IMG/VR virus record: IMGVR_UViG_3300034782_000041
Coordinates: 10,407-74,406 of that record
Source: a virus
Length of the DNA stretch: 64,000 nt
Reading direction: 5' to 3' (one strand)
In this document: positions 1-64,000 of the stretch, one piece after another
How the letters are laid out: every line of letters starts with the position of its first letter
How positions within the stretch are numbered: the first letter of the stretch is position 1
The notes under the pieces: generated by a model
Databases searched by the model: none
Seen by the model: only the letters and a program-made list of their open reading frames with translations
What the model was told of the DNA's origin: nothing
Position numbers and translations under genes: made by a program

Positions 1-157
1 ATACGCGCTCGAATTCCGTAACTTCGTCCGTGAAGCGCGACAGATCGAACGCGAGCGCCAAGCGCGTGATGAGCAGCTAAGCGCGTGATCGCGGGCGCGA
101 TCTTGTTCGGTGCTCCAAGTTCCTGTAGGCTAGACCTAACACGACTCGGAGCTAACA

Positions 158-1243
158 ATGCTGACTGCGAATGTTGTCTCGTTTGGGCGCCCAGCGGCTG
201 CCGGATGCACTCCTTGTGGTCTAGGCCAGACCGACACCGTCGAGCTTCCAGAAGAGGTCGTCGATAGGCTCAGCTACCTTTCCCGTGCAGGCGACAAGAT
301 CTGGAACGCGCATGAGTACCTCACCATCGTCAGCAGCGTGTTGGGAGGCCTACCCACTGAGCTGGGCAAGCAGTACAATGACTCCCTAGGTCAGGTTGCG
401 CTTCCCATCGAGCTGGCTTTCGCTGAGCGCAACGGCGTCGAGGGCGTTATCCCTGAAGCGCCAAACCTCCCCGACACGGTCGCGGTAGTTTCCGAGACGA
501 CCGACTCCGGTCTGGGTGTAGCGTTTCTGAACGGCACCAACGACCTACCCAACTTCATTCCCAGCTCGCAGCTCCGCTTCGTTGCACGCAACGGTACCGT
601 CCGGGACCTCTCCGGTACCATCATGCGCAACCAGCAGTACCGGTTCGACGCCGCACAAACAGCAGCGCTCTATGGTCTTGATGGGGGCCGTGGATACGGA
701 CGTGGCCGCACTTCCACCTACTACAATTCTGGTCTCGGCATAGTCGTTACGGGACTCACTGTGGCTGTGGTTTCCATTCTCGCAGTCGCGTTCATCGGAC
801 ACGTCATACAGCGGATCTCCGAAGCGCACTACACTGCCGCGGCTGACAAAGCAGCTGCGTACGCTGACGCACAACGAGCCGACGCCCAAGCACGGCTAAC
901 CAACGCTGTGATGGGCGCGTACAGCGACAGCCTCACGAAGTGCGCAAATCGAACCATGAGTGCGTCCGAGCTGGCGAAGTGTATGGAGAAGGCTGGAGAA
1001 GCCGCCGCCAAAGCATCCAAAAGCGTACCCGAGGTACCTGCACCATCAGCGAGATCCCGAGCTGGCAACCAACTAGACAAGCAGATTCTCGTCTGGGGCG
1101 CTACGGCCGCAGCTATCGGCGTAGGTATTTTCCTCTTCCGCAAGTACAAGAAGCAGAAAGAGACTCGCAGTGAACGTCCACCGAGGGCACGAGCGCGGAT
1201 GCCAGAAGTGCCCTCTCGATACGCTGCCGACCTAGTCATGTAG
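158..1243 (+). CDS. hypothetical membrane protein (two predicted transmembrane helices)
   Basis: 361-aa ORF with GGAG ribosome-binding site at 148-151; hydrophobic segments GLGIVVTGLTVAVVSILAVAFIG and ILVWGATAAAIGVGIFLF; no recognisable catalytic motif. Confidence 0.5.
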   Translation: MLTANVVSFGRPAAAGCTPCGLGQTDTVELPEEVVDRLSYLSRAGDKIWNAHEYLTIVSSVLGGLPTELGKQYNDSLGQVALPIELAFAERNGVEGVIPEAPNLPDTVAVVSETTDSGLGVAFLNGTNDLPNFIPSSQLRFVARNGTVRDLSGTIMRNQQYRFDAAQTAALYGLDGGRGYGRGRTSTYYNSGLGIVVTGLTVAVVSILAVAFIGHVIQRISEAHYTAAADKAAAYADAQRADAQARLTNAVMGAYSDSLTKCANRTMSASELAKCMEKAGEAAAKASKSVPEVPAPSARSRAGNQLDKQILVWGATAAAIGVGIFLFRKYKKQKETRSERPPRARARMPEVPSRYAADLVM

Positions 1244-1249
1244 GCCAAC

Positions 1250-2065
1250 ATGCTGACGGCTTACTATCTACGCGGCGACGACTACGTGCCAAGCTGGGCG
1301 CAGGAATGCCATCCGTCGGTGGCCGCCTACCTTGATGAACCCGAGATTCTCATCGAGAAGTGCTTGAACTGTAGCTGGAACGACCCACTGTGCACGTCAT
1401 TGTCTGTGTCGTCTTCCGATATTCCAGGTTTCCCGTGGCCGCAGTTTGGCACGTACAACATCATCAACTGCATCTCGCAGCTGATTAGCCGTTTGATGTC
1501 GGAGGTCGATGCAAGCAGCTCGGCGGTACGAATCAAGAAGGCTGTCTCGGTCGTTGGTCGTTTCGTCTTGGAGGCACCACGCATCTTCGACATGTCGAAT
1601 GCCGAGATCAACAAGACGGTCAACTACGCGAGGTTTGCTGCTGCTGCTGCGTTGGCGAACAAAAGCTTCGGCGGACTTTACGATACGCTTACTGTAGAGA
1701 CCGCAGTCTCCGCGCTCGAAGTCGAAACGGATCCACTGGTGGCAAAACAGCTCGTTGACGCCATCGGTAGGAACCTTGACAAGACCACTCCCGAGCTTCT
1801 CCTGAGCCGCGGCCTGAATGCGCTTGAACGCGCGAGCATCCTCGGTGAGAGTCTGGGCAGCGACACTGCTACGGCTGCGCGAGCCTACTACAACGCGCTC
1901 AAAGGGCTTCGTGAGCCACCTACCAACGGCGACGTTGAAAACGGAGGCAAGGACACGGACAAAGGCCCTGCTGGACCTTCCCGTGCATTGCGTACCGTTG
2001 CCGTCATTTCAGGCATAAGCGCGATGGCGCTTGTCGTCGCAGCCGTTTGGTACAGCGACCGCTAA
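1250..2065 (+). CDS. hypothetical protein with C-terminal membrane anchor
   Basis: 271-aa ORF starting 7 nt after the upstream stop; C-terminal hydrophobic stretch TVAVISGISAMALVVAAVWY. Confidence 0.45.
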   Translation: MLTAYYLRGDDYVPSWAQECHPSVAAYLDEPEILIEKCLNCSWNDPLCTSLSVSSSDIPGFPWPQFGTYNIINCISQLISRLMSEVDASSSAVRIKKAVSVVGRFVLEAPRIFDMSNAEINKTVNYARFAAAAALANKSFGGLYDTLTVETAVSALEVETDPLVAKQLVDAIGRNLDKTTPELLLSRGLNALERASILGESLGSDTATAARAYYNALKGLREPPTNGDVENGGKDTDKGPAGPSRALRTVAVISGISAMALVVAAVWYSDR

Positions 2066-2122
2066 CACGGTGACTTGATGCTCAAAGAAATACCGTGGAC
2101 GGAGAAGCTTCGCTGAAGGAAT

Positions 2123-2386
2123 TTACTGAGCGTGCAGTACTAGCTTTTCGCAGCCTAGCGCCAGCTTCAAACCGTAGTCGATGTGTCCCTGAGCGCAACG
2201 ATCAACGAGCTGTACTTGCGCGAGCAACACAGGACCCTTACCGAGCTTTGCACGTTCCTCGCAGGTTGCGCGCCAGACGGCTAGAACCTCCTGCTCGAAG
2301 TCACGTGGCTGTTTTCGTGCCTCTGTTTCGAGTACAGCCTGGATACGCGCCGCGGGTCGATCTCCGGTAATCCTAAATACGGTCAT
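2123..2386 (-). CDS. hypothetical small protein
   Basis: 87-aa ORF, first of a chain of abutting minus-strand small ORFs with ATGA-type start/stop overlaps (2386/2383, 2637/2634). Confidence 0.35.
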   Translation of the reverse strand: MTVFRITGDRPAARIQAVLETEARKQPRDFEQEVLAVWRATCEERAKLGKGPVLLAQVQLVDRCAQGHIDYGLKLALGCEKLVLHAQ

Positions 2387-2637
2387 TCCATGTCCTGAAG
2401 CATCAGGCTATCCGGGTCAAGATCTGCGCACTCGCGACAATGATACCAGCCGTCGCCTTGGCAATTCCCCTGTGAGCGTTCGCCGGGATGAAAACACGGA
2501 TGCTCAGCTTCACCGTTGTCGAGGCGCCACTGTCGTTTGCCGCGCTCGAAGATGCAGATTGGGCGACTCTCATCCTGGCTACGTTGATGGTACCGCAGGT
2601 GCTGCCGTACTACTTCGTAGGCCGATTCGTCGCTCAT
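2383..2637 (-). CDS. hypothetical small protein (Cys/His-rich)
   Basis: 84-aa ORF, start overlaps the downstream stop; CxxxxH and CRECADL motifs. Confidence 0.35.
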   Translation of the reverse strand: MSDESAYEVVRQHLRYHQRSQDESRPICIFERGKRQWRLDNGEAEHPCFHPGERSQGNCQGDGWYHCRECADLDPDSLMLQDME

Positions 2638-2855
2638 ACCCAGCCGATCTGCTCAGCTTTCCACAGAGGGATCGTGATGAGTCCTTGAGTGCCGACAGTG
2701 CTATCACACGTCAGCTCGCTGTCGTCTTGCAGAAGCGAGAACGGCACCCATGCTTCGATGTCACCGTCCGTTGCAAGCATTGCAGCAGCACTCATAACTT
2801 TGATCTCCACGTAGATTTCTGTGGGTTCACTGCTTCCCATTTTCGGTTCCCCCAA
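2634..2855 (-). CDS. hypothetical small protein
   Basis: 73-aa ORF in the same abutting chain. Confidence 0.3.
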   Translation of the reverse strand: MGEPKMGSSEPTEIYVEIKVMSAAAMLATDGDIEAWVPFSLLQDDSELTCDSTVGTQGLITIPLWKAEQIGWV

Positions 2856-3057
2856 GGTTGAGTACGGGTTGGTTGATAGCGCCTAGCATGTGGCGCAGCT
2901 TGTCATATAGCTCCTTCACGTCTTTTCCATCAGGCACGAACGGACGCTCGCTGATCGCGTCTGTGTCTTGATCTACTTCATGAAACGCGAACCGCTCCTG
3001 GCCATCGATTACTGATCGCACGACGCGAACATTCCAGAGCATTAGAGCCATGATCAA
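2827..3057 (-). CDS. hypothetical small protein
   Basis: 76-aa ORF in the minus-strand chain. Confidence 0.3.
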   Translation of the reverse strand: MIMALMLWNVRVVRSVIDGQERFAFHEVDQDTDAISERPFVPDGKDVKELYDKLRHMLGAINQPVLNLGGTENGKQ

Positions 3058-3061
3058 ATTC

Positions 3062-3415
3062 TCACTTCGGGCGGTTGTGGTTTCGCATCTCGTCTATCGA
3101 GCACACGCCGTAGCTCCACAGGACTCCCTGGACGAACCCTAGCCACCGAGCAACCTTCTCTTGGGCAGCCTGAGCAGCATAAAACTTCTCTGGTGGAACC
3201 TCGGCAAAGGGCTCCAGCATCTTGCGCATCTCGCCCAGCATCCACAGGACGTGACGGTACGCGGTGGCTTGCTCCCACAGCTTCGCCCTGAGCAGCTCGG
3301 TGCGGTTCGGGTCAACCTTGAGGAGCTGGAACGTGTCGGCGCGAGCCGCAGGCCCGAAGTCCTTCAATAACTCCTCGTACTCACCGAGAATCGAAAGTAG
3401 CTGTGACCTATTCAT
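3062..3415 (-). CDS. hypothetical protein
   Basis: 117-aa ORF, non-repetitive helical-looking composition. Confidence 0.45.
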   Translation of the reverse strand: MNRSQLLSILGEYEELLKDFGPAARADTFQLLKVDPNRTELLRAKLWEQATAYRHVLWMLGEMRKMLEPFAEVPPEKFYAAQAAQEKVARWLGFVQGVLWSYGVCSIDEMRNHNRPK

Positions 3416-3469
3416 GCTTGCTACACCCTCTCATACTGCTCTGACATAGCTGGATGCTAAAGTGTACGA

Positions 3470-3838
3470 ATGAGCTACTTCGATACGCACCTGCACGCCC
3501 ATGAATCGCTACGGCTGAAGTTCGCTGCGCTTCGCCGCGAGCCCTTCTTCGATCTCGTCATCGACAGTTGGGACGACGCGTTTGAACGCGACGACGAGGA
3601 CCGTTGCGAGCAGATTGAGCAGCAGCTCATTTGTGTGTTGGAGGAACGTGGACTGCCGTTGCCGGCAGGCACTTGTACGTTCTGCGGCAAACCTGCCAGC
3701 GAACTGCGCCGCAGCGGCGTGTGCAACGCATGTCAGGCTGAGAAAGAACGAGAACGCAACGCGCCGAAATCCCCTTCGATTCGAGCAGAAACACTCAAGT
3801 GCTATCTCGGCGGTTTGATAGCGCGCGACGTTCAATAG
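3470..3838 (+). CDS. hypothetical protein with C-terminal zinc-ribbon-like motif
   Basis: 122 aa; CTFCGKPASELRRSGVCNACQ (CxxC...CxxC). Confidence 0.45.
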   Translation: MSYFDTHLHAHESLRLKFAALRREPFFDLVIDSWDDAFERDDEDRCEQIEQQLICVLEERGLPLPAGTCTFCGKPASELRRSGVCNACQAEKERERNAPKSPSIRAETLKCYLGGLIARDVQ

Positions 3839-3963
3839 TTCAGCGTGTAGATCAGCGCTGTGACGTCTCCCAGCAATGGAGTTGATGGCACGCACAATTT
3901 CTGCTACAGATCAAGGGTCAATGCCGCCTGCCCGGTGGCTTAGCGCATCGTCCCTGGACCTCC

Positions 3964-3999
3964 GGCGCCCCCTACTCCCCCCCAAGGGTGGGGGGCGCC
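3964..3999. terminator. GC-rich hairpin between convergent genes (candidate bidirectional terminator)
   Basis: GGCGCCCCC(3964-3972)...GGGGGCGCC(3991-3999) inverted repeat with inner C7/G7 run; sits between the stop of 3470-3838 (+) and the stop of 4009-5076 (-); no U-tract. Confidence 0.4.
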
Positions 4000-4008
4000 C
4001 ACTCACCT

Positions 4009-5076
4009 CTAGTCGTCCTCGGGTGGCACAGCTTTGAGTTGTGAGCGCTTCTGAGGCGTCGCTGGCAGCTCCTGAGACTCTTCCAGTTCTTCTCCTAGCT
4101 CCTCGTAGGGCGGTTCGTACGTGTAGTCTGGCGGTGCTACTCCAGGCATTCCAGCAGCGACGAGCCCTGCACGGACCCTGTTGGACGCGACCTCGCCGTT
4201 GAGATCTGGCATAAACCCATCTGGTATACCCAGCCCGGATTGATCATCGCCGTCGTTGTTGGTTACGGGCCGATTACCACCGTTTCTACTACGAGCGAAG
4301 CCGGTGATTTCCATGACCTCTCTGGACATACGGATAGGAGTACTAGCGGTGTCCGGTGTCTGTTTCTCTTCATCAGACGGGAAATTGAGCCGTGCAGCGC
4401 CACGTTCTGTGCCGGCACTACGTACGGCATTGTCGTACGCGATGGCTGCTGCTTCGGGATCGTCGAAAACACCGAGCTGCCGCGTTGCACCATCGCGCGT
4501 AATACAAGCACGCCAGCGTTTGCCGTAGGGATGTACGCCAAAATAACCTGAGGCAGTGGCGTACGGGCCCTTTGTTGGAGGTGCTTTGTCCTCCGCGTGG
4601 CTGGCAGTGTCTTCGCTAGAATCGGGAAAGTTGAGTCGATGACGCCGTCCAACCTCACCAGCACGGACAACAGCATCGTACGCGATGGCGGCCTCTTCGG
4701 GATCGTCGAAGACACCAATGCGCTGTACTGCGCCGTCACGTACGATGCGAGCCATCCAGCGCTTGCCGTAGTTGTAGACGCCAAAGTAGCCCGAGATGGT
4801 GTCATATGGCCCCTTGCGAAACCCTGTTTCAGTTGTCTCGGCTGCCTCTGTATGCTCCCCTACAGGTTCCGTCTCGTTCGTAACTACCTCGTCGCCGGCT
4901 TTGTCGGCGTCACTGATTTTGCCGGCCTTCAGCCGCGTGAGAATCGCAGCGACCTCACCAGAAGGTGTTCGGAAGTTCAATTTCGCCCGTTCTTGTAGGT
5001 AGCTGAAGAGATCGTCCCCAATACTCACGTGCCTAGTCATGCCGGAATCCGTATCACGCCTGTTTTGGCTACACAA
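4009..5076 (-). CDS. DNA-binding protein with two tandem AP2/ERF-type (AP2-integrase-like) domains
   Basis: Two internal repeats GYFGVYNYGKRWMARIVRDGAVQRIGVFDDPEEAAIAYDAV and GYFGVHPYGKRWRACITRDGATRQLGVFDDPEAAAIAYDNAV match the AP2 consensus (YRGV..GKW.A.I.....LG.F...EEAA.AYD). Confidence 0.6.
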   Translation of the reverse strand: MCSQNRRDTDSGMTRHVSIGDDLFSYLQERAKLNFRTPSGEVAAILTRLKAGKISDADKAGDEVVTNETEPVGEHTEAAETTETGFRKGPYDTISGYFGVYNYGKRWMARIVRDGAVQRIGVFDDPEEAAIAYDAVVRAGEVGRRHRLNFPDSSEDTASHAEDKAPPTKGPYATASGYFGVHPYGKRWRACITRDGATRQLGVFDDPEAAAIAYDNAVRSAGTERGAARLNFPSDEEKQTPDTASTPIRMSREVMEITGFARSRNGGNRPVTNNDGDDQSGLGIPDGFMPDLNGEVASNRVRAGLVAAGMPGVAPPDYTYEPPYEELGEELEESQELPATPQKRSQLKAVPPEDD

Positions 5077-5620
5077 GCGATTTTTGACGGACGATTGAAA
5101 TGCGCCGAAATTTTTTTGTGGGGTGGAACGCAGACCTCATCGACAGAGAACTTTGACGCACTGTACCAACCCTAAGATCTAATGGACCTTGATCTCCATG
5201 AGATCACTCCAAAAGACACCCAAAAAAGTTAGAAGTAGAAGGGGTGTATTACCCTTGTCTGGAAGTTGCTCAAGACATTAGTATGAGCATCTAATTCGAT
5301 GTAATTATTAGTGTGTTGAGTAGGTTTTATATAAGGGTAAGGGAGGGATCTAACCCTTGTGGGTCGAACCAAACTACGTACCCGAAATTCCACGGGAATA
5401 AGTCCCTTAGAAGTCCCTTAGAAGGGGGTTAGAAGGGGTTAGAGGTAGGCAGATCCCTATTGGGGGCAGCATCCCCCCACACGCTCGGTAATCCAGGCCT
5501 TCGTAGCCTGGGTGTGTTGTCCCCCGCACTGGGGCTCGTTGTCCAACGCGGCCCACAAGCACTTCGTCAATTTCAGGTCTCCAGTGGAGACAATACTCCC
5601 CTGGTGGTAGGCTAAGGGCC
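5077..5620. promoter_or_regulatory. AT-rich divergent intergenic control region with periodic direct repeats
   Basis: Markedly lower GC than flanks; lies between divergently oriented genes (4009-5076 minus, 5621 onward plus); contains TTAGAAG x4 at 11-12 bp spacing (5401-5444) and a GGGGG-cagcat-CCCCC hairpin (5462-5477). Confidence 0.45.
5401..5444. repeat. four direct repeats with core TTAGAAG at ~11-bp (one helical turn) periodicity
   Basis: agtcccTTAGAAgtcccTTAGAAgggggTTAGAAggggTTAGAgg read directly from sequence. Confidence 0.6.
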
Positions 5621-6152
5621 ATGCCCATCATCGTCGAGATTCGAGCAGCTGAAGGCGGCCAAGACGCGCGCCTGGCAGCCCGAAGCGGTTATCGACGAGC
5701 GCCCAGGGATGGTGATCGCCCGCGTGCGGGGCGTCCAGGCCGCACAGCGGTTCCAGGATGAGCCCGGTGGCCATAGGTGGCAGCGCAAGCCCCCCATCGA
5801 GAAGCGGGGCCGCACGCATACCAGGACGGTGACGGTAGCGGTCTTGCCCGAGCCCACCGAGGTCGAGCTGCGCCTGGACTCCAAGGAGATCGAGTGGACC
5901 GCGACCCGGGGAAGCGGAGCAGGTGGTCAGCACCGGAACGTGACCGCGAGCGCCGTCCAGGTTCGGCATCGACTCTCCGGCCTCATGGTGAGGGTCGAGA
6001 GCGAGCACAGCCAGCACATGAATCGTCAGGCCGCGCTACAACTGCTCAGGGCGCGGTTGTGGGAACAGGCCCGCCAGGCAGCAGGAAAGGCCAGAGCGGC
6101 TGACAGGTCTCGATTGGGTAGCCATCGAGCTAGCATTCCGGGGACAGATTGA
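5616..6152 (+). pseudogene. class-I peptide chain release factor (RF1/RF-H-like) remnant lacking domain 1; frameshifted, PxT replaced by PPI
   Basis: Frame beginning ATG 5621 encodes MPIIVEIRAAEGGQDARLAA (matches RF1 domain-2 start ..LEIRAGTGGDEAALFA); homology then continues in the +1 frame (PEAVIDERPGMVIARVRG..GGHRWQRKPPIEKRGRTHTRTVTVAVLPE..RGSGAGGQHRNVTASAVQVRH..ESEHSQHMNRQAALQLLRARLWEQ) with a GGQ motif; about 16 aa missing at the frame junction and the last ~30 aa of RF1 absent. Confidence 0.55.
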
Positions 6153-6183
6153 CCGCAAGGTGACACGATTCTAACCTCGGTGA

Positions 6184-6516
6184 TCACGTCTCAGCGATCA
6201 GCTTCAGACGATTCATCTCAAAGTCGTAAAGTCGAATCTGACAACCGCGTTTGTACCGTGCGAGCTGGCGAAACTTGCGTACAGCTCGGGCATAGTCGTC
6301 GTAGATACACCCTTTCGACTGTTTGCCTGGGCAAGTTAGCTCCAGGTAGTACATGACCAGCACTCTACCAGTTCCTTCCCGTTTACTACAAGGCGCGCTC
6401 AACCTCGCCCGGCTAGTACTATTGCCCCCGCCAAAGTGCCTTGTTTGATAGGATAACCCGATGGCGAAGAAAGAAGCGACTGGGGTAAAAGTCCGCAAGG
6501 CCAAGAACCCGGACAT
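6184..6516 (-). CDS. hypothetical protein
   Basis: 110-aa ORF. Confidence 0.4.
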   Translation of the reverse strand: MSGFLALRTFTPVASFFAIGLSYQTRHFGGGNSTSRARLSAPCSKREGTGRVLVMYYLELTCPGKQSKGCIYDDYARAVRKFRQLARYKRGCQIRLYDFEMNRLKLIAET

Positions 6517-6778
6517 GGAATTTCAAGTCGAGTCCAAGTGGGGAATGCGCTACGTCAAGGCTGTGCACAAGCCGACGGGACTGCCAATCTCAGCACCAGC
6601 GCACGGCCTAAGTGTCTCATCGGCGGCCGAATGGATTTGTCTTATGGACACTGCGCTCGCGCGGGTAGACTTCGACGACCGCGATAAAGCAATCACGGCG
6701 ATCCAGTCAGTGAACGAGTGCTTCACGCGTAAACCGAGCTGCCCAACGGCGCTACGCAAGTGCGTGAAGAAGTGGTGA
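6461..6778 (+). CDS. hypothetical protein
   Basis: 105-aa ORF; start overlaps the divergent upstream gene. Confidence 0.4.
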   Translation: MAKKEATGVKVRKAKNPDMEFQVESKWGMRYVKAVHKPTGLPISAPAHGLSVSSAAEWICLMDTALARVDFDDRDKAITAIQSVNECFTRKPSCPTALRKCVKKW

Positions 6779-6781
6779 GTC

Positions 6782-6985
6782 GTGGAAAAAACATCGACTA
6801 GCACGCTGCTCAACTACGCTATCGAGCAAATACAAATACACGCTGAGCGGCTCGCTGAACATGAAGCTGATCCCGAGGTTGTAGAGGCCGCAGAAGCGCT
6901 GGCCGAACGGGCGAGAAGTGTACTTCGTGAAATCGCAGCGTTCGGTGACCTCCTCGGCGATGTTCTGTGGATACGACCTCTGTGA
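6782..6985 (+). CDS. hypothetical small acidic protein
   Basis: 67-aa ORF starting 4 nt after the upstream stop. Confidence 0.3.
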   Translation: MEKTSTSTLLNYAIEQIQIHAERLAEHEADPEVVEAAEALAERARSVLREIAAFGDLLGDVLWIRPL

Positions 6986-6997
6986 TAAGCTGAGCGC

Positions 6998-7264
6998 ATG
7001 AAACGTGCGCTGACCGCTGTGGTTCTCTGCGTGGCCTTCGCAGGCTGTCCCCTCTGGAATGTCGCTACAGAGAAGAAGGATGGCTGTGAGCCAACTGCGA
7101 CTCGCTGCAATGGCAACGTCGCGGAGATTTGCGGTAGCGACAAGCGGTGGGACACGAACATGGACTGCTCGGAAGTGACTGGGCCCGATGATCAGAAGTC
7201 GTTCGTCTGTTGTAAAACGCCAGACGGCCACACATGTCTACCGAGCTGCGAAGGAGAACAGTGA
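6998..7264 (+). CDS. small secreted cysteine-rich (lipo)protein
   Basis: N-terminal signal peptide MKRALTAVVLCVAFAGC (lipobox-like AFAGC); 10 Cys in 88 aa. Confidence 0.45.
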   Translation: MKRALTAVVLCVAFAGCPLWNVATEKKDGCEPTATRCNGNVAEICGSDKRWDTNMDCSEVTGPDDQKSFVCCKTPDGHTCLPSCEGEQ

Positions 7265-7470
7265 TGGCCAGATACTTTGTCTTCACCAATCACCCAGCTT
7301 ACCCGAGCCGCCGCCGTTGCTACGTAGACGCAGTTCGGTTCGGCAAAAGCCGTACGGCTACACTTGACTGGTTGCCGCCAACAGTCGGCAAGCTTCGTGA
7401 GGTCGAGGCCAAGAACAAGAAGGAAGCGATCCGCAAGAGCGGCTTGCGTTGCTCTTCGATAAAAGGATAG
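7234..7470 (+). CDS. hypothetical small protein
   Basis: 78-aa ORF. Confidence 0.3.
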   Translation: MSTELRRRTVMARYFVFTNHPAYPSRRRCYVDAVRFGKSRTATLDWLPPTVGKLREVEAKNKKEAIRKSGLRCSSIKG

Positions 7471-7691
7471 ACATGACCTACTACATCGTCCGGGATGAGC
7501 TATTCAAGCAACGCCGTGATGCTGTCAAAGCCGCACGGCGTGTCACACGCTACGAAGGCGGTGCTGCTCTGATCTTCCGAGTTCGCGACGGACGCAAGCA
7601 AGTCGATTCGATTTGTGGACACGTTCGCGGACGGTTCCTTTGCGAGCTACCCAAGAAGCACGCACGCTCGTGGCCCATGCAAGGAGCTTGA
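7449..7691 (+). CDS. hypothetical small protein
   Basis: 80-aa ORF. Confidence 0.3.
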   Translation: MLFDKRIDMTYYIVRDELFKQRRDAVKAARRVTRYEGGAALIFRVRDGRKQVDSICGHVRGRFLCELPKKHARSWPMQGA

Positions 7692-8038
7692 TGATCGAGT
7701 GGTCGGAATTCGCTGCTGACGGACGAAAGCTCGACCGAGCCAATGGCGAAGTCTGCCCATGCGGAAATCCACCTGACGCGCACGTCCATGTCTGGCGTGT
7801 CCACTGTCCATACTGCACGATTGTCTCGACGACGGGTTGGCCATACCCAGAAGGACCTGGGTTCTATCAGCTCCCCGAACACGAAGACATCTTCACGCAC
7901 CGTTGGGGCGGCGGTAACTTCATCACAGCTAACGCACTACGCAATCCTCAACAAGGATACTCGACTTGTCCTGGTTCTGGGCTTACGGTTCCCGCGGAGT
8001 TCGTTGTCGAGCACCTAATTGGAGATCGAGATGGCTGA
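7613..8038 (+). CDS. hypothetical protein (Cys/His-containing)
   Basis: 141-aa ORF; VCPCGNPPDAHVHVWRVHCPYC motif. Confidence 0.35.
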   Translation: MWTRSRTVPLRATQEARTLVAHARSLMIEWSEFAADGRKLDRANGEVCPCGNPPDAHVHVWRVHCPYCTIVSTTGWPYPEGPGFYQLPEHEDIFTHRWGGGNFITANALRNPQQGYSTCPGSGLTVPAEFVVEHLIGDRDG

Positions 8039-8630
8039 TCCAAAGCCTGAGCTGGTCAAGAAGTTCTGGGACTACATGAGCGGCTGCTACGATTCGCGGA
8101 TCGTGAAACGCTCGAACGCGTGGGAGATGAAGATCGTAGCCCGCTTCCTATCCCTGATCCGTGCGATGGACGTAGACACGTTCATGAAGAAGTTCGCCAC
8201 AACGCTTGGCAGCCGCATCTACATTCCATTCGAGCCTGGTGACCAGAACAACAGCGAATGGTCTTTGTGGGAGCAGATCGTAGTCGGTGTCCACGAACAT
8301 CAACACGTCTGGCAGTACGACCATGAGGGTCGAACGTTCATGTGGAAGTACCTGCTGCGGTCGTCGGGCCGCGCACACTACGAAGCCGATGCCTATCGAT
8401 GCAACATCGAGATGCACTACTGGCGCTACGGCAAGATGCCTGACGCACATCGATTGGCTGAGATGCTGAAGGCCTACAAGTGCAACGCAACGGACATCGC
8501 GGTTACAGAAAAGCAGTTCAATCTGAGCATCAAAACGATTGAGACGGGCGCAATCGTCAACGACGCCAGTCGTAAGGCGATTCGCTGGTTAGAGCATAAC
8601 GCACCTACACTGCGCGAAGCGCGCAGCTAG
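8019..8630 (+). CDS. hypothetical protein
   Basis: 203-aa ORF; His-rich stretch VGVHEHQHVWQYDHEG. Confidence 0.45.
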   Translation: MEIEMADPKPELVKKFWDYMSGCYDSRIVKRSNAWEMKIVARFLSLIRAMDVDTFMKKFATTLGSRIYIPFEPGDQNNSEWSLWEQIVVGVHEHQHVWQYDHEGRTFMWKYLLRSSGRAHYEADAYRCNIEMHYWRYGKMPDAHRLAEMLKAYKCNATDIAVTEKQFNLSIKTIETGAIVNDASRKAIRWLEHNAPTLREARS

Positions 8631-8692
8631 ATCTAAGCAGAATCTAGCTGGCGCACGCCGCCGGTAGCGTTTTCCCGCCATTCAATGTTAGA

Positions 8693-10465
8693 GTGTTGTT
8701 GATCGCGTCCGCGATCTCAGGATTGCCGATGACAACACTCAAAAACATCATCCGTCTTACTGCTGCTGCCCCTGGCGTAACCACAGTCGCGCATGGGCTC
8801 AACATCGACGGCGTCAGTGTACGTCCCGACAAGTTGGAGACCTCGACCAGTGGGTCGTTTACGGTCTCAGCTGACGCAACGAACCTCACCGTGATCAACC
8901 AGGGTGGCGTAAGCGCTGATATCGACATCTACGTCGAGCACTGGCATACCATCGAGCGCGTGTTCGGCGCAGCAGGGACGACCGAACTGGCACCGCAACC
9001 GTTTCAACCCGGCGCGGGAAGTGGCGGTGCTGATCCTGGGGTCAACACGGTGCGGTTCGCGGATGATGGTGCACTCATCAACGTCTACGTCGATGGTGTC
9101 AACGGCAGCGATGACAACGATGGGCTAACCGAAGCAACTGCACTACAAACCATTCCTACTGTCTACCGCAAGTTCCCAATGATCACGTTGGAAAACTCTC
9201 GCGTCCGTGTGCATCTCGCAGGTGTTGGCGGCTTCGGTGCGAATGCGACAGCTCCACTCACATACGAGATCTGGACGATCTTGATTGGTGGGGGGGAAGG
9301 CTATCCTCGCGGCAACACCTACCAGTACATGGGACCCGAGATGGTTCCTGCAACGCCGACAACTGGCCCTGCGATTGCTGCGCTAGACAATCCTCCAGCC
9401 GTACAAATAGCTGGCGGTAGCGCGTCAGCTGGCGGTACACGGTCTGTGCGGTTCGATTTCACCGGAGCTGCTCCAGGTTGGACCGTCGATGATCTGCAAG
9501 GCAAGTATCTTCGGATCACGCGTGGTGGCGTGAAGGTCACGTGGGAGATGCCTATCTCGCGCAACACGGCAGATACAATCACCGTTCGCGTGACCGCGGT
9601 GGATACCATCATCCTCAACACCGACATAGCTGAGATCGTCGAGCCAGGAGCCAAGCTCGAAACATCTGGCGGAATTCCGACACCAGCGGTTTGCGGCGAT
9701 GGAGGATACGCGAACGCAAGCGAATCGTTGGGTGCATCGTTCGTCAGATGTAGCTTCCCTGGCGGCTTGTCGATCCTACGCGCGCAGTTTGCAACCTTCG
9801 ATCGCTGCAACCTCGACGAGGTTGGATGGGGGTGCTTCACCGACTCAAGTGTCATCAACTTCTTTGGCTGCACTGGAAGGTCTTTTTCCTTCATCGGAAC
9901 GAGTGTGGGTACGTATTTTTCGTGTATGCCGATCGAGACCAGCGCAGCGGATCCTATCCCAGGAAACAACCGTAAATTCGGTATCGAGTTGGCTTCGTGT
10001 GGTCAGTACGGACGGATAGAAATGCTCAGTCGAGGCAATCCAAACCATTTTCATGTGTGGGTTGGCCTCGCCATGGATTACCCAGAACTCTATGATGGAT
10101 TTGGCATCTTTGTACGTCACGAATCGCAACTCGTCTTGCATCGACGTGGTGTTGCCACCGGATGGCAAAAGCCTGCTATCCAAGGTCAGATCGATGACAC
10201 TGGGCCTGCCATCTTTGTTGTAGATGGAGGGCGGGCGTTGTTGCAAAGCAACGTGACTACTCCAGGTGTCGTCTCTGTCTACTGCAATGGTGGCGGGAAT
10301 CCTCTTCACATCGATGACGGCGCCGGGCTTTCCTGCGACTACGGTAACGGTGTTGGTGATTGGGAGGAAGCAGTAGGATACGACGGCTGTCTGTGGCAAG
10401 CACCGGCAGCTGGACTCAACGCTGACCCGGTCTCTGTCATTCGCGTCAACAAGTACAAGAACTAG
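8693..10465 (+). CDS. putative tail fiber / receptor-binding protein (N-terminal domain A)
   Basis: 590 aa; Gly/Thr/Val-rich beta-rich composition; N-terminal ~100 aa (..IYVEHWHTIERVFG..LAPQPFQPGAG) paralogous to the N-terminus of 10769-11479. Confidence 0.5.
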   Translation: MLLIASAISGLPMTTLKNIIRLTAAAPGVTTVAHGLNIDGVSVRPDKLETSTSGSFTVSADATNLTVINQGGVSADIDIYVEHWHTIERVFGAAGTTELAPQPFQPGAGSGGADPGVNTVRFADDGALINVYVDGVNGSDDNDGLTEATALQTIPTVYRKFPMITLENSRVRVHLAGVGGFGANATAPLTYEIWTILIGGGEGYPRGNTYQYMGPEMVPATPTTGPAIAALDNPPAVQIAGGSASAGGTRSVRFDFTGAAPGWTVDDLQGKYLRITRGGVKVTWEMPISRNTADTITVRVTAVDTIILNTDIAEIVEPGAKLETSGGIPTPAVCGDGGYANASESLGASFVRCSFPGGLSILRAQFATFDRCNLDEVGWGCFTDSSVINFFGCTGRSFSFIGTSVGTYFSCMPIETSAADPIPGNNRKFGIELASCGQYGRIEMLSRGNPNHFHVWVGLAMDYPELYDGFGIFVRHESQLVLHRRGVATGWQKPAIQGQIDDTGPAIFVVDGGRALLQSNVTTPGVVSVYCNGGGNPLHIDDGAGLSCDYGNGVGDWEEAVGYDGCLWQAPAAGLNADPVSVIRVNKYKN

Positions 10466-10474
10466 GAGCCGTCA

Positions 10475-10759
<285 letters not shown>

Positions 10760-10768
10760 GGTCTCTTC

Positions 10769-11479
10769 GTGGCAACCCAACTGAAAAACATTCTAGCGTT
10801 CAACAATGTTGCTGCCGGCGCGTTTGCAACGCTACCACACTCGCTCAACTACAAAGGTTTGGGCCTGGTCCCGGACAAGCTTCAGCTTGACAACGCCAAC
10901 TTCGCGTACATCTCAGCAGACAACGCGAATGTGACCGTGCAGAACAACGACGTTGCACCGGCTAGCTGCAATGTCCTTGTGGAGCACTGGCACACGATCG
11001 AGAGGACCTTCGGCCCGGATTCGGTCGTCGCGCTGAGCCCACAACCGTTCGTGCCGGCTATTGGAGGTGGTGGTGGTGGCGGCGGCACAGACCGCTACTC
11101 TCCGCCTGAGAAGTGGTACCAGGAGAACATTCCTGGAGGACAAGCGAATGTGGATCTTTCCGCGCTTGTCAGCGTCAGCTTCGACACGATCAAGATGATT
11201 CGCGCAGGTAGTATCGTTGGGCTGTCTACGCGTTTCACGCAGGCGATCACCGACGCCAACGCTGGCTCAGCTATCATCACCGTGACCGTCAATGGAGCGT
11301 CAGGGACATTATCGATTTCCCACGACGCTGGTTCCAATCCTACAGGTGGAGAGGCTACACAAGCACCGGCTGTAGACACTTTCGTAGCAGGTGATCTACT
11401 CGGCGTGGAGATCACAACGCTGGCTACGTTTGCACCAACAACCAACAAAGTTGAGGCATGGCTCGACTTGCAGTTCTAA
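10769..11479 (+). CDS. putative tail fiber paralog (domain A + poly-Gly + domain C)
   Basis: 236 aa; N-terminal VLVEHWHTIERTFG..LSPQPFVPAIGGGGGGGG shared with 8693-10465; C-terminal ~110 aa about 70% identical to the C-terminus of 11497-12117. Confidence 0.5.
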   Translation: MATQLKNILAFNNVAAGAFATLPHSLNYKGLGLVPDKLQLDNANFAYISADNANVTVQNNDVAPASCNVLVEHWHTIERTFGPDSVVALSPQPFVPAIGGGGGGGGTDRYSPPEKWYQENIPGGQANVDLSALVSVSFDTIKMIRAGSIVGLSTRFTQAITDANAGSAIITVTVNGASGTLSISHDAGSNPTGGEATQAPAVDTFVAGDLLGVEITTLATFAPTTNKVEAWLDLQF

Positions 11480-11496
11480 CCAGAAAGGTCTGAGAG

Positions 11497-12117
11497 ATGA
11501 GTATTGCACGTAGAGGCGGAGTAGACAGCGTTATCCTGCTGAGTGGGAGCGCTGGCAACGACCCGGGTGTGTACGCTGGAACGGCCGATCCCAGCGCTGG
11601 TGGTGGTGTTGCCGCGAAGGAAGGCTCTGTCTATCTTCGGTACGGCGCGGGTGCCGGACAGATCTGGTACAAGACCGCCGCAGCTGACACGGGATGGACG
11701 CAAAGCGATCCGTCAGCATCTGCGACCGTTCGTGAGATTCCCAGCGAGAAATGGGTCCAGAACAACGTCGCAGCCAGCCAGTCGAACGTCGATCTCAGCG
11801 CGCTTGTTTCGACGAGTTTCGACACCTTCAAGGCGATTCGTGCCGGAAGCATTGTCGGGCTTGCAACCAAGCTCACGGAAGCCATCACGGATGCGACCGC
11901 CGACAGTTTGATCGTCGCTGTGACGGTCAATGGCGCGACTGGCACGTTGGCCATCTCGCACAACAGCGGTGGCAACGCATCGGGTGGCGAGGCGACGCAA
12001 GCTAGCGGCATCGACACGTTCATCGCCGGTGACGAACTGGGCGTCGAGCTGACGACGCTGGGCACGTTCGCTCCGACGACGACCGATCTCGAAGCTGCGA
12101 TCGAGCTTGAGTTCTAG
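11497..12117 (+). CDS. putative tail fiber paralog (domain B + domain C)
   Basis: 206 aa; N-terminal ARRGGVDSVILLSGSAGNDPGVYAGTADPSAGGGVAAKEGSVYLRYGAGAGQIWYKT shared with 12127 and 14056 ORFs; C-terminal shared with 10769 ORF. Confidence 0.5.
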   Translation: MSIARRGGVDSVILLSGSAGNDPGVYAGTADPSAGGGVAAKEGSVYLRYGAGAGQIWYKTAAADTGWTQSDPSASATVREIPSEKWVQNNVAASQSNVDLSALVSTSFDTFKAIRAGSIVGLATKLTEAITDATADSLIVAVTVNGATGTLAISHNSGGNASGGEATQASGIDTFIAGDELGVELTTLGTFAPTTTDLEAAIELEF

Positions 12118-12126
12118 GAGCTGTAA

Positions 12127-12768
12127 ATGGCGCAAGGTAGACGAGGGGGCGCGGACTCATACCGCGTCTTGAGCGGCGGCGCAGGCGATCCGCGTCTACT
12201 CGCCGGAGAGGCAGATCCTAGCGCCGGTGGCGGGGTATCTGCGCCAGAAGGTTCGCTTTACCTTCGCTACACCGCTGCGGCTGGACAAGCGTGGTGGAAG
12301 TCCGGTGCTGGAGACACTGCTTGGACGCAGGTAGGTAGCGGCGGGGGCGGCTTTGGTACGTCCGGGCAAACCCTCATCAATACAATCCGTGCCGGGGATG
12401 TCGAAAGCCACGACAGCGCGACGCCATTGATCGTCAGCCAGTTTGCATTCGATCCGTCAGAGTACGTGCTCACGGGCTGCACGCGCAGCCTAGTGTTTCG
12501 CGCTGTCGCTGCCAATGGCGGCGGGGCTGCACAGACTAAGGCTCGGGTCTACAACCTCACTGACGGTGAGTATGTGGGCTCCGGGCTGACGTTCGTCAAC
12601 GCAGCTTCTACGAAGCAGCAAGAGACGCTGACCATCGGAGCGGGTGCAGGCGAAGTCGATGATAGCGAGAAGCTCTACGAAGTGCATATCTGGGTTGTTG
12701 CGCCCGGAGCCGGAGAAACCATCGAGTTGGGCAGCGCAGAGCTGCGCATGATCAACACGATCAATTAG
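12127..12768 (+). CDS. putative tail fiber paralog (domain B + unique C-terminal domain)
   Basis: 213 aa; N-terminal MAQGRRGGADSYRVLSGGAGDP..ADPSAGGGVSAPEGSLYLRY paralogous to 11497 and 14056 ORFs. Confidence 0.5.
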   Translation: MAQGRRGGADSYRVLSGGAGDPRLLAGEADPSAGGGVSAPEGSLYLRYTAAAGQAWWKSGAGDTAWTQVGSGGGGFGTSGQTLINTIRAGDVESHDSATPLIVSQFAFDPSEYVLTGCTRSLVFRAVAANGGGAAQTKARVYNLTDGEYVGSGLTFVNAASTKQQETLTIGAGAGEVDDSEKLYEVHIWVVAPGAGETIELGSAELRMINTIN

Positions 12769-12776
12769 AGGTAAGC

Positions 12777-13784
12777 ATGGCGCTTCCGACGAAAGAAAAG
12801 ACCTGGCAGTACGGTACTGCTGGTGACCCCGACGCTTTCCTGAATTACACCATCGCTGGTACAGCGAATGCTCGCGAGACAGCTCAACGAGCACTCTGGT
12901 GGATCAAAGAGTGCTTGATAGGGTTCTCGAATGCTCCCTGGACGGTCGTTGGGTCGTGTGATGCGTCTTCGTTCGCGATGGACGGCACTGACTACTGGGT
13001 GGATTACGAAGACATCGTTTTCCAGACTGATGCGAACGACTACTCCTGGATCGTTTTGAAGCAAACCGGGATCGCGGCCAACTTCCAGATCTGTATCGCT
13101 GCGCTCACTGCCAACGCAACGTATCCCCGGATCACGTTGGTGGTTTCGCAGAACGCCGGGTTTACGGGTGGAGGTCTTTCTGATCGACCTACTGCCACAG
13201 ATGAGCGTGTGGTTCTTGACGAAAGTGATTGGTTCTGGATCTCCAGCTCGACCAACTCTGATGGTGTGATCGATGTGATGGAGTCCACGGATGGAGAATG
13301 CACACGCGTCGTGTTCTGCGGGAGCAACGCTGCGGTTGCGTTGCTTCTAATCGATAAGCCCAAAAACCCGGATGCGAACTGGACGAATCCGTGGGTTGTC
13401 GGCCACAAACGAGGTAACCAGGGCAGCGATCAGCTTACCTATTCCAGCTTCAACGACAACGACGAATTCTATGGTCAGTTTACGGGCGTGGACACTACGT
13501 ACTATCTCGCCACGATTGGCTTCAACAACGCCATGATCGGCGAGCAAATTGGTGGTGCAAACGAAGTAGAAAACGCCTACGAAATCTATCCGATCTGGCT
13601 CTACTGCCCTACGGCGTCACGTAAAGGAACGCACGGACAGCTATACGATCTCTGGTTCAGTGCTGCGGATGGCGTTGTCACTGGAGACACGTATCCTCTC
13701 GCTGGCGGAATGACGTTCGCACAATTCAGCGAGATGGTGTTTGCCTGGGACGGTGCAACTGTTCCAGTCATTACCGGAAGCTAA
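12777..13784 (+). CDS. hypothetical virion structural protein
   Basis: 335 aa, embedded in the fiber cassette, Asn/Thr/Gly-rich. Confidence 0.4.
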   Translation: MALPTKEKTWQYGTAGDPDAFLNYTIAGTANARETAQRALWWIKECLIGFSNAPWTVVGSCDASSFAMDGTDYWVDYEDIVFQTDANDYSWIVLKQTGIAANFQICIAALTANATYPRITLVVSQNAGFTGGGLSDRPTATDERVVLDESDWFWISSSTNSDGVIDVMESTDGECTRVVFCGSNAAVALLLIDKPKNPDANWTNPWVVGHKRGNQGSDQLTYSSFNDNDEFYGQFTGVDTTYYLATIGFNNAMIGEQIGGANEVENAYEIYPIWLYCPTASRKGTHGQLYDLWFSAADGVVTGDTYPLAGGMTFAQFSEMVFAWDGATVPVITGS

Positions 13785-13795
13785 GAAGCCTAGTC

Positions 13796-14053
13796 ATGGC
13801 TGACGTAGATGGATTCAATATTGACGCCCCGGCGGGCTTTCCGAAGTGGAGCCAGAAGGGCGGCAAAATAGGCTTCGAGATCCCGGTCGATCAACCAGGC
13901 AGTGGCGGTTTGACGTACCGCATGCGTGGTTATGACACGACGCTTACACAGATTGTGTTCTGGTCCTCGGACCACGTGGATTCAACGGCCGCTGATTACA
14001 GCGGTCCAGGACCGGTTATCGACATTGTCGTGCAGGATATTCTTGGAGCATAG
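13796..14053 (+). CDS. hypothetical small protein
   Basis: 85-aa ORF between cassette genes. Confidence 0.35.
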   Translation: MADVDGFNIDAPAGFPKWSQKGGKIGFEIPVDQPGSGGLTYRMRGYDTTLTQIVFWSSDHVDSTAADYSGPGPVIDIVVQDILGA

Positions 14054-14055
14054 TC

Positions 14056-14751
14056 ATGGCAGAAGGTAGACGTGGTGGCGCGAACAGCTACCGAGTGATC
14101 TCGGGCGGTGCAGGCGATCCGTTGGTTCTTGCAGGCACCGCGGATCCGACTGCTGGTGGTGGTGTTGCTGCACCCGAAGGTAGCTTCTACATGCGCTACG
14201 TCGCAGCCGGCGGCGAGTGCTATCTCAAGACCGGCGCGGCCGACACTGCCTGGACGAAGATCGATCCGACTGCCGGTGCAGCTCCTGCGTATGGGATGCT
14301 CTACACAGCAGATCAAGCAGGCACGAACTACAACTTCAGCGGCAACGAGAATACCTGGACGAAGCAAGCCAGCGGGCTCTGGGAAGCGGAGGGGCCAGCT
14401 AGCGGTTGCTCCGTAGATAAGGATACGGGGGAGGTCACGCTTCCAGCGCGCGACGCCAACTGGCTCGTGACCTACCAGCTCACCTTCGACAACGCCAACA
14501 ACGTGACAGCCTGGGGATGCGAGTTCGCGGTGTATCTGAATGCTGCGCAGCAAGCTCAGTCGGTCGTTAGCTCGGGTGGCCCAGCAAGCTGGGACAGCAC
14601 CTATGACGATCCACGAATCACGATCTCCAGCACATCGATTGTGGAGGCCGGCGCGTCAGACGTGATCTCGCTCTACGCGTTCCGCATCACCAGTCTAGTG
14701 TATCCCAGCGATGTCTTCGCAGCGCAACTCACAGTCACGGAGCTACGATGA
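14056..14751 (+). CDS. putative tail fiber paralog (domain B + unique C-terminal domain)
   Basis: 231 aa; N-terminal MAEGRRGGANSYRVISGGAGDPLVLAGTADPTAGGGVAAPEGSFYMRY paralogous to 11497 and 12127 ORFs. Confidence 0.5.
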   Translation: MAEGRRGGANSYRVISGGAGDPLVLAGTADPTAGGGVAAPEGSFYMRYVAAGGECYLKTGAADTAWTKIDPTAGAAPAYGMLYTADQAGTNYNFSGNENTWTKQASGLWEAEGPASGCSVDKDTGEVTLPARDANWLVTYQLTFDNANNVTAWGCEFAVYLNAAQQAQSVVSSGGPASWDSTYDDPRITISSTSIVEAGASDVISLYAFRITSLVYPSDVFAAQLTVTELR

Positions 14752-15038
14752 AAAAACGTCAGCATGTCAACGTCTGCGGTATCCGTGTTCCTGTTATGCA
14801 GGTCAAAACGTATGGCGGCGGCCACATCTACCCTACAGCACGTGACATAGGCACTCACGCAAAAGTCAGCCGCGCAACCGCGCAGAAGCTTGCCAACTCA
14901 GTAGGTGCTCGTCGTCTTCCTCCTCCTGGTTACGAGACGAAGCTCTGCCAGAGCACGTGGCTCGTCAACCGGGCAGGCCGCTTTGAGGTAGATCGTCGAG
15001 CATCGGGGGGCTTGCAGGGCCGAAGAGGTCGCCGCTGA
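14748..15038 (+). CDS. hypothetical protein
   Basis: 96-aa ORF; start overlaps upstream stop (ATGA). Confidence 0.35.
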   Translation: MKKRQHVNVCGIRVPVMQVKTYGGGHIYPTARDIGTHAKVSRATAQKLANSVGARRLPPPGYETKLCQSTWLVNRAGRFEVDRRASGGLQGRRGRR

Positions 15039-15039
15039 C

Positions 15040-15414
15040 GTGCGTCAGTTCGCGGGCATCTTCCTTGTCCGTGACGACGGGGCGATCCTGCTCGCCAGGC
15101 GCTCACAAAACGTCTCGGAGCCCGGATGGTGGTCGATCCCCGGAGGCGCGGTCAAACCCGGTGAGGACGTTGTAGCAGGCGCGCTGCGCGAATTCTGTGA
15201 GGAGATGGGTAGCGTTCCGCCACTACAGCTCGCGAGCTGGCATCCGGTGCGAATCCCGAAAGGCGTTTTCACGACTGTCATAGCTACGATTCCAACCAAC
15301 GCGGGGCTGCATTGGCGGCCGCGTCTCAACTGGGAACACGACCATTGGGGCTGGTTTCATGTAGACCAACTACCACGGCCGCTACACCCAGGCGTGAAGC
15401 ATTTCATTCGCTAG
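15040..15414 (+). CDS. Nudix hydrolase
   Basis: Nudix box GGAVKPGEDVVAGALREFCEEMG (G-x5-E-x7-REuxEExGu). Confidence 0.65.
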   Translation: MRQFAGIFLVRDDGAILLARRSQNVSEPGWWSIPGGAVKPGEDVVAGALREFCEEMGSVPPLQLASWHPVRIPKGVFTTVIATIPTNAGLHWRPRLNWEHDHWGWFHVDQLPRPLHPGVKHFIR

Positions 15415-15438
15415 CTCACCGGTGCTAGACTGGGGCTA

Positions 15439-15867
15439 GTGTACGTTCTAGGTTTCACGGACACGCAGATCGAAGCTCTCTACAAAGCTGAGAGCTGGAA
15501 TGCTGAAGAGCAACGTGGGATGCTCGAAGACGCAGCACGTCCAGGAGGCTTTGAGCGTATCTACAGCATCTACAAGCTGGCTGGCGGCAAGCGTGACCGT
15601 GAAGGCTACTTGATCTACTTTGCTGACGCTGCCCGGGATCGGGGCATGCTCAGTGAAGCGTTGGCAATGCTACGCCAAGCATCGAACGCAGAGCTGGCGT
15701 CGATGCACTATCGCTCCGAGACATCACTTCGCGGCCTAATTGAGCAGGTGCAACAGGAGCGCAGCATGTATACTGGCCGACTCAAGCTCGTAACAGGCTT
15801 GGGCTTCGTTGGTATCATCAGCGCGAGCATCGCTTACACGACGGCGCTCTACTACCGCGACCGTTAG
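15439..15867 (+). CDS. hypothetical protein with C-terminal transmembrane helix
   Basis: 142 aa; LVTGLGFVGIISASIAYTTALYY hydrophobic tail. Confidence 0.4.
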   Translation: MYVLGFTDTQIEALYKAESWNAEEQRGMLEDAARPGGFERIYSIYKLAGGKRDREGYLIYFADAARDRGMLSEALAMLRQASNAELASMHYRSETSLRGLIEQVQQERSMYTGRLKLVTGLGFVGIISASIAYTTALYYRDR

Positions 15868-15876
15868 GGGGGAATC

Positions 15877-16095
15877 ATGGAGACCATCTCAACGTACTGC
15901 GAATGCAGTTGCCATACCGGTGTTGATCACGGCCCCGACCATCAGTGTCTTCCTGTCTGCGCACGCTGCGTGTTCTGCGGGCGTCCAGTGAAGCTCATCT
16001 TCCTGTCAGAACATCAAGCGCAATGTGCTGCACGCTTGGCGCTCTCGCACGTCGAGCAGCGAGTTGCTCTACGGCATGCTGCCGCAGCATCGTAG
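15877..16095 (+). CDS. hypothetical Cys-rich small protein
   Basis: 72 aa, 8 Cys. Confidence 0.3.
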   Translation: METISTYCECSCHTGVDHGPDHQCLPVCARCVFCGRPVKLIFLSEHQAQCAARLALSHVEQRVALRHAAAAS

Positions 16096-16295
16096 TTGTG
16101 GCATCGCTGTCAGTGACCTGTACTCGCGCAAGCGCTTCTAGGCTCTGATCGGACAGCGAATCCAGCACCGCACACACAGCCTCCTGCAACGTCCTCGCCA
16201 CTGACCATCTCCTATCGCCTCCACAAAGCGTACCACAAGCCTACGGCATTCTACGCCCCTTCTTCTATCTCCTGGATCTCCTGGCTAGTCCCCAA

Positions 16296-16550
16296 CTATT
16301 TGCGGCACATCGGCCGCGTACGTAGATGCGCGGCTTCTGCCTTCGCTGTATCGAAAGCGTCTTCCTTGTCATCGGTGAAGTAACCGCCGTCCTTACCGCC
16401 CACCGTTCGACCGTTGACAACTGACCGCACGATGAATTCATCCAACTCGGAATCGCGGTAGACACCTACCGAGCACTTCGCACCAACACGAATAGTATGG
16501 ATCTTTCTACGTGCCATCTTTGTTCCTCGCGTCGCTGTCGGGAGATTCAT
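16296..16550 (-). CDS. hypothetical protein
   Basis: 84-aa ORF. Confidence 0.35.
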   Translation of the reverse strand: MNLPTATRGTKMARRKIHTIRVGAKCSVGVYRDSELDEFIVRSVVNGRTVGGKDGGYFTDDKEDAFDTAKAEAAHLRTRPMCRK

Positions 16551-16601
16551 TGTATCGTATCACCGAAAGCGGAGTCGCACAAAGCTGACGCTGGATTGGC
16601 A

Positions 16602-17027
16602 CTACCGTAGGCCTGCCAAAGCCTCCCAGAGGTCATTGCAGCCGTGCCTTAGCTGTTCGAGCTGCTCCCGCTCCTCCTTCGTGAAGTCGAACACATAGCC
16701 GTACGTCTCTGCGAGCAGGTCGCGAGCTATGCGAACCATCACCCGGGCTTCAACACGGCGGCGGGCTCTGTTGTCACTTACGTCGCTTGGCGTAGCACGC
16801 CTTCGTTCCAGGACGTCTACGCCCTTACTGGTGATCCAGCAGCACTCACTGTCTGTGCCTGCCAGACCCTTCTTGACCAAGCTTGCCATGATGCCGCCCG
16901 CGCTCGGGCCGAAGCTTTCACATGCGCAGTCCACCCAGATGGGATCGTTCACGGGTTCACGCCCGTCGTGGTACTCGCTGTCAAAGATCGCGTTCAGGAG
17001 ATCAAGTTCGTTTTTCGTTACGTCCAT
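16602..17027 (-). CDS. hypothetical protein
   Basis: 141-aa ORF. Confidence 0.4.
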   Translation of the reverse strand: MDVTKNELDLLNAIFDSEYHDGREPVNDPIWVDCACESFGPSAGGIMASLVKKGLAGTDSECCWITSKGVDVLERRRATPSDVSDNRARRRVEARVMVRIARDLLAETYGYVFDFTKEEREQLEQLRHGCNDLWEALAGLR

Positions 17028-17035
17028 CGCAGCTC

Positions 17036-17317
17036 CTATTTGCGGTCGTCGCCTTTGATCCGTGTGATGAGATACCTAGCTACTCGATCTCGGTAGTGCG
17101 GGTCGGGAATCGTGAACGTGTCAGTGTGCGTGCCATCGTCCACAAGACCACACTCCCTGAGTGCCCTCGGCCAAGACTCCTCGAAGTCACGGCCACGGAA
17201 GGTGTGGCTGAATAGGCCTTTCGTGACGGCAACGAGGCCGGAAGGCTTCTGCTCTTCGATTACGGTCTTTAGTTGGCGCACGAGTTTTTTGTAGTCGGGA
17301 CGATTCAGCATCTTCAC
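17036..17317 (-). CDS. hypothetical protein
   Basis: 93-aa ORF. Confidence 0.4.
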   Translation of the reverse strand: MKMLNRPDYKKLVRQLKTVIEEQKPSGLVAVTKGLFSHTFRGRDFEESWPRALRECGLVDDGTHTDTFTIPDPHYRDRVARYLITRIKGDDRK

Positions 17318-17323
17318 CCTCGC

Positions 17324-17515
17324 CTATGCACCGTTGTAGTAGAGGATGTTCCCGCAGGCGCGGCACTGTATAGTGACCCAGTTCGAGGACTCGTCCTCCT
17401 CGTCGAATGAGCCGACTTCGGCTTGGATCCTGATCGATCCGCACTTGCAGCGGATGGGGTGGACGCCTGTGCGGCCTACCTTACGGGTCTTCTTGACGTT
17501 TTCTCGGTAGAGCAT
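17324..17515 (-). CDS. small zinc-ribbon protein
   Basis: 63 aa; CKCGS..IQCRACG (two CxxC pairs). Confidence 0.35.
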   Translation of the reverse strand: MLYRENVKKTRKVGRTGVHPIRCKCGSIRIQAEVGSFDEEDESSNWVTIQCRACGNILYYNGA

Positions 17516-17524
17516 CTTGTCCTC

Positions 17525-19822
17525 CTACGCAGCCGGGCAGCGCCCGATCTGACGGTGATATTTGCGGCAGATGGCGATGGCCAGCGCCCACTCAGTCTCC
17601 GTGAGGCCACCCTCGGTGCGAGCTGCGAGGGCATGCCCAAGCCAGCCGTCAGCCTTGTTGTAGCCGACGTTGTTCTCGTGCTTCGCATAGTCGGGGTCGA
17701 GCTGAGCAAGGGTCACCAGACCGCGAGCAGCCCAGCGCTCACGCTCATTGGCTGCCTCGCGCCGAGTTGTGTCCTCCTCTACAACTGTGACACCGCGATT
17801 CTGCGCCCGCTGACTGACGATTGCGGTCCATTGGGCCTCACGGCCTTGGGCCCGCCGAGTAGCGTCCTGCTGGCTCAGCTCGGCGAGAAGGGCCTGGAGG
17901 GCGGCCTCGTAAGCCTCGGGGCTGAGCCCCTCGTCATCGTCGGTCTGGGCGCTGACGGCGCTCAGGGCCGCGCTGAGGGCTTCCTGGAGGTCCTGCTCGT
18001 CAGTCTCGTCAGCCTGCCGCCGGGCCTCATCCACTGAAGCTGTGATCAGGTGCTGCTTGGCCACTAGGATCTCGTAGAGGCGCTCGTCGAGGGCATGCTC
18101 GGCGACCAGGTCAGTGATCAGGACGCCGCGGTCCTGGCCGATACGGTGGATACGATCCTCAGCCTGGACGTTGAGGCTCGGAGTGAAGAGCCGATCGACG
18201 AAGATGGCATGCGAGGCGCGGGTCAGCGTAATGGCGACGCCGCCAGCCTGAATCGTGCAGGCCACGCCTCGCAACGAGCCAGCTTGGAAGGCATCCTCGA
18301 CCCGGCTGCGCTCCTCGGGGGAGACGCTACCGGTGATGACGGCCCAGCCGTCGCGTTGGCCGAGGGCTTCAACCGGAGCGCGGTGCGCGGAGAAGACCAC
18401 GACCGGCTCCTGAGCTTCTTCGTACTCGGCTACCAGGTCGAGGAGATGGGAGGTCTTCGCGACGGCGAGCGCGTGGCGTGCCTGCGAGAGCTGCTCGAAT
18501 GCTGCGCCCGAAGCCGCAGTTTGCTCGGCCAGCTCTTCGGCCGATTCAAGATCCACGCCGACGGACTCCAGTGCAGTCAGCGCCGCATCACACGCCGCGC
18601 GCGTGGCCCGGTCGAGCCCGTTGACGCTGATCTGCTGGTAGCGTTTGGCCGGCAGGTCAGTAAGCACGTCGCGTTTGAGCCGGCGGAGCTGCACGTTTTT
18701 CAGCAACTCGGCGGCTTCGTCTGTCGGGTGGCCCCACTCGTAGCCGTACCGTCCACGATGGCCGTTGAACGCGCGACAGAATCCGTTCCAGGAGCCGAAA
18801 GCTTCGGTCAGGCCACCAGCCACTAGGAGCGACCACAGCTCCGGCGGGCGATTGAGGATCGGCGTTGCGGTGAGCATCCATGTGCGCCCGCTGCGCTTGC
18901 GCGCAAGGTCAGCGATGGCACGAAACTTTTTCGAGCGCTGCGCTTTTGCGGACTTCACCGCGTGGGCTTCGTCAGCGATGACGACGACACCCTCGGGGCA
19001 GTTTGCGATCAGGTCGCCGGGGAGAGTCGCAAACGGCTGCGCTTTGCCGTCAGCGTCCTTCTTGATAGTGCCCGGCAGGATATCGTAGTTGACGACCACG
19101 ACCTCGCCGGTACGTGGCCACCGAAACGCGTTTTTGCCCTTCTTGCCCTTACAGACGACGACCGCGAGGTCGGGGCGCCACTTCGCCACTTCGCGCTTCC
19201 ACACGCCCTTCGCGACGGCGGGCGCGACCACGAGGATCGGCGCCTCGGCGGGGGCAGCGAGCAGCGCCTGTAGAGTTTTGCCGAGTCCCATGTCGTCAGC
19301 CAGGAGACCGCAGACGCGGCCCGCGAGCCATGGGATGCCCGTACGCTGATAGTTAAACAACGCCTGGCCACGCCGCTTCAGTTCGGTCTCGATGGCCGTC
19401 ATGCGTTCGTCGGCGGCGCTCAAGTCCGCTGACTGCTGCGAAGCACGGGCTTGCAGCGTAGCCTGGAGTGTCGGCTCGACCTCGACTTTGACACCGTCGA
19501 TGCCCGTGAGCCGACTGATCAGCTCCGGGATGTGGTCGATCTTGCAGGTGGTTACCCACCTGTCGCCAGCCTTGCGGGACTGGCACAGTCCGCGCGTGGC
19601 CTCGCGATATGCTCCGAACGCGCCGTCCAGGCGGTCCACGAGGACCACTTCGGCGCCGTCCCGATGGCTACGCAGCTCGATGCGCTTCGAGCTGCCCGGA
19701 AACGGCAGGCAGCTCTGGCAAATCGTTTTCCAGGGCGGCCCCTGGAGGGTGCCCTGGTCGGCCTCGACGTGGGCCCCGCAGCGGGCGCAGTCGGAAGCGT
19801 AGCGATTCGTTCGGTGTCTCAT
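17525..19822 (-). CDS. SNF2-family DNA-dependent ATPase/helicase with N-terminal zinc-ribbon
   Basis: N-terminal CARCGAHVE..CQSCLP; helicase motif I LLADDMGLGKTLQAL; DEAH box VIADEAHAVKS; C-terminal helicase motif QAEDRIHRIGQ. Confidence 0.75.
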   Translation of the reverse strand: MRHRTNRYASDCARCGAHVEADQGTLQGPPWKTICQSCLPFPGSSKRIELRSHRDGAEVVLVDRLDGAFGAYREATRGLCQSRKAGDRWVTTCKIDHIPELISRLTGIDGVKVEVEPTLQATLQARASQQSADLSAADERMTAIETELKRRGQALFNYQRTGIPWLAGRVCGLLADDMGLGKTLQALLAAPAEAPILVVAPAVAKGVWKREVAKWRPDLAVVVCKGKKGKNAFRWPRTGEVVVVNYDILPGTIKKDADGKAQPFATLPGDLIANCPEGVVVIADEAHAVKSAKAQRSKKFRAIADLARKRSGRTWMLTATPILNRPPELWSLLVAGGLTEAFGSWNGFCRAFNGHRGRYGYEWGHPTDEAAELLKNVQLRRLKRDVLTDLPAKRYQQISVNGLDRATRAACDAALTALESVGVDLESAEELAEQTAASGAAFEQLSQARHALAVAKTSHLLDLVAEYEEAQEPVVVFSAHRAPVEALGQRDGWAVITGSVSPEERSRVEDAFQAGSLRGVACTIQAGGVAITLTRASHAIFVDRLFTPSLNVQAEDRIHRIGQDRGVLITDLVAEHALDERLYEILVAKQHLITASVDEARRQADETDEQDLQEALSAALSAVSAQTDDDEGLSPEAYEAALQALLAELSQQDATRRAQGREAQWTAIVSQRAQNRGVTVVEEDTTRREAANERERWAARGLVTLAQLDPDYAKHENNVGYNKADGWLGHALAARTEGGLTETEWALAIAICRKYHRQIGRCPAA

Positions 19823-19975
19823 CTGCCTCTCCTTCGTCCCCTCGGGGACCGTCAGGAGTATGACGCTACGCGGGCGGGAATATTCGATTCGCAGACGCGA
19901 TTTTTCTTACACGACAATCAACAACGATTCTGCACGGTTAGGACTCTATTGCGTTGGGTTAGCCGCGGAAGGTAC

Positions 19976-20059
19976 AGGAGTCGAACCTGATCCCGTCAGG
20001 GACGCACCGGTTAGCAGCCGGGCTTCGCGCCACCACGAATTTACCTTCCAGGGCGAAAG
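19976..20059 (-). tRNA. tRNA-Ser(GCU), type II
   Basis: Hand fold of reverse complement: acceptor GGAAGGT/ACCTTCC, anticodon loop CUGCUAA, long variable arm, T-loop TTCGACT. Confidence 0.6.
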
Positions 20060-20069
20060 CGGAAGCGGA

Positions 20070-20152
20070 GGGAATCGAACCCCCAAGGCATATGCTCGCT
20101 CGGGTTCAAGCCGAGTGCCGTCACCTGTCGGCTAGCGCTTCCAAAAGTGGTT
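20070..20152 (-). tRNA. tRNA-Ser(UGA), type II
   Basis: Acceptor GGAAGCG/CGCTTCC, anticodon stem CTCGG/CCGAG loop CUUGAAC, long variable arm, T-loop TTCGATT. Confidence 0.6.
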
Positions 20153-20286
20153 CGGAGAACGATGCGCTCGGTTTGTTTAGCGTGTTGCCATTACACCACC
20201 GGTAACCCGGGTTGGAGTCGAACCAACATCTCTCGCTCCTCAAGCGAAGTAACCGAATGCTTTACTACCGAACCGGCGGAGAACGA

Positions 20287-20372
20287 GTGAGTCGAACACT
20301 ATGCGCAGCTGCGCACGCACCGGTTTCCAACCGGGCTCAGGTCCACACCTGATTCATTCTCCAACTGCATGC
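20287..20372 (-). tRNA. tRNA-Ser(GGA), type II
   Basis: Acceptor GGAGAAT/GTTCTCC (G-U at 7-66), anticodon loop UUGGAAA, variable-arm hairpin GCGCAG/CTGCGC. Confidence 0.5.
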
Positions 20373-20405
20373 GGAAGGCAGAGGTCTCGATCCCCAAGCT
20401 TGCGC

Positions 20406-20954
20406 TCACGCTGCTTTCGAGGCAGGCCCAGGCCCCGCCTGGTTTACCTTCCATGTCCATGCACGCCACGCCTCGGGCATGCCGGGCGTCCACGTCACTG
20501 TGATGTGTACGTCAGGCAGCTTCTTTGGCTTCACCGGCTTCGATCGTAGTCGCATGCCGGCTTGTTGTGGCGTTCGTCCACCCTTCTGTTGGTTGCACGC
20601 TACGCAACAGATGACTACGTTCTCCCAGGTCGTTTGCCCGCCGAGCGTTCGCGGCACAACGTGATCATAGGTAGCCTCCAGACGTGGCACTTGATCTCCA
20701 CAGTACTGGCACCTTCCGTGATCGCGTGTGTAGACGTTCTCGCGTGAGAACTTCACGACACGCTTCTTTCGTCGCATCCGCGTGATGAATCGAACGACGG
20801 ATGGCATCTTGATCGAGAACGTCACCGACCGGATGTTTCTGTCGGTGTATTCATCCACGACCTCTACCTTGCCAAGGAAGAGCAAAGTGATTGCACGTTG
20901 CCAGTGGATCCGCGCCACGGGCAAGTAGGACTGATCGAGAACCAACGTGTCCAT
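20406..20954 (-). CDS. HNH homing endonuclease
   Basis: CQYCGDQVP..DHVVPRTLGGQTTWENVVICCVACNQQKG (HNH with CxxC/CxxC zinc site); inserted inside the tRNA array. Confidence 0.75.
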   Translation of the reverse strand: MDTLVLDQSYLPVARIHWQRAITLLFLGKVEVVDEYTDRNIRSVTFSIKMPSVVRFITRMRRKKRVVKFSRENVYTRDHGRCQYCGDQVPRLEATYDHVVPRTLGGQTTWENVVICCVACNQQKGGRTPQQAGMRLRSKPVKPKKLPDVHITVTWTPGMPEAWRAWTWKVNQAGPGPASKAA

Positions 20955-20981
20955 GACTCGCTCCTTTCTGGTTGCTGTCCG

Positions 20982-21061
20982 TGCTCAGAGAGGGACTCGA
21001 ACCCTCACGCCGAAGCATCCGCTTTTGAGACGGACGTGTATGCCTATTCCACCATCTGAGC
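20982..21061 (-). tRNA. tRNA-Leu(CAA), type II
   Basis: Acceptor GCTCAGA/TCTGAGC, anticodon stem TCCGT/GCGGA loop CUCAAAA, 11-nt variable arm, T-arm GAGGG-TTCGAGT-CCCTC. Confidence 0.6.
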
Positions 21062-21067
21062 TTATCG

Positions 21068-21146
21068 TGCCCGAGGAGAGATTTGAACTCTCACGCCGAA
21101 GCAGCTGGGTTTAGGCCAGCCGTGTATGCCCTTCCACCACTCGGGC
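21068..21146 (-). tRNA. tRNA-Leu(UAA), type II
   Basis: Acceptor GCCCGAG/CTCGGGC, anticodon stem GCTGG/CCAGC loop CCUAAAC, T-loop TTCAAAT. Confidence 0.6.
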
Positions 21147-21150
21147 GTCG

Positions 21151-21224
21151 TACCACCGGAGAGACTCGAACTCTCAACACCTCGGTCCTTAGCCGAGACC
21201 CTCTTCCAATTGGGGCACGGTGGC
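21151..21224 (-). tRNA. type-I (short variable arm) tRNA with anticodon AAG (leucine CUU family), A73
   Basis: Acceptor GCCACCG/CGGTGGT (G1-U72), D-arm CCCC-AATTGGAAGA-GGG, anticodon stem CTCGG/CCGAG loop CUAAGGA, 5-nt variable region. Confidence 0.45.
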
Positions 21225-21226
21225 AG

Positions 21227-21297
21227 CTCCGGCTCAGGGACTCGAACCCCGATACCACGATCCAGAGTCGTGGGTCCTACCGTTAGACGAAGCCGGA
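21227..21297 (-). tRNA. tRNA-Gln(CUG)
   Basis: Acceptor TCCGGCT/AGCCGGA, anticodon stem CACGA/TCGTG loop CUCUGGA. Confidence 0.55.
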
Positions 21298-21301
21298 ATG
21301 G

Positions 21302-21372
21302 TTCGGGGTCTGGGACTCGAACCCAGATTGCTCGGGTCAAAGCCGAGTATCTTGCCATTGGATCAACCCCGA
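21302..21372 (-). tRNA. tRNA-Gln(UUG)
   Basis: Acceptor TCGGGGT/ACCCCGA, anticodon stem CTCGG/CCGAG loop CUUUGAC. Confidence 0.55.
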
Positions 21373-21376
21373 GTAG

Positions 21377-21450
21377 AGCGGACGATGGGACTCGAACCCA
21401 TACGACGAGGTTGGAAGCCTCGCATGCTGGCCGTTGAACATCACGCCCGC
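21377..21450 (-). tRNA. tRNA-Gly(UCC)
   Basis: Acceptor GCGGGCG/CGTCCGC, anticodon stem CGAGG/CCTCG loop CUUCCAA. Confidence 0.55.
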
Positions 21451-21454
21451 TTTG

Positions 21455-21525
21455 TGCCCCCGGAAGGACTCGAACCCTCGTAGCCTGATTAAAGGTCAGG
21501 TATGACACCACTTCATCACGGAGGC
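21455..21525 (-). tRNA. tRNA-Lys(UUU)
   Basis: Acceptor GCCTCCG/CGGGGGC, anticodon stem CCTGA/TCAGG loop CCUUUAA. Confidence 0.55.
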
Positions 21526-21528
21526 GAG

Positions 21529-21602
21529 TACCTGTGGTCAGACTCGAACTGACACTGTACGCGTTCTGAGCGCGCTCCCTCTTCCAATTGGGGTACACAG
21601 GC
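21529..21602 (-). tRNA. type-I (short variable arm) tRNA with anticodon CAG (leucine CUG family), A73
   Basis: Acceptor GCCTGTG/CACAGGT, same D-arm as the AAG tRNA (CCCC-AATTGGAAGA-GGG), anticodon stem GCGCG/CGCGT loop CUCAGAA. Confidence 0.45.
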
Positions 21603-21727
21603 AAAAGATGCAGCCCATCGCCCGATGGAGACCTTCTCTCCAATCCCTTAGAGCCCGTGAATCGATCCACTAGGGACGGTCACTACAACCGCCCTGCCGA
21701 AACTTCGACTAGCTGTGGCCGCATCAG

Positions 21728-21800
21728 TACCGGTCCTGAGAATCGAACTCAGCGCGTCCTGCTTGTAAGGCAGGTCCCACCCCCAGGTGAGCTGACCGGC
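21728..21800 (-). tRNA. tRNA-Val(UAC)
   Basis: Acceptor GCCGGTC/GACCGGT, anticodon stem CCTGC/GCAGG loop CUUACAA, T-arm CTGAG-TTCGATT-CTCAG. Confidence 0.5.
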
Positions 21801-21804
21801 GTGG

Positions 21805-21875
21805 TCGCAGCGGAGGGAATCGGACCCTCACGGTCTCGCTTATGAGACGAGCCGCCTAACCCGTAGGTCGCTGCG
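21805..21875 (-). tRNA. tRNA-Met(CAU), elongator-type, T-loop UCCGAUU
   Basis: Acceptor CGCAGCG/CGCTGCG, anticodon stem CTCGT/GCGAG loop CUCAUAA; could alternatively be Ile2 (lysidine) tRNA. Confidence 0.5.
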
Positions 21876-21878
21876 TGG

Positions 21879-21950
21879 TAGCGGGGGCTGGAATTGCACC
21901 AGCGTGGTCAGGCTTATGAGACCTGACAGGTAACTAGCAACCTCCCCGCA
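21879..21950 (-). tRNA. second CAU-anticodon tRNA (Met/fMet/Ile2) with non-canonical T-loop UGCAAUU and 1-72 mismatch
   Basis: Acceptor TGCGGGG/CCCCGCT (U1.U72), anticodon stem CAGGT/GCCTG loop CUCAUAA, T-arm GCTGG-TGCAATT-CCAGC. Confidence 0.4.
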
Positions 21951-21954
21951 AAAG

Positions 21955-22022
21955 CGCCTCCATCAGGAATCGAACCCGAGTAGCTGCTTTAGAAGAGCAG
22001 CGCCTCATCCATGAGTAGAGGC
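21955..22022 (-). tRNA. tRNA-Arg(UCU)
   Basis: Acceptor GCCTCTA/TGGAGGC, anticodon stem CTGCT/AGCAG loop CUUCUAA; compact D-arm. Confidence 0.5.
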
Positions 22023-22025
22023 AAG

Positions 22026-22093
22026 TACCACTGGACGGAGTCGAACCATCTCTTCAGGTTTAGGAGACCCGAATCTGTTCCACCAGCAGTGGC
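22026..22093 (-). tRNA. tRNA-Arg(CCU)
   Basis: Acceptor GCCACTG/CAGTGGT, anticodon stem CGGGT/ACCTG loop CUCCUAA. Confidence 0.5.
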
Positions 22094-22097
22094 ATCG

Positions 22098-22166
22098 TGC
22101 CTCTACGAGGAATCGAACCTCGTCTTCCGAGTTCGTAGCCCGGAGTCCGGCTCCACCGGCAGAGGC
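22098..22166 (-). tRNA. tRNA-Arg(ACG)
   Basis: Acceptor GCCTCTG/TAGAGGC, anticodon stem CCGGG/CTCGG loop CUACGAA. Confidence 0.5.
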
Positions 22167-22173
22167 GAATCAG

Positions 22174-22245
22174 AGCCCAAGGACAGAATCGAACTGTCAT
22201 CTCTCGCGTACCGGGCGAGTGCTCTCTCCATTGAGCTACGAGGGC
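22174..22245 (-). tRNA. tRNA-Thr(GGU) (two acceptor-stem mismatches, C33)
   Basis: D-arm GCTC-AATGGA-GAGC, anticodon stem CTCGC/GCGAG loop CCGGUAC, T-arm GACAG-TTCGATT-CTGTC; acceptor GCCCTCG/CTTGGGC has mismatches at 5-68 and 6-67. Confidence 0.4.
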
Positions 22246-22249
22246 GTCG

Positions 22250-22321
22250 TGGACCGCCGGGGAATCGAACCCCGATCTTCTGGGTGCAAACCAGATGTGT
22301 TCCCGTTATCACTAGCAGCCC
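22250..22321 (-). tRNA. tRNA-Ala(UGC) with G3-U70
   Basis: Acceptor GGGCTGC/GCGGTCC, D-arm GTG-ATAACGGGAA-CAC, anticodon stem TCTGG/CCAGA loop UUUGCAC, A73. Confidence 0.55.
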
Positions 22322-22325
22322 TTAG

Positions 22326-22345
22326 GCGGGCCTTCCACCCGCTCG
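22326..22345. repeat. intergenic hairpin repeat copy 1 (GCGGGCCTTCCACCCGCTCG)
   Basis: 20-nt motif with GCGGG/CCCGC stem, identical copy at 22662-22681; both sit in tRNA spacers. Confidence 0.55.
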
Positions 22346-22418
22346 TGGACACCGTCGGGATCGAACCGACCACATCCGGCTTGCAAGGCCAGATCGCCCC
22401 CTTGGTACATGGGTGCCC
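22346..22418 (-). tRNA. second tRNA-Ala(UGC)-like copy with G3-U70 (weak D-stem)
   Basis: Acceptor GGGCACC/GGTGTCC, anticodon stem CTGGC/GCCGG loop CUUGCAA, T-loop TTCGATC. Confidence 0.4.
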
Positions 22419-22585
22419 ATAACGACGAGGAACTAACCCCGCCGACACGTTTTTGTCTCCTCCTCGAACAGAGGCGTCCCTCCTCAGAGGCCAATACTGG
22501 AAGCTCCCAGCAAGTCCGCAGCTAGCTAAGCCCGACTACGCTGTCTGTTCGCCCAGCAGCAAGGCAGGTACGTGCTCCTGCATTG

Positions 22586-22657
22586 TGGACCAACTGGGAA
22601 TCGAACCCAGATCTCTGCCGTGCGAAAGCAGCGTGTTCCCTTTATCACTATTGGCCC
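22586..22657 (-). tRNA. tRNA-Ala(CGC) with G3-U70
   Basis: Acceptor GGGCCAA/TTGGTCC, D-arm GTG-ATAAAGGGAA-CAC, anticodon stem CTGCT/GGCAG loop UUCGCAC. Confidence 0.55.
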
Positions 22658-22661
22658 TTGT

Positions 22662-22681
22662 GCGGGCCTTCCACCCGCTCG
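22662..22681. repeat. intergenic hairpin repeat copy 2 (GCGGGCCTTCCACCCGCTCG)
   Basis: Identical to 22326-22345. Confidence 0.55.
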
Positions 22682-22704
22682 GAGACGCGTCCGTCTCTTG
22701 GCCG

Positions 22705-22777
22705 TGCCACTCCTCGGTAACGCTCCGAGCCCTCCGGCTTTTCAGGCCGGCGCTTCCACTTGGTTAGCTTGGGTGGC
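22705..22777 (-). tRNA. tRNA-Phe(GAA) with non-canonical T-loop AGCGUUA
   Basis: Acceptor GCCACCC/GAGTGGC (one mismatch), D-stem GCT/AGC, anticodon stem CCGGC/GCCGG loop CUGAAAA, T-arm CTCGG-AGCGTTA-CCGAG. Confidence 0.45.
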
Positions 22778-22788
22778 AAACGGATTTG

Positions 22789-22859
22789 TAGCCCAGCTAG
22801 GAGTTGAACCTAGATCACTCGCTTATAAGGCAAGCGCCCTGCCGTTGTGCTACTGGGCC
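22789..22859 (-). tRNA. tRNA-Ile(UAU)
   Basis: Acceptor GGCCCAG/CTGGGCT (G1-U72), anticodon stem CTTGC/GCGAG loop CUUAUAA, T-arm CTAGG-TTCAACT-CCTAG. Confidence 0.4.
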
Positions 22860-22931
22860 AACAAATGCGGGCCTCGCACCCGCTCGGAGGTGACGGTTTA
22901 GGGCTTCGCTTTCGCGCCACACCTCTAGCCG

Positions 22932-23003
22932 CGGAGCTGACGGGAATTGAACCCGCCTCGCCGGTTAGACAGACCGGTAGCCTCACCAGATGCTTACAGC
23001 TCC
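22932..23003 (-). tRNA. tRNA-Asp(GUC)
   Basis: Perfect acceptor GGAGCTG/CAGCTCC, anticodon stem CCGGT/ACCGG loop CUGUCUA, T-loop TTCAATT, G73. Confidence 0.6.
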
Positions 23004-23045
23004 AAACGCGAGCGTGCTCCCTTGTTACACCACGGCGCGGCGACC

Positions 23046-23069
23046 GCAACCGACAGGAATCGAACCTGC
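23046..23069 (-). other. orphan tRNA 3-prime half (acceptor strand + T-arm) without room for a 5-prime half
   Basis: ACAGG-AATCGAA-CCTGC T-arm signature preceded by 7-nt acceptor-like strand; only 28 nt before the next tRNA. Confidence 0.3.
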
Positions 23070-23097
23070 ACTTCCCGCTCTAACTATGACTTCTTGG

Positions 23098-23169
23098 GGT
23101 GAGCGAGAAGAATCGAACTTCCATCACGCGGGCCACAACCGCGCGCTCTGCCATTGAGCTACGCCCACC
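23098..23169 (-). tRNA. tRNA-His(GUG) with G-1 and C73
   Basis: G(-1)+GTGGGCG/CGCTCAC acceptor, D-arm GCTC-AATGGC-AGAGC, anticodon stem CGCGG/CCGCG loop UUGUGGC. Confidence 0.65.
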
Positions 23170-23174
23170 ATCAG

Positions 23175-23245
23175 TTCCCCCGGACAGAGTTGCGCTGTCA
23201 TCTCTCGCTTATCAAGCGAGTGCTCTCCTGTTGAGCTACAGGGGA
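23175..23245 (-). tRNA. tRNA-Ile(GAU) with non-canonical T-loop CGCAACU
   Basis: Acceptor TCCCCTG/CGGGGGA, D-arm GCTC-AACAGG-AGAGC, anticodon stem CTCGC/GCGAG loop UUGAUAA, T-arm GACAG-CGCAACT-CTGTC. Confidence 0.5.
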
Positions 23246-23249
23246 TCAG

Positions 23250-23321
23250 TCGGAGTGGCTGGGATCGAACCAGCGATCTCATGGTCCCGAACCATGCGCG
23301 ATACCGCTTCGCTACACCCCG
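23250..23321 (-). tRNA. tRNA-Pro(CGG)
   Basis: Acceptor CGGGGTG/CACTCCG, D-stem GCGA/TCGC, anticodon stem CATGG/CCATG loop UUCGGGA. Confidence 0.55.
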
Positions 23322-23322
23322 G

Positions 23323-23395
23323 TCGGAGCGACAGGACTCGAACCTGCATGCTCTTGGTCCCAAACCAAGCGGGTTGCCAAATACCCTACGCTCCG
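23323..23395 (-). tRNA. tRNA-Pro(UGG)
   Basis: Perfect acceptor CGGAGCG/CGCTCCG, D-stem GGGT/ACCC, anticodon stem CTTGG/CCAAG loop UUUGGGA. Confidence 0.6.
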
Positions 23396-23399
23396 GTTG

Positions 23400-23471
23400 T
23401 GACCCCGCCGAGAATCGAACTCGGATTGCTGGCTTGAAAGACCAGCTGCTTGACCGTTAGCAGACGAGGCC
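23400..23471 (-). tRNA. tRNA-Glu(UUC)
   Basis: Acceptor GGCCTCG/CGGGGTC (two G-U), D-stem TGCT/AGCA, anticodon stem CTGGT/GCCAG loop CUUUCAA. Confidence 0.5.
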
Positions 23472-23515
23472 AGAGGACGTGTTTTCCCTCGTCACTGGGA
23501 ATGCTTGCTTTGCGG

Positions 23516-23586
23516 AGGCTTCGGTGGGAGTCGAACCCACGATACAGGTTTTGCAGACCCGTGCCTTGCCACTTGACTACGAAGCC
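23516..23586 (-). tRNA. tRNA-Cys(GCA)
   Basis: Perfect acceptor GGCTTCG/CGAAGCC, anticodon stem CGGGT/ACCTG loop CUGCAAA, T-arm GTGGG-TTCGACT-CCCAC. Confidence 0.55.
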
Positions 23587-23588
23587 AG

Positions 23589-24098
23589 TCAGGTCAGGGG
23601 CATCCCTCTGTACTCCGCTACGGCACGAAGGAACGCCTCCCCCCTATCTCCAGTGTGCTCCTGTCGATGGCAATTGGAACACAGGAGTTCGCATTTCAGA
23701 ACTTCCTTCTTGACTACAGCCCACGCTCGGTTGCTGTTCTCGCTGATCTGAAAGTCCTTCTTACCGTTGTGGTGGAACTCAAAGGCTGCTGGACTCCCTG
23801 AGAAACCACAGCGTTGACACTTTCCGCCAAGGAGGGTTATAGCCGCAACCTTCACCCGATATCGCCTAATCCTAGATCGACAGGTGTAGCATACATCCCC
23901 TTTCCCGGGGACTAGCTTCCCTGAGCACAACCTACACCTAGTCGGCTTACGTCTTATATCGTGGATGTGGATCTTCTTCCGATTGTTAGCCCCAAATGGG
24001 GAGCAGGAAACGCAGTACCTACGACTCGACAGGTTCCGCACCTTCCCGTCTATGACTATTCGAGTAGGAAACTCTTCGTGGCACTTGGCGCATTCCAT
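23589..24098 (-). CDS. HNH endonuclease (second copy inside tRNA array)
   Basis: CQRCGF..FEFHHNGKKD..LLCSNCHRQEH (HNH with Cys4 zinc site); stop codon 2 nt from the tRNA-Cys 5-prime end. Confidence 0.6.
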   Translation of the reverse strand: MECAKCHEEFPTRIVIDGKVRNLSSRRYCVSCSPFGANNRKKIHIHDIRRKPTRCRLCSGKLVPGKGDVCYTCRSRIRRYRVKVAAITLLGGKCQRCGFSGSPAAFEFHHNGKKDFQISENSNRAWAVVKKEVLKCELLCSNCHRQEHTGDRGEAFLRAVAEYRGMPLT

Positions 24099-24156
24099 AG
24101 CTCTAAGGTACCTGAGAGTACGATCCTGCGTTAGTCAACGAGGGCCTTTCCTTTGA

Positions 24157-24230
24157 CTACCAGTAGCTCCCTCGATCCGACTTGAACGGATAACCCCCTG
24201 GTTAACGGCCAGGTGCTGCTACCAATTGAG
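24157..24230 (-). tRNA. tRNA-Asn(GUU)
   Basis: Perfect acceptor TCCCTCG/CGAGGGA, anticodon stem CCTGG/CCAGG loop CCGUUAA (C33), T-loop TTCAAGT. Confidence 0.5.
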
Positions 24231-24234
24231 CTAC

Positions 24235-24306
24235 GAGGGATCAGAGCTGGTGGAGGGAATCGAACCCCCAACCTACTGCTTACAAGGCAGTTGCACTTCC
24301 CTTGTG
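24235..24306 (-). tRNA. tRNA-Thr(UGU)
   Basis: Perfect acceptor GCTGGTG/CACCAGC, D-stem GCAC/GTGC, anticodon stem ACTGC/GCAGT loop CUUGUAA. Confidence 0.6.
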
Positions 24307-24313
24307 CTACACC

Positions 24314-24399
24314 AGCGAGCTAGTGGGGAACGGTGGAATCGAACCACATGCCCAAATGGGAAACGGTTTACAGCCGCTCGCCGGACCATCCAGCCTTAT
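24314..24399 (-). tRNA. tRNA-Tyr(GUA), type II
   Basis: Acceptor GGGGAGC/GTTCCCC, anticodon stem AGCGG/CCGTT loop CUGUAAA, variable-arm hairpin CCCA-TT-TGGG, T-loop TTCGATT; D-region irregular. Confidence 0.45.
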
Positions 24400-24403
24400 G
24401 ACG

Positions 24404-24474
24404 CTCCCCGCGGTGCCTCTGGAAGGAATTGCACCCTCATCAACGGGGTAAGAACCCGGTATTCTCCTGTTGAA
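24404..24474 (-). tRNA. tRNA-Lys(CUU) with non-canonical T-loop UGCAAUU
   Basis: Perfect acceptor GCCTCTG/CAGAGGC, D-stem GTTC/GAAT, anticodon loop UUCUUAC, T-arm GAGGG-TGCAATT-CCTTC. Confidence 0.4.
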
Positions 24475-24487
24475 CTACAGAGGCAAG

Positions 24488-24575
24488 ATGATCCTCCGAT
24501 GAGAAGGATCATGTACTGTCTTCGTCATCGTCAGCTATTCGATTACCAGAGGCTCGATTCACAAGCTATCGAGCC
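24488..24575. other. two strong 8-bp hairpins in a tRNA-free spacer of the array
   Basis: ATGATCCT-ccgatgaga-AGGATCAT (24488-24512) and GGCTCGAT-tcacaagct-ATCGAGCC (24551-24575). Confidence 0.45.
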
Positions 24576-24598
24576 AACATTCCAGAGAACGTTCGCGG

Positions 24599-24670
24599 AG
24601 CGGGCGACGGGAATCGAACCCGCCAGGGCCTGCCTGGCAGACAGGTGTCACGCCTTGTGACTTCACCCGC
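24599..24670 (-). tRNA. tRNA-Gly(GCC)
   Basis: Acceptor GCGGGTG/CGCCCGC, D-stem GTCA/TGAC, anticodon stem CCTGT/GCAGG loop CUGCCAG. Confidence 0.55.
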
Positions 24671-24686
24671 GTATTTCTTTCAGTGG

Positions 24687-24757
24687 AGCCGACGGACAGA
24701 GTCGAACTGTCATCCCCGCTTTACGAAAGCGGTGCACTACCGTTGTGCTACGAAGGC
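24687..24757 (-). tRNA. tRNA-Thr(CGU) (two acceptor-stem mismatches)
   Basis: D-stem GCAC/GTGC, anticodon stem CCGCT/AGCGG loop UUCGUAA, T-arm GACAG-TTCGACT-CTGTC; acceptor GCCTTCG/CGTCGGC mismatched at 4-69 and 5-68. Confidence 0.4.
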
Positions 24758-24771
24758 AGGTCTATGAATGG

Positions 24772-24838
24772 CGGGCCGCCGAGGAATCGAACCCCGCTGG
24801 CCGGATTTGGAGCCCAGCCTGATCCCAGATCGCAACCC
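24772..24838 (-). tRNA. tRNA-Trp(CCA)
   Basis: Acceptor GGGTTGC/GCGGCCC (two G-U), anticodon stem CTGGG/TCCGG loop CUCCAAA, G73; compact D-arm. Confidence 0.45.
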
Positions 24839-25060
24839 AGAAACCAAGAAAGCCAGGGAGACCTTTGTCTGCCCTGGCTTCCTAGTGTGGTCATGTTCTC
24901 TAGTTAGCCAGGGCGTGTCCTCCAGAGATTGGCCTGAATATCGTACGAGGACACGACGCTAAACGCACATGTACCCAGGCCCAACCCTTTGGGCTTTGGT
25001 TCGTGGTGCGTTTGGGTCGCGGCTAACATCACTCTCAGAATACAGGTACTCTACAAACTG

Positions 25061-25543
25061 TCAACCGTTTTCTCGCTCGATCGCAGGCACACCATAGGTC
25101 GCGAGGTTCTTGTTCTTGTAGCCGGCGACGGACGTGATTTCAAGCGCACTCTCAGCCCACCAAGGCAGATCGAATTCAAGCGCGCTGGCCTCGTCGGCAA
25201 ACTCGACTTCCAGAACGAAGAGGCCGGCTAGCTCACCAAGATATTCGTCCACCTCAAGCGTGTGCGTGTCGGTCTTGATGATTCGACGAAGCTTACGTAC
25301 GCGACGTCCCTCGGTCTGACGCCAAAGTAGATCAAACACCCAACGAGGTACCGTCGTGATCCATTCACGGCGCGCGAGGTTTCCGTCGTCCTTGACGGTG
25401 AGCACAGAGTGTACGCCGCCCTCTTCGCGAATGCGTAGCTCGCCAGGTGCAACGAACACGTAGCCCTGCACGATGGTGATAGGCGTCAGCGCCTGGACCT
25501 CAATCGGCAGGTGGGGGAGTAGAAATTTCCGCTCGATCTCCAT
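25061..25543 (-). CDS. CYTH-domain protein (triphosphate tunnel metalloenzyme / class IV adenylyl cyclase-like)
   Basis: N-terminal EIERKFLL signature of CYTH, followed by alternating acidic/basic beta-strand pattern (ELRIREEG..REWITTV..LEVDEY..LEVEF). Confidence 0.55.
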   Translation of the reverse strand: MEIERKFLLPHLPIEVQALTPITIVQGYVFVAPGELRIREEGGVHSVLTVKDDGNLARREWITTVPRWVFDLLWRQTEGRRVRKLRRIIKTDTHTLEVDEYLGELAGLFVLEVEFADEASALEFDLPWWAESALEITSVAGYKNKNLATYGVPAIERENG

Positions 25544-26198
25544 CTTCCTCTTTCACCACGCATTCAGCGGGCACGGGTTGACAAAGCCCGTAAGCGAACT
25601 CGTACTGATCGATATCCCAGGCGGCTTGAAATGCTAGCCGCAGCTCTTCTGTAGGCTCTACAGTGTCGTCCAGTGCGTCATGGAAACGCCACTTGCACGC
25701 GATGCCAGAGACCTCTTCGTAGTCTGCCGCGGATTGTAGTAGCGCCTCAGCGGTCGCACGTTCGAGCATGATGTTTGGTACAGCGCCTCCGCCAGTTGAG
25801 TTCGCGGCCCACTTCTGTACGATAGTACACGCAAGGTCGGCGATTTCGCCCGCAGCGTGCCAAGCCGCATCGTCCAACTGGTAACCAGCGTGTTGCGCAT
25901 CTTCGCCGTAGTCCCGCGCAGCGTGATAGATCCACGAAACAGGATCGCTGCCGTCATAGTCGTCATGCGTGACGGCCCACTCACGGATGGTGCCATTCAC
26001 GTAACTTTCGGCGAACTGTAGCGCGCACTCCACCGTGCGTGCAGCATTCAACGCAGCCTGGTTTTTCACGGGCTGCGATCCCCGCTTTAGTTGTGCCATG
26101 CCTGGCATGACGTGCCGTGCAAGTGCCACCGCGCAGGCAGCAGCGTTGCGAGTGTCACGCCAAGGAAACATGAACCAACGGTGGATGTCACCGTCCAT
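25500..26198 (-). CDS. hypothetical protein (start trimmed to internal Met)
   Basis: Six-frame ORF extends to 26372 but its first ~58 codons are Arg/Ser-rich and overlap the upstream gene; MDGDIHRWFMF.. start at 26198 abuts the upstream stop at 26188. Confidence 0.4.
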   Translation of the reverse strand: MDGDIHRWFMFPWRDTRNAAACAVALARHVMPGMAQLKRGSQPVKNQAALNAARTVECALQFAESYVNGTIREWAVTHDDYDGSDPVSWIYHAARDYGEDAQHAGYQLDDAAWHAAGEIADLACTIVQKWAANSTGGGAVPNIMLERATAEALLQSAADYEEVSGIACKWRFHDALDDTVEPTEELRLAFQAAWDIDQYEFAYGLCQPVPAECVVKEEDGDRAEISTPPPAD

Positions 26199-26862
26199 TC
26201 TTCTCCACCACCGCTGACGCCGCACCCAAGACGATCTGGAAAGCAACCGCGTGAGCACCGATCCGCCAAGCCGCGGCTGCCGCGAGCCTTTCTGTAGGCG
26301 GGATGTTCGTGACGTCATCAGTGAGTGCGAGCCAGTCACGGATGCGCCACCTGATTTCGAGGTCCGAGGCATTGTCTTCTGTGATTGTAGCCCACGCGTC
26401 AGCAGAACCCAGGTACGACACTCTGCGCGGCTCCGTAACTTGCTGCGTGCAAAGGATCAAAGCTGCGCGATTCACCAGCTCTATGTAGGTGATGGAGTTA
26501 TACGCGTTATCTCCAAGCATAGGATAGCTAAGCGTCTGTGCTGAGCCTGTGATTTTGCCCCACCGAGCTTGGAAGCGCCTACGGTCGGCTTTGGTCCAAA
26601 CTTTCTTCGCCGCGCGGCTCGTCGCACGTGCTGCGCGTCGATACTTCGTCGCGGTCGAGCGAAGTAACACACTGGGATGTGCAGAGTCGGATTCCTGAAT
26701 TCCCTGTTCGTAGATCAGATCTGCCAGGTCTGCCAGGTAGCCCGCGACGTGGTTAGGGTGATTCCAGCGCAGTAACGGATCGTCGCTCTGCGCTGCGAAG
26801 ATCGCGGCGAGCGTAATGGGATCCTCTTCAGGATTGTCGCTGCCCGACCCGAGACGCGTCAT
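26188..26862 (-). CDS. hypothetical protein (start trimmed to internal Met)
   Basis: Six-frame ORF extends to 27027; N-terminal 55 codons overlap 26828-27136 gene out of frame; MTRLGSGSDNPEEDPITLAAIF start chosen. Confidence 0.4.
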   Translation of the reverse strand: MTRLGSGSDNPEEDPITLAAIFAAQSDDPLLRWNHPNHVAGYLADLADLIYEQGIQESDSAHPSVLLRSTATKYRRAARATSRAAKKVWTKADRRRFQARWGKITGSAQTLSYPMLGDNAYNSITYIELVNRAALILCTQQVTEPRRVSYLGSADAWATITEDNASDLEIRWRIRDWLALTDDVTNIPPTERLAAAAAWRIGAHAVAFQIVLGAASAVVEKNGR

Positions 26863-27136
26863 GTGCGGGCCTTGTCGGTTCGGGTTTCCGTTCCAGCTCA
26901 GGGCGCGCAATCGGCGTGCCGTCCTCTTTGATGGGCCAGAAACGCAGCCCGTCGTACGCACCCCGACGTATGTACTGAACGAACATTTCCAACGGGCGGG
27001 CCCAGAGCTGTTCTGGGTTTTCCACATCGTGATAGACGACGAGCTTCATGTGGTGCGCCTCGGAGTGTGTTGCGGTGCCTAGTACGCGGACGCGGCCGCC
27101 CTTGAAGTGTTGGTAGAGACCAGGTTCGATAGTCAT
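26828..27136 (-). CDS. DUF1653-like protein
   Basis: YQHFKGGRVRVLGTATHSE..KLVVYHDVENPEQLWARP pattern resembling DUF1653. Confidence 0.4.
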   Translation of the reverse strand: MTIEPGLYQHFKGGRVRVLGTATHSEAHHMKLVVYHDVENPEQLWARPLEMFVQYIRRGAYDGLRFWPIKEDGTPIARPELERKPEPTRPAHDASRVGQRQS

Positions 27137-27149
27137 GTCAGCTCTCTTT

Positions 27150-27542
27150 CTAGGACGCTACGTCGCGTAGCTTTCGCATGGTTTCGATGATCGGCTCAGG
27201 CGCTTGGCCTGGCGCGACTACACAGATGAAATTCGGGAACTCGTTGACGTCGTCGATTTGGCCCGCAGGGGTCGAGACGAGGTGCCGTAGAGTCTGCTCA
27301 ACACGCCCGTCTGGGTGGTGCAGTACGACCATGGCCAACCCGATGACGGGAAACGAGATGACCTGTCCTGGACGTTCCATGTCGTCGTAGCAGGCTGTCC
27401 ACCCCGGAAACACAGGAATGACGTTCTGCACGATGTACGCGCCAGGCGGTAGTGGCGGTTGAGGTTTTGGTGATGACCGCACGTCCGCTTTCGGTTCCGC
27501 TTTCGGTTCCGTCTTCTCGCCCAAATCAAACATGTCTTCCAT
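27150..27542 (-). CDS. hypothetical protein
   Basis: 130-aa ORF. Confidence 0.4.
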   Translation of the reverse strand: MEDMFDLGEKTEPKAEPKADVRSSPKPQPPLPPGAYIVQNVIPVFPGWTACYDDMERPGQVISFPVIGLAMVVLHHPDGRVEQTLRHLVSTPAGQIDDVNEFPNFICVVAPGQAPEPIIETMRKLRDVAS

Positions 27543-27547
27543 GCTGC

Positions 27548-27880
27548 TTAGATATCAGATCGGTGTGACAGCGACCGATATTCGACGGGTTGGTTGATGC
27601 TATTCGCGTGATCGATGCCAGCTTGCATACCTGGGGCGATGCCACGGTCCGTGTATACCACAGTAGCTGCCGCGGCACTGCGCCACGCGAAGCCCGCTTC
27701 GATTCCTTGTCGGCGCTCAGCAGGGTCGTCGTCGTTGAGCACGCCTGGCTGTGTGTAGATAGCATGGGAGGCGAACGGGGCTTCCCCACGTTGGAGGCAG
27801 TCGTGGAGCGCTGCGCGTAGGTAAGTCAGGTTGGCGTCTACGTCGCCTGCGTACGGACTCTCAACGATCACACGTCGCAT
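27548..27880 (-). CDS. hypothetical protein, possibly nucleoside 2-deoxyribosyltransferase-like (DUF4406-like)
   Basis: IVESPYAGDVDANLTYLRAALHDCLQRGEAPFASH resembles the N-terminus of DUF4406 proteins; weak. Confidence 0.3.
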   Translation of the reverse strand: MRRVIVESPYAGDVDANLTYLRAALHDCLQRGEAPFASHAIYTQPGVLNDDDPAERRQGIEAGFAWRSAAAATVVYTDRGIAPGMQAGIDHANSINQPVEYRSLSHRSDI

Positions 27881-28458
27881 CAGATTTGATTCCTTTTGTC
27901 ATGCTGTCTCTGGCGCATACGTTGCAGCCGTTTGTAGCTGCGAAGATCCCGCCGGTCGTATGTCAAGACGATGCGAGCCCACCCATCGTGGTCGAGCAGC
28001 TCAGCTGCCTTCGGGGTGAGATCTGCGATACCACGCCACTTGCCTACAGGACAACGGCCTGTTGGACACACGGCTCTACTAGGGCGCTCATAGGCGTGGT
28101 GCTTGACGTACCAGAACGCTTCACCGGTCGGCTGATGTGAAATCGCACCCCACGGCCCGGCATCGACAACGACGGCACGCAGAGATTTCCCGGTCTCCAG
28201 GTTGGTCAGGTGTACGACAGCACCACAATCCAACTGTCGATGTGCAATACCTATGTCGTGCTCGGGATCAACCGGCCGTTTGCGTCCATGCTCGTCGTAT
28301 AGGCAGCGCGTAGGTCCGCTGCCCCAACGATCTCCCGGGTAGCCAAAGATGGTGGCGATGCCCACAGCTCTTTTGGTGAACCTCTTGGTCGGCGTATTGC
28401 CATACGTGGAGGAGGTTGTCCACAGGAGAGCTGTTGCTAGGTATAACGTCTTCTGCAA
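27880..28458 (-). CDS. secreted RlpA-like double-psi beta-barrel protein (possible cell-wall lytic factor)
   Basis: Signal peptide MQKTLYLATALLWTTSSTYG; GIAHRQLDCGAVVHLTNLETGKSLRAVVVDAGPWG matches RlpA-like motif (AAH..LP.G..V.VTNL.NGRSV.V.V.DRGP). Confidence 0.5.
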   Translation of the reverse strand: MQKTLYLATALLWTTSSTYGNTPTKRFTKRAVGIATIFGYPGDRWGSGPTRCLYDEHGRKRPVDPEHDIGIAHRQLDCGAVVHLTNLETGKSLRAVVVDAGPWGAISHQPTGEAFWYVKHHAYERPSRAVCPTGRCPVGKWRGIADLTPKAAELLDHDGWARIVLTYDRRDLRSYKRLQRMRQRQHDKRNQI

Positions 28459-28466
28459 TTGTCCGC

Positions 28467-29060
28467 TCAGATAATGCCCTGCATGAGCGTGTTGTAGTTG
28501 AAGTCAGTCCCGAGTGCGTCAGTGATGCTGATATAGGGAAGTGCCATGCCAAGTAATTCATTGACGCAGATGTATGTGTACTGTGGGACTTCCATTGTGC
28601 CTTCAACAAATTCGCGTCCGAGATCGGTGATCTTGTAGAAACCAACACGAGGTGAGCCGTCTGGGCGTGTGCCTGTTTTCGCGGTAATCAGCTGCCAGTG
28701 ACATAGCTTCGCGTAGTCACCTCCGTGCCAACCAGCTTTCTTACCCGGGGGTATTTGTTGCGCTGCGAGATAGCTAGGGACGTGCAGCCAAGTGTTAGCC
28801 CAATTGTTCCGCCAGTAGAACCTGTAAATGTAGATCAGCGCTGCTGCCATCGCGTCAGTAATTGGACGTTTGTACACTTTGACTCGCCGACCACAACACG
28901 GACAGCTTGGTAGCTTGGCTACAGGCGCTACCGCACGTAGGAACTCGCGTGCGATCGACAGACTCTTGAAGCGCTGATCGAGGTACGCGTCACGGGCTGG
29001 GTCGAGGGCGTGGCCACTCCAGTCTACCCCAAAGCTGTTTACGCGTTGTCTCATAACCAC
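28467..29060 (-). CDS. hypothetical protein with CxxC motif
   Basis: 197 aa; LPSCPCCGRRVKVY. Confidence 0.4.
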   Translation of the reverse strand: MVMRQRVNSFGVDWSGHALDPARDAYLDQRFKSLSIAREFLRAVAPVAKLPSCPCCGRRVKVYKRPITDAMAAALIYIYRFYWRNNWANTWLHVPSYLAAQQIPPGKKAGWHGGDYAKLCHWQLITAKTGTRPDGSPRVGFYKITDLGREFVEGTMEVPQYTYICVNELLGMALPYISITDALGTDFNYNTLMQGII

Positions 29061-29485
29061 CTCTTCTCTGGGTCCGGCACAGGAAATGCGCTATCTGTCG
29101 TCGTCGCATGAGCGTACGCGTCGAGGGCCGTGCGTAGCCGTAGACATACCAGACAGTGACGTTGCAGGGTTCCCGCCCAAACTCTGCCTATCCCAAAACA
29201 CACGGGACAGCGCTTCACGAATTCGCGGGCAGCTTCTTCGACACTGCTGTAGTAGGGTCGAAGCACGCGTAGAACTCCTGGTGCATCGAGCTTTGCCATG
29301 CCGTTGGGATCGGCACGGTTGAGAAGGTAAAGCGCTTTTGAGCAGTCTTCGCAGACCAGACAGAAGCAGGGTTGGTAGTCACCGCTCTGTCGAACCTTGC
29401 CTACGCCGTGACAGGCAGGACAACGATCCATGTGTTCGAGGAGCGCGTTGACTAGCTCGTTGGCTATCTCTCGTGTAAGTGCCAT
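29051..29485 (-). CDS. hypothetical Cys-rich protein (two Cys4-like clusters)
   Basis: CPACHGVGK..CFCLVCEDC and CPVCFGIGRV..CLVCLR. Confidence 0.4.
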   Translation of the reverse strand: MALTREIANELVNALLEHMDRCPACHGVGKVRQSGDYQPCFCLVCEDCSKALYLLNRADPNGMAKLDAPGVLRVLRPYYSSVEEAAREFVKRCPVCFGIGRVWAGTLQRHCLVCLRLRTALDAYAHATTTDSAFPVPDPEKRWL

Positions 29486-29541
29486 GTGTTTTGCCGGTGC
29501 ACGCAGCAGCTTCTTTTAGACGCCCTGCGTGCCATCGAAAA

Positions 29542-30093
29542 CTACGCGCCAATTTTGCTCAAGTATCGATCCACTTCGACGAGCAGCGCACGGCCCTCCT
29601 CGAAGAGCCTCTGGTCGGATTCAGATTCGCAGGCCTTTACTGCCAGTAAGCAATGCGCCGCCTTGGCGATCTTGCCCTTGATATCGAAAACGGCTTGCTC
29701 AGCATCATATGCGCGGCGTCGTGCAATTTCTCCGTTGACGATGCCTTGCTTCTGCTTCATGAAACCGAGCGCCTTGCGGGCTCGTTGCCACCAGTCGAAG
29801 TCGTCCACCAACTGGCTCGCGTCATCAAGGCTGATGCTGTAGCGGCCGCTAAGCGCTTCTGCGAAACGATCCAAGTCGAATGCTATAGCTGGGCCTAGCT
29901 CGCGGGCGACCTCACGTACGACTTGCAGCTCGTAGCTTTCTGTTTCAATTTGTGCTTGCAGAGCAGCGACTGCGCCCTGGATCTCCTCGTTCAGGCCTCG
30001 CAGTTCGTAGGTTTTCAGAGTCCGCACGGTGGCTCCGAATGTGTGCGTTCGCTGCGTCTGCCACCACGGTCGATCTGTGTGTGCCTCAGGCAT
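29542..30093 (-). CDS. hypothetical protein
   Basis: 183-aa ORF. Confidence 0.4.
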   Translation of the reverse strand: MPEAHTDRPWWQTQRTHTFGATVRTLKTYELRGLNEEIQGAVAALQAQIETESYELQVVREVARELGPAIAFDLDRFAEALSGRYSISLDDASQLVDDFDWWQRARKALGFMKQKQGIVNGEIARRRAYDAEQAVFDIKGKIAKAAHCLLAVKACESESDQRLFEEGRALLVEVDRYLSKIGA

Positions 30094-30559
30094 CTATGAG
30101 TTCTCTTGGGTTGATGATTTCTACAGGGCGCTGTACGGAGTTCGCGTATAGTACTGCGTCTGCTGTTCCTCCAGGGCCGCCGTGCCATACTGCTACGAGA
30201 ATCTCGCAGCGGTCTACAAGCCAGCGGTTGCGTGCGTCGAATTTCCAACGGGCAAAACCTGGCTCCGATACGTAGACTACCTCATGCGCCTCGGCGAGTA
30301 GATCACGATAGTATTGTTGAGTCTGAACGGGCCACCGACTTTCGTGGCCTGCAAACGGGATCGCGGCAACGAATGGGATATTCAACGCAATGCACGCCGC
30401 TGCGAAGTACTGATCCACACCGAGCGCCATGCCTGTGATGCCCTCACTTGCGCATCGATTTACCAGCGTGTATTTCAGCTCTGCTATGATCGGCGCACGA
30501 AGTGGTTCAAGGCCTGTGCCAAGCTTCTGGGGCCGATGGCCTGTGACACCTACGATCAT
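30086..30559 (-). CDS. SLOG-type Rossmann protein (DUF1273/YpsA-like)
   Basis: N-terminal MIVGVTGHRPQKLG characteristic of DUF1273/SLOG family. Confidence 0.35.
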   Translation of the reverse strand: MIVGVTGHRPQKLGTGLEPLRAPIIAELKYTLVNRCASEGITGMALGVDQYFAAACIALNIPFVAAIPFAGHESRWPVQTQQYYRDLLAEAHEVVYVSEPGFARWKFDARNRWLVDRCEILVAVWHGGPGGTADAVLYANSVQRPVEIINPRELIDA

Positions 30560-30632
30560 GAGCGCGTACCATAGCAGACGAGGGTGACAAGAGACCGAGG
30601 CCAGTCCAGGTGGGCTGGCCCCGGCCTCAGCG

Positions 30633-39671: not shown

Positions 39672-41057
39672 ATGGCAAGACAGGGCGGGATGACGCCTAC
39701 AACGGCACCTGACACCCAAAACTATGGTATTGACGGGATCGCGGACGCGATCAAGACGACGCAGGACGACGTTTACTGCGTTGTCTGCGGTACTCGTTGC
39801 ATCGCGACCGGTGCTGAAGGCATCTTCGAGCACGACGCCGACGCACCCTGCATTGCTATCCTAGTAGATGCAGCGGGAGAAAGCCTCGATCGTCAGTACT
39901 TCATTGCCGATGATGGTTTCATCTATGAGGTCACGCAACCGGTCGTTGATGCAGCACCGGTACCTCCCGAGGACGTTATCGCGGACGCGACTGACTCACC
40001 TGACGTTGCGTCTGAGATCGCAGACGGGATTTCAGACGTAGACGAAGACGAAGACTACGAAGACGAACTACCGGTGCTTCCTTCGGCGCCACCGCCGCCC
40101 AAACCCAGGAAGCGGCGGACAAAGAAAGCCGACATAGTGCCGTCGATATTGCCGGCAGGTGCGGCTACCGCGGAAGATGGCACGTTGCTCTTGCCTACCG
40201 AACGTGATCTCACCATCACGCCGCTGGACAAAGGCCTACATCAGGTTTTCAAGGCGTACGAGGTGCCGCGGTTGGGTGGCGCGTCGGGCGACCTGGGTTG
40301 GTCAAGCTTCTCGACGTACCAGCGCTGCCCCTACCTCTTCAAGCGGCTATACATCGACGGCTTGCGGTACGTAGAGGAACGTCCACCAAACTATATCGAG
40401 ATCGGTTCAGCGGTTCATGCCTTCCTCGCGGTGTACTACCAGCAATTCATTGATCCAGCCTACCCGCTCACGCCTGAGATTCTGAACAAGGCGTTGCTCG
40501 ACGCGGGTTGTGATGCCGCAGTTCTGATGGAAGCGTGGCGCCTTTGGGCAGGCTACGCGCTCTTCTACGAGCAAGACTTCATCACACCGCTTGCAGTCGA
40601 GTACCACGTGGTGGACTCAGAGACAAAAGAGTCAGCTCGCTACGACCTGATTGCCAAAGTTGAAAAGGCGGACTCGCGTTTTCCTGCTGGAACGTATGTG
40701 GTCGAACACAAGACGACTGGCAGGTTCGATACTGCCACACTCGATGGTTGGCAGAACGACGGCGAGGTCATTGGCCAGATCATGCTTTGGCAGCGTCTCA
40801 AGCTGACCCGCAAATTCGGCAAGCTGACCGGCGTGATGATGAACATCATTGGTAAGCAGCGCCAACAACAATTCCACCGTACGCTTGTCGTTCCGCAGCG
40901 CTGGCAAATAAAGCAGCACGCGAACGACTTGCGGATGTGGCAAGGGATGCGGCTCTTCATGATGGCCGGCGGTATCTTCCCCCGAGCGCGTGCTAATTGC
41001 GTCAGCCGCTACGGCATGTGCAGCCAGTGGGATCACTGCGCGCATCGGGAGGGCTAG
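39672..41057 (+). CDS. PD-(D/E)XK nuclease of the Cas4/RecB family with Fe-S cysteine cluster
   Basis: N-terminal Cys (STYQRCPYLF), YVVEHKT (E-x-K), C-terminal CVSRYGMCSQWDHC (C-x6-C-x5-C); acidic D/E-rich N-terminal extension. Confidence 0.55.
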   Translation: MARQGGMTPTTAPDTQNYGIDGIADAIKTTQDDVYCVVCGTRCIATGAEGIFEHDADAPCIAILVDAAGESLDRQYFIADDGFIYEVTQPVVDAAPVPPEDVIADATDSPDVASEIADGISDVDEDEDYEDELPVLPSAPPPPKPRKRRTKKADIVPSILPAGAATAEDGTLLLPTERDLTITPLDKGLHQVFKAYEVPRLGGASGDLGWSSFSTYQRCPYLFKRLYIDGLRYVEERPPNYIEIGSAVHAFLAVYYQQFIDPAYPLTPEILNKALLDAGCDAAVLMEAWRLWAGYALFYEQDFITPLAVEYHVVDSETKESARYDLIAKVEKADSRFPAGTYVVEHKTTGRFDTATLDGWQNDGEVIGQIMLWQRLKLTRKFGKLTGVMMNIIGKQRQQQFHRTLVVPQRWQIKQHANDLRMWQGMRLFMMAGGIFPRARANCVSRYGMCSQWDHCAHREG

Positions 41058-41382
41058 CGTGCCGTTCGGCGGACACACCTACGATCCCGCGCTCGATCAA
41101 ATTCGTTTGACGGGACAACTCGGCCGTGTGTTGGCTCTCATGCGCGACGGCCAATGGCGTACGTTGAACGAGATCTATCGTGTCGTAGGTGGTAGTGAAG
41201 CAGCTATCAGCGCGCGACTACGAGATTTTCGTAAACCCAAATTTGGCGGCCATCAGGTAGACGCTCGGCGCCGTACCCAAGGACTGTGGGAATACCGTCT
41301 CGTACTAGCCGACGCAGACATCGCGCGGTTGGATCAACGTATCGCTGTGGGGGGCGAGACATGGGCACTACCAAGCAGCTGA
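40990..41382 (+). CDS. hypothetical protein, possible winged helix
   Basis: 130 aa; RTLNEIYRVVGGSEAAISARLRDFRK. Confidence 0.35.
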   Translation: MLIASAATACAASGITARIGRASVPFGGHTYDPALDQIRLTGQLGRVLALMRDGQWRTLNEIYRVVGGSEAAISARLRDFRKPKFGGHQVDARRRTQGLWEYRLVLADADIARLDQRIAVGGETWALPSS

Positions 41383-41618
41383 TTGCACTGTCAATCGACG
41401 AAGTCGAAGAGGGTGTGGAGATTTGCCGGGACGAAGCCTGCCCCATTATAGAGATACACGCTGCGCACCCAATCATACCGTCTATGCGAGGACGTGCACC
41501 AAAAACCTGCCCGCAGTGTTTTGCATCGATACCGGTAGGTCAAGGCGCACGGTGTCTAGCTTGCGGCTGGGATCGACGCAACTCCTTCATACGCACACCC
41601 ACGAAGAAAGGGAAATAA
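41361..41618 (+). CDS. small zinc-binding protein, paralog of 43162-43728 N-terminal domain
   Basis: EEGVEICRDEACPIIEIHAAHPI plus CPQCF..CLACG; start trimmed to MGTTKQL. Confidence 0.4.
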   Translation: MGTTKQLIALSIDEVEEGVEICRDEACPIIEIHAAHPIIPSMRGRAPKTCPQCFASIPVGQGARCLACGWDRRNSFIRTPTKKGK

Positions 41619-41622
41619 CCGA

Positions 41623-42456
41623 ATGCGTAAGATCGATTTGGACGATCCGATCCAGGCGCAACGTATCACGTGTCTGTCTTACGGTGCGATGCGCTCCGGG
41701 AAAACGCGCTGGGCGGCAAGTTGGCCCAGACCGTTGTTCCTATCCGAGGCTAGTGAAGGTGGCTGGACGACGGTCATCAATATGGACCCCGGAGCGCTTT
41801 GGGAACCAGAGCGCCGTCCACGCGTTTGGGCCATCGAGCGGATCGCCGACATGATGGAAGCGATCGGCGATGCAGATTCGTTGATTCGTGCTGGTGAGGT
41901 TCAAACACTCGTCGTCGATTCACTGACCTTCTACAACGATTTGCTTCTCGACACGCTCACGCGAGCAATGTCGAAAAACGGCAGCATGCCTGACATGCGG
42001 CGAGTGTACGGTTCACTCGGTGCCAACTTACGCTCGCTGCGAGTGCAGATTCACAACTTGCCAGTGAACGTGTTGTGGGTCTGCCTAGAGAAGACACCCG
42101 ACAGCGACAACCCCATCGGCACACCCATGATCAGCGGTCAGCAGGCGATGAAGTTCGCTGCGGGCACTGACTACATTCTCTATCATCGGGCTTACACGTT
42201 ACAGGACGGCTCACTACAGTTCGAGATCCGTACGAAGCGTTGGCAACAGTACGCCGCAGGTGGTCGTGACGAAGGTGCGTTGCCTGACCCGCTAGGGTAC
42301 TGGACTACCACTGAAGAGGATCCCGACAACGAAATCTTCGTGCCGGACTGTACCTATCGAACCTTCGCCGAGGCGTTGAACCTCACTCCAATGCCCATGC
42401 AAGCCCCTACAGGCCAACCGGTCGGCGCTAGTGCCGCCGTGACGCAACAGCAGTAA
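41623..42456 (+). CDS. RecA-like ATPase of the AAA_24/Sak4 type
   Basis: Walker A SYGAMRSGKTRWA near N-terminus, ~277 aa, immediately upstream of a DUF669-like gene (conserved Sak4-DUF669 pairing). Confidence 0.45.
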   Translation: MRKIDLDDPIQAQRITCLSYGAMRSGKTRWAASWPRPLFLSEASEGGWTTVINMDPGALWEPERRPRVWAIERIADMMEAIGDADSLIRAGEVQTLVVDSLTFYNDLLLDTLTRAMSKNGSMPDMRRVYGSLGANLRSLRVQIHNLPVNVLWVCLEKTPDSDNPIGTPMISGQQAMKFAAGTDYILYHRAYTLQDGSLQFEIRTKRWQQYAAGGRDEGALPDPLGYWTTTEEDPDNEIFVPDCTYRTFAEALNLTPMPMQAPTGQPVGASAAVTQQQ

Positions 42457-42483
42457 CAACCAATCAGTCCATAGGAGAACCAT

Positions 42484-43071
42484 ATGCCGCAACAGAACGA
42501 CAACAGCAACGACTCAAGCTACGTCGAGTACATCGACATGGGTCTCGGCGATCCCAACCTGGAGGGGTGGGACGGCCGGAGCAGCCGAATCGATCCAGGC
42601 TTCTATGACCTGGAGGTTACCGAGGCTGCGATGGGCGTGAGCGGGAAGGGAAACCCTACCCTACGCTTGACCTACCGGGTGATCTCGGAAGGTCCGATGC
42701 AGGGCCGCACCACGCGACAGAGCTACGCGATTCTGCCCGACAACGATGGAGCGCGTCGCCGCATGAAGAACCTGATCGACGCCCTCGGGGTGGAGACCGA
42801 CGAGAACCACCGGTTCGCGCCCGCGAGCATGGTCGGTACGCAGATGCGCGCCGAGGCCATCATCGAGCCCTACACGGACTTCGACTCGCGCACCGGACAG
42901 AACGTGACCAAGGAGGCTGTCAGGATCGTGGGCGAGGAGCCCCTCATGGTCGAGGAGGCACCAGCGCCACAGCAGCGTCAGGCGCCCGTACAGCAGCGTC
43001 AGGCGCCGCAGGGACGCCCTGTGGCGCAGCGTCGGCCAGGCAACAACCAGGGCCCACAGGTCCGTCGGTAG
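42484..43071 (+). CDS. DUF669-like single-strand DNA binding protein (T7 gp2.5-like)
   Basis: 195 aa, genomic pairing with Sak4-like ATPase, Q/P/R-rich acidic-free tail (QRQAPVQQRQAPQGRP). Confidence 0.4.
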   Translation: MPQQNDNSNDSSYVEYIDMGLGDPNLEGWDGRSSRIDPGFYDLEVTEAAMGVSGKGNPTLRLTYRVISEGPMQGRTTRQSYAILPDNDGARRRMKNLIDALGVETDENHRFAPASMVGTQMRAEAIIEPYTDFDSRTGQNVTKEAVRIVGEEPLMVEEAPAPQQRQAPVQQRQAPQGRPVAQRRPGNNQGPQVRR

Positions 43072-43161
43072 CTGTTTCGCGTCCTGACGGGAGGCACGTA
43101 GTGACGTAGTGCCTCTCGTCAGGACTGAACTCTGGGCAGTTGATGAATACAGGACGAAGAG

Positions 43162-43728
43162 ATGAAACGGTCGAAGTCATGCTCGCGAAAGAAGCGAGCG
43201 CGTTCAAAGTCACGCTCACAGGAGCGCTATGACAATGTGATCGCAGCGCGCGCCCAGCGTGCGGCGGTTGTTGAACTCGACGAATTTTACGGAGGTGTTC
43301 GGATCTGTCGCGACGATCGTTGTCCGCGGGTTGACATTCATGCAGCACACCCTATCGATTTTCAGGGTGCCGAGGACCCGCTCTACGACGCGGCGTACCC
43401 GCATTGCCGTGAACGTCACGGGGAGACGTTGTGCGAGGTCATCTACGACCACATTCCCGTACGTTACTGCAAGCCATTCCAGGACCTGTACAGCGATGTC
43501 CTCGAAGACTACGGTCAGGTGAATGCGCGAGCAGTTTACCGCGCACTCAAGACACTTCTCCTCCGCGAACAGATCATCAGCGTCACGTTGCCGCCTACCA
43601 AGGAACGTAAAACCAAACGGCCGCCAGGTGGATACGTCCGAAGCAACAGTCCGTTGCTAGCGGACGCTGACGGCCGCGATTTCCTGATCGATACATTGGC
43701 GGAGACACGCCCGACGAGCTGGGCATGA
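43162..43728 (+). CDS. hypothetical zinc-binding protein, paralog of 41361-41618
   Basis: FYGGVRICRDDRCPRVDIHAAHPI shared motif. Confidence 0.4.
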   Translation: MKRSKSCSRKKRARSKSRSQERYDNVIAARAQRAAVVELDEFYGGVRICRDDRCPRVDIHAAHPIDFQGAEDPLYDAAYPHCRERHGETLCEVIYDHIPVRYCKPFQDLYSDVLEDYGQVNARAVYRALKTLLLREQIISVTLPPTKERKTKRPPGGYVRSNSPLLADADGRDFLIDTLAETRPTSWA

Positions 43729-43731
43729 TCA

Positions 43732-46700
43732 ATGCGGTTACGTCCGCAAGGACAGAGTCCTGTTCTACGTGCAGGACCTGCACCGATGATTCGTGGGCGC
43801 ATCGAGGGCGCGCTGTGTGAAGATTGTCCACTAGCCAGAAATAGACAACCTAACCAACCTGTTGTTGGGGAGGGGTCAGCGACGCCGGAATGGATTGTCA
43901 TTGGTGAAGGTCCGGGTCAGCACGAAGCTGCTTTAGGCCGTCCGTTCGTTGGCGCTAGCGGGCAGTTGGTCAACAAAGCACTCACAGCCGTTGGGCAAGA
44001 TCGGCGCCGCTTGTGGGTGTCTAACGTTACGTTGTGCCGACCGCCACCAGAGGCTGACGACAACTTGAAAGAAAAGGCCCGCAAGTGCTGCGAGCCACGT
44101 TTTACCGCAGAGATGGTTGAGCGCCCAGGCCTTCCTGTGCTCGCCCTCGGTGCTGTGGCAACTCGCGCATTCCTCGGGCGCAACACTTCGATCCAGGCGT
44201 TGGCGGGCTCCTATCATCAGGTCAACGCGGACGGTTCAGGCTACCGCGCAGTCATCCCAACGATTCACCCTGCGGCAATCCTCCGCGGGGGCGCCGGAAT
44301 TGGCGGCGCGCACTCGCCAGACATTGCTTTCTGGAATCTGATGTACGACGCAGCGAAGGTGAAGGCCATCGCTGCCGGACGCGATATCGTCTTCCGCGAG
44401 GAGGACATCGTCGTCGAGTACGCTGACGCCAGACGCGCCGAGATGCTTATGCGTCGGATGGTGCAAGATGCTCGCAGAGAGCGCATGGTAGCCTGCGACA
44501 CCGAGACCTACGTAGACAACGAGCAACAGCATTCTGCACTACAGCCCATCAACGCAAAGTTGACCGCCATCGGCTTCGCTACCCCAAAGTGGGGCCTTTC
44601 GATAGCATGGAACATCGTCACACCGATGGCCAAGCGCCTCATGGCTGCGCTTATGGCCGATCCGCTTGTTCGTGTCGTGTTCCACAACTCGATATATGAC
44701 CGTGGTGTTTTGAAACGGCATGGAATGCCCGTACACGGTCCAGTCGATGACACGTTGCTCAAACACCACGCAGCCTTTCCTGGCCTTTCGCACAACCTGC
44801 AACGCGCGGCTACGCAGTACTTCGCGATCACGCCGTGGAAATCGGAGTTCCGTGAAGGCAAAGACACGGTTGAGAACCTCGTAATCTATAACGCCAAGGA
44901 CACACTAGTTACCGCACGCCTCGACGAGCCCCTCGATATCGCCATCGCGCGCACACAGTCTGCGAAGTGCTACGAGATTGATCTTCTGTGCGCAGAAGCC
45001 GCGGAATGGATGTACGACGCGGGCATCCCGGTTTCACAGGAGGTGAATCAACAGCTCTACGATCAGTTCTGGCAGAACATGCAGCGGGCGCGTGCAGAAA
45101 TCGAAGAGAAGGCTAACAACCCTGAGATCCGCGACAAGCTGCTTGATCGCATCGCGGCAGAGCAAGCCAAGCGTGTTCGCAAAGGGACTGCGGCCAAACA
45201 GGACCCCGAACGCTACGAGGCCCGACAACAGGTTCGCTTGGACGAAATTCGGATCGCCGCAGACAGAGGCGCTTGGAAGTGGCAAATCAATTCGTCGGCG
45301 CATCTTGCTGGTTGGTTGAAGGTCCACGGGCTTGATGTGCCCCTGACCAAAAAGGGTGCGGCCAGCATCACGAAGGCGTGGCTCAAAGATCACGCGGACA
45401 AGCACCCAGCCATCCAAGCACTCTACGCGTGGCGTAGCGACAAGGAAAACGAAGCGCTCCGTAAGATCGTTGAGGACGACGCTGCCCGGCCTGAGATCCA
45501 GGAAGAGCTATGGGTTGGCATTGCAGCCGAGCAAGCGAAGTTCGCACGTAACCCAAAAGGTAAAGAGCCAGATCCGGAAGACTATCGGGAGCGACAAAAG
45601 GTACGCCTGCAAGAGCTGCTCGATTCCATCGATAAAGCTACGTGGGAGTGGAACGTTGGCTCCTCGGATCACATCGTTGGTTATCTAAAGGCTCGTGGAG
45701 TGCCGCTCTACTTCCTGACCGAGAAGGGTTCGACGTCCACGAAGAAAGAGATCCTGGAAAGCTTCGCGCACATCCCCGAAGTACGTAGCCTGTTGGACTA
45801 CCGCGAGAATCAGAAACTGTTCTCTACCTTCGTCTACGCGCTCTTTGATCGATATGACGAACAGGGCAACATCGTCAAGTACGGCTATGCAGACGCGAAC
45901 AGTCGCGTGCATCCGCGGTGGAATGTCCATCGGATCACAGGCCGATGGAGTGCTGAAGATCCAGTCTGCCAGAACGTGCCGAAAGCTGACGCGAAGAAGG
46001 GGCGCCCAAATCTCCGCAAACAGTTTGAAGCACGCCTTGGACGGATCCTTGTTGGCTTCGACTTCGCGCAGCTAGAAGCACGAATCATCGCACTTCTTTC
46101 CGGCGATCCATTCCTGTGCGCGATCTTCAACGACGGGAAGGATATCCACAGCGAGTTCGCACGCATCGTTTGGCCCAACTTCGACGAGTTACCTTATGAG
46201 CGCCGCAAGGTTCTCCGCGATACGGTCAAGCGGCCCGAGTATGGGGCATTCTACGGAGGGTCGATCGACACGCTCTGGAAGAACGTGGTCAAGGACTACC
46301 CGGACGTAAAGCAGGCTGACATCGCGCGGATGGTCGCGTTGATGACCGCGCGGATGCCCGGCGTTACGGCGTGGCATCAGAAGCTTCTGCGAGACGTTGC
46401 CCAGCCACCGCACGAGCTGCGGTCGGCAATCTACGGTCGGCGACGGTGTTTCCCTCTGGGCAACGCTGACATGAACGACGTGTACAACTTCCCGGTTCAG
46501 TCGACTGGAGCTGACATCATGGCCACTGGGCTCCTCCGTTTGATGCCAAAGCTACGCAACGAATACTCTAACGCTGACCCGATCATCCAGATCCACGACG
46601 CCATCGTTTTCGAGTGCGACGAGGCTGACGGCGACCGCTTGATGACTGACGTCAAAGACTGCTTCGAGCAGACTCACACACATAACGGCGTCACGATTCA

Positions 46701-46746
46701 CTTCTCGGTAGACCCTGCGAAAGGCCGGAGCTGGGCAGATGTCTAA
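43732..46746 (+). CDS. family A DNA polymerase with N-terminal family-4 uracil-DNA glycosylase-like domain
   Basis: UDG4 motif GEGPGQHEAALGRPFVGASGQLVNKAL; 3-5 exo motif VACDTETYVD; pol motif A DFAQLEARIIA, motif B RRKVLRDTVKRPEYGAFYG, motif C IQIHDAIVFECDE. Confidence 0.8.
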   Translation: MRLRPQGQSPVLRAGPAPMIRGRIEGALCEDCPLARNRQPNQPVVGEGSATPEWIVIGEGPGQHEAALGRPFVGASGQLVNKALTAVGQDRRRLWVSNVTLCRPPPEADDNLKEKARKCCEPRFTAEMVERPGLPVLALGAVATRAFLGRNTSIQALAGSYHQVNADGSGYRAVIPTIHPAAILRGGAGIGGAHSPDIAFWNLMYDAAKVKAIAAGRDIVFREEDIVVEYADARRAEMLMRRMVQDARRERMVACDTETYVDNEQQHSALQPINAKLTAIGFATPKWGLSIAWNIVTPMAKRLMAALMADPLVRVVFHNSIYDRGVLKRHGMPVHGPVDDTLLKHHAAFPGLSHNLQRAATQYFAITPWKSEFREGKDTVENLVIYNAKDTLVTARLDEPLDIAIARTQSAKCYEIDLLCAEAAEWMYDAGIPVSQEVNQQLYDQFWQNMQRARAEIEEKANNPEIRDKLLDRIAAEQAKRVRKGTAAKQDPERYEARQQVRLDEIRIAADRGAWKWQINSSAHLAGWLKVHGLDVPLTKKGAASITKAWLKDHADKHPAIQALYAWRSDKENEALRKIVEDDAARPEIQEELWVGIAAEQAKFARNPKGKEPDPEDYRERQKVRLQELLDSIDKATWEWNVGSSDHIVGYLKARGVPLYFLTEKGSTSTKKEILESFAHIPEVRSLLDYRENQKLFSTFVYALFDRYDEQGNIVKYGYADANSRVHPRWNVHRITGRWSAEDPVCQNVPKADAKKGRPNLRKQFEARLGRILVGFDFAQLEARIIALLSGDPFLCAIFNDGKDIHSEFARIVWPNFDELPYERRKVLRDTVKRPEYGAFYGGSIDTLWKNVVKDYPDVKQADIARMVALMTARMPGVTAWHQKLLRDVAQPPHELRSAIYGRRRCFPLGNADMNDVYNFPVQSTGADIMATGLLRLMPKLRNEYSNADPIIQIHDAIVFECDEADGDRLMTDVKDCFEQTHTHNGVTIHFSVDPAKGRSWADV

Positions 46747-47092
46747 ACCTGCGCAAATGACTTTCTGTACCGCAGCTTCGGGCTACTTCGCGATCTATGA
46801 GGACCACGACGCCACGCAGCCACGATTGCGGAACGTGGTCGGCTGGGTGACGTGTGTCGGGGAAGTCAAGGCTTACGTGTTGGACTCCTACACTGCGACG
46901 CTTGTCGCTGCGGATTCGTTGCCCGACTTCGTCAGCCTCATCGGACCAAATCCGCAGTCTGATCACAAGGCTGGCGCTACCCGTATCGTAGCGGAAGCTG
47001 AAGTGCATCGAAACGCTGAGCTAGTCAGGGAGGCTCGTTTGCGGCGTCGAGCAGGGTGGTCACACCCACGTGCTAAAAGAACGTTACCATGA
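46739..47092 (+). CDS. hypothetical protein
   Basis: 117-aa ORF. Confidence 0.35.
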   Translation: MSKPAQMTFCTAASGYFAIYEDHDATQPRLRNVVGWVTCVGEVKAYVLDSYTATLVAADSLPDFVSLIGPNPQSDHKAGATRIVAEAEVHRNAELVREARLRRRAGWSHPRAKRTLP

Positions 47093-47712
47093 CTGCTACT
47101 CCCTACATCGTCTTCGAGGGCATCAATGGCTGCGGCAAGACCACGATCTCAACAGCGGTCGTAGCTGCAATCAGAAACCGCGGCGGCGCAGTCGCGCATC
47201 TACGACAGCCTGGTAGCGTCTCCCAAGCTGGTCAACTCATCCACGAGGTGTTCTCCGGTCGTGTTGTCTTCGAGCCGAAGGCGATGCTGTGGCTCTTCGC
47301 AGCCGAGCTGGCCGATCTTGAACCTCGCGTAGAAGCGATGCGCGCAAAGGGTGTCATGGTTGTCTCCGACCGTCATACGATGTTCTCGTCGTTCGTCTAC
47401 CAAGAGCCGATCCATGGCTACGACGTTGTAGACACAACCATGCGAGCGATTGAGCCAGCGCCGCCAACACATACGTATCTGATCGACGTCTCCGCTGAGG
47501 TTGCACTGGAACGTCAGGCGAAGCGTACCAAGAACCGCAATACGTTCTACGAGCCGACGGAAGTCGAGAAAATAGATCAGCTTGCGGCTCGCTACCGCAA
47601 GCTTCCTGACTGGGTGAGTTTTTGGGCTCGCAGCATCAAAGTCCTCGACGGATTGCAGCCCGTCGAGGAGAATGTCGCGCGAGTGCTTGCTGATCTACGA
47701 TTGGGGGAATGA
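47089..47712 (+). CDS. tmk: thymidylate (dTMP) kinase
   Basis: P-loop IVFEGINGCGKTT at N-terminus, ~200 aa, typical Tmk length. Confidence 0.6.
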   Translation: MTATPYIVFEGINGCGKTTISTAVVAAIRNRGGAVAHLRQPGSVSQAGQLIHEVFSGRVVFEPKAMLWLFAAELADLEPRVEAMRAKGVMVVSDRHTMFSSFVYQEPIHGYDVVDTTMRAIEPAPPTHTYLIDVSAEVALERQAKRTKNRNTFYEPTEVEKIDQLAARYRKLPDWVSFWARSIKVLDGLQPVEENVARVLADLRLGE

Positions 47713-48233
47713 TGTCGGACATCTTCATAGATCTTGATCGCACCGGCGCTTGGTTCGTCTTCTACACGCCGTACAATCCCGTCTTCATCTCCGAGCTGAA
47801 AGCGCGCATTCCACCACCGAACCGTCGTTGGGTCTCGGAGGAGCGTGCCTGGTGTGTATCACGTACCTACTGGGATACAGCGCAGGAGCTGCTGCGCAAA
47901 CACTACCCAAACGGGCAGTTCCAGCTAGGAGAAATGGCACAGGCTGCGGACATCTTGGTGGAGCCTGACGCTGGAGATGTAGTGGTGAGCGCACAAGATT
48001 ATGCCGTCCTCGGGTTGCGTCCCGACGCACCTGACTGCGTCGTGCACGCTGCCTACCTGGCGCTCGCTGCGAGCTGGCAAAGCGTTGATGCTCCAACGCT
48101 TATCCATGCCGGGTTTCACTCCCTTGACAACACCAACAGTGCGTATCTCCGTATTTGCGCTTCGCGACACATACCGAGAGAGCCGCCGCCTGACATGGCA
48201 GCATTGCTCACCCTACGCGCGGAACGGCAATGA
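47709..48233 (+). CDS. hypothetical protein
   Basis: 174-aa ORF. Confidence 0.4.
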   Translation: MMSDIFIDLDRTGAWFVFYTPYNPVFISELKARIPPPNRRWVSEERAWCVSRTYWDTAQELLRKHYPNGQFQLGEMAQAADILVEPDAGDVVVSAQDYAVLGLRPDAPDCVVHAAYLALAASWQSVDAPTLIHAGFHSLDNTNSAYLRICASRHIPREPPPDMAALLTLRAERQ

Positions 48234-48234
48234 C

Positions 48235-50256
48235 ATGAATCTGATCGACGAAACATTCTGCCGCGGTGGCTATCTGGCCCGTCAAGCGCCTGACGATTAC
48301 GAAGTACGTGATGGGCAGGTCGCGCTCTCACACAAGGTGCGTGCGGCGATGGAGCAAGAGTGCGTGTTGCTCACAGAAGCACCCTGTGGCTCCGGGAAGG
48401 GCTTCGCCTATGCCGTGCCAGCCATTGAACGCGCACAGCAGGAAGGGAAACGTACGGTCATCGTCACGGCCAATATCGCGCTGCAATCGCAGCTCATAGA
48501 GAAGGACCTTCCAGCACTCGCGACCGCATTACCAGGAGACTTCACCTTTGCTCTCTTGAAGGGCCGTAGCAACTTCTACTGTCCTGAGAAGGCAACCAGA
48601 ACGGATGCTGCACGAAGTGTGTGGGGTCCTAGATTCGGTCAGATGTTCGGTTTGACGAGCGAACAGGTTAAGCGGGTCGAGGCGGGGCTAGCGTGGGGGC
48701 AAGTGACGCCGACCGGCGACCGTGAGAGCTTCCCCGACGACGTAGTAGCGCCCGCGTCGGAAGACGGTGTATGGCACTTGCTGTCCGCAGGCGAAGGCGA
48801 ATGCCTTGGCAACGGCTGTAGCTTTGCGCGAGAAGGGAAGTGTTGGGCCAACAATCATCGCACAGCAGCGCAGCAAGCTCAGATCATCGTCACCAACTAC
48901 CATGTGCTCTACGCACACGCGAAGATCTGCGGTTGGAGCGCATCCCAGGGCATCTTGCCGCAGATCGACAATCTAGTTCTCGACGAAGCTCATGAGGCCG
49001 CACGCATCGCACGTGAGTTTTTCGGTATACGAATCTCTTACGCGCGTTTTAGGCGTATCGCTGAGTTGCTCAAACACAGTCTGGCCTTCTCCGATAGGCA
49101 AACGACGCGTTTTGTCCAGAGCGGTCAGCAACTCATAGCGGCCATCGAGGACTACTACCACACGATGGAGTATCGTGCGTGGCAATACATTCATCGCCCC
49201 AACACAGTAGACGTCGAGTACACGTTGAACGTGCTGGAAACCATCGGAGATCAGGTTTCGTCCATCGCGGCTGATGCAGAGCGCTCAAAGGATTACGAAA
49301 CATATAACAAGGCAATGGTAGCTACACGGCGAATCGTGGCGTTGACTACTGACGTTCATGAGGTCTTCCGTGAGCCGAGCGCCGACAAGGTCTACTGGAT
49401 CGAGGTCAGCAAAGATCATCCAACGCGTGTTGAAGGGCGCTACCTGGACGTCGCCGACGTATTCCGATCATCGGTTCGCCCGCTTACGCAGTCACTTACG
49501 TTGACGTCAGCCACGCTGACAGCGGCAGGAAGCTTCGACTTGGTGCGGAGCGAGTTGGGTATATCCGATGCGATGACGTACATCGCTGAGTCGCCGTTCG
49601 ACTTCCATGCCAACACACGCCTAGTGGTGATGAGCGAAGAGGAGATCGTACCGGCGAGCAAAAACCGGGAAGCGTTCAACGAAGCTACGTTGCCGGTCTA
49701 CGAAGAAATCTTCGATTTCTGGTCTGGTCGAATCCTTTGTCTGTTCACGGCAAAAACAGACCTCGATTGGTTGCATGCCAAACTCGCGAATCAGGGTGAG
49801 CGCAACGTTTTCAAGCAGGGTGATGCACCGCGTCCGCAGCTCGCGCAGTGGTTCCGCGAAGATCCTCAATCGATACTGATGGGAGTTGACAGCTTCTGGA
49901 CAGGCATCGACGTACCGGGCCCGAAGGCGATCATCATCCACAAGTTGCCCTTTCCCTACCCAGACGTCGTACTCAAGGCAATCCAGAGGCGACTGCCGCA
50001 GGACGTCTACTTCAAGCAACGGTACTACCCCTGGATGATCACGAAGCTCAAACAAGGATGCGGACGTCTGCTTCGTCGAAGAGGAGACTACGGATTCATC
50101 GTTTGCATGGATCGCCGCATGACCGACAAATGGGCCTACGCTAGCTTGATTCGTCGTAGCCTCCCCTTCGGCGAACCGATCCGCACGGACGAACTCTACC
50201 TCCTCGAACCCTTCCTGAAGCAATATGATGACCAGGCTGAAGCCGTTGCCGTCTGA
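48235..50256 (+). CDS. DinG/XPD-family (Rad3-like) Fe-S helicase
   Basis: Start ATG 48235 directly after upstream stop (tgacATG); Walker A TEAPCGSGKG, DEAH box LVLDEAHEAA, Fe-S cysteines CLGNGCSFAREGKCW, C-terminal motif VI GIDVPGPKAIIIHKLPFP. Confidence 0.7.
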   Translation: MNLIDETFCRGGYLARQAPDDYEVRDGQVALSHKVRAAMEQECVLLTEAPCGSGKGFAYAVPAIERAQQEGKRTVIVTANIALQSQLIEKDLPALATALPGDFTFALLKGRSNFYCPEKATRTDAARSVWGPRFGQMFGLTSEQVKRVEAGLAWGQVTPTGDRESFPDDVVAPASEDGVWHLLSAGEGECLGNGCSFAREGKCWANNHRTAAQQAQIIVTNYHVLYAHAKICGWSASQGILPQIDNLVLDEAHEAARIAREFFGIRISYARFRRIAELLKHSLAFSDRQTTRFVQSGQQLIAAIEDYYHTMEYRAWQYIHRPNTVDVEYTLNVLETIGDQVSSIAADAERSKDYETYNKAMVATRRIVALTTDVHEVFREPSADKVYWIEVSKDHPTRVEGRYLDVADVFRSSVRPLTQSLTLTSATLTAAGSFDLVRSELGISDAMTYIAESPFDFHANTRLVVMSEEEIVPASKNREAFNEATLPVYEEIFDFWSGRILCLFTAKTDLDWLHAKLANQGERNVFKQGDAPRPQLAQWFREDPQSILMGVDSFWTGIDVPGPKAIIIHKLPFPYPDVVLKAIQRRLPQDVYFKQRYYPWMITKLKQGCGRLLRRRGDYGFIVCMDRRMTDKWAYASLIRRSLPFGEPIRTDELYLLEPFLKQYDDQAEAVAV

Positions 50257-51097
50257 GTTGCCCGAGCGTGCGCATGCGAAGCCCATTGTCCGGTGGGTAG
50301 GCGGCAAACGCTGGCTCGTGCCCATTGTTTCAGACGTGGCCTACGCGCATCTGCAAAGCACTGGTGGACGGTACATCGAGCCCTTCCTTGGAGGTGGCGC
50401 AGTCGCAGCAGACCTCGGGCTACCCAACATGCTGCTCGCAGATCTTTGTGAACCGCTGATCAATGCCTTCGAGCAACTGTGTCGCAACCGAGACGTTGTG
50501 CTCTGGTCGCTCAAGAACTATCGACGGCGTGGGACGGACGCAGACGCGTACTACAAGATCCGCGCGGAGCATCCCCAAGGGAAGGTTCAACGCGCGGCCT
50601 GGTTTCTCTACATGAACGCGACTGGCTTCAACGGCGTCTACCGCGAGAACTCGAAGGGCGAGTACAACGTGCCGCACGGATCTCGGAAGTCGCAGAAGCC
50701 ATCATTTCTCACGCAGACGAAAGCAGATCCTTTCATCGCTGCCATCCGTAGCTCTGAGCTTACCGCTGCGGACTTCCGTCAGGTGATTCGCCGTGCTGGC
50801 GCCGGTGACTTCTTGTTCGTGGACCCGCCGTACTACGGCGTCTTCTCGAACTACCTCAAAGAAGGTTTTAGCGTCGGTGACCATGCAGCTCTCGCCGACG
50901 AGCTACAGGATGCTGCAAAGCGCGGTGCCGCATTCGTTGCAGCCAACAACGATCTACCTGAAGTACGCAAGCTCTATCGTTGGGCACACCTTACGCGTAC
51001 AGGCGAGCTTCGCCGTGTGAATTGCGACGCGAAGAAACGTGGCAAAGTCGCTTGTTTGCTCATCACTTCACATCGAAACGTGCTGCGACAGCAGTAG
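50225..51097 (+). CDS. DNA N6-adenine methyltransferase (Dam-like)
   Basis: RWVGGKRWL N-terminal motif, SAM-binding FLGGGA, catalytic DPPY. Confidence 0.7.
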   Translation: MMTRLKPLPSELPERAHAKPIVRWVGGKRWLVPIVSDVAYAHLQSTGGRYIEPFLGGGAVAADLGLPNMLLADLCEPLINAFEQLCRNRDVVLWSLKNYRRRGTDADAYYKIRAEHPQGKVQRAAWFLYMNATGFNGVYRENSKGEYNVPHGSRKSQKPSFLTQTKADPFIAAIRSSELTAADFRQVIRRAGAGDFLFVDPPYYGVFSNYLKEGFSVGDHAALADELQDAAKRGAAFVAANNDLPEVRKLYRWAHLTRTGELRRVNCDAKKRGKVACLLITSHRNVLRQQ

Positions 51098-51150
51098 CGA
51101 TTTGATCGGATCCGCGATCAACGACTTGACTCGGTCTTGGGGTCCGTGAC

Positions 51151-51420
51151 ATGTTGGATCACACAAACCCTAACGAGGTCGCGAAGTTGGCGGAAAAGAA
51201 GAAACAGGGCCCCATCGGAATGCAGTGCGTGAAGTGGCACATGCGCAATGGGAAGCCCTGGCGCTGCGCTCGCTTCCGGCCGCCAGAAACGCCGACGGCA
51301 AGCAGTCCGGCAAAGCCGAAGTCGAAACCGAAGCCAAAGCGGCAACGCAAAGCGAAGCAACGCAAAGCGAAGGTTGTGGCTACGCGCAAGCCCTCTGCGA
51401 CGAAGGCAAAGACCAAGTAG
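51151..51420 (+). CDS. small highly basic protein (Lys/Arg-rich tail)
   Basis: 89 aa; C-terminal PAKPKSKPKPKRQRKAKQRKAKVVATRKPSATKAKTK. Confidence 0.4.
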   Translation: MLDHTNPNEVAKLAEKKKQGPIGMQCVKWHMRNGKPWRCARFRPPETPTASSPAKPKSKPKPKRQRKAKQRKAKVVATRKPSATKAKTK

Positions 51421-51429
51421 GAGGTCAAG

Positions 51430-51540
51430 ATGGCACGCAGATGCAAATTCGGGAAGCTGAAGAAGCCGTATCGCGATTCGAGCGGTCGGATGCACTACTG
51501 CAAGAAGGCTCGCAAGAAGAGTCGTCGGCGCCGCAAGTAA
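51430..51540 (+). CDS. 36-aa arginine/lysine-rich peptide (protamine-like)
   Basis: MARRCKFGKLKKPYRDSSGRMHYCKKARKKSRRRRK; strong ribosome-binding site taGGAGGtcaag 4 nt upstream. Confidence 0.4.
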   Translation: MARRCKFGKLKKPYRDSSGRMHYCKKARKKSRRRRK

Positions 51541-51588
51541 CGCGCTGATCACCTATCATCACCGGAACGCAACCACGAGGGAGACATC

Positions 51589-51693
51589 ATGGCACGTCGT
51601 CGTAGACCAAAAGTCGCTACCTGCGCCAAGAAGTGCAAAGGCAAGAAGATGCGCGCATTCCGCGCGTGTGTTCGTCGCTGCGCCAAGAAGTAG
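51589..51693 (+). CDS. 34-aa arginine/lysine-rich peptide (protamine-like), paralog-like
   Basis: MARRRRPKVATCAKKCKGKKMRAFRACVRRCAKK; ribosome-binding site GAGGGAGA upstream; shares MARR start and Cys spacing with previous peptide. Confidence 0.4.
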   Translation: MARRRRPKVATCAKKCKGKKMRAFRACVRRCAKK

Positions 51694-51782
51694 GTCAAGC
51701 GTCCAACGACGGAAGGCGGCGTACGGGCCCTAGGCTCGCGCGCCGTCTTTCGTTTAGGGCTCAATCAGTATAGTATTGGTGT

Positions 51783-52199
51783 ATGCGCAAGATCGGTTCG
51801 ATTGGCGACGTCAACCCCATCGAGTACGGTGGCGGGTACATCTTCAGCGCGCCGGATATTGACGGTCCGTGGGTCGAGTACTACTACGGGATGGAGTCGG
51901 AGCTGCCAAACGTAGAAGAGGACCCCGAGGACGTACCTCACCTTCTGGCCACCGTCTACCGTGTCGATCTGCATAGCAACGCCCGCGAGTTTCTCAACTG
52001 GTACGACTGGATTGATTGGGAAGACGTTGCTGACTCCACAGGTCAGGACGTGGACGTGTATCGACCTTCGCGCTTGAAGTCAGTGCGTGACCGCGCATTC
52101 GCGATTTGGGACGCCGCCAGTCATTACGGCTGGCACGAATTCGATCAGTATCCGCTTCAGCTGACCCTCGGCGAATTGATGCGCCGTTGGGCCTACTGA
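51783..52199 (+). CDS. hypothetical protein
   Basis: 138-aa ORF, Trp/Tyr-rich. Confidence 0.4.
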   Translation: MRKIGSIGDVNPIEYGGGYIFSAPDIDGPWVEYYYGMESELPNVEEDPEDVPHLLATVYRVDLHSNAREFLNWYDWIDWEDVADSTGQDVDVYRPSRLKSVRDRAFAIWDAASHYGWHEFDQYPLQLTLGELMRRWAY

Positions 52200-52215
52200 G
52201 GAGAAAGAGCCCGCG

Positions 52216-52533
52216 ATGCTTACACAGACCCACTGGAAAGAGACGTTCGAGTACGAGCCCTGGAATCCAGCACAGCGAGGCGTCGTTCACTACACGGGCC
52301 TTCCTGGCGGCTACTCGACGTTCTACTACAACCAGATTCCCAACACGACGACCCTCGTCGGGCCTGAGTTGCCGCGCTACATGGATCCGCAAAGCGGCGA
52401 GACCATCACGGTTGTGCCCCCCGTTTTCGGGCAAGCAGAGCAAGGCTACAGCGCGAAACGCTTGGCGCTCTACGCTGCGCTTGCTGCCGTTATCGGTGCG
52501 GGCGCCGGCTACCTCGCCTCGCGCGTGGTTTGA
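52216..52533 (+). CDS. hypothetical protein with C-terminal transmembrane helix
   Basis: 105 aa; LALYAALAAVIGAGAGYLASRVV. Confidence 0.4.
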   Translation: MLTQTHWKETFEYEPWNPAQRGVVHYTGLPGGYSTFYYNQIPNTTTLVGPELPRYMDPQSGETITVVPPVFGQAEQGYSAKRLALYAALAAVIGAGAGYLASRVV

Positions 52534-52775
52534 ATTGGCAGAGGATGCGTCAGGGCGAGAAGTGTGCCCCCAGCTGGGCAATGAGACTCAACACAAAACG
52601 GCGCGATGGTTTCTACGAGATCACGTATGGAAACACCTATTGGCAAGTCGAACGGGTTGGGCGTGAGTGGAAACGTAGGCAATGGTACGGGCCCATCTTG
52701 GGTTGGGGCATTGCGACAATGCATCCCACACTGAGAGATGCGAAGGAGTCCATAGTTGATGAGGGGTGGGGGTGA
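52530..52775 (+). CDS. hypothetical protein
   Basis: 81-aa ORF, ATGA overlap with upstream. Confidence 0.35.
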   Translation: MNWQRMRQGEKCAPSWAMRLNTKRRDGFYEITYGNTYWQVERVGREWKRRQWYGPILGWGIATMHPTLRDAKESIVDEGWG

Positions 52776-52846
52776 TGGACAGACCCGAGCAGTATCCCTA
52801 CGGCTACTGGCTCGAAACCCCGGCCAAGAAGCACAGGAGAAGGTAA

Positions 52847-53350
52847 ATGCCCAGCGTCTTCACTCTGGAAGGCCCCAATCTGGCCCTGCTGGGGCCAAAT
52901 CCGGGCGCCTACGCGTTCGTTGACTGGGCGTCGTCTGTGGGCGCTGCTCAGCCAACGCCCCTCAGAGGCGATTCTGAGCCCTCTCCGAGCCCTCTGAGCC
53001 TCCGATTGGCACTTGCCCTTGGGGCCGTAGGAATCCTGGGTGCAGCGGTGGGTTTTGGGCTCTGTCAGCGACGACGTCAGCACGGGCTCGCCGCTACCCG
53101 TGGACAGGCGCTTCCAGGATGCTCCGATTTGGGTCGAATCAAGGGACTCTTCGCTGACCGACTAACACCCAAGCGAAAAGCCCAAGAGATGATCCTGTGC
53201 CAAATCCACAGCCTAGAAAGCGATAGCGATTGGGCTTATTACGAGGAGATGGACGGTATGACCCAACGCGAGGTGGAGTTGGTCAGCGATCAGATCACGA
53301 AACAACGTGACCGCATCGCGAAGCTGTTCAGGTACGATCCCTGGGCGTAA
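52847..53350 (+). CDS. hypothetical membrane protein
   Basis: 167 aa; hydrophobic segment LALALGAVGILGAAVGFGL. Confidence 0.4.
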   Translation: MPSVFTLEGPNLALLGPNPGAYAFVDWASSVGAAQPTPLRGDSEPSPSPLSLRLALALGAVGILGAAVGFGLCQRRRQHGLAATRGQALPGCSDLGRIKGLFADRLTPKRKAQEMILCQIHSLESDSDWAYYEEMDGMTQREVELVSDQITKQRDRIAKLFRYDPWA

Positions 53351-53369
53351 TTGATTTGGGGCACAATCG

Positions 53370-53654
53370 ATGACACCAGCTGAGATACAGAAGTACGCCG
53401 CCGAGCGGTATAGAACGGCTGCGCAGCAAGCCCACAAAGGTGCGTGTCGTTGGGCGAAGAACGCCTTCGAGGACGCTTTCAGGTATCAGCGGATGCTACG
53501 CGAGAGCTACATCGGCGACACGTTGTTTCGCTACATGATCAACGCAGACCGCGCCTACGCGAAGAACTGCGGTGACGGTGAGCACCTGATGCCGCCGCAT
53601 CTAGGCAAGCGCAAAAAACGGGATCGCCCGGCCTATCGGCTCTACCGCTACTGA
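53370..53654 (+). CDS. hypothetical protein
   Basis: 94-aa ORF. Confidence 0.35.
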   Translation: MTPAEIQKYAAERYRTAAQQAHKGACRWAKNAFEDAFRYQRMLRESYIGDTLFRYMINADRAYAKNCGDGEHLMPPHLGKRKKRDRPAYRLYRY

Positions 53655-53667
53655 CGGAAGGCATGAG

Positions 53668-54021
53668 ATGACCTATCGAAGCAAGCCGCGTCCAGCGCAT
53701 CCGATAACAAAGGCCAAGATCGCTGACTTGGCGTTGGACATGATCGCGCACTCGTACCGCACCTACAATTCGATGCGCGCTGAAATGGAAAAACGCGGTG
53801 TGCGCTACAGCAGCCACGAGCCGTGTTGGAGTGTTGGTGAGGTCACCGACATGTTGCGCCAGCAATCAATGCCAGCCGACTTCGAGTTCGCGTCGAAACG
53901 CCGACAGCGAACGATGGTACGTATCGTGTTGGAAAAGCTGCGCCGCGAGGGACGACTATCGTCTTCGATAGGTAGCGTGCCGGGCCGTAGACGTGAGATA
54001 CGCTGTTACGAGCCCGCGTAG
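53668..54021 (+). CDS. hypothetical protein
   Basis: 117-aa ORF. Confidence 0.35.
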   Translation: MTYRSKPRPAHPITKAKIADLALDMIAHSYRTYNSMRAEMEKRGVRYSSHEPCWSVGEVTDMLRQQSMPADFEFASKRRQRTMVRIVLEKLRREGRLSSSIGSVPGRRREIRCYEPA

Positions 54022-54163
54022 AGAATTGCAGCGCGGTCGCCAACCGACATCTGCACGAGCTTGCGCTTGCACCCCTATCACATCCTGCACATCCCGTACA
54101 TCCCACACACCGCCCATGCGCGGACCGTAGCACCCGGATGTGACACCGTGATACCGTAGTGCG

Positions 54164-54511
54164 ATGAACGCACGTATCGAGCTGCTATGCGTGAACATCC
54201 GCCACGGAGCGACCTACGCAGAGGGGTGCGCGGCAGCAGCTACGCAGATGATGTGGCAACGGGCTGACACAATCGCGAGCCAGTATCAAGGCAGCGTCCA
54301 GTGGAGCTACCACGACGACGAGGGAATGACCTACGGCGATGCGTATGCCTACGTTCCGGTGCGTCACCTAGAGGCTGTACTAGACGCGTTCGACGCCGAC
54401 CAGGTCACCTATGACTACGTGGATCTCCCTCGTAGAACGCCGCAGGCTTTCGCTCAGCGGATTGTCGCGCGCTATCCACGCGGCTCTGGTGTGCGTGTCA
54501 CCACTCGCTAG
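54164..54511 (+). CDS. hypothetical protein
   Basis: 115-aa ORF. Confidence 0.35.
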   Translation: MNARIELLCVNIRHGATYAEGCAAAATQMMWQRADTIASQYQGSVQWSYHDDEGMTYGDAYAYVPVRHLEAVLDAFDADQVTYDYVDLPRRTPQAFAQRIVARYPRGSGVRVTTR

Positions 54512-54563
54512 TCGGGATGGCTGGAATCGCACCAGCCCCCGAGGCCCAAACGGAATTGGCGCC

Positions 54564-56024
54564 TTACTCGACCCAGGTCAGGACGCTCTTTGCGCGAGTC
54601 ACCGCAACGTAGCGGATGTTGTCCTCTTCGAGGGCAGTACCAACAGGACGGAAGGTGCTCGACAACAGGAATGCGCGGTCAGCTTCGAGGCCCTTGGCCT
54701 TGTGAACCGTACTGCACACGATCTTCGGCCGGTGGCCGTTCGAGTCCTCAAACAGCTCGTCGAGACGGGTCTTCAGCTCCTCGACGTTGGCGAGACCTTC
54801 GGCCAGCAGACGAAGGGTTTCAGCCTTGTCCTCGATAGTCTCGACACGCGTCTCGGCGTTCTTGTCGCTGCTCTTGCGAGCACGGGCGACCTCGCGCTCC
54901 TCCCAGGCCGTGAGCTTCTCCAGAAGGCTCGCGATGGACTTGCGGGCAGGGCCCGTTGCGAGCTTCTTGACCAGGGCGAGCAGCCCGGCGCCGATGTCAC
55001 GGCCCTCGATGCGGGCACGCTTGCCGAGGCGCAGGCACTTGAGGCAGACGCTCACGAGCGGCGCGTTGGTGCGGCTCAGGATGAAGTCACCCTCGACGGC
55101 CGTCTCAGCAAGCTTGGTCTTGGGGAGCGTGGTGATCTCGCCCTCGGGCGCGGTCGGCGCGGCCTCGTAGTCGGGAACGAGCTGAGCGGCCTCGGCCACG
55201 ATGACCTTGCCACAGCGATAGGTCGTGGTGAGCTTCAGCTCGGCCGCGTTCAGCTCAGCCTTGAGCCGGCTGATGCTCTCGGAGTCGGCGCCGCGGAAGC
55301 CGTAGATGGCCTGACGGTTGTCGCCGATGACAGCGATGCGGCCGCCGCGCTTGCAGGCCTTCATCGCGAGCGTGATCTGGGCGGCGTTCATATCCTGGCA
55401 CTCGTCGATGATCACGAGGTTGTACCAGGCGCGGGTGAGCTGCCGACGCACGGGGATGAACACCATGTCGTCGAAGTCGATGCTGCCGTCGCGGTCACAA
55501 GCCTTGTCCATCGCCTTGAGGGCGTGGCGCTCGACATAGGCGAGGTCGTAGCCGTCGCGCTCCCACTCCTCATCGGGTACGCAGTCATGGTCGTACGCGA
55601 TGTCGGTCAGGTCGCCCATCTTCTCGGCGAACGGCGCCATGCCCTTGCCACGCGAGGCGAGCTTGGCGACGAGCGACACGATGTCCTCGGGGACGTCCTG
55701 GCCGCAGACGTCGCGCGCGATCTTGTAGCCGCGCTGCCCGTCCACGCGGAGGCGACGGTCGTACTGGCGGAGGAATGCGAAGCCGAGCGCGTGCAGCGTC
55801 TTGGCCTCTGCATTGCGGTTCGTGATCTTGGTCTGAAGCTCGGTCGCGATCTTCTTGTTGAAGGCCGCGAACAGGATGCTGCGCTCGGGGGCGCGGTTGG
55901 CGCCTTCGAGCACGGTCGTGGTCTTGCCGGTGCCCGCGCGGGCGACCACCACCAGGTTGCCGTGCCCGTGCTCGAACCAGCTGAAGATTTCTTCCTGTTG
56001 TTCGCTCCAGTTCCAGGTTCCCAT
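54564..56024 (-). CDS. superfamily-1 DNA helicase (UvrD/Dda-like)
   Basis: Walker A VVARAGTGKTTTV near N-terminus, motif II VIIDECQDMN, 486 aa. Confidence 0.7.
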   Translation of the reverse strand: MGTWNWSEQQEEIFSWFEHGHGNLVVVARAGTGKTTTVLEGANRAPERSILFAAFNKKIATELQTKITNRNAEAKTLHALGFAFLRQYDRRLRVDGQRGYKIARDVCGQDVPEDIVSLVAKLASRGKGMAPFAEKMGDLTDIAYDHDCVPDEEWERDGYDLAYVERHALKAMDKACDRDGSIDFDDMVFIPVRRQLTRAWYNLVIIDECQDMNAAQITLAMKACKRGGRIAVIGDNRQAIYGFRGADSESISRLKAELNAAELKLTTTYRCGKVIVAEAAQLVPDYEAAPTAPEGEITTLPKTKLAETAVEGDFILSRTNAPLVSVCLKCLRLGKRARIEGRDIGAGLLALVKKLATGPARKSIASLLEKLTAWEEREVARARKSSDKNAETRVETIEDKAETLRLLAEGLANVEELKTRLDELFEDSNGHRPKIVCSTVHKAKGLEADRAFLLSSTFRPVGTALEEDNIRYVAVTRAKSVLTWVE

Positions 56025-56136
56025 CTCGTCTCCTTCGCCCCTCGGGGCCGTCTTATAGTGAGACGAGGTACACGACCGGATATTCTAATCGCGGACGCGA
56101 TTCGTCTTGAAAATATATCGTAGCAGTTTTGGCAGG

Positions 56137-56547
56137 TTACGGCCCTGGATAGAGGATTCTTGACGGGCCTGGCCTGCGTGTCCAACCGACGGCAAAGGAT
56201 CCGAGCGCGGCAGCTACCCCGACCGCTGTCGCTACGCCGATTGCAGTCTTTCGGCTGTAGCGCTTCTTTTGACCTACGCGGGCGAGCACTGCTTGCAGCT
56301 CTGCCGCGGGCCCGAGCGACGTCCGTGCTCCAACAACCGTCGTCGGAAATTCGGGGATGCTGACGCGGAATTCCTTGTTGAGCTGATCGATGAATATCGA
56401 CGAAACCCAACCGCGGCCGTTCTCGATCCAGAATTCATGGGGTGCCACATTGAGTTCGTAGACGAACACGTTTGCACTCGGTGGTAGTGCCTCTACGAAT
56501 GCGCGGAACCGTTGGAGAGCTTCAAGGGCAGTAGTGGACGCGGGCAT
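56137..56547 (-). CDS. hypothetical protein
   Basis: 136-aa ORF. Confidence 0.35.
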   Translation of the reverse strand: MPASTTALEALQRFRAFVEALPPSANVFVYELNVAPHEFWIENGRGWVSSIFIDQLNKEFRVSIPEFPTTVVGARTSLGPAAELQAVLARVGQKKRYSRKTAIGVATAVGVAAALGSFAVGWTRRPGPSRILYPGP

Positions 56548-56559
56548 AGTGCCAGCGTA

Positions 56560-57246
56560 TCACATCATGGCTGCCTCAACGAACTCCTTGAAGTACGGCA
56601 GGCGTAGCAGCGTTTCGCAGATTCCGCCGGGGCCACTCCACTCGGGCATTCGGTGGTTGTGCCGCGACCGGTACATCGCAAGGCCGGTCTCGTATGAGAA
56701 CGAGTAGGTGGCCATCTGCAAGAAACCTTCGGGAAGCCGGCGCTTCATGTGAGCGAGCAACGCGACGCCTTCGTAGTCTTGGCCGTTGGCGGCGTGATAC
56801 GCGCGGTGTTCGCGGTAAGCTGCGCCCATCGCGTTTTGTTCCCCCAATACGTCAGCATTCACGTCGCTGTCCTGGAAGTCACTGGGTTCCAGATCGCGGC
56901 TGCCAAGCTTGTGCATGGTCGAGCAACTGTTCCGCACTGTCGCCACTTTGTAAGTGTCCAGCTCTTGCCAGACACAACGCGGAATTGTGATGTCCCACCA
57001 GACCATGATCTGACGCAGAAACTTGCGGTGGTCGGTACCTGCTTTGATGAGCTTGCAGGCGCGCTGCATGTCCTTCGGCCCAATCAGCGGGCGCTCCGGG
57101 CAAGTGAGGTGAGCAAACATTTCTTGTTCTCTCTCCTCCCAATACTGATTGAACTGCGTGTCGGACTTGTCCCAGCTGTTCATCGGATTGCGCATGCCGC
57201 GAAGGGCCGCCTCGAAACCATACACGTGAATCCGTTCAATGTTCAT
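56560..57246 (-). CDS. hypothetical protein with weak Thy1/ThyX-like architecture (divergent motifs)
   Basis: 228 aa; N-terminal IERIHVYGFEAALRGM resembles ThyX start (I.vLdkGfVeLvd.MG); RSRHNHRMPEW near C-terminus; canonical RHR..S.RY motif not found. Confidence 0.3.
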   Translation of the reverse strand: MNIERIHVYGFEAALRGMRNPMNSWDKSDTQFNQYWEEREQEMFAHLTCPERPLIGPKDMQRACKLIKAGTDHRKFLRQIMVWWDITIPRCVWQELDTYKVATVRNSCSTMHKLGSRDLEPSDFQDSDVNADVLGEQNAMGAAYREHRAYHAANGQDYEGVALLAHMKRRLPEGFLQMATYSFSYETGLAMYRSRHNHRMPEWSGPGGICETLLRLPYFKEFVEAAMM

Positions 57247-57462
57247 CTAGCTTCCCTCTGTGAGTTGGTTGATTCGTCGCGACAGATACCACTGCGCCTT
57301 CTGAAGGTCTTCTAGCTCGTTTCCTTTGTGGCGTGCGCGCGCAACGTACTTCACTACGTTGCCTTCGTGAAAACCTAGCTGCCAGGCCTCGATCGCGTCG
57401 ATGACTTCGATGCGACTGAACGCGTAGTGTGCTGGATGGTTCACTGCTTCTTTCGGCGTCAT
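57247..57462 (-). CDS. DUF3310-like protein (start trimmed to avoid tRNA)
   Basis: PAHYAFSRIEVIDAIEAWQLGFHEGNVVKYVARARHKGNELEDLQKAQWYLSRRI matches DUF3310 pattern; the six-frame ORF N-terminal 20 codons translate the adjacent tRNA. Confidence 0.45.
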   Translation of the reverse strand: MTPKEAVNHPAHYAFSRIEVIDAIEAWQLGFHEGNVVKYVARARHKGNELEDLQKAQWYLSRRINQLTEGS

Positions 57463-57473
57463 CGATCCTCCGG

Positions 57474-57546
57474 TACACCCGGAGGGAATCGAACCCCCAC
57501 CTTGCAGCTCCACAGACTGCACGCTCGGCCTTCGAGCTACGGGTGT
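57474..57546 (-). tRNA. isolated tRNA with anticodon GUG (His-like) but no G-1
   Basis: Perfect acceptor ACACCCG/CGGGTGT, D-arm GCTC-GAAGGCC-GAGC, anticodon stem GCAGT/GCTGC loop CUGUGGA, T-arm GGGGG-TTCGATT-CCCTC, A73. Confidence 0.45.
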
Positions 57547-57570
57547 GTGGTCTGCGACGCTACCACACGG

Positions 57571-58629
57571 CTATGACACACGTAGAATCTCCAACACGTC
57601 AGCTGGCGTGAGACAAAACCATTCGGTTCGTTCGTCACGGGCTTTCTGGTCGGCGTATCTCGCGTGTAGATATTTCTCTTGTTCTCGCGTTCCGGGGATA
57701 GTGCCTAGCAGCCGCAGCGTATCAGCGTTGCCGGTCTGTAGTGCGGCTAGCCGCTTCGCAGGTGTACTATCCGTCCATCCGATTTTGACACGCCCACGCC
57801 CATCCTGGATGAGATAGATAGCACCTGTGTTGTCATCCTCGGATTGAAACATCGTCGCCCAAGCGTCTTTCGCGTGACGCGCATAGAGCAAGTGCTCGAA
57901 CGCGTCTGGGCAGGACTCAGCGCGATCAAGCGGATCGCTTTCGTGGTCGTCGATCCTTTTTTCGTCAACTTCCGTCAGCCGGTAGTTGATGATCCCAAAA
58001 GTGTCCCACCGGTTGGTGCGCCTCGGCCAGGGTATATGACACAGCGGCGGCAGTGTCCACAGGCGACGGTTATCGTACGTTACTTGCTCGGGTCGAAACC
58101 AAGGAGGCAAACTCGACGTGTAACGTGACAAGTCAACGACGTGCTCATCGTTGCGGAGATCGGGGTGATCACGGAGTAACGTATCAACGCGTTTGACAAT
58201 CTTGTCGTGATACTTACGAGCAGTGTCACGTAGGATTAGCGCTTGGTCGCCTCCGAGTGCAATGTGCAATCCGAGATAGAGCACAATCTGTTCGTGGACG
58301 TCCGACGTCGTGCATGTCGAGAACCAGTCTACGACAGGACGTGGGATCAATGTCACGTAGATCGTACCCGTGTCATGTGCTGTCTTCGGATCGAAGAACG
58401 TTCGCGTGACCACAGCCTGGTGGAGGCGTTCTAACGCAAGTACACCGGCAATGTTGTTAGGACACGCTACGACACTTGAATCCGATTGGCAGCGGAGATG
58501 ACAGACCTCTCCCCACTCTTTCCGGCCATCGAGCCGCGCGGTAGGCACATAGCCCTGCCTACGCCAATACCGGAAGCTGTGCAGGTCATCGAATGGTGGC
58601 CGATCTAGGTCACAGGGTGATGTGAGCAT
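57571..58629 (-). CDS. protein with C-terminal T5orf172 (GIY-YIG superfamily) domain
   Basis: C-terminal GAIYLIQDGRGRVKIGWTDSTPAKRLAALQTGNADTLRLLGTIPGT..EKYLHARYADQ..RTEWF matches the T5orf172 domain; start trimmed from 58872 to MLTSPCDL. Confidence 0.5.
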   Translation of the reverse strand: MLTSPCDLDRPPFDDLHSFRYWRRQGYVPTARLDGRKEWGEVCHLRCQSDSSVVACPNNIAGVLALERLHQAVVTRTFFDPKTAHDTGTIYVTLIPRPVVDWFSTCTTSDVHEQIVLYLGLHIALGGDQALILRDTARKYHDKIVKRVDTLLRDHPDLRNDEHVVDLSRYTSSLPPWFRPEQVTYDNRRLWTLPPLCHIPWPRRTNRWDTFGIINYRLTEVDEKRIDDHESDPLDRAESCPDAFEHLLYARHAKDAWATMFQSEDDNTGAIYLIQDGRGRVKIGWTDSTPAKRLAALQTGNADTLRLLGTIPGTREQEKYLHARYADQKARDERTEWFCLTPADVLEILRVS

Positions 58630-58664
58630 GGCCTGACTATACTGGCCAGGCCTGACGTATTCTG

Positions 58665-59162
58665 TCAGGTCGCCGAAACCTCCTTGCAGATGTTGCACAA
58701 CTCCTCGTCGAACATAGGAGTTTCCCACACGTACGGCTTGCGGCGCCCGTTCTGCGTGACCTCCTCGTAGCGTCGTCGTTGTACGGCTTCCTCGTCGAGG
58801 AACTTGCGGAGAAATGCTGCTTGGTCGTCGAGCGTGTCGATGACCGAGCTGGCGAAGAGATACTCGGTCCACTTGCGTTCCTGGCCGGGCCCGAGCCGCT
58901 TCTGGTATGTGAGAAAGTCAGCGTCCTCGAACCGGTTGCGTGCGCGCATGGCCTCGACATGTTGCTGCGCTACGGATCGCCAGCCGCCGTGGTACTTCTG
59001 ATAGCTCTGGCAGTGGAGCTTTCCCCGCATGTGCGAAATCATCATGCAGAGGACTGTTGCTTTGCGTCCGCTGGCCTGTTTGACCGCAGCTTTCAGGCGG
59101 TCTCGCACTGCACGTCGTTGGGCCCATACATCTTCGGTAATCTCTGCTGTTGCTTGCATCAT
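58665..59162 (-). CDS. hypothetical protein
   Basis: 165-aa ORF with balanced composition. Confidence 0.4.
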   Translation of the reverse strand: MMQATAEITEDVWAQRRAVRDRLKAAVKQASGRKATVLCMMISHMRGKLHCQSYQKYHGGWRSVAQQHVEAMRARNRFEDADFLTYQKRLGPGQERKWTEYLFASSVIDTLDDQAAFLRKFLDEEAVQRRRYEEVTQNGRRKPYVWETPMFDEELCNICKEVSAT

Positions 59163-59208
59163 TGCTTACGTCCTTTCAGTCATTGGCTTCTTTTGGTAGA
59201 TTGAGTAC

Positions 59209-59436
59209 ATGGCAAAGCGGAAACCCAGCTGTTGGTTCGTCGTCTCCTACTACGCAGGCGACCGCCCAGGCGCCAAACCGAAGCCTCGCGGTTTCGTCCG
59301 TGGCACCATGGGCAAAGCGGCCGCACAGAGACTCGCTGCGTCGTTGCAGCGTAAAGAGGGCGGGCAAGCTGCAAACGTCGTCGTCGAGGCGTACAGCTGC
59401 GACCGTGCACCCAAACTTTTTGACCTGCGTATCTAG
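59209..59436 (+). CDS. hypothetical small protein
   Basis: 75-aa ORF MAKRKPSCWFVVSYYAGDRPGAKPKPRGF. Confidence 0.4.
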   Translation: MAKRKPSCWFVVSYYAGDRPGAKPKPRGFVRGTMGKAAAQRLAASLQRKEGGQAANVVVEAYSCDRAPKLFDLRI

Positions 59437-59446
59437 CGTTGGGGCG

Positions 59447-59929
59447 ATGTCGTATCCTCAGAAATGGCTCCACGGGCGGCGTGGTTCGTTGCTGGGAGCC
59501 ATCGCGCGCTACGGCTCGTTGTTCTTGACGAACGACTTTGACTTCGCAGAGGGGTACGGAGACGTCTACGAGATCACACTGTGCCCAGGGTTGATGGTTT
59601 TTGATACGTCGGATCGGACGGAGGTCGCGTCCGTTGTCCGTGCGCTCTGGCAGGATTACCGCTCGGACGTACTCGATCCTGAGCTTGATGGTATTTTCCG
59701 ACAGTTTAGGCGGGAGCGACGTGCCCCCTCCGAAGTGTTCGAGATACTCGAAGAAGAGATCGCGCCACACCAGATCCGAGGAAATTCGATATACGACTCG
59801 CAGTCCTTCCAACAATGGTTGACCGCGCGTGGGGTCCAGCTCGTGCTTTTCTGGGATGAAGACACAGCGCTTGTGCTCGATGCTCAACATGCAGTGTGCC
59901 ACTACGAGCTGGCTCCAGAGGATTGGTAG
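59447..59929 (+). CDS. hypothetical protein
   Basis: Start trimmed to MSYPQKW within the 59150-59929 ORF; upstream portion is low-complexity Ser/Ala and overlaps 59209-59436. Confidence 0.4.
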   Translation: MSYPQKWLHGRRGSLLGAIARYGSLFLTNDFDFAEGYGDVYEITLCPGLMVFDTSDRTEVASVVRALWQDYRSDVLDPELDGIFRQFRRERRAPSEVFEILEEEIAPHQIRGNSIYDSQSFQQWLTARGVQLVLFWDEDTALVLDAQHAVCHYELAPEDW

Positions 59930-60376
59930 CGTCATCGCAACAGCTCCAACCGGCTGAGCGCCCGCCGCACCCCACGACGGTTCTCGACTGGCAACACACC
60001 GATGGCCGTGGCTGCGCCGCAATACGGCGGGTCAGGTTCTCGGATGACAACGTGGGGGATGGCAGCTTGGTCGAGCCGATACGCAGCCCATTCGAGCTGG
60101 GCTTCGTCCTCGGCTGCTAGAATGACAGCGTAGACGACCGGCTCGGTACCGTACGGTCGGGGGAGTTTCAGCGACTCTCCAGCAGCGTGCGCGAGCTGGG
60201 CTGCGAGGTCGCCGAGCGGTAAGTCACGTCGGACTACGACGTAGTGGGTGAGACTAACGCTGTGGTCGTGGCTGCATGATCTTCATCGTGCGGATGACTG
60301 TTTAGTTTGTCAAGCGTTTTGCAGGCTCAGACAGCTCAACACAGATGATGTCACACCGAGCTGGTAGAAACAGGGT

Positions 60377-61114
60377 ATGCGTATTCTGGTACTAGATGTC
60401 GAAACCACAGGCCTCAAAGCTGGCCGTGACGCGCTCCTCGAAGTGGCTGCGGCTGTCTTTGACTCCGAAGTCAAAGCTATGATTTGGGCCTACTCGACCA
60501 TCATGCCGATCCAGGTCGAGAACCCCATAGTGAAGATCAACAACATCACCTCGGACATCTTGGCTGCGGCTGTCAACCTGTACGCGTGGCGGCCTGTGTT
60601 CTGTGACGTGGATGGACCACTCGCCCCGATTCTGCAACTCTGCGATTCGGGTGCGGTGGACGTCTGCACAGCACACAACCGAAAGTTCGACCAGGCGTTC
60701 ATCGACGCACTTGCAGAAGATCCTCCACTGCTACGCAGTCAGGACCGCACGCCCATTCCATGGTTCTGCACGATGGACCTCACCTATCCCCATCAGCAGA
60801 AATCGAAGGCGCTGCGTTACCTGGCAGTTGATCACGGTATCCCGATCAGCAACCAGCTTCACCGCGCGCTCTCAGATGTACTCCTGACCTGCGAGCTGCT
60901 TACACACGTCGAGGACCTTGATGAGCAGATCGTCGAGGCCATGAAGCCGCGAGCTGTTTTCCAGGCGCTCGTTTCCTACGACGACCGCGAGCTAGCTAAG
61001 AAGGCCGGCTTTCGGTGGAACAAGGACATGAAGCGCTGGGAGAAGGAGCTGCCGCACGACGCAGCCATTGACCCAACCAGCAATCGTCCATTTCGCATTC
61101 AGGTTGTTGCCTAA
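60377..61114 (+). CDS. DnaQ-like (DEDDh) 3-5 exonuclease with C-terminal extension
   Basis: Exo I MRILVLDVETTGL, Exo II TAHNRKFDQAFI, Exo III HRALSDV (H-x4-D). Confidence 0.65.
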   Translation: MRILVLDVETTGLKAGRDALLEVAAAVFDSEVKAMIWAYSTIMPIQVENPIVKINNITSDILAAAVNLYAWRPVFCDVDGPLAPILQLCDSGAVDVCTAHNRKFDQAFIDALAEDPPLLRSQDRTPIPWFCTMDLTYPHQQKSKALRYLAVDHGIPISNQLHRALSDVLLTCELLTHVEDLDEQIVEAMKPRAVFQALVSYDDRELAKKAGFRWNKDMKRWEKELPHDAAIDPTSNRPFRIQVVA

Positions 61115-61166
61115 CCCACGGTTAACGTAGCGATGGTGTCGCGAAAACGTCGAGAGGAACAGAAAA

Positions 61167-61397
61167 ATGAAGCATGCACGAGATGACTACAACCGAATTC
61201 AAGATCCGACGAACGCGATCCCGGAGAACGAACCTGTGTTCCTGATTCGAGGCCAGGACGCTGTGTCCGGTGATGCTGTACGGCACTGGGCGAAACTCAA
61301 CGACGAACGCGGCGGTGACCCAGAGCTGTCCCGTCGCGCTCGTGAACAGGCGACGAAGATGGATGCCTGGCCAAAGAAGAAGCCGGCCGATCTATAG
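61167..61397 (+). CDS. hypothetical small protein
   Basis: 76-aa ORF. Confidence 0.35.
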   Translation: MKHARDDYNRIQDPTNAIPENEPVFLIRGQDAVSGDAVRHWAKLNDERGGDPELSRRAREQATKMDAWPKKKPADL

Positions 61398-61499
61398 GCC
61401 GACGATTCGTTGCCCGGCGGCCCCTGACAGAGAGACCGGGGGACAGCAAGAAATTCGATCAGAGACGCGATTGGCAGCGGTTTCGAGTTAGACTAAACC

Positions 61500-61892
61500 A
61501 TGCCACGACAACCGTTAGCCAAGATCCGGCCGGGCATCTATGAAACCGGCGTTGGGCCCTACGTGGCCGACCTGGATGTAGACGTCATCTTTTGGAGGCG
61601 TGAGAAAGACAAGTGGTCAGGCGAGTGGCAAGAACGCCAAGTGCCGGCAAGTTGGTGGCCCGGACGGAACATCCGGCCAATGCTTTCGATCGACGTCTAC
61701 ATTGACTGGTACTACCACCAAGTCATCGAGAACGATTGGGACGAAGAGCGCGAGTTGCTCACAGCTATCGGCGAAGAGCTGGGGCTCGACCCACGCAAGC
61801 TGTCGTTTGGGCACGGGTGGATGCCGAGCAAGTGTGGTTGGGTACGCGCCGTTGACTATTCGGGCAAGTTCGAGCCAATCATCGAGGCCTAG
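61500..61892 (+). CDS. hypothetical protein
   Basis: 130-aa ORF, Trp-rich. Confidence 0.4.
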   Translation: MPRQPLAKIRPGIYETGVGPYVADLDVDVIFWRREKDKWSGEWQERQVPASWWPGRNIRPMLSIDVYIDWYYHQVIENDWDEERELLTAIGEELGLDPRKLSFGHGWMPSKCGWVRAVDYSGKFEPIIEA

Positions 61893-61949
61893 TGCGGCCA
61901 GCTAGAATCGTAGTAGAGTGAAGATCGCAGACGCGATTTCTACGAGGCT

Positions 61950-62276
61950 ATGATGGCAAAAAAGCAAGAATTCACGATTACCCGCGGCTGGCACAAAGTG
62001 TCACCGAAGACGATGAAGCAGCGCCGGCAGCTCTTCGATCGATGCGGCCGCAAAGCGTTCCTCGATCCGAAGAACCTCAGCTTCCCTATCATCGCCAAGA
62101 GTGGGCCGTGCGTGGTGGACTGTCAGGGGCTCCTCGCAGCCAAGGGCCGAGCGGCTCAGATGGTGACGCGGTCCAAGAACGCGGGCCGCAAGAAGGACGC
62201 GGCCAAGTACGCGCGTATCGCGAAGAAGGCCGAGCAAAAAGGCGTGCGCAACAGCTGCGCCTGGGCTGGCCACTAG
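61950..62276 (+). CDS. hypothetical basic protein
   Basis: 108-aa ORF; Lys/Arg-rich C-terminus. Confidence 0.4.
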   Translation: MMAKKQEFTITRGWHKVSPKTMKQRRQLFDRCGRKAFLDPKNLSFPIIAKSGPCVVDCQGLLAAKGRAAQMVTRSKNAGRKKDAAKYARIAKKAEQKGVRNSCAWAGH

Positions 62277-62288
62277 TGTCACACCCGG

Positions 62289-63389
62289 TTGCTATGGTGT
62301 CTCCATACGGAGGAAATCATGGCAACCCGCTCGCCCCTCAAAGACAAGACTCTCGGCGATCTGCTTGCGCCGATCAGTGACCGCAGCAACGACGTAGCCG
62401 AGCTAACGACGACGTTGACAAACTACTGGGCCTACGATCTCTACGCCCGGAAGCCAGGTCCGGCGCTCCTCGACAACGGTGTGCTATCCCCAACTGACCT
62501 CGACCTGAGCTGCTTCCTGGCTGCGCTCGTTGACCGCCGCGCGGTCATCAATCTACCCACCTACCGGAATCGCCGGCCCACGACGAAGAAGTCCACCGAG
62601 CACGTCATCTCGAAGGACAACCGACACGGACACATCGTTGGTCTGCGCTCGAACAAAGACGTCTTCAGCTTTGGTGTGTTGGTCAAGGACATGAACGTGA
62701 TGACGTCCGCTGACGACGTGCAGGACGTTGGCGCCTTCCGCAACTTCATGATCGTTGATATCGACGGCACCTGGCATTCAGGTTGGAAGACCATCGAGTT
62801 CGTTCCCACCGCGAAGGAGAACGACTGGATCAACGACAAGAAGCTCTGGACCGGCAACAAGATCGTCTTCAAGAACTTCGTCCACCCGAACCGCTGGCCG
62901 AGCTTCTACGGCAAGTACTACCTCGCAACAAAGGTCCTTATCGCACGCATGGAAGAGGAAGCACGCGCGCTGCGTGCCTGGATCAAGGAACGTCGCGTAG
63001 ACGAGCCCAAGAAGGACTACGTCAAGCCAGAGGTTACCGAGATCGGTCCGGCCGAGAAGGTCGTCGTGACCGCGTTCGAGGCTATTGTGGACGTCCAACC
63101 GGGCCTCCACGGCAAGTTCGGGAAGCCCCGCTCGATGAACAACGCCACCCAGCGACTCAAGCAGATCACAGACGCGCTACCGGCCCTCAGGTTCGCTACA
63201 CGCGCGACCGAATTGGCCTTCCACCAACACGGCCCGGACCCACGCCCAGCCTGGGTAGGAGGCGTATGGGAGGATTGGAAGCCGAAGGGCGGCCGCACGG
63301 TGTGGCAACGGCTTGTACTGCACCCTAGCAACGTCGCGATCCGTTATCGTACGCGGGATAAAACCGAGACAGTCGCAGCCAATCCGTAG
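62289..63389 (+). CDS. hypothetical protein
   Basis: 366-aa ORF. Confidence 0.45.
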   Translation: MLWCLHTEEIMATRSPLKDKTLGDLLAPISDRSNDVAELTTTLTNYWAYDLYARKPGPALLDNGVLSPTDLDLSCFLAALVDRRAVINLPTYRNRRPTTKKSTEHVISKDNRHGHIVGLRSNKDVFSFGVLVKDMNVMTSADDVQDVGAFRNFMIVDIDGTWHSGWKTIEFVPTAKENDWINDKKLWTGNKIVFKNFVHPNRWPSFYGKYYLATKVLIARMEEEARALRAWIKERRVDEPKKDYVKPEVTEIGPAEKVVVTAFEAIVDVQPGLHGKFGKPRSMNNATQRLKQITDALPALRFATRATELAFHQHGPDPRPAWVGGVWEDWKPKGGRTVWQRLVLHPSNVAIRYRTRDKTETVAANP

Positions 63390-63407
63390 ACGTGATACGT
63401 TAGTCGA

Positions 63408-63710
63408 ATGAGACTCGGTGCACCGGCGTACGAACACCTCCAGAACGGCAAACAGGCAGTCAAAGAAGCTGCGCAAGAGCTGAAACGTGCCCGCGATGCA
63501 GTTGCCTGCAAAGAGGCTGCGACCGCGTTTCTTCTCAGCGCCAACCGAATCGGTAAGGCGCTATCGGAGTCACGCGCGGCGAAGGCTCAGGTAGGTCAGC
63601 TCAGCAAAGGCCAAGTGACACAAGCCAAGCGTTTGTACAGCGCCGCGGTGAAGCTGCAACGCCGTATCATTCTCTTTCACGCGAGTTTCACAGACCGATG
63701 CTTGCGCTAG
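63408..63710 (+). CDS. hypothetical protein
   Basis: 100-aa ORF. Confidence 0.35.
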   Translation: MRLGAPAYEHLQNGKQAVKEAAQELKRARDAVACKEAATAFLLSANRIGKALSESRAAKAQVGQLSKGQVTQAKRLYSAAVKLQRRIILFHASFTDRCLR

Positions 63711-64000
63711 TCACCACTGAAGAACAGCGTCGGGCAGAGATTGCAGCCGTTGCTGTGAGTCTCGGCGCCGGGCTCATCGTGGGGCTGCTAGCGCAGGTGC
63801 TAGGCGCGCGACCGCTGCCTACAGCACTGGCTACCGGAGCGACAATCGCAGCCAGCAGCGTCGTCTTTATGCGCATTTGACGACGCGCTACCATATTCTG
63901 GTTGGAGTTGATAGACTGGCGACATGGCACGCGCACAGTACCCACGGTGTGTATTCTTCGAGCCGCAAACGGGACTGATCCGTAAAAGGGAGCCCCGACG

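What the first reader, a model, noticed from the sequence alone, without database searches (positions are those of the whole stretch)
5616..6152. Release-factor-derived GGQ protein lacking domain 1, with PxT changed to PPI and a +1 frame break
Sequence from 5621 encodes an RF1 domain-2 start (IVEIRAAEGGQDARLAA) in one frame. It then continues in the +1 frame through the region corresponding to the RF1 PxT loop (GGHRWQRKPPIEKRGRTHTRTVTVAVLPE versus RF1 [29 protein letters not shown]) and an intact GGQ motif (RGSGAGGQHRNVTASAVQVRH). Domain 1 is absent, as in RF-H and ArfB-type factors. The codon-reading Thr of PxT is replaced by Ile, arguing against canonical stop-codon recognition. The frame junction lacks about 16 residues relative to RF1. 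Either this is a decaying captured prfA fragment, or it is a domain-1-less ribosome rescue or termination-modulating factor needing a +1 shift (prfB itself uses programmed +1 frameshifting, but no in-frame UGA sits at this junction). Its placement next to a huge tRNA array makes a role in translation manipulation plausible.
Basis: partly seen in the sequence, partly recalled or inferred. Interest (0 to 1): 0.6.

Follow-up and report, generated by a model that had tools for sequence, protein, structure and literature searches.

The report
Broken copy of a frameshift-dependent phage release factor
This is a disabled remnant, in a large phage genome, of a short release-factor-1-like gene; intact relatives in jumbo phages and myxobacteria all need the same +1 ribosomal frameshift signal previously known only from the release factor 2 gene prfB.

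Summary
Window 5621-5761 and 5709-6152 carry release-factor sequence in two frames offset by +1, with PPI in place of PxT and an intact GGQ. A second, independent metagenome contig has the same break, so it is not a sequencing error.

It is not a captured prfA fragment. It belongs to a large unnamed family of about 220-aa RF1-type proteins with domains 2-4 only. The family occurs in Myxococcota chromosomes and in many large or jumbo phages, where it often sits inside tRNA/tmRNA islands.

In 123 of 135 analysable relatives the gene is split into frames 0 and +1 at one site: CGG AGG NNN CTT [TGA/TAG/TAA] C. That is the prfB cassette: SD-like element, 3-nt spacer, CUU, stop. A +1 shift there restores an intact 218-238 aa protein in 124 loci.

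The window copy has lost 51 nt that include this cassette while keeping the +1 offset. It also lacks the last ~40 codons (domain 4). It carries PPT->PPI and four substitutions at nearly invariant positions. The best reading is a recently inactivated pseudogene.

The locus itself is ordinary. The family-wide prfB-like recoding signal was not found described in the searchable literature and is the interesting by-product.

The parts
5621..5761 (+). ORF-A (46 codons). Only 5625-5667 is homologous to the family. It encodes the start Met, the first beta-strand of RF domain 2 and the AEGGxDA motif (MPIIVEIRAAEGGQDA). The remainder is out-of-frame read-on to TGA 5759-5761.
   Evidence: translation; family HMM positions 3-19, E=3e-7. 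DNA HMM nt 8-50 match window 5625-5667, E=1e-10.
5668..5684 (+). Junction. Here 17 nt stand where relatives have 68 nt, a net loss of 51 nt (17 codons). The lost stretch comprised most of helix alpha5 and the whole frameshift cassette (SD-like GGAGG, spacer, CTT, stop). No CTT-stop, no in-frame stop and no SD-like element remain.
   Evidence: motif spacing is 118 nt here against 169 nt in relatives; the closest relatives L162 and L163 have GGC CGG AGG GGT CTT TAG C at this place. DNA HMM nt 51-117 are unmatched.
5685..6104 (+). Homologous core in the +1 frame. It covers the rest of domain 2 (GGHRWQRKPPIEKRGRTHTRT), domain 3 with GGQ, and the long connecting helix.
   Evidence: HMM positions 40-185, 191.6 bits. 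DNA HMM nt 118-537. Pfam PCRF positions 153-194 plus the RF-1 domain.
5709..6152 (+). ORF as called by gene finders (147 aa; protein P0001, named 'peptide chain release factor 1' by JGI). It begins at an ATG that corresponds to an Ile (L163) or Leu (L162) codon in the relatives.
5790..5798 (+). CCC CCC ATC = PPI, at the place of the RF1 PxT tripeptide. The family has PPT or PPN.
   Evidence: sequence. (family tripeptides). (alignment).
5922..5930 (+). GGT GGT CAG = the GGQ catalytic motif, intact.
6105..6152 (+). Non-homologous tail (...SRLGSHRASIPGTD*) that replaces the last ~40 codons of the family. The missing part is the domain-4 strands with the invariant GSGxRGDKxRT...V.DH..G residues.
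   Evidence: no match to HMM positions 186-223 in any frame. DNA HMM nt 538-669 are unmatched; apparent residual similarity to L162/L163 is not significant (p about 0.3-0.9); the missing part corresponds to strands E192-197, E202-205 and E211-213 of the model.

Best explanation
Window 5621-6152 is a recently inactivated pseudogene of a phage-borne 'short RF1'.

The short RF1 is a class-I release factor of RF1 type that consists of domains 2, 3 and 4 only.

In intact relatives the gene is written in two frames. ORF1 is about 37 codons long and ends ...CGG AGG NNN CUU UGA/UAG/UAA C. The rest of the protein is in the +1 frame.

By analogy with prfB, a ribosome pausing at the poorly terminated stop is helped by pairing of the SD-like GGAGG with 16S rRNA. 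The P-site tRNA-Leu then slips from CUU to UUU and decoding continues in +1. This would make full-length factor only when termination at that stop is slow, that is, when release-factor activity is limiting. This step is inferred, not shown.

In the window copy, in-frame deletions totalling 51 nt removed the cassette and most of helix alpha5 but left the +1 offset in place. The 3' ~40 codons (domain 4) have been replaced by unrelated sequence. The codon-reading Thr is now Ile. The two halves can no longer be joined, and the decoding superdomain could not fold even if they were. No functional release factor is made.

Shown here:
- homology of the window gene to the family and the frames it occupies;
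- the deletions and the 3' truncation;
- conservation of the cassette in relatives.

Inferred:
- that frameshifting actually occurs at the cassette;
- what regulates it;
- the loss of function in the window copy.
For: 1. Family and architecture.
- More than 2000 hits; full-length members are 218-229 aa.
- The family profile aligns to RF1 residues 88-311 (T. maritima) and 112-333 (E. coli) at 220 bits. RF2 scores 143 bits and PrfH 79 bits.
- The AF2 model (pLDDT 87) superposes on ribosome-bound RF1 with TM 0.89 and rmsd 2.6 A.

2. Cassette.
- 64 of 69 analysable bacterial loci and 59 of 66 analysable viral loci have the N-terminal and core motifs 3n+1 nt apart (169 nt in most).
- In these loci frame 0 ends in CTT + stop, 81 nt (105 nt in two loci) after the AEGG motif.
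- Among 117 distinct genes CTT is used 117/117 times, although CTT is only 9.1% of Leu codons elsewhere in the same genes.
- An SD-like element is present in 96/117, and the +4 base is C in 96/117.
- A +1 shift at the cassette restores intact ORFs in 124 loci.

3. The window lacks the cassette.
- Spacing is 118 nt instead of 169 nt.
- HMM positions 20-39 are missing, as are DNA HMM nt 51-117.
- The nearest relatives L162 and L163 are phage contigs that share several genes with the window. They have the intact GGC CGG AGG GGT CTT TAG C.

4. Further lesions.
- HMM positions 186-223 are absent in all frames.
- There are 4 substitutions at columns conserved at 95% or more (V->A, HTS->HTR, P->L, ERSQ->EHSQ). 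The family mean is 0.44 and the maximum 3.
- 11 invariant columns are missing.
- PPT has become PPI.

5. The break is real: an independent contig is identical across the gene.
Against: - The retained core is not strongly decayed. It scores 194 bits against a family mean of 206.5 +/- 10, rank 14 of 117 from the bottom. GGQ is intact and the +1-frame ORF is still open for 179 codons.
- dN/dS to the nearest relative is about 0.22, against 0.11 between the two relatives, with dS saturated. This fits recent inactivation but does not prove it.
- Phage genomes usually purge pseudogenes quickly.
- A 147-aa product from ATG 5709, or a rare spontaneous +1 shift in 5668-5684, cannot be excluded from sequence alone.
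- No expression data exist. Frameshifting at the family cassette is inferred from sequence conservation and the prfB precedent, not measured.
Confidence: 0.8

Rival explanations
1. The 147-aa ORF (5709-6152) is expressed on its own as a neo-functionalised, truncated GGQ protein. It would act as an ArfB/ICT1-like codon-independent peptidyl-tRNA hydrolase or as a termination modulator.
For: The ORF is open, has an ATG start and keeps GGQ. Its domain-3 sequence is well conserved: the core scores 194 bits, within the family range. The same allele occurs in two contigs.
Against: - The ATG is a point change of an internal Ile (L163) or Leu (L162) codon. The only purine-rich stretch (GGG) abuts the ATG, so there is no properly spaced SD.
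- The product would keep half of the domain 2/4 beta-sheet without helix alpha5 and without the three C-terminal strands. It is therefore unlikely to fold.
- The tail shows no ArfB-like basic C-terminal helix. The ArfB model is matched only over the GGQ motif, at 41 bits against a cutoff of 100.
- No other family member among 240 loci/proteins inspected has this architecture.
Confidence: 0.1
2. A full-length (but internally shortened) factor is still made by an unconventional +1 frameshift, or by transcriptional slippage, somewhere in 5668-5684.
For: The two halves are still exactly +1 apart and both frames are open across the junction, with overlap from 5616 to 5761. The ancestral gene did depend on +1 shifting.
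Against: - The junction (GCA GCC CGA AGC GGT TAT CGA) has no CUU/CCC/UUU-type slippery codon followed by a stop or hungry codon, no homopolymer run and no SD-like stimulator. The ancestral GGAGGGG is now CGAAGCGG.
- All 123 intact cassettes use CTT-stop without exception.
- Even a joined product would lack helix alpha5 and domain 4.
Confidence: 0.05
3. The frame break is an assembly or sequencing artefact and the real gene is intact.
For: Metagenome assemblies can carry indels.
Against: - A separate contig from JGI sample 3300036975 has the same sequence through the whole gene and differs by one SNP elsewhere.
- The difference from relatives is a 51-nt loss plus a 3' replacement, not a 1-nt indel.
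- A +1 offset is the normal state of this gene family.
Confidence: 0.02

Closest known systems
prfB (release factor 2) programmed +1 frameshift cassette: SD-like, 3-nt spacer, CUU UGA C
   Same: Intact relatives of the window gene carry the same elements in the same order and spacing. GGAGG (or GGGGG/GGGAG) is followed by 3 nt, an invariant CUU, a stop, and usually C at +4. The rest of a class-I release factor lies in the +1 frame. The prfB motif is as given in PMC3711429 and PMC12421855.
   Different: - The host gene is an RF1-type paralogue without domain 1, not RF2.
- The site lies at about codon 37, in the loop after helix alpha5 of domain 2. In E. coli prfB it is at codon 26 in domain 1 (my own knowledge).
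- The stop is UGA (88), UAG (31) or UAA (4) rather than almost always UGA. Strict autoregulation by the product is therefore not obvious.
- The window copy has lost the cassette altogether.
RF1 (prfA)
   Same: - RF1 is the best sequence and structure match.
- GGQ is present. A PxT-like tripeptide is kept (PPT in most members). The Gln of RWQR and the HTS motif are kept. The GGxDA helix tip corresponds to GGxEA of RF1.
   Different: - Domain 1 (about 105 residues) is absent in the whole family.
- Scores are far below the prfA equivalog cutoffs: 132-198 bits against 400-423.
- The gene needs a frameshift.
- The window copy additionally has PPI, lacks helix alpha5 and lacks domain 4.
PrfH / RF-H (with RtcB2)
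   Same: About 200 aa, with domains 2-4 only and GGQ present.
   Different: - Much weaker similarity: 69-89 bits against the TIGR03072 cutoff of 166.65, and TM 0.67 against 0.89 for RF1.
- No RtcB or any other conserved neighbour within +/-6 kb of 161 loci or in the window ORFs tested.
- RF1 decoding residues are retained rather than replaced.
ArfB / ICT1 / C12orf65 (GGQ-only rescue factors)
   Same: They share the GGQ domain.
   Different: Only about 35 residues around GGQ match (41 bits against a cutoff of 100). These factors lack the domain 2/4 decoding module that the family possesses. The family lacks the ArfB-type C-terminal tail.

Membership tests
RF1 (prfA; NCBIfam TIGR00019 / NF001859) | Full-length match at or above the curated equivalog cutoff | tested here: not met
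   The window conceptual fusion scores 132-138 bits and intact relatives 192-198 bits, against cutoffs of 423 and 400.
RF1 (prfA) | N-terminal domain 1 (the RF3 / L11-stalk interacting helical domain) | tested here: not met
   - The family profile aligns only to RF1 residues 88-311 or 112-333.
- Family proteins start 3-6 residues before IVEIRAAEGG.
- In the window the ATG at 5621 is preceded by about 540 nt without RF similarity.
RF1 (prfA) | PxT stop-codon-reading tripeptide | tested here: not met
   The window has PPI at 5790-5798. Among relatives PPT occurs in 74 and PPN in 22 of 124.
Class-I bacterial release factors in general | GGQ motif in an RF-1 (PF00472) domain | tested here: met
   PF00472 E=2.4e-21. 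GGQ is at 5922-5930.
PrfH / RF-H (TIGR03072) | Match at or above the curated cutoff | tested here: not met
   The window scores 69.4 bits and relatives 72-89 bits, against a cutoff of 166.65.
PrfH / RF-H | Operon partner RtcB-type RNA ligase | tested here: not met
   - All-against-all clustering of ORFs in +/-6 kb of 161 loci shows no neighbour family present in more than 11 loci, and none of RtcB size.
- 20 large window ORFs scanned with Pfam show no RtcB. Not every window ORF was scanned.
ArfB (NF006718) | Match at or above the cutoff; GGQ domain plus basic C-terminal tail | tested here: not met
   40.9 bits against a cutoff of 100, matching residues 83-118 only.
prfB-type +1 PRF cassette | SD-like element, 3-nt spacer, CUU, in-frame stop, with continuation of the protein in the +1 frame | tested here: not met
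   - The window has no CTT-stop, no in-frame stop and no SD-like element between 5668 and 5684.
- The feature is met in 123 of 135 analysable relatives.
Short RF1-type family (unnamed; HMM built here from 116 frameshift-corrected relatives) | End-to-end match to the 223-position profile (domains 2, 3, 4) | tested here: inconclusive
   The window matches positions 3-19 and 40-185 with strong scores. It lacks positions 20-39 and 186-223. It is therefore a member by descent but not an intact one.
Short RF1-type family | Actual +1 frameshifting and peptide-release activity of the product | not testable with these tools
   Needs reporter assays, proteomics or ribosome profiling, and in vitro release assays.

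The most novel reading that the evidence does not exclude
A large family of domain-1-less RF1-type release factors is expressed through a prfB-like programmed +1 frameshift (GGAGG-NNN-CUU-UGA/UAG/UAA). The family is encoded in Myxococcota chromosomes, including the cultured Minicystis rosea, Archangium gephyra and Pyxidicoccus fallax. It is also encoded in the tRNA/tmRNA islands of many jumbo phages.

This would be a second, independently placed instance of a release-factor gene that senses termination efficiency. It would be the first in the RF1 lineage and the first carried by viruses.

The window copy is a decayed member that exposed the family.
Probability: 0.65. Interest if true: 0.75.

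Novelty: new variant of a known kind. Interest (0 to 1): 0.55.

Why it matters
For this window, the finding removes a tempting but wrong lead. The phage does not make an exotic PPI-type rescue factor; it carries a dead gene.

For the field, chasing the lead shows that the CUU-stop +1 frameshift switch is not unique to prfB. Among RECODE +1 entries the CUU-stop motif was found only in prfB genes (PMC10885494), and a reviewer of the 2006 RF-H paper contrasted RF2 with RF1 on exactly this point (PMC1586002).

The same cassette is fixed at another position in an RF1-type paralogue across more than 100 independent genomes. All three stop codons are used.

This gives a natural experiment on how release-factor levels are sensed: autoregulation through UAG/UAA, or cross-regulation by RF2 through UGA. 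It also offers a handle on why large phages carry their own termination factor next to tRNA arrays and tmRNA. Cultured myxobacteria are available in which it can be tested.

There is also an annotation consequence. Most database entries of this family are N-terminally garbled or truncated because gene callers miss the shift.

Tried and rejected
- Megablast of window 4000-9000 against 50,697 phage records: no match.
- A second frameshift (14-nt deletion) with residual domain-4 homology in frame +1 (FRGQIDRKVTRF*, 6136-6174) was suggested by MAFFT. It was rejected. Local alignment against L162/L163 is no better than shuffles (p 0.27 and 0.90), and neither the protein HMM nor the DNA HMM sees it.
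- Conserved operon partner (RtcB, IF3, others): none. IF3 lies near the gene only in L162 and L163.
- Correlation between the cassette stop codon and the PPT/PPN tripeptide: none.
- dN/dS as a test of relaxed selection: dS is saturated (1.35-1.64, and not computable for the window-L162 pair), so the test is inconclusive.
- Sigma-70 promoter and intrinsic terminator scan of 5000-6600: nothing.
- Rfam over the whole window: tRNAs only.
- Re-initiation at the cassette instead of frameshifting was considered and rejected. In CTTTGA the only start-like triplet (TTG) is in the wrong frame, and CTTTAG has none (sequence logic).
- Transcriptional slippage was considered and rejected. The site holds only three T's in a row.
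- Literature searches for a prior description of a frameshifted RF1-like or phage release factor found none in the held library. This is absence of evidence only.

Full report
**1. The observation**

- One frame holds ATG 5621 ... MPIIVEIRAAEGGQDARLAA and then runs on to TGA 5759-5761.
- The +1 frame is open from 5616. It has its first start at ATG 5709 and ends at TGA 6150-6152 (147 aa).
- That frame contains GGHRWQRKPPIEKRGRTHTRTVTVAVLPE and RGSGAGGQHRN.

Pfam finds the RF-1 domain (E=2.4e-21) and the C-terminal part of PCRF (E=3.6e-07) in the 147-aa ORF. The 46-aa ORF matches PCRF positions 101-120 weakly.

The exact 147-aa protein is on two public contigs. The second (L001, 1087 nt, another JGI assembly) is identical through the gene and differs by one SNP upstream. 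The break is therefore a property of the DNA, not a read error.

**2. What family it belongs to**

A protein search returned more than 2000 hits. The best are 50-69% identical proteins of 170-239 aa that carry only the PCRF tail and the RF-1 domain.
- Full-length members (218-229 aa) begin M..IIVEIRAAEGGxDAKLLV, the start of RF domain 2, and end ...RGDKRRTIRxQDGxVxDHxTGxxW...RGxW.
- NCBIfam ranks them prfA > prfB > prfH > ArfB, all far below the curated cutoffs.
- A profile of 18 members aligns to RF1 structures over residues 88-311 (T. maritima) and 112-333 (E. coli) at 220 bits. RF2 scores 143 bits and PrfH 79 bits.
- An AlphaFold model (pLDDT 87.3) superposes on ribosome-bound RF1 with TM 0.89 and 2.6 A. 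The value for PrfH is TM 0.67.

The family is thus an RF1-type factor made of domains 2-4. Absence of domain 1 is ancestral to the family and not a lesion of this copy. The RF1 decoding elements are largely kept:
- GGxDA at the helix tip (GGxEA in RF1);
- the Gln of RWQR;
- PPT in 74 of 124 members and PPN in 22;
- the HTS motif.

**3. The frame break is the rule in the family**

About three quarters of the database proteins have N-termini that are nonsense. On inspection these are the +1-frame reading of DAKLLVEEQLAIY.... I therefore fetched DNA:
- 80 loci from species-representative genomes, mostly Myxococcota, including the isolates Minicystis rosea, Archangium gephyra and Pyxidicoccus fallax;
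- 80 of 156 matching IMG/VR viral contigs, many of 100-480 kb.

In 64 of 69 analysable bacterial loci and 59 of 66 analysable viral loci the AEGG motif and the GGHRWQR motif lie 3n+1 nt apart, 169 nt in most. In these loci frame 0 ends 81 nt after AEGG (105 nt in two loci) in ...CGG AGG NNN CTT [stop] C. The stops are 88 TGA, 31 TAG and 4 TAA.

Among 117 distinct genes:
- CTT is used 117/117 times, although CTT is only 9.1% of the Leu codons elsewhere in the same genes;
- an SD-like element sits 3 nt upstream of CTT in 96/117, and is exactly CGGAGG in 65;
- the base after the stop is C in 96/117.

Skipping one base after CTT restores an uninterrupted 218-238 aa protein in 124 loci.

This is element for element the prfB cassette, CTT_TGA_C with an upstream Shine-Dalgarno-type stimulator (PMC3711429, PMC12421855). 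Alternatives to ribosomal frameshifting are unattractive:
- Re-initiation is unlikely because there is no in-frame start codon at the site.
- Transcriptional slippage is unlikely because the site has only three T's in a row.
- The split falls inside a single folded domain, in the loop after helix 15-34 of the model.

I could find no description of this in the searchable literature. The PRFect paper states that all RECODE +1 cases with CUU-stop are prfB (PMC10885494). [quoted passage not shown]

**4. What happened to the window copy**

The spacing between the two motifs in the window is 118 nt, which is 51 nt (17 codons) short but still 3n+1.
- The family protein HMM matches positions 3-19 in the first frame and positions 40-185 in the +1 frame.
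- The family DNA HMM matches window 5625-5667 and 5685-6104. Model nt 51-117, which hold the cassette, are left unmatched.

The nearest relatives are L162 (61.5-kb JGI contig) and L163 (39-kb ENA contig).
- Both are phage-like contigs that share several other genes with the window at 28-62% amino-acid identity.
- Both have the intact gene MKTCIVEIRAAEGG.DAKQLV.EQLAIY.RLA.RRGL* followed by SL.VVDQRPG..., with CGG AGG GGT CTT TAG C at the junction.

In the three-way DNA alignment the window lacks 36 nt (KQLVTEQLAIYS) and 15 nt (GGTCTTTAGCCTTGA). What remains of the SD-like GGAGGGG reads CGAAGCGG. Because the losses are multiples of three, the original +1 offset survives without any means to bridge it.

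In addition, nothing downstream of about 6104 matches family positions 186-223 in any frame. An apparent residual similarity in the MAFFT alignment proved no better than chance. The three C-terminal strands that complete the domain 2/4 sheet are therefore gone.

The retained part carries Thr->Ile in the tripeptide and four changes at columns conserved at 95% or more. The family mean is 0.44 and the maximum 3.

Against a long-dead gene:
- the core still scores within the family range (194 bits against 206.5 +/- 10);
- GGQ is intact;
- dN/dS to L163 is about 0.22.

I therefore read it as a recent inactivation.

**5. Context**

The window is phage DNA.
- It encodes a PolA fused to a UDG domain, SNF2-type and other helicases, a primase-like protein, a PD-(D/E)XK nuclease, a Dam-type methylase and many ORFans.
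- It carries 32 tRNA genes at 19965-24845.

In related viral contigs the short-RF1 gene very often lies within tRNA islands on the same strand.
- 49 of 80 viral loci have a tRNA or tmRNA within 6 kb, and 34 of 80 have at least seven.
- The corresponding numbers for bacterial loci are 16 of 80 and 2 of 80.
- In L083 the gene sits inside a 34-tRNA array and is followed directly by a tmRNA.

No protein-coding neighbour is conserved, and there is no RtcB.

The family thus looks like part of the phage 'translation tool-kit' noted for huge phages (PMC7162821 lists RF1 and RF2 among huge-phage genes, without detail). In this window the gene is 13.8 kb from the array and on the other strand.

**6. Mechanism and rivals**

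For intact members, the most likely mechanism is as follows. Termination at the weak internal stop competes with a +1 slip of tRNA-Leu from CUU to UUU, stimulated by SD:anti-SD pairing. Full-length factor then accumulates only when release-factor activity at that stop is limiting.
- With UAG/UAA the product itself could close the loop, if it reads these codons as RF1 does.
- With UGA, the commonest stop, the switch would report host RF2 activity.

These statements are inference from the prfB precedent.

For the window copy the best explanation is loss of function (confidence 0.8). The rivals are:
- an independently expressed 147-aa GGQ protein (0.1);
- an unconventional shift at the junction (0.05);
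- an artefact (0.02).

**7. Verdict**

Its 'decaying' alternative is right, and its '+1 shift like prfB' intuition is right for the family but not for this copy. The locus itself is ordinary. The family-level recoding signal is a new variant of a known mechanism and worth experimental follow-up in cultured myxobacteria.

Noticed in passing
L079 (Armatimonadota MAG), L087 and L088 (IMG/VR contigs of 466 kb and 183 kb), about 6130-6140 in each locus: These family members are in a single frame. They carry an in-frame TGA or TAG exactly where the others have the shift site, in place of the D/S codon and following a CTG, CTA or TAT codon instead of CTT (e.g. RLRRL*LEQVD). Expression would need stop-codon readthrough instead of frameshifting.
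   Followed up: partly
L060, L064, L070, L071, L143, L160, L161 (about 45-52 codons into the gene): A distinct clade of the family (RPGEGG......KSQHxNR) has a conserved in-frame TGA about 12 codons downstream of the usual shift position, mostly TGA-C. L160 and L161 (33-39% GC) have two TGAs. This could be regulatory readthrough, or TGA recoding in the low-GC cases. It is unexplained.
   Followed up: partly
protein P0058 (193 aa, contig 8980 nt): This is a natural variant in which helix alpha5 and the cassette are deleted so that the two frames fuse into one ORF (MGNVIVEVRAAEG|DQRPGILVF...). The same region as in the window is lost, but here the frame is restored.
   Followed up: no
window 30633-33239 (minus strand): An 868-aa ORF carries a Major Vault Protein shoulder domain (PF11978, E=3e-30) and a vault repeat (PF17795). 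This is unusual for a phage genome.
   Followed up: no
window 19965-24845 and 57472-57546 (minus strand): ARAGORN finds an array of 32 tRNA genes covering most amino acids, with no suppressor anticodon. Rfam finds one further tRNA at 23175-23245 that ARAGORN missed. A solitary second tRNA-His lies at 57472-57546.
   Followed up: partly
L162 6897-7319; L163 8327-8779: The two phage contigs closest to the window encode an IF3 (infC) homologue 1-3 kb upstream of their intact short-RF1 gene. No IF3 was detected in the window or in the other 160 loci.
   Followed up: yes
L083 6669-7020; L092 5218-5576; L129 4558-4917; L156: Phage-encoded tmRNA genes lie immediately next to the short-RF1 gene. In L083 both sit inside a 34-tRNA array.
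   Followed up: partly
L086 3395-3472; L103 4375-4449; L090 3980-4057: These are tRNA-Leu(AAG)-like genes with an enlarged anticodon loop, 9 nt in the MFE fold (C[U/C]UAAGCAA). ARAGORN calls two of them 4-base anticodon 'taag'. They lie 2-2.6 kb upstream of the CUU-stop frameshift gene. Enlarged anticodon loops are typical of +1 frameshift-suppressor tRNAs (my own knowledge), and AAG reads CUU. However, the folds are weak and these may be degenerate tRNAs.
   Followed up: partly
window 5077-5620: A non-coding stretch of about 540 nt lies upstream of the RF remnant. It holds short tandem direct repeats (AAGTCCCTTAG x2 at 5400-5421; GGGGTTAGA x2 at 5425-5443). There is no Rfam hit and no sigma-70-like promoter.
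   Followed up: partly
window 4009-5076 (minus strand): A 355-aa ORF contains two repeats of a weak AP2-like DNA-binding domain (PF00847, E=1.6e-4, below cutoff). A homologue is present in L163.
   Followed up: no
window 43732-46746: A family-A DNA polymerase with an N-terminal uracil-DNA-glycosylase-superfamily domain fused to the 3'-5' exonuclease and polymerase domains.
   Followed up: no
window 5616-6152 compared with the whole window: The RF remnant has 67% G+C against 56-60% in most 2-kb windows of the rest of the window. Family genes have a median of 65%. This is compatible with acquisition from a high-GC (myxobacterial-type) source.
   Followed up: no

Follow-up and report, generated by a model that had tools for sequence, protein, structure and literature searches.

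What does a phage gain by carrying tRNA genes for every amino acid, and are the oddly built members of such a set functional or in decay? These questions are raised by a cluster of tRNA genes within a 64-kb stretch of viral DNA (the window), whose source is probably a large, uncultivated bacteriophage. The window spans a region of replication genes in a phage without a close cultured relative, and encodes SNF2 and other helicases, PolA (with a 77% relative in IMG/VR), a primase-like ORF, a methyltransferase and HNH genes with PHROG matches. Among the genes of the window, none was recognised as a viral hallmark structural gene; judged by gene content, the setting is phage-like. Here, we confirm that a 4.9-kb minus-strand array contains 38-39 packed tRNA genes that jointly represent 20 amino acids (Table 1), as a first-pass annotation of a compact, near-complete complement had claimed.

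Default ARAGORN called 32 tRNAs at 19965-24845, every one on the minus strand, and the -ps90 setting raised the count in the array to 40, again without a plus-strand call and with each call lying between other genes. Seven of the extra calls are credible (two Met, Arg-ACG, Phe, Ile-GAU, Tyr and a doubtful Ser-CGA), bringing the array to 38 tRNAs plus the doubtful one, where hand folding had recovered at least 36. An eighth, Val-CAC (23044-23137), was rejected because it overlaps tRNA-His and reuses the T arm of a tRNA fragment. At -ps90 the remaining 59 kb of the window yielded one spurious call, and 20 dinucleotide shuffles of the array yielded none by default and one in total at -ps90; by both controls, the expected number of false ARAGORN calls in an array-sized region is ~0.05-0.1. 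Of the array tRNAs, 27 score at or above the RF00005 gathering threshold of 29 bits, and Ile-GAU, Phe and Arg-ACG, which default ARAGORN missed, score 59.9, 36.0 and 29.0 bits on Rfam. The long-arm (Sec) clan model recovers Ser-GCU (38.1 bits), Ser-GGA (36.7) and Ser-UGA (46.4), the last already among the 27. Rfam gives Arg-UCU, Arg-CCU, Tyr and Trp 23-28 bits and the second Ala-UGC 15.4, and no Rfam tRNA model matches five candidates (Val, Asn, both CAU tRNAs and Ser-CGA). Unconstrained minimum free energy folding turns all eight weak candidates into cloverleaves with four arms and places the anticodon in a loop of 7 nt. Representation of all 20 amino acids requires accepting the relaxed calls, since the 35 firm calls alone lack Met and Tyr. 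The first-pass list of isotypes agrees with ours except on two points: there are three atypical short Leu tRNAs (GAG, AAG and CAG) rather than two, and Ser-CGA is a possible fourth Ser.

Table 1. Features of the tRNA array and its surroundings, listed from the highest array coordinate downwards, with two features outside the array first.
Feature	Coordinates	Strand	Support and details
Solitary second tRNA-His(GUG)	57472..57546	-	ARAGORN default; Rfam 49.6 bits
Sigma-70-like promoter candidate, TTGACA-16-TATTCT	25037..25064	-	~200 nt upstream of first tRNA
tRNA-Trp(CCA)	24769..24838	-	ARAGORN default, shifted 7 nt, ends hand-corrected; Rfam clan 26.7 bits at 24772-24839; MFE cloverleaf; acceptor GGGUUGC/GCGGCCC, G73, very small D-loop
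tRNA-Thr(CGU)	24684..24757	-	ARAGORN; Rfam 56.0 bits
tRNA-Gly(GCC)	24597..24670	-	ARAGORN; Rfam 36.4 bits
tRNA-Lys(CUU)	24412..24484	-	ARAGORN; Rfam 59.5 bits; T-loop UGCAAUU (G55)
tRNA-Tyr(GUA), class II	24324..24409	-	ARAGORN -ps90 only; Rfam clan 27.6 bits; cloverleaf z = -2.2; acceptor GGGGAGC/GUUCCCC, A73, odd 6-bp D stem
tRNA-Thr(UGU)	24244..24316	-	ARAGORN; Rfam 70.2 bits
tRNA-Asn(GUU)	24166..24240	-	ARAGORN default; 20/20 Watson-Crick pairs; no Rfam match; anticodon loop CCGUUAA
HNH endonuclease gene, 169 aa, within array	23589..24098	-	phrog_2255 HNH endonuclease, E = 4.6e-32
tRNA-Cys(GCA)	23514..23586	-	ARAGORN; Rfam 61.8 bits
tRNA-Glu(UUC)	23399..23471	-	ARAGORN; Rfam 55.2 bits
tRNA-Pro(UGG)	23321..23395	-	ARAGORN; Rfam 61.2 bits; C1-G72, G37
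tRNA-Pro(CGG)	23249..23321	-	ARAGORN; Rfam 64.3 bits
tRNA-Ile(GAU)	23174..23245	-	ARAGORN -ps90; Rfam 59.9 bits; T-loop CGCAACU
tRNA-His(GUG)	23095..23169	-	ARAGORN; Rfam 60.9 bits
tRNA gene remnants	23004..23094	-	Read from sequence; repeat family D5; 3' half (T arm GCAGGUUCGAUUCCUGU and acceptor strand), then 5' half (acceptor and D arm) truncated by Asp gene
tRNA-Asp(GUC)	22931..23003	-	ARAGORN; Rfam 48.3 bits; G73, unusual U37
Conserved hairpin GAGCGGGUGCGAGGCCCGC	22867..22885	-	7 nt upstream of Ile(UAU)
tRNA-Ile(UAU)	22788..22859	-	ARAGORN; Rfam 58.1 bits
tRNA-Phe(GAA)	22704..22777	-	ARAGORN -ps90; Rfam 36.0 bits; fold; non-canonical T-loop AGCGUUA
Conserved hairpin GAGCGGGUGGAAGGCCCGC	22662..22680	-	4 nt upstream of Ala(CGC); inside 107-nt duplicated unit D8
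tRNA-Ala(CGC)	22585..22657	-	ARAGORN; Rfam 56.7 bits
tRNA-Ala(UGC), divergent	22345..22418	-	ARAGORN default; Rfam 15.4 bits; fold; weak D arm
Conserved hairpin GAGCGGGUGGAAGGCCCGC	22326..22344	-	4 nt upstream of Ala(UGC) 22249..22321
tRNA-Ala(UGC)	22249..22321	-	ARAGORN; Rfam 55.5 bits
tRNA-Thr(GGU)	22173..22245	-	ARAGORN; Rfam 55.4 bits; anticodon loop CCGGUAC
tRNA-Arg(ACG), 70 nt	22097..22166	-	ARAGORN -ps90; Rfam 29.0 bits; small D-loop
tRNA-Arg(CCU), 69 nt	22025..22093	-	ARAGORN default; Rfam 23-26 bits; small D-loop
tRNA-Arg(UCU), 70 nt	21956..22025	-	ARAGORN default; Rfam 27.7 bits
tRNA(CAU), initiator-like	21876..21950	-	ARAGORN -ps90; cloverleaf z = -3.3; no RF00005 match; U1xU72 mismatch, A73, two G-C pairs at anticodon-stem foot
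tRNA(CAU), elongator Met or Ile2	21802..21875	-	ARAGORN -ps90; cloverleaf z = -3.1; C1-G72
tRNA-Val(UAC)	21727..21800	-	ARAGORN default; cloverleaf fold; no Rfam match
Structured spacer, 124 nt	21603..21726	-	Fold -50.4 kcal/mol, z = -2.8
tRNA-Leu(CAG), short, 75 nt	21528..21602	-	ARAGORN; Rfam 51.0 bits; family covariation
tRNA-Lys(UUU)	21454..21525	-	ARAGORN; Rfam 56.8 bits; anticodon loop CCUUUAA
tRNA-Gly(UCC)	21376..21450	-	ARAGORN; Rfam 34.0 bits
tRNA-Gln(UUG)	21299..21372	-	ARAGORN; Rfam 58.0 bits
tRNA-Gln(CUG)	21226..21297	-	ARAGORN; Rfam 52.7 bits; G73
tRNA-Leu(AAG), short, 75 nt	21150..21224	-	ARAGORN; Rfam 47.0 bits; family covariation
tRNA-Leu(UAA), class II	21067..21146	-	ARAGORN; Rfam 49.1 bits; anticodon loop CCUAAAC
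tRNA-Leu(CAA), class II	20981..21061	-	ARAGORN; Rfam 56.3 bits
HNH endonuclease gene, 182 aa, within array	20406..20954	-	Pfam HNH_5, 60 bits; phrog_16726, E = 4.8e-37
Doubtful tRNA-Ser(CGA)	20371..20452	-	ARAGORN -ps90 only; cloverleaf z = -1.1; no Rfam match; Ser(GCU)-like acceptor stem, degenerate T-loop AUCGAGA, overlaps final 15 codons of HNH ORF
tRNA-Ser(GGA), class II	20275..20362	-	ARAGORN; Rfam clan 36.7 bits
Short tRNA, Leu anticodon GAG, 74 nt, identity uncertain	20201..20274	-	ARAGORN; Rfam 36.6 bits; repeat family D10
tRNA-Ser(UGA), class II	20059..20142	-	ARAGORN; Rfam 39.1 bits; Sec model 46.4 bits
tRNA-Ser(GCU), class II	19965..20049	-	ARAGORN; Rfam clan 38.1 bits

The genes lie at a density of ~8 per kb and, in line with the short spacers first described, 26 of the 38 junctions measure at most 13 nt (0-13 nt); the run of tRNA genes is broken by two HNH endonuclease genes, tRNA fragments and a 124-nt structured spacer. 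No two array tRNAs are more than 79% identical (the paralogues Ile(GAU) and Thr(GGU) reach 76%), and we therefore regard the array as an old one that has been maintained, without recent amplification. Phage tRNA gene clusters are already known, and a 2019 survey found 15-37 tRNAs in each, with all 20 isotypes in 8 of 228 (PMC6409571), which bears out the earlier remark that such completeness is seen in few phages. Compared with these clusters, the present array is at the top of the range and unusually complete, and it includes several oddly built tRNAs.

Set against the codon usage of the phage, the anticodon set can read every sense codon except CGG. Extended wobble at U34 or I34 is needed for decoding of GCC, GUC, CCC and CUA. 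The array has no G34 tRNA for GUC and GCC, two of the codons that the phage uses most, and nothing that reads CGG, so that host tRNAs are still required. At the same time, the set includes tRNAs for codons that the phage itself seldom uses (UUA, 2% of Leu; AUA, 8% of Ile; AGA/AGG, 4-5% of Arg), and thus a full replacement set fits better than a top-up of a few codons. The identity elements that synthetases would need for charging are kept: G3.U70 and A73 in all three Ala tRNAs, U73 in Gly and Cys, G-1 and C73 in His, U1-A72 in Gln and Asn, C1-G72 and G37 in Pro, A73 in all Leu tRNAs, the bacterial-type long variable arm in Tyr, and G18, G19 and A20 in the Arg-UCU D-loop (UGGA). The first-pass statement that CCA is not encoded holds for 33 of 39 tRNAs, but six genes encode it (Gln-UUG, both Met, His, Thr-CGU and Trp). 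The translational autonomy proposed for this phage would extend to the tRNA pool but not beyond it; searches of the 64-kb window turned up no aminoacyl-tRNA synthetase, CCA-adding enzyme or tRNA repair enzyme.

Several tRNAs depart from the canonical form. Three with Leu anticodons (GAG, AAG and CAG) lack the long variable arm. Leu(CAG) and Leu(AAG) share a Leu-type D arm, G1.U72 and A73, and belong to a covarying short-Leu family found again in unrelated viral contigs. In a comparison of 11 sequences taken from 7 contigs, pairing holds in 94% of cells and compensatory change is seen at 18 of 20 pairs, a result matched by none of 500 shuffles; A73 is invariant and the six different anticodons are all Leu. 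This covariation marks the short Leu tRNAs as a genuine family. E. coli LeuRS requires A73 and D-loop/elbow elements, while the variable arm and anticodon are dispensable (PMC9976931). The short tRNA with GAG has four G.U pairs in its acceptor stem, and its anticodon arm is nearly identical to that of Ile(GAU). U33 is near-universal in tRNAs, yet C33 occurs in four array tRNAs (Asn(GUU), Thr(GGU), Lys(UUU) and Leu(UAA)) and in 7 of 62 tRNAs of other viral arrays.

Several array tRNAs have non-canonical T-loops with G55 or C55, and these, like the five candidates that match no Rfam tRNA model, could be decaying copies. The tRNA fragments within the array show that gene death happens there. Anticodon-loop changes in phage tRNAs have been predicted to block anticodon nucleases (PMC10264068), and the atypical tRNAs point to a role against host defence, a reading that the first-pass annotation did not raise.

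We propose, with moderate confidence, that the array is a co-oriented tRNA operon giving the phage its own decoding set, in which the atypical tRNAs are nuclease-escape variants and the HNH genes are homing elements. The array would probably be expressed as a polycistronic transcript, to be cut into individual tRNAs by RNase P and 3' trimming. For 33 of these the CCA end would be added by the host CCA-adding enzyme, and charging would be left to host synthetases. The mature tRNAs would then provide a nearly complete decoding set, making phage translation little dependent on the host tRNA pool, whatever its condition. The pool may be mismatched to the many A/U-ending codons of the phage, run down during infection, or cut by tRNA-targeting defence nucleases, and thus the array may either guard against host tRNA loss or compensate for codon usage. 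Under this proposal, the arm-less Leu tRNAs, C33 and U37 anticodon loops, shrunken D-loops and altered T-loops would be functional variants selected to escape defence nucleases, not products of decay. The HNH endonuclease genes would be selfish elements and would also favour rearrangements of the array.

Other elements accompany the tRNAs. Promoter-like sites are no more frequent than chance (one found against 1.6 expected), leaving the sigma-70-like site as a candidate only. The 124-nt spacer is predicted to fold into a closed multi-branch structure in which a 9-bp stem encloses four hairpins; UUUU comes directly after. The spacer has no Rfam match and no counterpart in the other loci compared, and could represent either a stable small RNA or a heavily altered tRNA. 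A T5orf172/MUG113 endonuclease-like ORF (57571-58872, Pfam) is the immediate upstream neighbour of the solitary tRNA-His, which by alignment is not a recent copy of the array tRNA-His. Ile(UAU), Ala(CGC) and Ala(UGC) are each closely preceded by a 19-nt hairpin of the GNRA type, which recurs in ~100 unrelated viral contigs with compensatory stem changes. With Ile(UAU), AUA is decoded without lysidine.

The first-pass annotation described a near-complete tRNA complement on the minus strand of the window, and ARAGORN, the Rfam models and RNA folding confirm such an array, with near-zero false positives in our controls. With default settings, ARAGORN identifies 32 tRNA genes at 19965-24845, all on the minus strand, and additionally a tRNA-His outside the array. 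Setting the threshold to 90% (-ps90) gives 40 array calls, again on the minus strand only, with the gained genes (Ser-CGA, two CAU tRNAs, Arg-ACG, Phe-GAA, Ile-GAU, Tyr-GUA and Val-CAC) filling gaps between the others. We rejected the Val-CAC call at 23044-23137 as an artefact, as it overlaps the His gene and borrows the T arm of a tRNA fragment, and plus-strand calls obtained at -ps80 were discarded as noise. At the relaxed threshold, the other 59 kb of the window yield one spurious call, and 20 dinucleotide shuffles of the array yield none at default settings and one in total at the relaxed threshold.

The Rfam tRNA model recovers 27 array genes at its gathering score, and three genes missed by default ARAGORN reach that score: Ile-GAU (59.9 bits), Phe (36.0) and Arg-ACG (29.0). 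The long-arm Sec model of the same clan detects Ser-GCU (38.1 bits), Ser-GGA (36.7) and Ser-UGA (46.4), the last already within the 27. Scores are lower for Arg-UCU, Arg-CCU, Tyr and Trp (23-28 bits) and for one Ala-UGC copy (15.4 bits); Val, Asn, both CAU tRNAs and Ser-CGA have no match to the tRNA model. Eight of the weaker genes were refolded without constraints (Val, the 15.4-bit Ala-UGC copy, Phe, Tyr, Trp, the CAU pair and Ser-CGA), and each formed a cloverleaf of four arms whose 7-nt loop presents the expected anticodon. We count 35 genes as firm, found by default ARAGORN or at or above the Rfam gathering score; the other four, identified by relaxed ARAGORN calls together with a cloverleaf fold, comprise three probable genes (the two CAU tRNAs and Tyr) and one doubtful gene (Ser-CGA). 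Across the array we find the structure expected of functional tRNAs: a 7-bp acceptor stem, a 7-nt anticodon loop, a T arm, and model scores above chance. The isotypes first listed agree overall with ours, apart from the short Leu tRNAs, which number three rather than two; the original array end at 24838 coincides with our corrected start of tRNA-Trp, and the short spacers are borne out, with 26 of 38 junctions at or below 13 nt. The statement that CCA is not encoded holds for most genes but not all: six encode it.

Positions of the array segments, in transcription order, and of other features of the window. L numbers denote contigs from other collections examined for short Leu tRNAs, C33 or the hairpin.
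Feature	Position	Strand	Content or remark
Segment 1		-	Trp, Thr, Gly, Lys, Tyr, Thr, Asn
Segment 2	23589-24098	-	HNH endonuclease gene
Segment 3		-	Cys, Glu, Pro, Pro, Ile, His
Segment 4	23004-23094	-	tRNA fragments
Segment 5		-	Asp, hairpin, Ile-UAU, Phe
Segment 6		-	hairpin, Ala, Ala, hairpin, Ala
Segment 7		-	Thr, three Arg, two CAU tRNAs, Val
Segment 8	21603-21726	-	124-nt structured spacer
Segment 9		-	Leu-CAG, Lys, Gly, Gln, Gln, Leu-AAG, Leu-UAA, Leu-CAA
Segment 10	20406-20954	-	second HNH gene
Segment 11		-	Ser-CGA (doubtful), Ser, Leu-GAG, Ser, Ser
tRNA-Trp	24838-24769	-	boundary corrected by reading; acceptor GGGUUGC/GCGGCCC, G73, encoded CCA
tRNA-Tyr	24409-24324	-	boundary corrected by sequence reading
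First CAU tRNA	21950-21876	-	boundary corrected by sequence reading
Short Leu family members	21150-21224 (Leu-AAG), 21528-21602 (Leu-CAG)	-	D-arm search; also L004, L005, L008, L009, L010, L011
Leu-GAG	20201-20274	-	without long variable arm
C33 tRNAs	21067-21146 (Leu-UAA), 21454-21525 (Lys-UUU), 22173-22245 (Thr-GGU), 24166-24240 (Asn-GUU)	-
tRNA-Asp	22931-23003	-	U37
Ser-CGA	20371-20452	-	doubtful
Hairpin copies	22326-22344, 22662-22680, 22867-22885	-	also loci L019-L094, L215-L303
Solitary tRNA-His	57472-57546	-	outside array
T5orf172/MUG113 ORF	57571-58872	-	433 aa
PolA	43732-46746	+	1004 aa
Major vault protein homologue	30633-33239	-	868 aa
Release-factor-like gene	5621-6152	+	ORF 5709-6152
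HNH/AP2 endonuclease gene	4009-5076	-

Published definitions of tRNA clusters or array units require 15 or more (in one case 20 or more) tRNA genes, packed at no fewer than 2 per kb (PMC6409571; PMC4758250). The array holds 32 default or 38-39 relaxed calls in 4.88 kb, or ~6.6-8 per kb, and represents all 20 isotypes once the relaxed calls are included. The original interpretation is supported, with the caveats discussed below. In a 2019 survey, clusters contained 15-37 genes, and 8 of 228 contained all 20 isotypes (PMC6409571). Our array thus stands at the upper end of that catalogue, its 38-39 genes in a single 4.9-kb cluster slightly exceeding the surveyed range, and its full isotype set is one found in few surveyed clusters. 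The surveyed examples (Morgado & Vicente 2019) include mycobacteriophage cluster C1 (such as Bxz1/Rizal), Caulobacter phiCbK-like phages, Streptomyces phages, Agrobacterium phage Atu_ph07 and halovirus HGTV-1, and the array resembles these large-phage clusters in its dozens of co-oriented tRNAs, density above 2 per kb, short spacers and interspersed ORFs (PMC6409571; PMC10264068). Unlike them, it contains no tmRNA, suppressor or 'Pyl' tRNA, and it lacks DNA similarity to deposited phages: when 50,697 phage records were searched with the array by megablast, the sole match was tRNA-sized (73 nt), and the window's PolA is at most about 30% identical to cultured-phage proteins (all below 31% by tblastn). 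Since that survey, huge phages with more tRNAs in total have been described.

The tRNA regions of T4/T6 and T5 share with the array a tight packing and homing endonuclease genes inside the region, and their tRNAs are processed from a common precursor. The T5 tRNA region contains HNH enzymes, and T4 encodes two extra stable small RNAs, of unknown function, among its tRNAs. The T-even phages carry the homing endonuclease SegB in this region (PMC13096335). The array differs from these systems in size, with 38-39 tRNAs against only 8 in T4 and about two dozen in T5; in its endonucleases, which are of unrelated HNH families; and in that we saw no tRNA ligase or kinase-phosphatase repair gene in the window. 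Overall, the array is one more very complete case of a known phenomenon, in a lineage without cultured relatives, with ~39 tRNAs that serve every amino acid of the 20 and leave just one of the 61 sense codons unread. What makes it valuable is mainly a family of short-arm Leu tRNAs, the C33 anticodon loops and a conserved hairpin.

To relate the array to codon usage, we counted 15,422 codons in 60 ORFs whose base periodicity is that of coding sequence; the phage overall has 58% G+C and about 65% GC3. Only CGG lacks a reader in the array, with GCC, GUC, CCC and CUA read through extended U34 or I34 wobble only. Readers are present for codons that are rare in the phage (UUA, 2% of Leu; AUA, 8% of Ile; AGA and AGG, 4-5% of Arg), and there is no G34 tRNA for GUC or GCC, both frequent in the phage. 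This anticodon pattern would fit either a general replacement set or a supply of U34 tRNAs to a more G+C-rich host. The proposal that the array confers translational autonomy stands for the tRNA pool but does not extend beyond it: apart from the truncated release-factor-like ORF, the window has no synthetase, CCA-adding enzyme or tRNA repair gene.

One explanation is that the array serves codon-usage compensation only, mainly supplying U34 and rare-codon tRNAs that are scarce in a host higher in G+C or differently biased, with the odd features of its tRNAs reflecting neutral drift. This is the classical explanation and has survey support (PMC6409571), and the array does provide a U34 tRNA in each four-fold and split box (UAC, UGC twice, UGG, UGU, UCC, UGA, UAA, UUG, UUU, UUC, UCU and UAU), while having no G34 or C34 tRNA for GUC, GCC, CCC and CGG, which would be abundant in a G+C-rich host. 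Codons ending in A or U also make up 15-40% of most phage codon families. However, the array exceeds such a need, both with tRNAs for the hardly used UUA, AUA, AGA and AGG and with C34 and G34 tRNAs for the common CUG, CAG, AAG, ACG, GCG and CCG, and drift poorly explains a covarying short Leu family and the repeated occurrence of C33 across unrelated arrays. We consider compensation alone possible but doubtful.

The layout of the array records a long history. Its 39 genes carry 37 different anticodons, and pairwise identity among them reaches 79% at most; the most similar pairs are isoacceptors (Ala/Ala, Leu/Leu, Pro/Pro, Arg/Arg and Gln/Gln), and one cross-isotype pair, Thr-GGU and Ile-GAU, is 76% identical. 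These low identities indicate that the array expanded long ago by duplication and anticodon change, and has stayed intact since. Between His and Asp lie two tRNA remnants. The first retains the T arm and acceptor strand of a 3' half; the second, behind it, retains the acceptor and D arm of a 5' half and is truncated by the Asp gene. Both are evidence of gene turnover and death within the array. The tRNA-like Ser-CGA sequence is degenerate, with the acceptor stem of Ser-GCU, and its 5' half is overlapped by the last 15 codons of the second HNH ORF, an arrangement that suggests insertion of the endonuclease gene beside or into a tRNA gene. A promoter scan found one sigma-70-like site upstream of the first tRNA, a number no higher than chance would give. 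Far from the array, a second, diverged tRNA-His lies directly downstream of an ORF with a T5orf172/MUG113 (GIY-YIG-like) domain, another endonuclease-tRNA pairing.

Such features could instead mark a selfish or decaying mobile 'tRNA array unit' that owes its spread to recombination and homing endonucleases, with many pseudogenes and little translational use. The two HNH genes in the array, the T5orf172 endonuclease-like gene beside the solitary tRNA-His, the half-tRNA fragments, and the degenerate, ORF-overlapped Ser-CGA are all in keeping with this idea, as is the roughly one quarter of members that fall below the Rfam threshold. So is the absence of an array from the same locus in the nearest SNF2 relatives; in the window, an SNF2 helicase gene lies directly downstream of the array. 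SNF2 homologues (44-60% identity) occur on six contigs, and ARAGORN found no tRNA on three of these; gene maps of the other three have no gene-free gap beside SNF2. The array was thus gained or lost as a block. Against decay, however, stand the retention in each member of the 7-bp acceptor stem, the 7-nt anticodon loop and isotype identity elements; the minimal redundancy of 37 anticodons in 39 genes, as selection for coverage would give; and members that are old and diverged, yet still intact. We regard a selfish or decaying unit as unlikely.

The 124-nt spacer between Val and Leu-CAG has a closed five-way fold (-50.4 kcal/mol, z = -2.8), with UUUU directly after the folded part and UAG, the missing Leu anticodon, in one of its hairpin loops. 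It has no match in Rfam or elsewhere in our searches. By analogy with the extra small RNAs of T4, of which it is a possible counterpart, the spacer may be a stable small RNA, or it may be a much-altered tRNA.

The identity elements of the array tRNAs are those expected of their isotypes: G3.U70 in Ala, U73 in Gly and Cys, G-1/C73 in His, U1-A72 in Gln and Asn, C1-G72 and G37 in Pro, A73 in Leu, A20 in the D-loop of Arg-UCU, and G73 in Asp, Ser and Trp. Identity agrees with the anticodon throughout, except for Leu-GAG, whose identity is uncertain. The presence of all checkable elements argues for function over decay, as far as sequence can tell, and the tRNAs are bacterial in type, judged by the long-arm Tyr, His G-1, and U1-A72 in Gln and Asn. 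One CAU tRNA (21876-21950) has a U1xU72 mismatch and only two G-C pairs, followed by U31.G39. Bacterial initiator tRNA-fMet, also with a CAU anticodon, is marked by a 1:72 mismatch, canonically C1xA72, and by an anticodon stem that ends in three G-C pairs; this CAU tRNA resembles it in the 1:72 mismatch.

Three tRNAs with Leu anticodons, 74-75 nt long, lack the long variable arm. Leu-AAG and Leu-CAG have in common a Leu-type D arm (CCC-CAAUUGGAAGA-GGG), G1.U72 and A73, and an IMG/VR search with this D arm recovered the same short type from tRNA arrays on six further, unrelated viral contigs. Members of this family are 74-77 nt long and have A73 and, mostly, G1.U72. Among 11 aligned sequences there are six different anticodons, every one for Leu; 94% of cells are paired, 18 of 20 pairs have changed on both sides, and neither any of 500 shuffles nor any slid register approaches this pairing. 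Covariation and the shuffle controls together indicate that this class I-shaped phage tRNA-Leu is a real, selected family, and our literature search found no description of it. Bacterial LeuRS requires A73 and D-loop/elbow elements, not the variable arm or anticodon (PMC9976931), making leucine charging of the short tRNAs plausible. In lacking the long arm while keeping A73 and D-loop/elbow elements, the family resembles animal mitochondrial class I-shaped tRNA-Leu and minimal E. coli variants (PMC9976931). Unlike these, the phage tRNAs are presumably charged by bacterial LeuRS, occur beside long-arm Leu tRNAs in the same array, and mostly carry the G1.U72 wobble. Leu-GAG differs from the other short Leu tRNAs, with four G.U acceptor pairs and an anticodon arm that is almost that of Ile-GAU.

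The array departs from the universal tRNA consensus in other places as well: in addition to the missing variable arm in three tRNAs, four have C33 and one, Asp, has U37. Almost all tRNAs have U33 (PMC2275089); in other viral arrays (L004-L011, among the contigs examined), 7 of 62 tRNAs have a base other than U33. The D-loops of the three Arg tRNAs and Trp are only 3-7 nt long and retain G18 and G19, with the UGGA loop of Arg-UCU retaining A20 too, and the T-loops of several array tRNAs diverge from UUCRAnY. Anticodon-loop changes in phage tRNAs have been predicted to block host anticodon nucleases (PMC10264068), which makes an anti-defense reading attractive as an inference for this array. Its anticodon loops (C33 four times, Asp U37) lie off the cellular consensus like those of the nuclease-resistant phage tRNAs of van den Berg et al. 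(2023), but those cases were defined against known host tRNAs and cleavage sites, whereas resistance of the array is a conjecture. For one eukaryotic toxin, changing U33 to C left cleavage unaffected (PMC2275089).

We tentatively propose, as a reading that may well prove wrong, that the array is a 'nuclease-proof' translation kit rather than a codon top-up, and that the hairpin associated with it is an undescribed, portable phage RNA boundary element. The re-engineered tRNAs may still translate while escaping a host tRNA-cleaving defense, with the class I-shaped Leu tRNAs, C33 and U37 loops, minimal D-loops and altered T-loops as candidates for such evasion; the variable arm that the short Leu tRNAs have lost is a type of site at which tRNA-Tyr is cleaved by Septu-type nucleases. 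The short Leu and C33 tRNAs are synthesizable candidates for probing whether host tRNA-cleaving defenses shape phage tRNAs, and may serve as orthogonal or nuclease-resistant tRNAs.

The hairpin is a 19-nt element, GAGCGGGUG-NN-AGGCCCGC, with three copies in the window against a chance expectation of 0.04; all three lie within the array, each ahead of a tRNA at a distance of 4-7 nt. In IMG/VR, 76 contigs carry the exact pattern in unrelated surroundings, compared with 4 for a control with a permuted 3' arm, and with stem variants included the hairpin is found in about 100 unrelated viral contigs. In the viral matches, a C precedes the motif in 90%, T is enriched in the seven bases after it, and the second base of the variable dinucleotide is a purine in 68 of 70, which makes the element GAGCGGGUG-NR-AGGCCCGC with a GNRA-like loop. 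When two stem pairs were freed, we found GG/CC in 42 cases, AG/CU in 10, CG/CG in 9, and UG/CA and CA/UG in 4 each; these compensatory variants indicate that the hairpin is a base-paired structure. It has no Rfam family, no match in cultured phages, and its sequence is absent from the searchable literature. In bacterial genomes the pattern behaves as chance or coding sequence, and the matches in genome collections, mostly of this kind in G+C-rich bacteria, are therefore uninformative on the host. A CRISPR array of Gilvimarinus sp. (NZ_JAUOQM010000022.1, ~7150-7190; locus L095 of our contig set), with 37 repeats and a 61-nt period, has a spacer containing the motif with its typical flanks, indicating that hairpin-bearing phages infect this gammaproteobacterium.

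The hairpin is not specific to tRNA arrays, as a tRNA is present at only 7 of 76 loci, and no conserved gene family adjoins it. Two further contigs have the hairpin 7 nt before a tRNA, and a metagenome scan for the hairpin ahead of a tRNA start yielded two contigs, both unrelated, without recovering the window itself. Of 98 instances, 37 are followed by a Shine-Dalgarno sequence and a start codon, the latter 13-36 nt downstream. The hairpin thus tends to precede the next functional unit, be it a tRNA or a Shine-Dalgarno sequence and start. We rejected a plain intrinsic terminator, as two of the three window copies have no U-tract and T is enriched downstream to no more than 35-49%. Our best guess is that the hairpin would act as a portable RNA boundary element in processing, 5' protection or attenuation: it may mark or protect the 5' boundary of downstream tRNAs and mRNAs, and may be widespread in phages. 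As such, it is a candidate new regulatory or processing element common to many unrelated phages.

The genomic setting of the array, in a window of 56-65% G+C, is phage-like. The recognizable genes are of phage-type replication and nucleotide metabolism: besides the SNF2 helicase next to the array they include a second SNF2 helicase, a DEAD/Helicase_C_2 helicase, a primase-like ORF, a PD-(D/E)XK nuclease, an AAA_24 protein, thymidylate kinase, a DNA methyltransferase, a NUDIX protein, an RNase T-like exonuclease, at least four homing-endonuclease-like genes, and PolA, a family A DNA polymerase that has a 3'-5' exonuclease domain and, at its N terminus, a domain of the uracil-DNA-glycosylase superfamily. 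In IMG/VR, neither the SNF2 helicase nor a 290-aa flanking ORF retrieved a relative, and a scan with PolA found a sole close relative, a 5.2-kb contig without tRNAs at 77% identity. An exact-match search recovered three short contigs of the same phage, each breaking in the array.

No capsid, portal, terminase or tail gene was recognized among the ~50 ORFs tested in the 64-kb window, and tRNA array units are known from plasmids and chromosomes (PMC4758250, PMC5966550 and PMC12803027); both points favor a reading in which the window belongs to a plasmid or other large mobile element carrying such a unit. The bacterial and plasmid units (Tran et al. 2016; Morgado & Vicente 2018) are similar in having at least 20 genes at 2 or more per kb, extra to the organism's dispersed tRNA genes. 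They are, however, located in Firmicutes, Acidithiobacillus and Mycobacterium, on a chromosome or plasmid, whereas this array sits between phage-type replication genes. Against a non-phage origin, PHROG has families for the replication genes, for the HNH genes and for several ORFs whose function is not recognized; PolA has its only close relative in a viral contig collection; and the window contains small, dense ORFs of unknown function and several homing endonucleases, with no plasmid replication, partition, conjugation or housekeeping genes. As the window is part of a genome, structural genes may lie outside it. A non-phage element is in our judgment very unlikely, and a phage, albeit one whose hallmark virion genes were not recognized within the window, would be the best-supported reading.

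Two further genes of the window deserve mention. One is an ORF of 868 aa whose product is homologous to the major vault protein (MVP) of eukaryotes, with Pfam MVP_shoulder and Vault_3 domains and, over residues 500-816, a match to solved MVP chains at E = 5e-19; viral or phage MVPs have a single report, a 2023 preprint (bioRxiv 10.1101/2023.11.10.566534). Elsewhere, a release-factor-like gene lies beside the HNH/AP2 endonuclease gene. Its ORF encodes an RF-1 (GGQ) domain (76 bits) and the end of a PCRF domain, and the PCRF motif 'EIRAAEGG' lies upstream in another frame, stopped by a UGA at 5759-5761; the split frames indicate that this gene is truncated, frame-shifted or recoded.

Follow-up and report, generated by a model that had tools for sequence, protein, structure and literature searches.

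Does a tRNA that carries a leucine anticodon on a short, class-I body still deliver leucine, or does it indicate that its codon has acquired another meaning? The question is raised by two genes of a virus (IMG/VR record IMGVR_UViG_3300034782_000041), of which a stretch of 64,000 nucleotides, positions 10,407 to 74,406 of the record, was analysed; this whole stretch is called the window below. A preliminary description had suggested that the two tRNAs could be charged by a synthetase other than LeuRS, as with the CUG-Ser tRNA of Candida, or could adapt the supply of tRNAs to codon usage, and had considered either reading notable. The evidence presented here indicates that both genes most likely specify ordinary leucine tRNAs and are not the sign of a changed genetic code.

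Two short tRNA genes in a dense array

The genes are part of a tRNA array on the minus strand (19965..24845), in which ARAGORN found 32 tRNAs and Rfam one more, at 23175-23245, which is Ile(GAU) by its anticodon loop and has an odd T-loop. The spacers in the array are often only 1-4 nt long. ARAGORN called a tRNA-Leu(AAG) at 21150-21224 and a tRNA-Leu(CAG) at 21528-21602, while the Rfam model RF00005 (gathering score 29) gave 47.0 bits (E=7e-8) for the AAG gene at 21151-21224 and 51.0 bits (E=6e-9) for the CAG gene at 21529-21602. Both genes lie on the minus strand, a point on which the preliminary description was silent. Each has a cloverleaf as its minimum-free-energy fold, in which the variable loop is 5 nt long and ends in U48 (GUGUU in the AAG tRNA, ACAGU in the CAG tRNA), and the Rfam alignment of both also has class-I topology, with a non-standard 13:22 pair. 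No hidden long arm emerged on refolding, and such an arm cannot fit, since both genes are 74 nt long. The anticodon loops CUAAGGA and CUCAGAA have 7 nt, carry U33 and are closed by 5-bp stems, so that the anticodons are AAG (A34 A35 G36, 21188..21190, minus strand) and CAG (21566..21568, minus strand), as ARAGORN also has it. The earlier account of two short tRNAs with A73, a short variable loop and these two anticodons was thus borne out, as was the presence in the same array of canonical type-II tRNAs: ARAGORN and Rfam both found tRNA-Leu(CAA) at 20981-21061 and tRNA-Leu(UAA) at 21067-21146, both on the minus strand and each with a variable arm of 11 nt that bears a UUCG loop.

The AAG tRNA has the acceptor stem GCCACCG/CGGUGGU, U8 and G9, the D-arm CCCC-AAUUGGAAGA-GGG, the anticodon arm CUCGG-CUAAGGA-CCGAG with G37, and the T-arm GAGAG-UUCGAGU-CUCUC. 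In the CAG tRNA, the acceptor stem is GCCUGUG/CACAGGU, followed by U8 and A9, an identical D-arm, the anticodon arm GCGCG-CUCAGAA-CGCGU with A37, and the T-arm GUCAG-UUCGAGU-CUGAC. Both have the discriminator A73, a G1.U72 pair and C:G at positions 3:70, and neither encodes CCA. Standard base pairs occupy 17/17 acceptor, anticodon and T-stem positions in both genes, and all of the universally conserved tRNA positions are kept (U8, A14, G18G19, U33, a purine at 37, G53:C61 and the UUCGA T-loop). The two genes are bona fide tRNAs.

Genes in such a setting might be non-functional relics or tRNA-like elements, such as homing-endonuclease targets or recombination sites, that do not act in translation. 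CCA is not encoded, and an ORF for an HNH endonuclease (20406..20954, minus strand; PHROG HNH, E=5e-37) sits within the array; its homologues occur within other phage and bacterial tRNA arrays, as seen by tblastx to five such loci and in the literature. Arrays are, moreover, mobile, and some of their members decay. Here, Ile(GAU) and a third short tRNA, Leu(GAG) (20201..20274, minus strand), look degenerate. Leu(GAG) was called by ARAGORN and scores 36.6 bits with Rfam; its minimum-free-energy fold is not a cloverleaf, and its acceptor stem has four G.U pairs. With the D-arm GUAA-AGCAUUCGG-UUAC it falls outside the class-I family treated below, its 3' two-thirds are 89% identical to tRNA-Phe(GAA) of Myxococcus phage Mx1, and relatives of its anticodon arm were absent from the IMG/VR scan. 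Its body is ambiguous and partly Phe-like. Matches of Leu(GAG) and of the HNH ORF weakly hint at a host among the Myxococcota. In the AAG and CAG genes, the intact conserved positions, the complete stem pairing and Rfam scores of 47 and 51 bits all speak against decay, as do anticodons that match the most used Leu codons of the phage and the strong compensatory covariation within the family, which implies selection on the fold. That the two genes are mere relics is very improbable.

Leucine identity elements and the meaning of CUN codons

The D-arm common to both genes had been described as unusual. It is indeed shared, the 17-mer CCCCAAUUGGAAGAGGG being identical at 21199..21215 (AAG) and 21577..21593 (CAG) on the minus strand (CCCCAATTGGAAGAGGG on the plus strand), and it is the hallmark of the family; it is not unusual, however, but of the tRNALeu type. 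In the AAG tRNA this 17-mer forms a D-stem of 3 bp (C10:G25, C11:G24 and C12:G23) with a C13.A22 mismatch, and the D-loop AAUUGGAAGA aligns base for base with the D-loop AAUUGGUAGA of E. coli tRNALeu. The D-arm GCGG-AAUUGGUAGA-CGC of E. coli tRNALeu(CAG) has the same spacing as the one found here and 9/10 loop bases in common with it; the reference sequence used was checked: at 100% identity, no fewer than 99% of 5426 genomes have it annotated as tRNA-Leu. An alternative register, with GAGG as the 3' strand of the D-stem, was rejected: it would need a 6-bp anticodon stem and clashes with the family alignment.

Leucine identity in E. coli consists of A73, A15-U48, G18G19, A20a and the tertiary pairs that join the D-loop to the T-loop; neither anticodon nor long arm belongs to it, and variants without the arm continue to be charged (Giege and Eriani 2023, PMC9976931). 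For the LeuRS of Aquifex the long arm does matter. The bacterial LeuRS determinants A73, A14, A15-U48, G18G19 and A20a are all kept in both genes, with the proviso that LeuRS requirements differ between bacteria and that the determinants compared are those of E. coli, which may not be those of the host. Both anticodons are of the leucine type (NAG or YAA). The long class-II variable arm, the structural hallmark of bacterial tRNALeu, is replaced in both by 5 nt. A37 of the CAG tRNA, G1.U72 and A34 also weigh against reading the genes as ordinary tRNALeu, the latter two being atypical for bacterial tRNALeu. CUN-reading bacterial tRNALeu usually carry G37 (m1G37).

A leucine anticodon on a class-I body departs from the textbook class-II tRNALeu of bacteria, and there are known parallels of recoding: Candida tRNASer(CAG), yeast mitochondrial tRNAThr(UAG) and Ashbya mitochondrial tRNAAla(UAG). 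If the bodies of the two tRNAs were charged by a synthetase other than LeuRS, CUG and CUU would stand, in full or in part, for another amino acid. Enterobacterial tRNA-Trp is similar to the 3' half of the AAG tRNA, with 80% identity over positions 13-68. A tRNATrp origin or identity was considered on the basis of this BLAST match; as an identity it was discarded in view of A73, an anticodon other than CCA and a D-arm register of the 3-bp Leu type. TrpRS requires G73 and the CCA anticodon. From what is established on tRNA identity sets (reviewed in PMC9976931), AAG and CAG would be rejected by most other synthetases, as these read the anticodon. Serine identity is absent, A73 being present in place of G73 and the long arm missing, and so is alanine identity, with C:G at positions 3:70 and G3:U70 in none of 41 family members. 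The same body bears UUR and CUN anticodons and nothing else. With the body restricted to all six Leu anticodons, recoding would have to hit all six Leu codons, and would have to do so alike in phages of E. coli, Mycobacterium, Streptomyces and cyanobacteria. No synthetase gene was present among the 30 ORFs scanned.

The codons themselves point in the same direction. CUC, CUG and CUU make up 33%, 24% and 16% of the Leu codons of the phage, 73% together, so a codon-supply role fits the phage's own usage. In the DNA polymerase of the window, the one gene analysed in this way, CTG, CTC and CTT fall on a Leu consensus in 20/20 conserved columns of an alignment with homologues that are 36-70% identical. 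Translations of database homologues assume the standard code, and close relatives that share a recoding would hide it; distant homologues were therefore added, with which the CUN codons of the polymerase were on Leu columns in 11/12 cases. Neither depletion nor mismatching of CUN codons at conserved Leu positions was seen in this gene. The CUN codons of the phage behave as leucine codons. The earlier suggestion of non-Leu charging thus runs against the preserved LeuRS identity set, the lack of Ser and Ala identity, the Leu-conserved columns, the exclusively leucine anticodons of the family (47/47) and the annotation of homologues as tRNA-Leu, and that recoding is at work here can hardly be credited. 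The same evidence makes the view that either reading would be notable an overstatement.

A class-I tRNALeu family in phages and mobile arrays

No close relative of the virus was found among cultured phages or in IMG/VR. Megablast of its array against 50,697 phage records gave a single match of 73 nt, a helicase-based scan of IMG/VR gave no close relatives, and the best matches of its DNA polymerase among cultured phages are 24-29% identical. Exact matches to its helicase protein were only short contigs of the same phage, broken at the array. As close relatives were not found, orthologous arrays are beyond comparison.

The D-arm, on the other hand, is widespread. The 14-mer CCAATTGGAAGAGG was used to search IMG/VR and GTDB genomes, and the stem-pair scores of its matches were bimodal; matches with at least 13/17 stem pairs were taken as well folded, which left 47, of which 45 are unique. 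All 47, from viral and bacterial contigs, combine the D-arm motif and a short variable loop with A73 and a Leu anticodon, and no other anticodon was found: CAA and UAA occur 12 times each, AAG 10, UAG nine, and GAG and CAG twice each, so all six Leu anticodons are represented. AAG is a less common anticodon in the class-I family. A stricter parse of 41 sequences showed U48 in 39 and U72 in 29. Among 35 members, 98.1% of cells hold pairs, compared with 31-46% when the partners are slid, and 199 double-sided changes were counted versus 51 +/- 6 in shuffles. Every locus of the nine members on genome contigs holds 10-34 tRNAs. The member of Citrobacter phage Moogle has matches in 314 cultured-phage records; of the matches listed, nearly all are annotated as tRNA-Leu, and the hosts include Escherichia, Salmonella, Mycobacterium, Streptomyces, Enterococcus, cyanobacteria and Myxococcus. 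In Mycobacterium phage Cali (Bxz1 species), tRNA-Leu genes of 74-76 nt carry the anticodons CAG, GAG and CAA, that for Leu(CAG) being 76 nt long.

Both genes of the window have the D-arm motif CCAAUUGGAAGAGG, a variable loop within the 5-6 nt of the lineage, A73 and a Leu anticodon, and they are located in a densely packed tRNA array, in a phage that has genes for DNA polymerase, helicases, primase and HNH. By these sequence features they are additional members of a class-I tRNALeu lineage that is already present in the annotations of phages and mobile arrays, to which the window itself adds only these two. The class-I tRNALeu body is conserved and common in phage and mobile arrays and almost undiscussed in the literature searched, where a single passing remark on class-I bacterial or phage tRNALeu was met with (Behra et al. 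2019).

With high probability, the two genes encode functional leucine tRNAs and belong to a class-I lineage that moves among phage genomes and the mobile tRNA arrays of bacteria. The array transcript would be cut into single tRNAs, to which a host enzyme would add CCA and which host LeuRS would then charge with leucine; LeuRS would read A73 and the D-loop/T-loop core and disregard the anticodon, as well as, in E. coli at least, the long arm. The literature searched yielded no aminoacylation or expression data for any class-I family member. The CAG tRNA would decode CUG and the AAG tRNA CUU; deamination of A34 to inosine would extend the latter to CUC and CUA. With these two and Leu(GAG), the three most used Leu codons of the phage could be supplied during infection.

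The loss of the arm might in itself be adaptive, which would add to this explanation and not exclude it. An arm-less tRNALeu could escape host toxins or nucleases that target tRNAs, or other factors that use the long arm, or it could serve as a minimal LeuRS substrate in hosts of many phyla. The near-invariant D-arm is common to phages of Proteobacteria, Actinobacteria, Firmicutes, Cyanobacteria and Myxococcota, and U72 is enriched (29/41 members). Short Leu tRNAs also outnumber long ones in the collected loci by 83 to 19, a ratio biased by the choice of loci with at least one short member. Phage tRNAs that counteract defences directed at tRNAs are known; the long arm of tRNALeu is not known to figure in that work, and no defence system is known to recognize this arm in a way that would fit its adaptive loss. 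The array of the window retains two class-II Leu tRNAs, and the data are accounted for just as well if a dispensable arm was lost neutrally and the tRNAs then spread horizontally. Adaptive arm loss is an unlikely addition. The fuller version, in which arm-less tRNALeu form a distinct, horizontally spreading lineage, the arm loss and perhaps the U72 signature are adaptive, and the AAG and CAG genes became specialized for CUN codons by anticodon switching, is likewise doubtful.

For annotation, the leucine-tRNA reading means that codon reassignment should not be deduced from the occurrence, in a phage array, of a short tRNA whose anticodon is that of leucine: such a tRNA is recognizable as tRNALeu by A73 and its Leu-type D-arm. 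Textbooks place bacterial tRNALeu in class II, a rule that fails for the tRNAs of phages and mobile arrays. Class-I tRNALeu are a natural experiment on how little of tRNALeu is needed by LeuRS, and their body is a possible portable scaffold for engineering.

Comparison with known leucine and reassigned tRNAs

The nearest counterparts are the short tRNA-Leu (74-77 nt) of cultured phages, namely those of Moogle and other Felix-O1-like phages (UAG), of the Mycobacterium phages Cali/Bxz1 (CAG, GAG, CAA) and Kykar (UAA), of Synechococcus phage S-CBWM1 (UAA) and of Streptomyces phage Francob (CAA). Their D-arm (RCCC-AAUUGGAAGA-GGY) is identical or almost identical to that of the window genes, with which they also share a variable loop of 5 nt with U48 at its end, A73, Leu anticodons and a place in tRNA arrays; G1.U72 or A1:U72 is frequent among them. 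They differ in their other stem sequences, overall identity being only ~76-80%. Bacterial L-arrays with HNH genes, long tRNA arrays acquired by horizontal transfer, such as the mycobacterial clusters (Behra et al. 2019) and the trn operon of Anabaena (Santamaria-Gomez et al. 2021), are dense and have an embedded HNH gene, as in the window, and the tRNALeu(UAG) encoded in such a cluster was explicitly stated to have a short variable loop (Behra et al. 2019). These arrays are chromosomal or located on plasmids, whereas that of the window is in a phage genome with replication genes.

Class-II E. coli tRNALeu(CAG) shares with the window tRNAs the 3-bp D-stem, the 13:22 mismatch, AAUUGGNAGA, A15/U48 and A73, and recognition of canonical class-II tRNALeu by LeuRS is independent of the anticodon. 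It has a variable stem-loop of 13-15 nt and G1:C72, in contrast to the 5-nt loop and G1.U72 of the window tRNAs and the A37 of the CAG tRNA. A leucine tRNA without a long arm is also known from animal mitochondria, where the class-I tRNALeu(UUR) is recognized via A73 and A14 (PMC9976931); this organellar tRNA has a relaxed structure and its own mitochondrial LeuRS, and shows no sequence kinship to the window genes.

The reassigning tRNAs of Candida and of yeast and Ashbya mitochondria likewise combine a CUN anticodon with a body unlike that of a standard tRNALeu. They carry a new identity, however: the Thr tRNA has an 8-nt anticodon loop on a His-derived body and the Ala tRNA has G3:U70, while serine identity in general consists of G73 and the long arm. 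In the window genes, with A73, C3:G70, 7-nt anticodon loops and no arm, these Ser, Thr and Ala elements are absent, and those of leucine are present.

Structure and setting of the two short leucine tRNA genes

The two class-I genes with leucine anticodons, which have a short variable loop, are real tRNAs. ARAGORN places tRNA-Leu(AAG) at 21150-21224 and tRNA-Leu(CAG) at 21528-21602, both on the minus strand, and their scores with Rfam RF00005, 47.0 and 51.0 bits, respectively, exceed the gathering score of 29. Each 74-mer folds at minimum free energy into a cloverleaf whose variable loop has 5 nt. The layouts are GCCACCG-UG-CCCC-AAUUGGAAGA-GGG-U-CUCGG-CUAAGGA-CCGAG-GUGUU-GAGAG-UUCGAGU-CUCUC-CGGUGGU-A for the AAG tRNA and GCCUGUG-UA-CCCC-AAUUGGAAGA-GGG-A-GCGCG-CUCAGAA-CGCGU-ACAGU-GUCAG-UUCGAGU-CUGAC-CACAGGU-A for the CAG tRNA. 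The features given in the preliminary description were all seen (a 17-nt D-arm common to both genes, a variable loop of 5 nt, A73, and the two anticodons), and the class-II neighbors that it mentioned, Leu(CAA) and Leu(UAA) with the usual long arm, adjoin the two genes in the same array. With 74 nt, neither gene can be refolded to include a long arm. Both genes carry a G1.U72 pair, which is atypical. In Leu(CAG), G36 is followed by A37, while CUN-reading tRNALeu of bacteria usually has G37 (m1G37); among related tRNAs with NAG anticodons, G37 and A37 are mixed.

The genes lie in a dense minus-strand array of 32 tRNAs (19965-24845; ARAGORN) with spacers down to 1-4 nt, to which Rfam adds one further tRNA. 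The latter, Ile(GAU) (23175-23245, minus strand; Rfam 59.9 bits), with anticodon loop UUGAUAA and an atypical T-loop, CGCAACU, was missed by ARAGORN. An HNH endonuclease ORF (20406-20954, minus strand) is located inside the array, and its homologues (tblastx, 37-53 % identity) lie inside other phage or bacterial tRNA arrays (collected loci L007, L109, L079, L172, L205, and others), a placement that fits array mobility driven by homing endonucleases. Also on the minus strand, a CYTH-domain ORF (25061-25543) directly adjoins the array, with a YpsA/DprA-like SLOG-domain ORF (30086-30559) further along. A vault-protein-like gene is present: an 868-aa minus-strand ORF (30633-33239) matches PF11978, the shoulder domain of Major Vault Protein (E=3e-30), and PF17795, a vault repeat (E=2.5e-9). 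A second tRNA-His(GUG) (57472-57546, minus strand) stands alone, far from the array, beside an ORF with a T5orf172/MUG113 (GIY-YIG-like) domain (57571-58872, minus strand). The window is phage DNA, encoding a DNA polymerase of family A, helicases (SNF2-type and others), and a primase-like protein. Neither 50,697 cultured-phage records nor IMG/VR yielded a close relative, and the phage is otherwise met only as short metagenomic contigs.

The leucine-type core and the family

The D-arm, initially described as unusual, is in fact of the leucine type. That of E. coli tRNALeu(CAG) reads GCGG-AAUUGGUAGA-CGC, compared with CCCC-AAUUGGAAGA-GGG in the phage genes; both have a 3-bp D-stem, an unpaired 13:22 and an intervening stretch of 10 nt, in which nine of ten bases are identical. 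The E. coli reference is 100 % identical to annotated tRNA-Leu genes and occurs at ≥99 % identity in almost every one of 5426 E. coli genomes. Leucine identity in E. coli resides in A73, the A15-U48 Levitt pair, G18G19, A20a, and tertiary pairs joining the D-loop to the T-loop; the anticodon and the long variable arm are dispensable, and arm-less variants are still charged and edited (Giege and Eriani, PMC9976931). Arm-independence of LeuRS, the leucine-charging synthetase, is not universal, and these determinants are those of E. coli, which may not be those of the phage's host. Both phage genes carry A73, A14, A15, U48, G18G19, and A20a. Serine identity (G73 plus a long arm) is absent from both, as is alanine identity (G3:U70), position 3:70 being C:G.

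The same body recurs in phages and bacterial contigs. The exact D-arm 17-mer was found in eight IMG/VR contigs, in six of which it lies within a 75-77-nt tRNA with a leucine anticodon. IMG/VR and a set with one genome for each GTDB species were scanned with the 14-mer CCAATTGGAAGAGG, which is clear of the anticodon, giving at least 120 loci per scan, and every match was scored on both strands for pairing of the acceptor, anticodon, and T-stems (17 pairs). Among the matches listed, scores were bimodal (background 4-12/17, tRNAs 13-17/17), and all 47 scoring at least 13 (45 unique) had A73 and a leucine anticodon: CAA 12, UAA 12, AAG 10, UAG 9, GAG 2, and CAG 2. ARAGORN independently concurred for these listed matches in viral (32/32) and genome contigs (9/9), and all nine of the latter lie in loci of 10-34 tRNAs, which are mobile tRNA arrays. 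A stricter parse of the listed matches gave 41 unique sequences, with U48 in 39, a variable loop of 5 nt in 36 and of 6 nt in five, and G3:U70 in none. Position 1/72 in this parse was G1.U72 in 20, A1:U72 in nine, and G1:C72 in 12, U72 thus being enriched in the family.

In an alignment of 35 members, 98.1 % of stem cells were paired as against 31-46 % with the partners slid; pre-filtering of the members for pairing inflates this percentage, not the compensatory changes, which were found at 15 of 20 pairs. Double-sided changes numbered 199, compared with 51 ± 6 in shuffles. One body carrying CUN-box and UUR half-box anticodons and nothing else is as expected of a leucine acceptor, and any other amino acid is very hard to reconcile with it. 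In structure, both genes are sound tRNAs whose core is of the leucine type, and they fall within a covarying family restricted to leucine anticodons; that they are non-functional relics is very unlikely.

Meaning and decoding of CUN codons

The meaning of the codons was examined in one gene, that for the DNA polymerase (43732-46746), aligned with 70 homologues of 36-70 % identity. Where CTG, CTC, or CTT codons fall on columns with ≥60 % consensus, leucine was the consensus in 20 of 20 (CTG 5, CTC 13, CTT 2). As a recoding shared with close relatives would go unnoticed in their database translations, a distant set was added (homologues 25-34 % identical and one from a bacterial genome bin; 50 % consensus cut-off), in which 11 of 12 CTG/CTC/CTT columns were leucine and one was isoleucine. 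Control codons behaved as expected. The CUN codons of this phage behave as leucine codons. The preliminary description had considered charging by a non-leucine synthetase and codon reassignment, the bodies being of class I; the leucine-type core, the leucine-only family, the CUN codons on leucine columns, and the lack of serine or alanine identity all speak against this, and A37, G1.U72, and the caveats on arm-independence derived from E. coli do not point to another amino acid. Recoding or mistranslation at CUN codons is therefore extremely improbable.

Leucine accounts for 8.5 % of codons in 70 non-overlapping ORFs, with shares of CUC 0.33, CUG 0.24, CUU 0.16, UUG 0.15, CUA 0.11, and UUA 0.02, so that anticodons GAG, AAG, and CAG serve 73 % of the leucine codons. 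The array would be transcribed and then cut into single tRNAs, and CCA would be added post-transcriptionally, as none is encoded. The host LeuRS would charge the two tRNAs through A73 and the D/T core, and late in infection the charged tRNAs would boost decoding of CUG and CUU/CUC. The 30 ORFs scanned in the window, which is part of the genome, showed no synthetase, CCA-adding enzyme, or deaminase. Leu(AAG) has A34 (anticodon 21188-21190, minus strand), which is rare in bacteria outside tRNAArg(ACG); AAG occurs in seven of the 41 family members of the stricter parse of listed matches. Neighboring arrays, too, hold A34 tRNAs: L007 has Ile(AAU) and L210 has Asn(AUU). CUA, with 11 % of leucine codons, lacks a Leu(UAG) in the window array; if A34 were deaminated, Leu(AAG) would also read CUC and CUA. 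A tRNALeu(IAG) has been documented in Lactobacillales (PMC13249217).

The leucine anticodon GAG is carried by a third short tRNA (20201-20274, minus strand; Rfam 36.6 bits), which was rejected as a family member since its D-arm differs. Its acceptor stem has four consecutive G.U pairs and its minimum-free-energy fold is not a cloverleaf. Over its anticodon arm, variable loop, and T-arm, which make up the 3' two-thirds, the GAG tRNA shares 89 % identity with tRNA-Phe(GAA) of Myxococcus phage Mx1; position 36 is the one anticodon base that differs. The window array has no tRNA-Phe. Leu(GAG) is a better candidate for a mismatch of body and anticodon than the other two. It might derive from a tRNA-Phe whose anticodon has shifted, and may equally be a gene in decay.

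Relatives, arm loss, and known systems

In a Polyangia MAG contig (JBNLED010000093.1, 3900-4340; L210), Leu(AAG) is 85 % identical to the window Leu(CAG) and Leu(CAG) about 81 % identical to the window Leu(AAG), a crosswise likeness from which it follows that anticodons changed places between bodies that are otherwise related. Combined with the Mx1 match, it weakly hints at a Myxococcota host. Some short leucine tRNAs of the collected loci have a fully canonical leucine D-arm, e.g., GUGGCGGAACGGCAGACGCG, in some cases with a UUUU-type variable loop (for instance L222 and L243, GAG; L205, UAG), which suggests repeated or gradual derivation from class-II tRNALeu. Arm loss might itself be adaptive, for example by making the tRNA portable between hosts or by letting it evade host factors directed at the arm. 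The conservation of the D-arm across phages of very different hosts, the enrichment of U72, and the predominance of short over class-II leucine tRNAs in the collected loci (83 to 19, a sample biased by its choice for family members) favor this idea, which is compatible with the genes being leucine tRNAs and is on balance unlikely.

In the literature searched, short-arm tRNALeu of bacteria or phages received no more than one passing remark: a horizontally acquired mycobacterial tRNA cluster with an HNH gene encodes a short-variable-loop tRNALeu(UAG) (Behra et al. 2019, PMC6582537). Long arrays and their homing endonucleases have been described, the short-loop feature not being mentioned (Santamaria-Gomez et al. 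2021). In the phage collection, almost all top hits to the window CAG gene bear the annotation tRNA-Leu. The same D-arm is present in 74-77-nt genes of Citrobacter phage Moogle (UAG), Synechococcus phage S-CBWM1 (UAA), and Mycobacterium phage Kykar (UAA), and Streptomyces phage Francob and Vibrio phage 6E35.1a have close variants. Matches to the Moogle gene come from 314 phage records, nearly all annotated as tRNA-Leu among the matches listed, with hosts including Escherichia, Salmonella, Shigella, Citrobacter, Cronobacter, Mycobacterium, Streptomyces, Enterococcus, cyanobacteria, and Myxococcus. The two genes are new additions to a known class-I tRNALeu lineage, which belongs to phages and mobile tRNA arrays and is widely annotated and little discussed. 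Mycobacterium phage Cali (RefSeq record, Bxz1 species) has three tRNA-Leu genes, with anticodons CAG (76 nt), GAG (75 nt), and CAA (74 nt), and a class-I Leu(CAG) thus already stands in a public RefSeq phage record.
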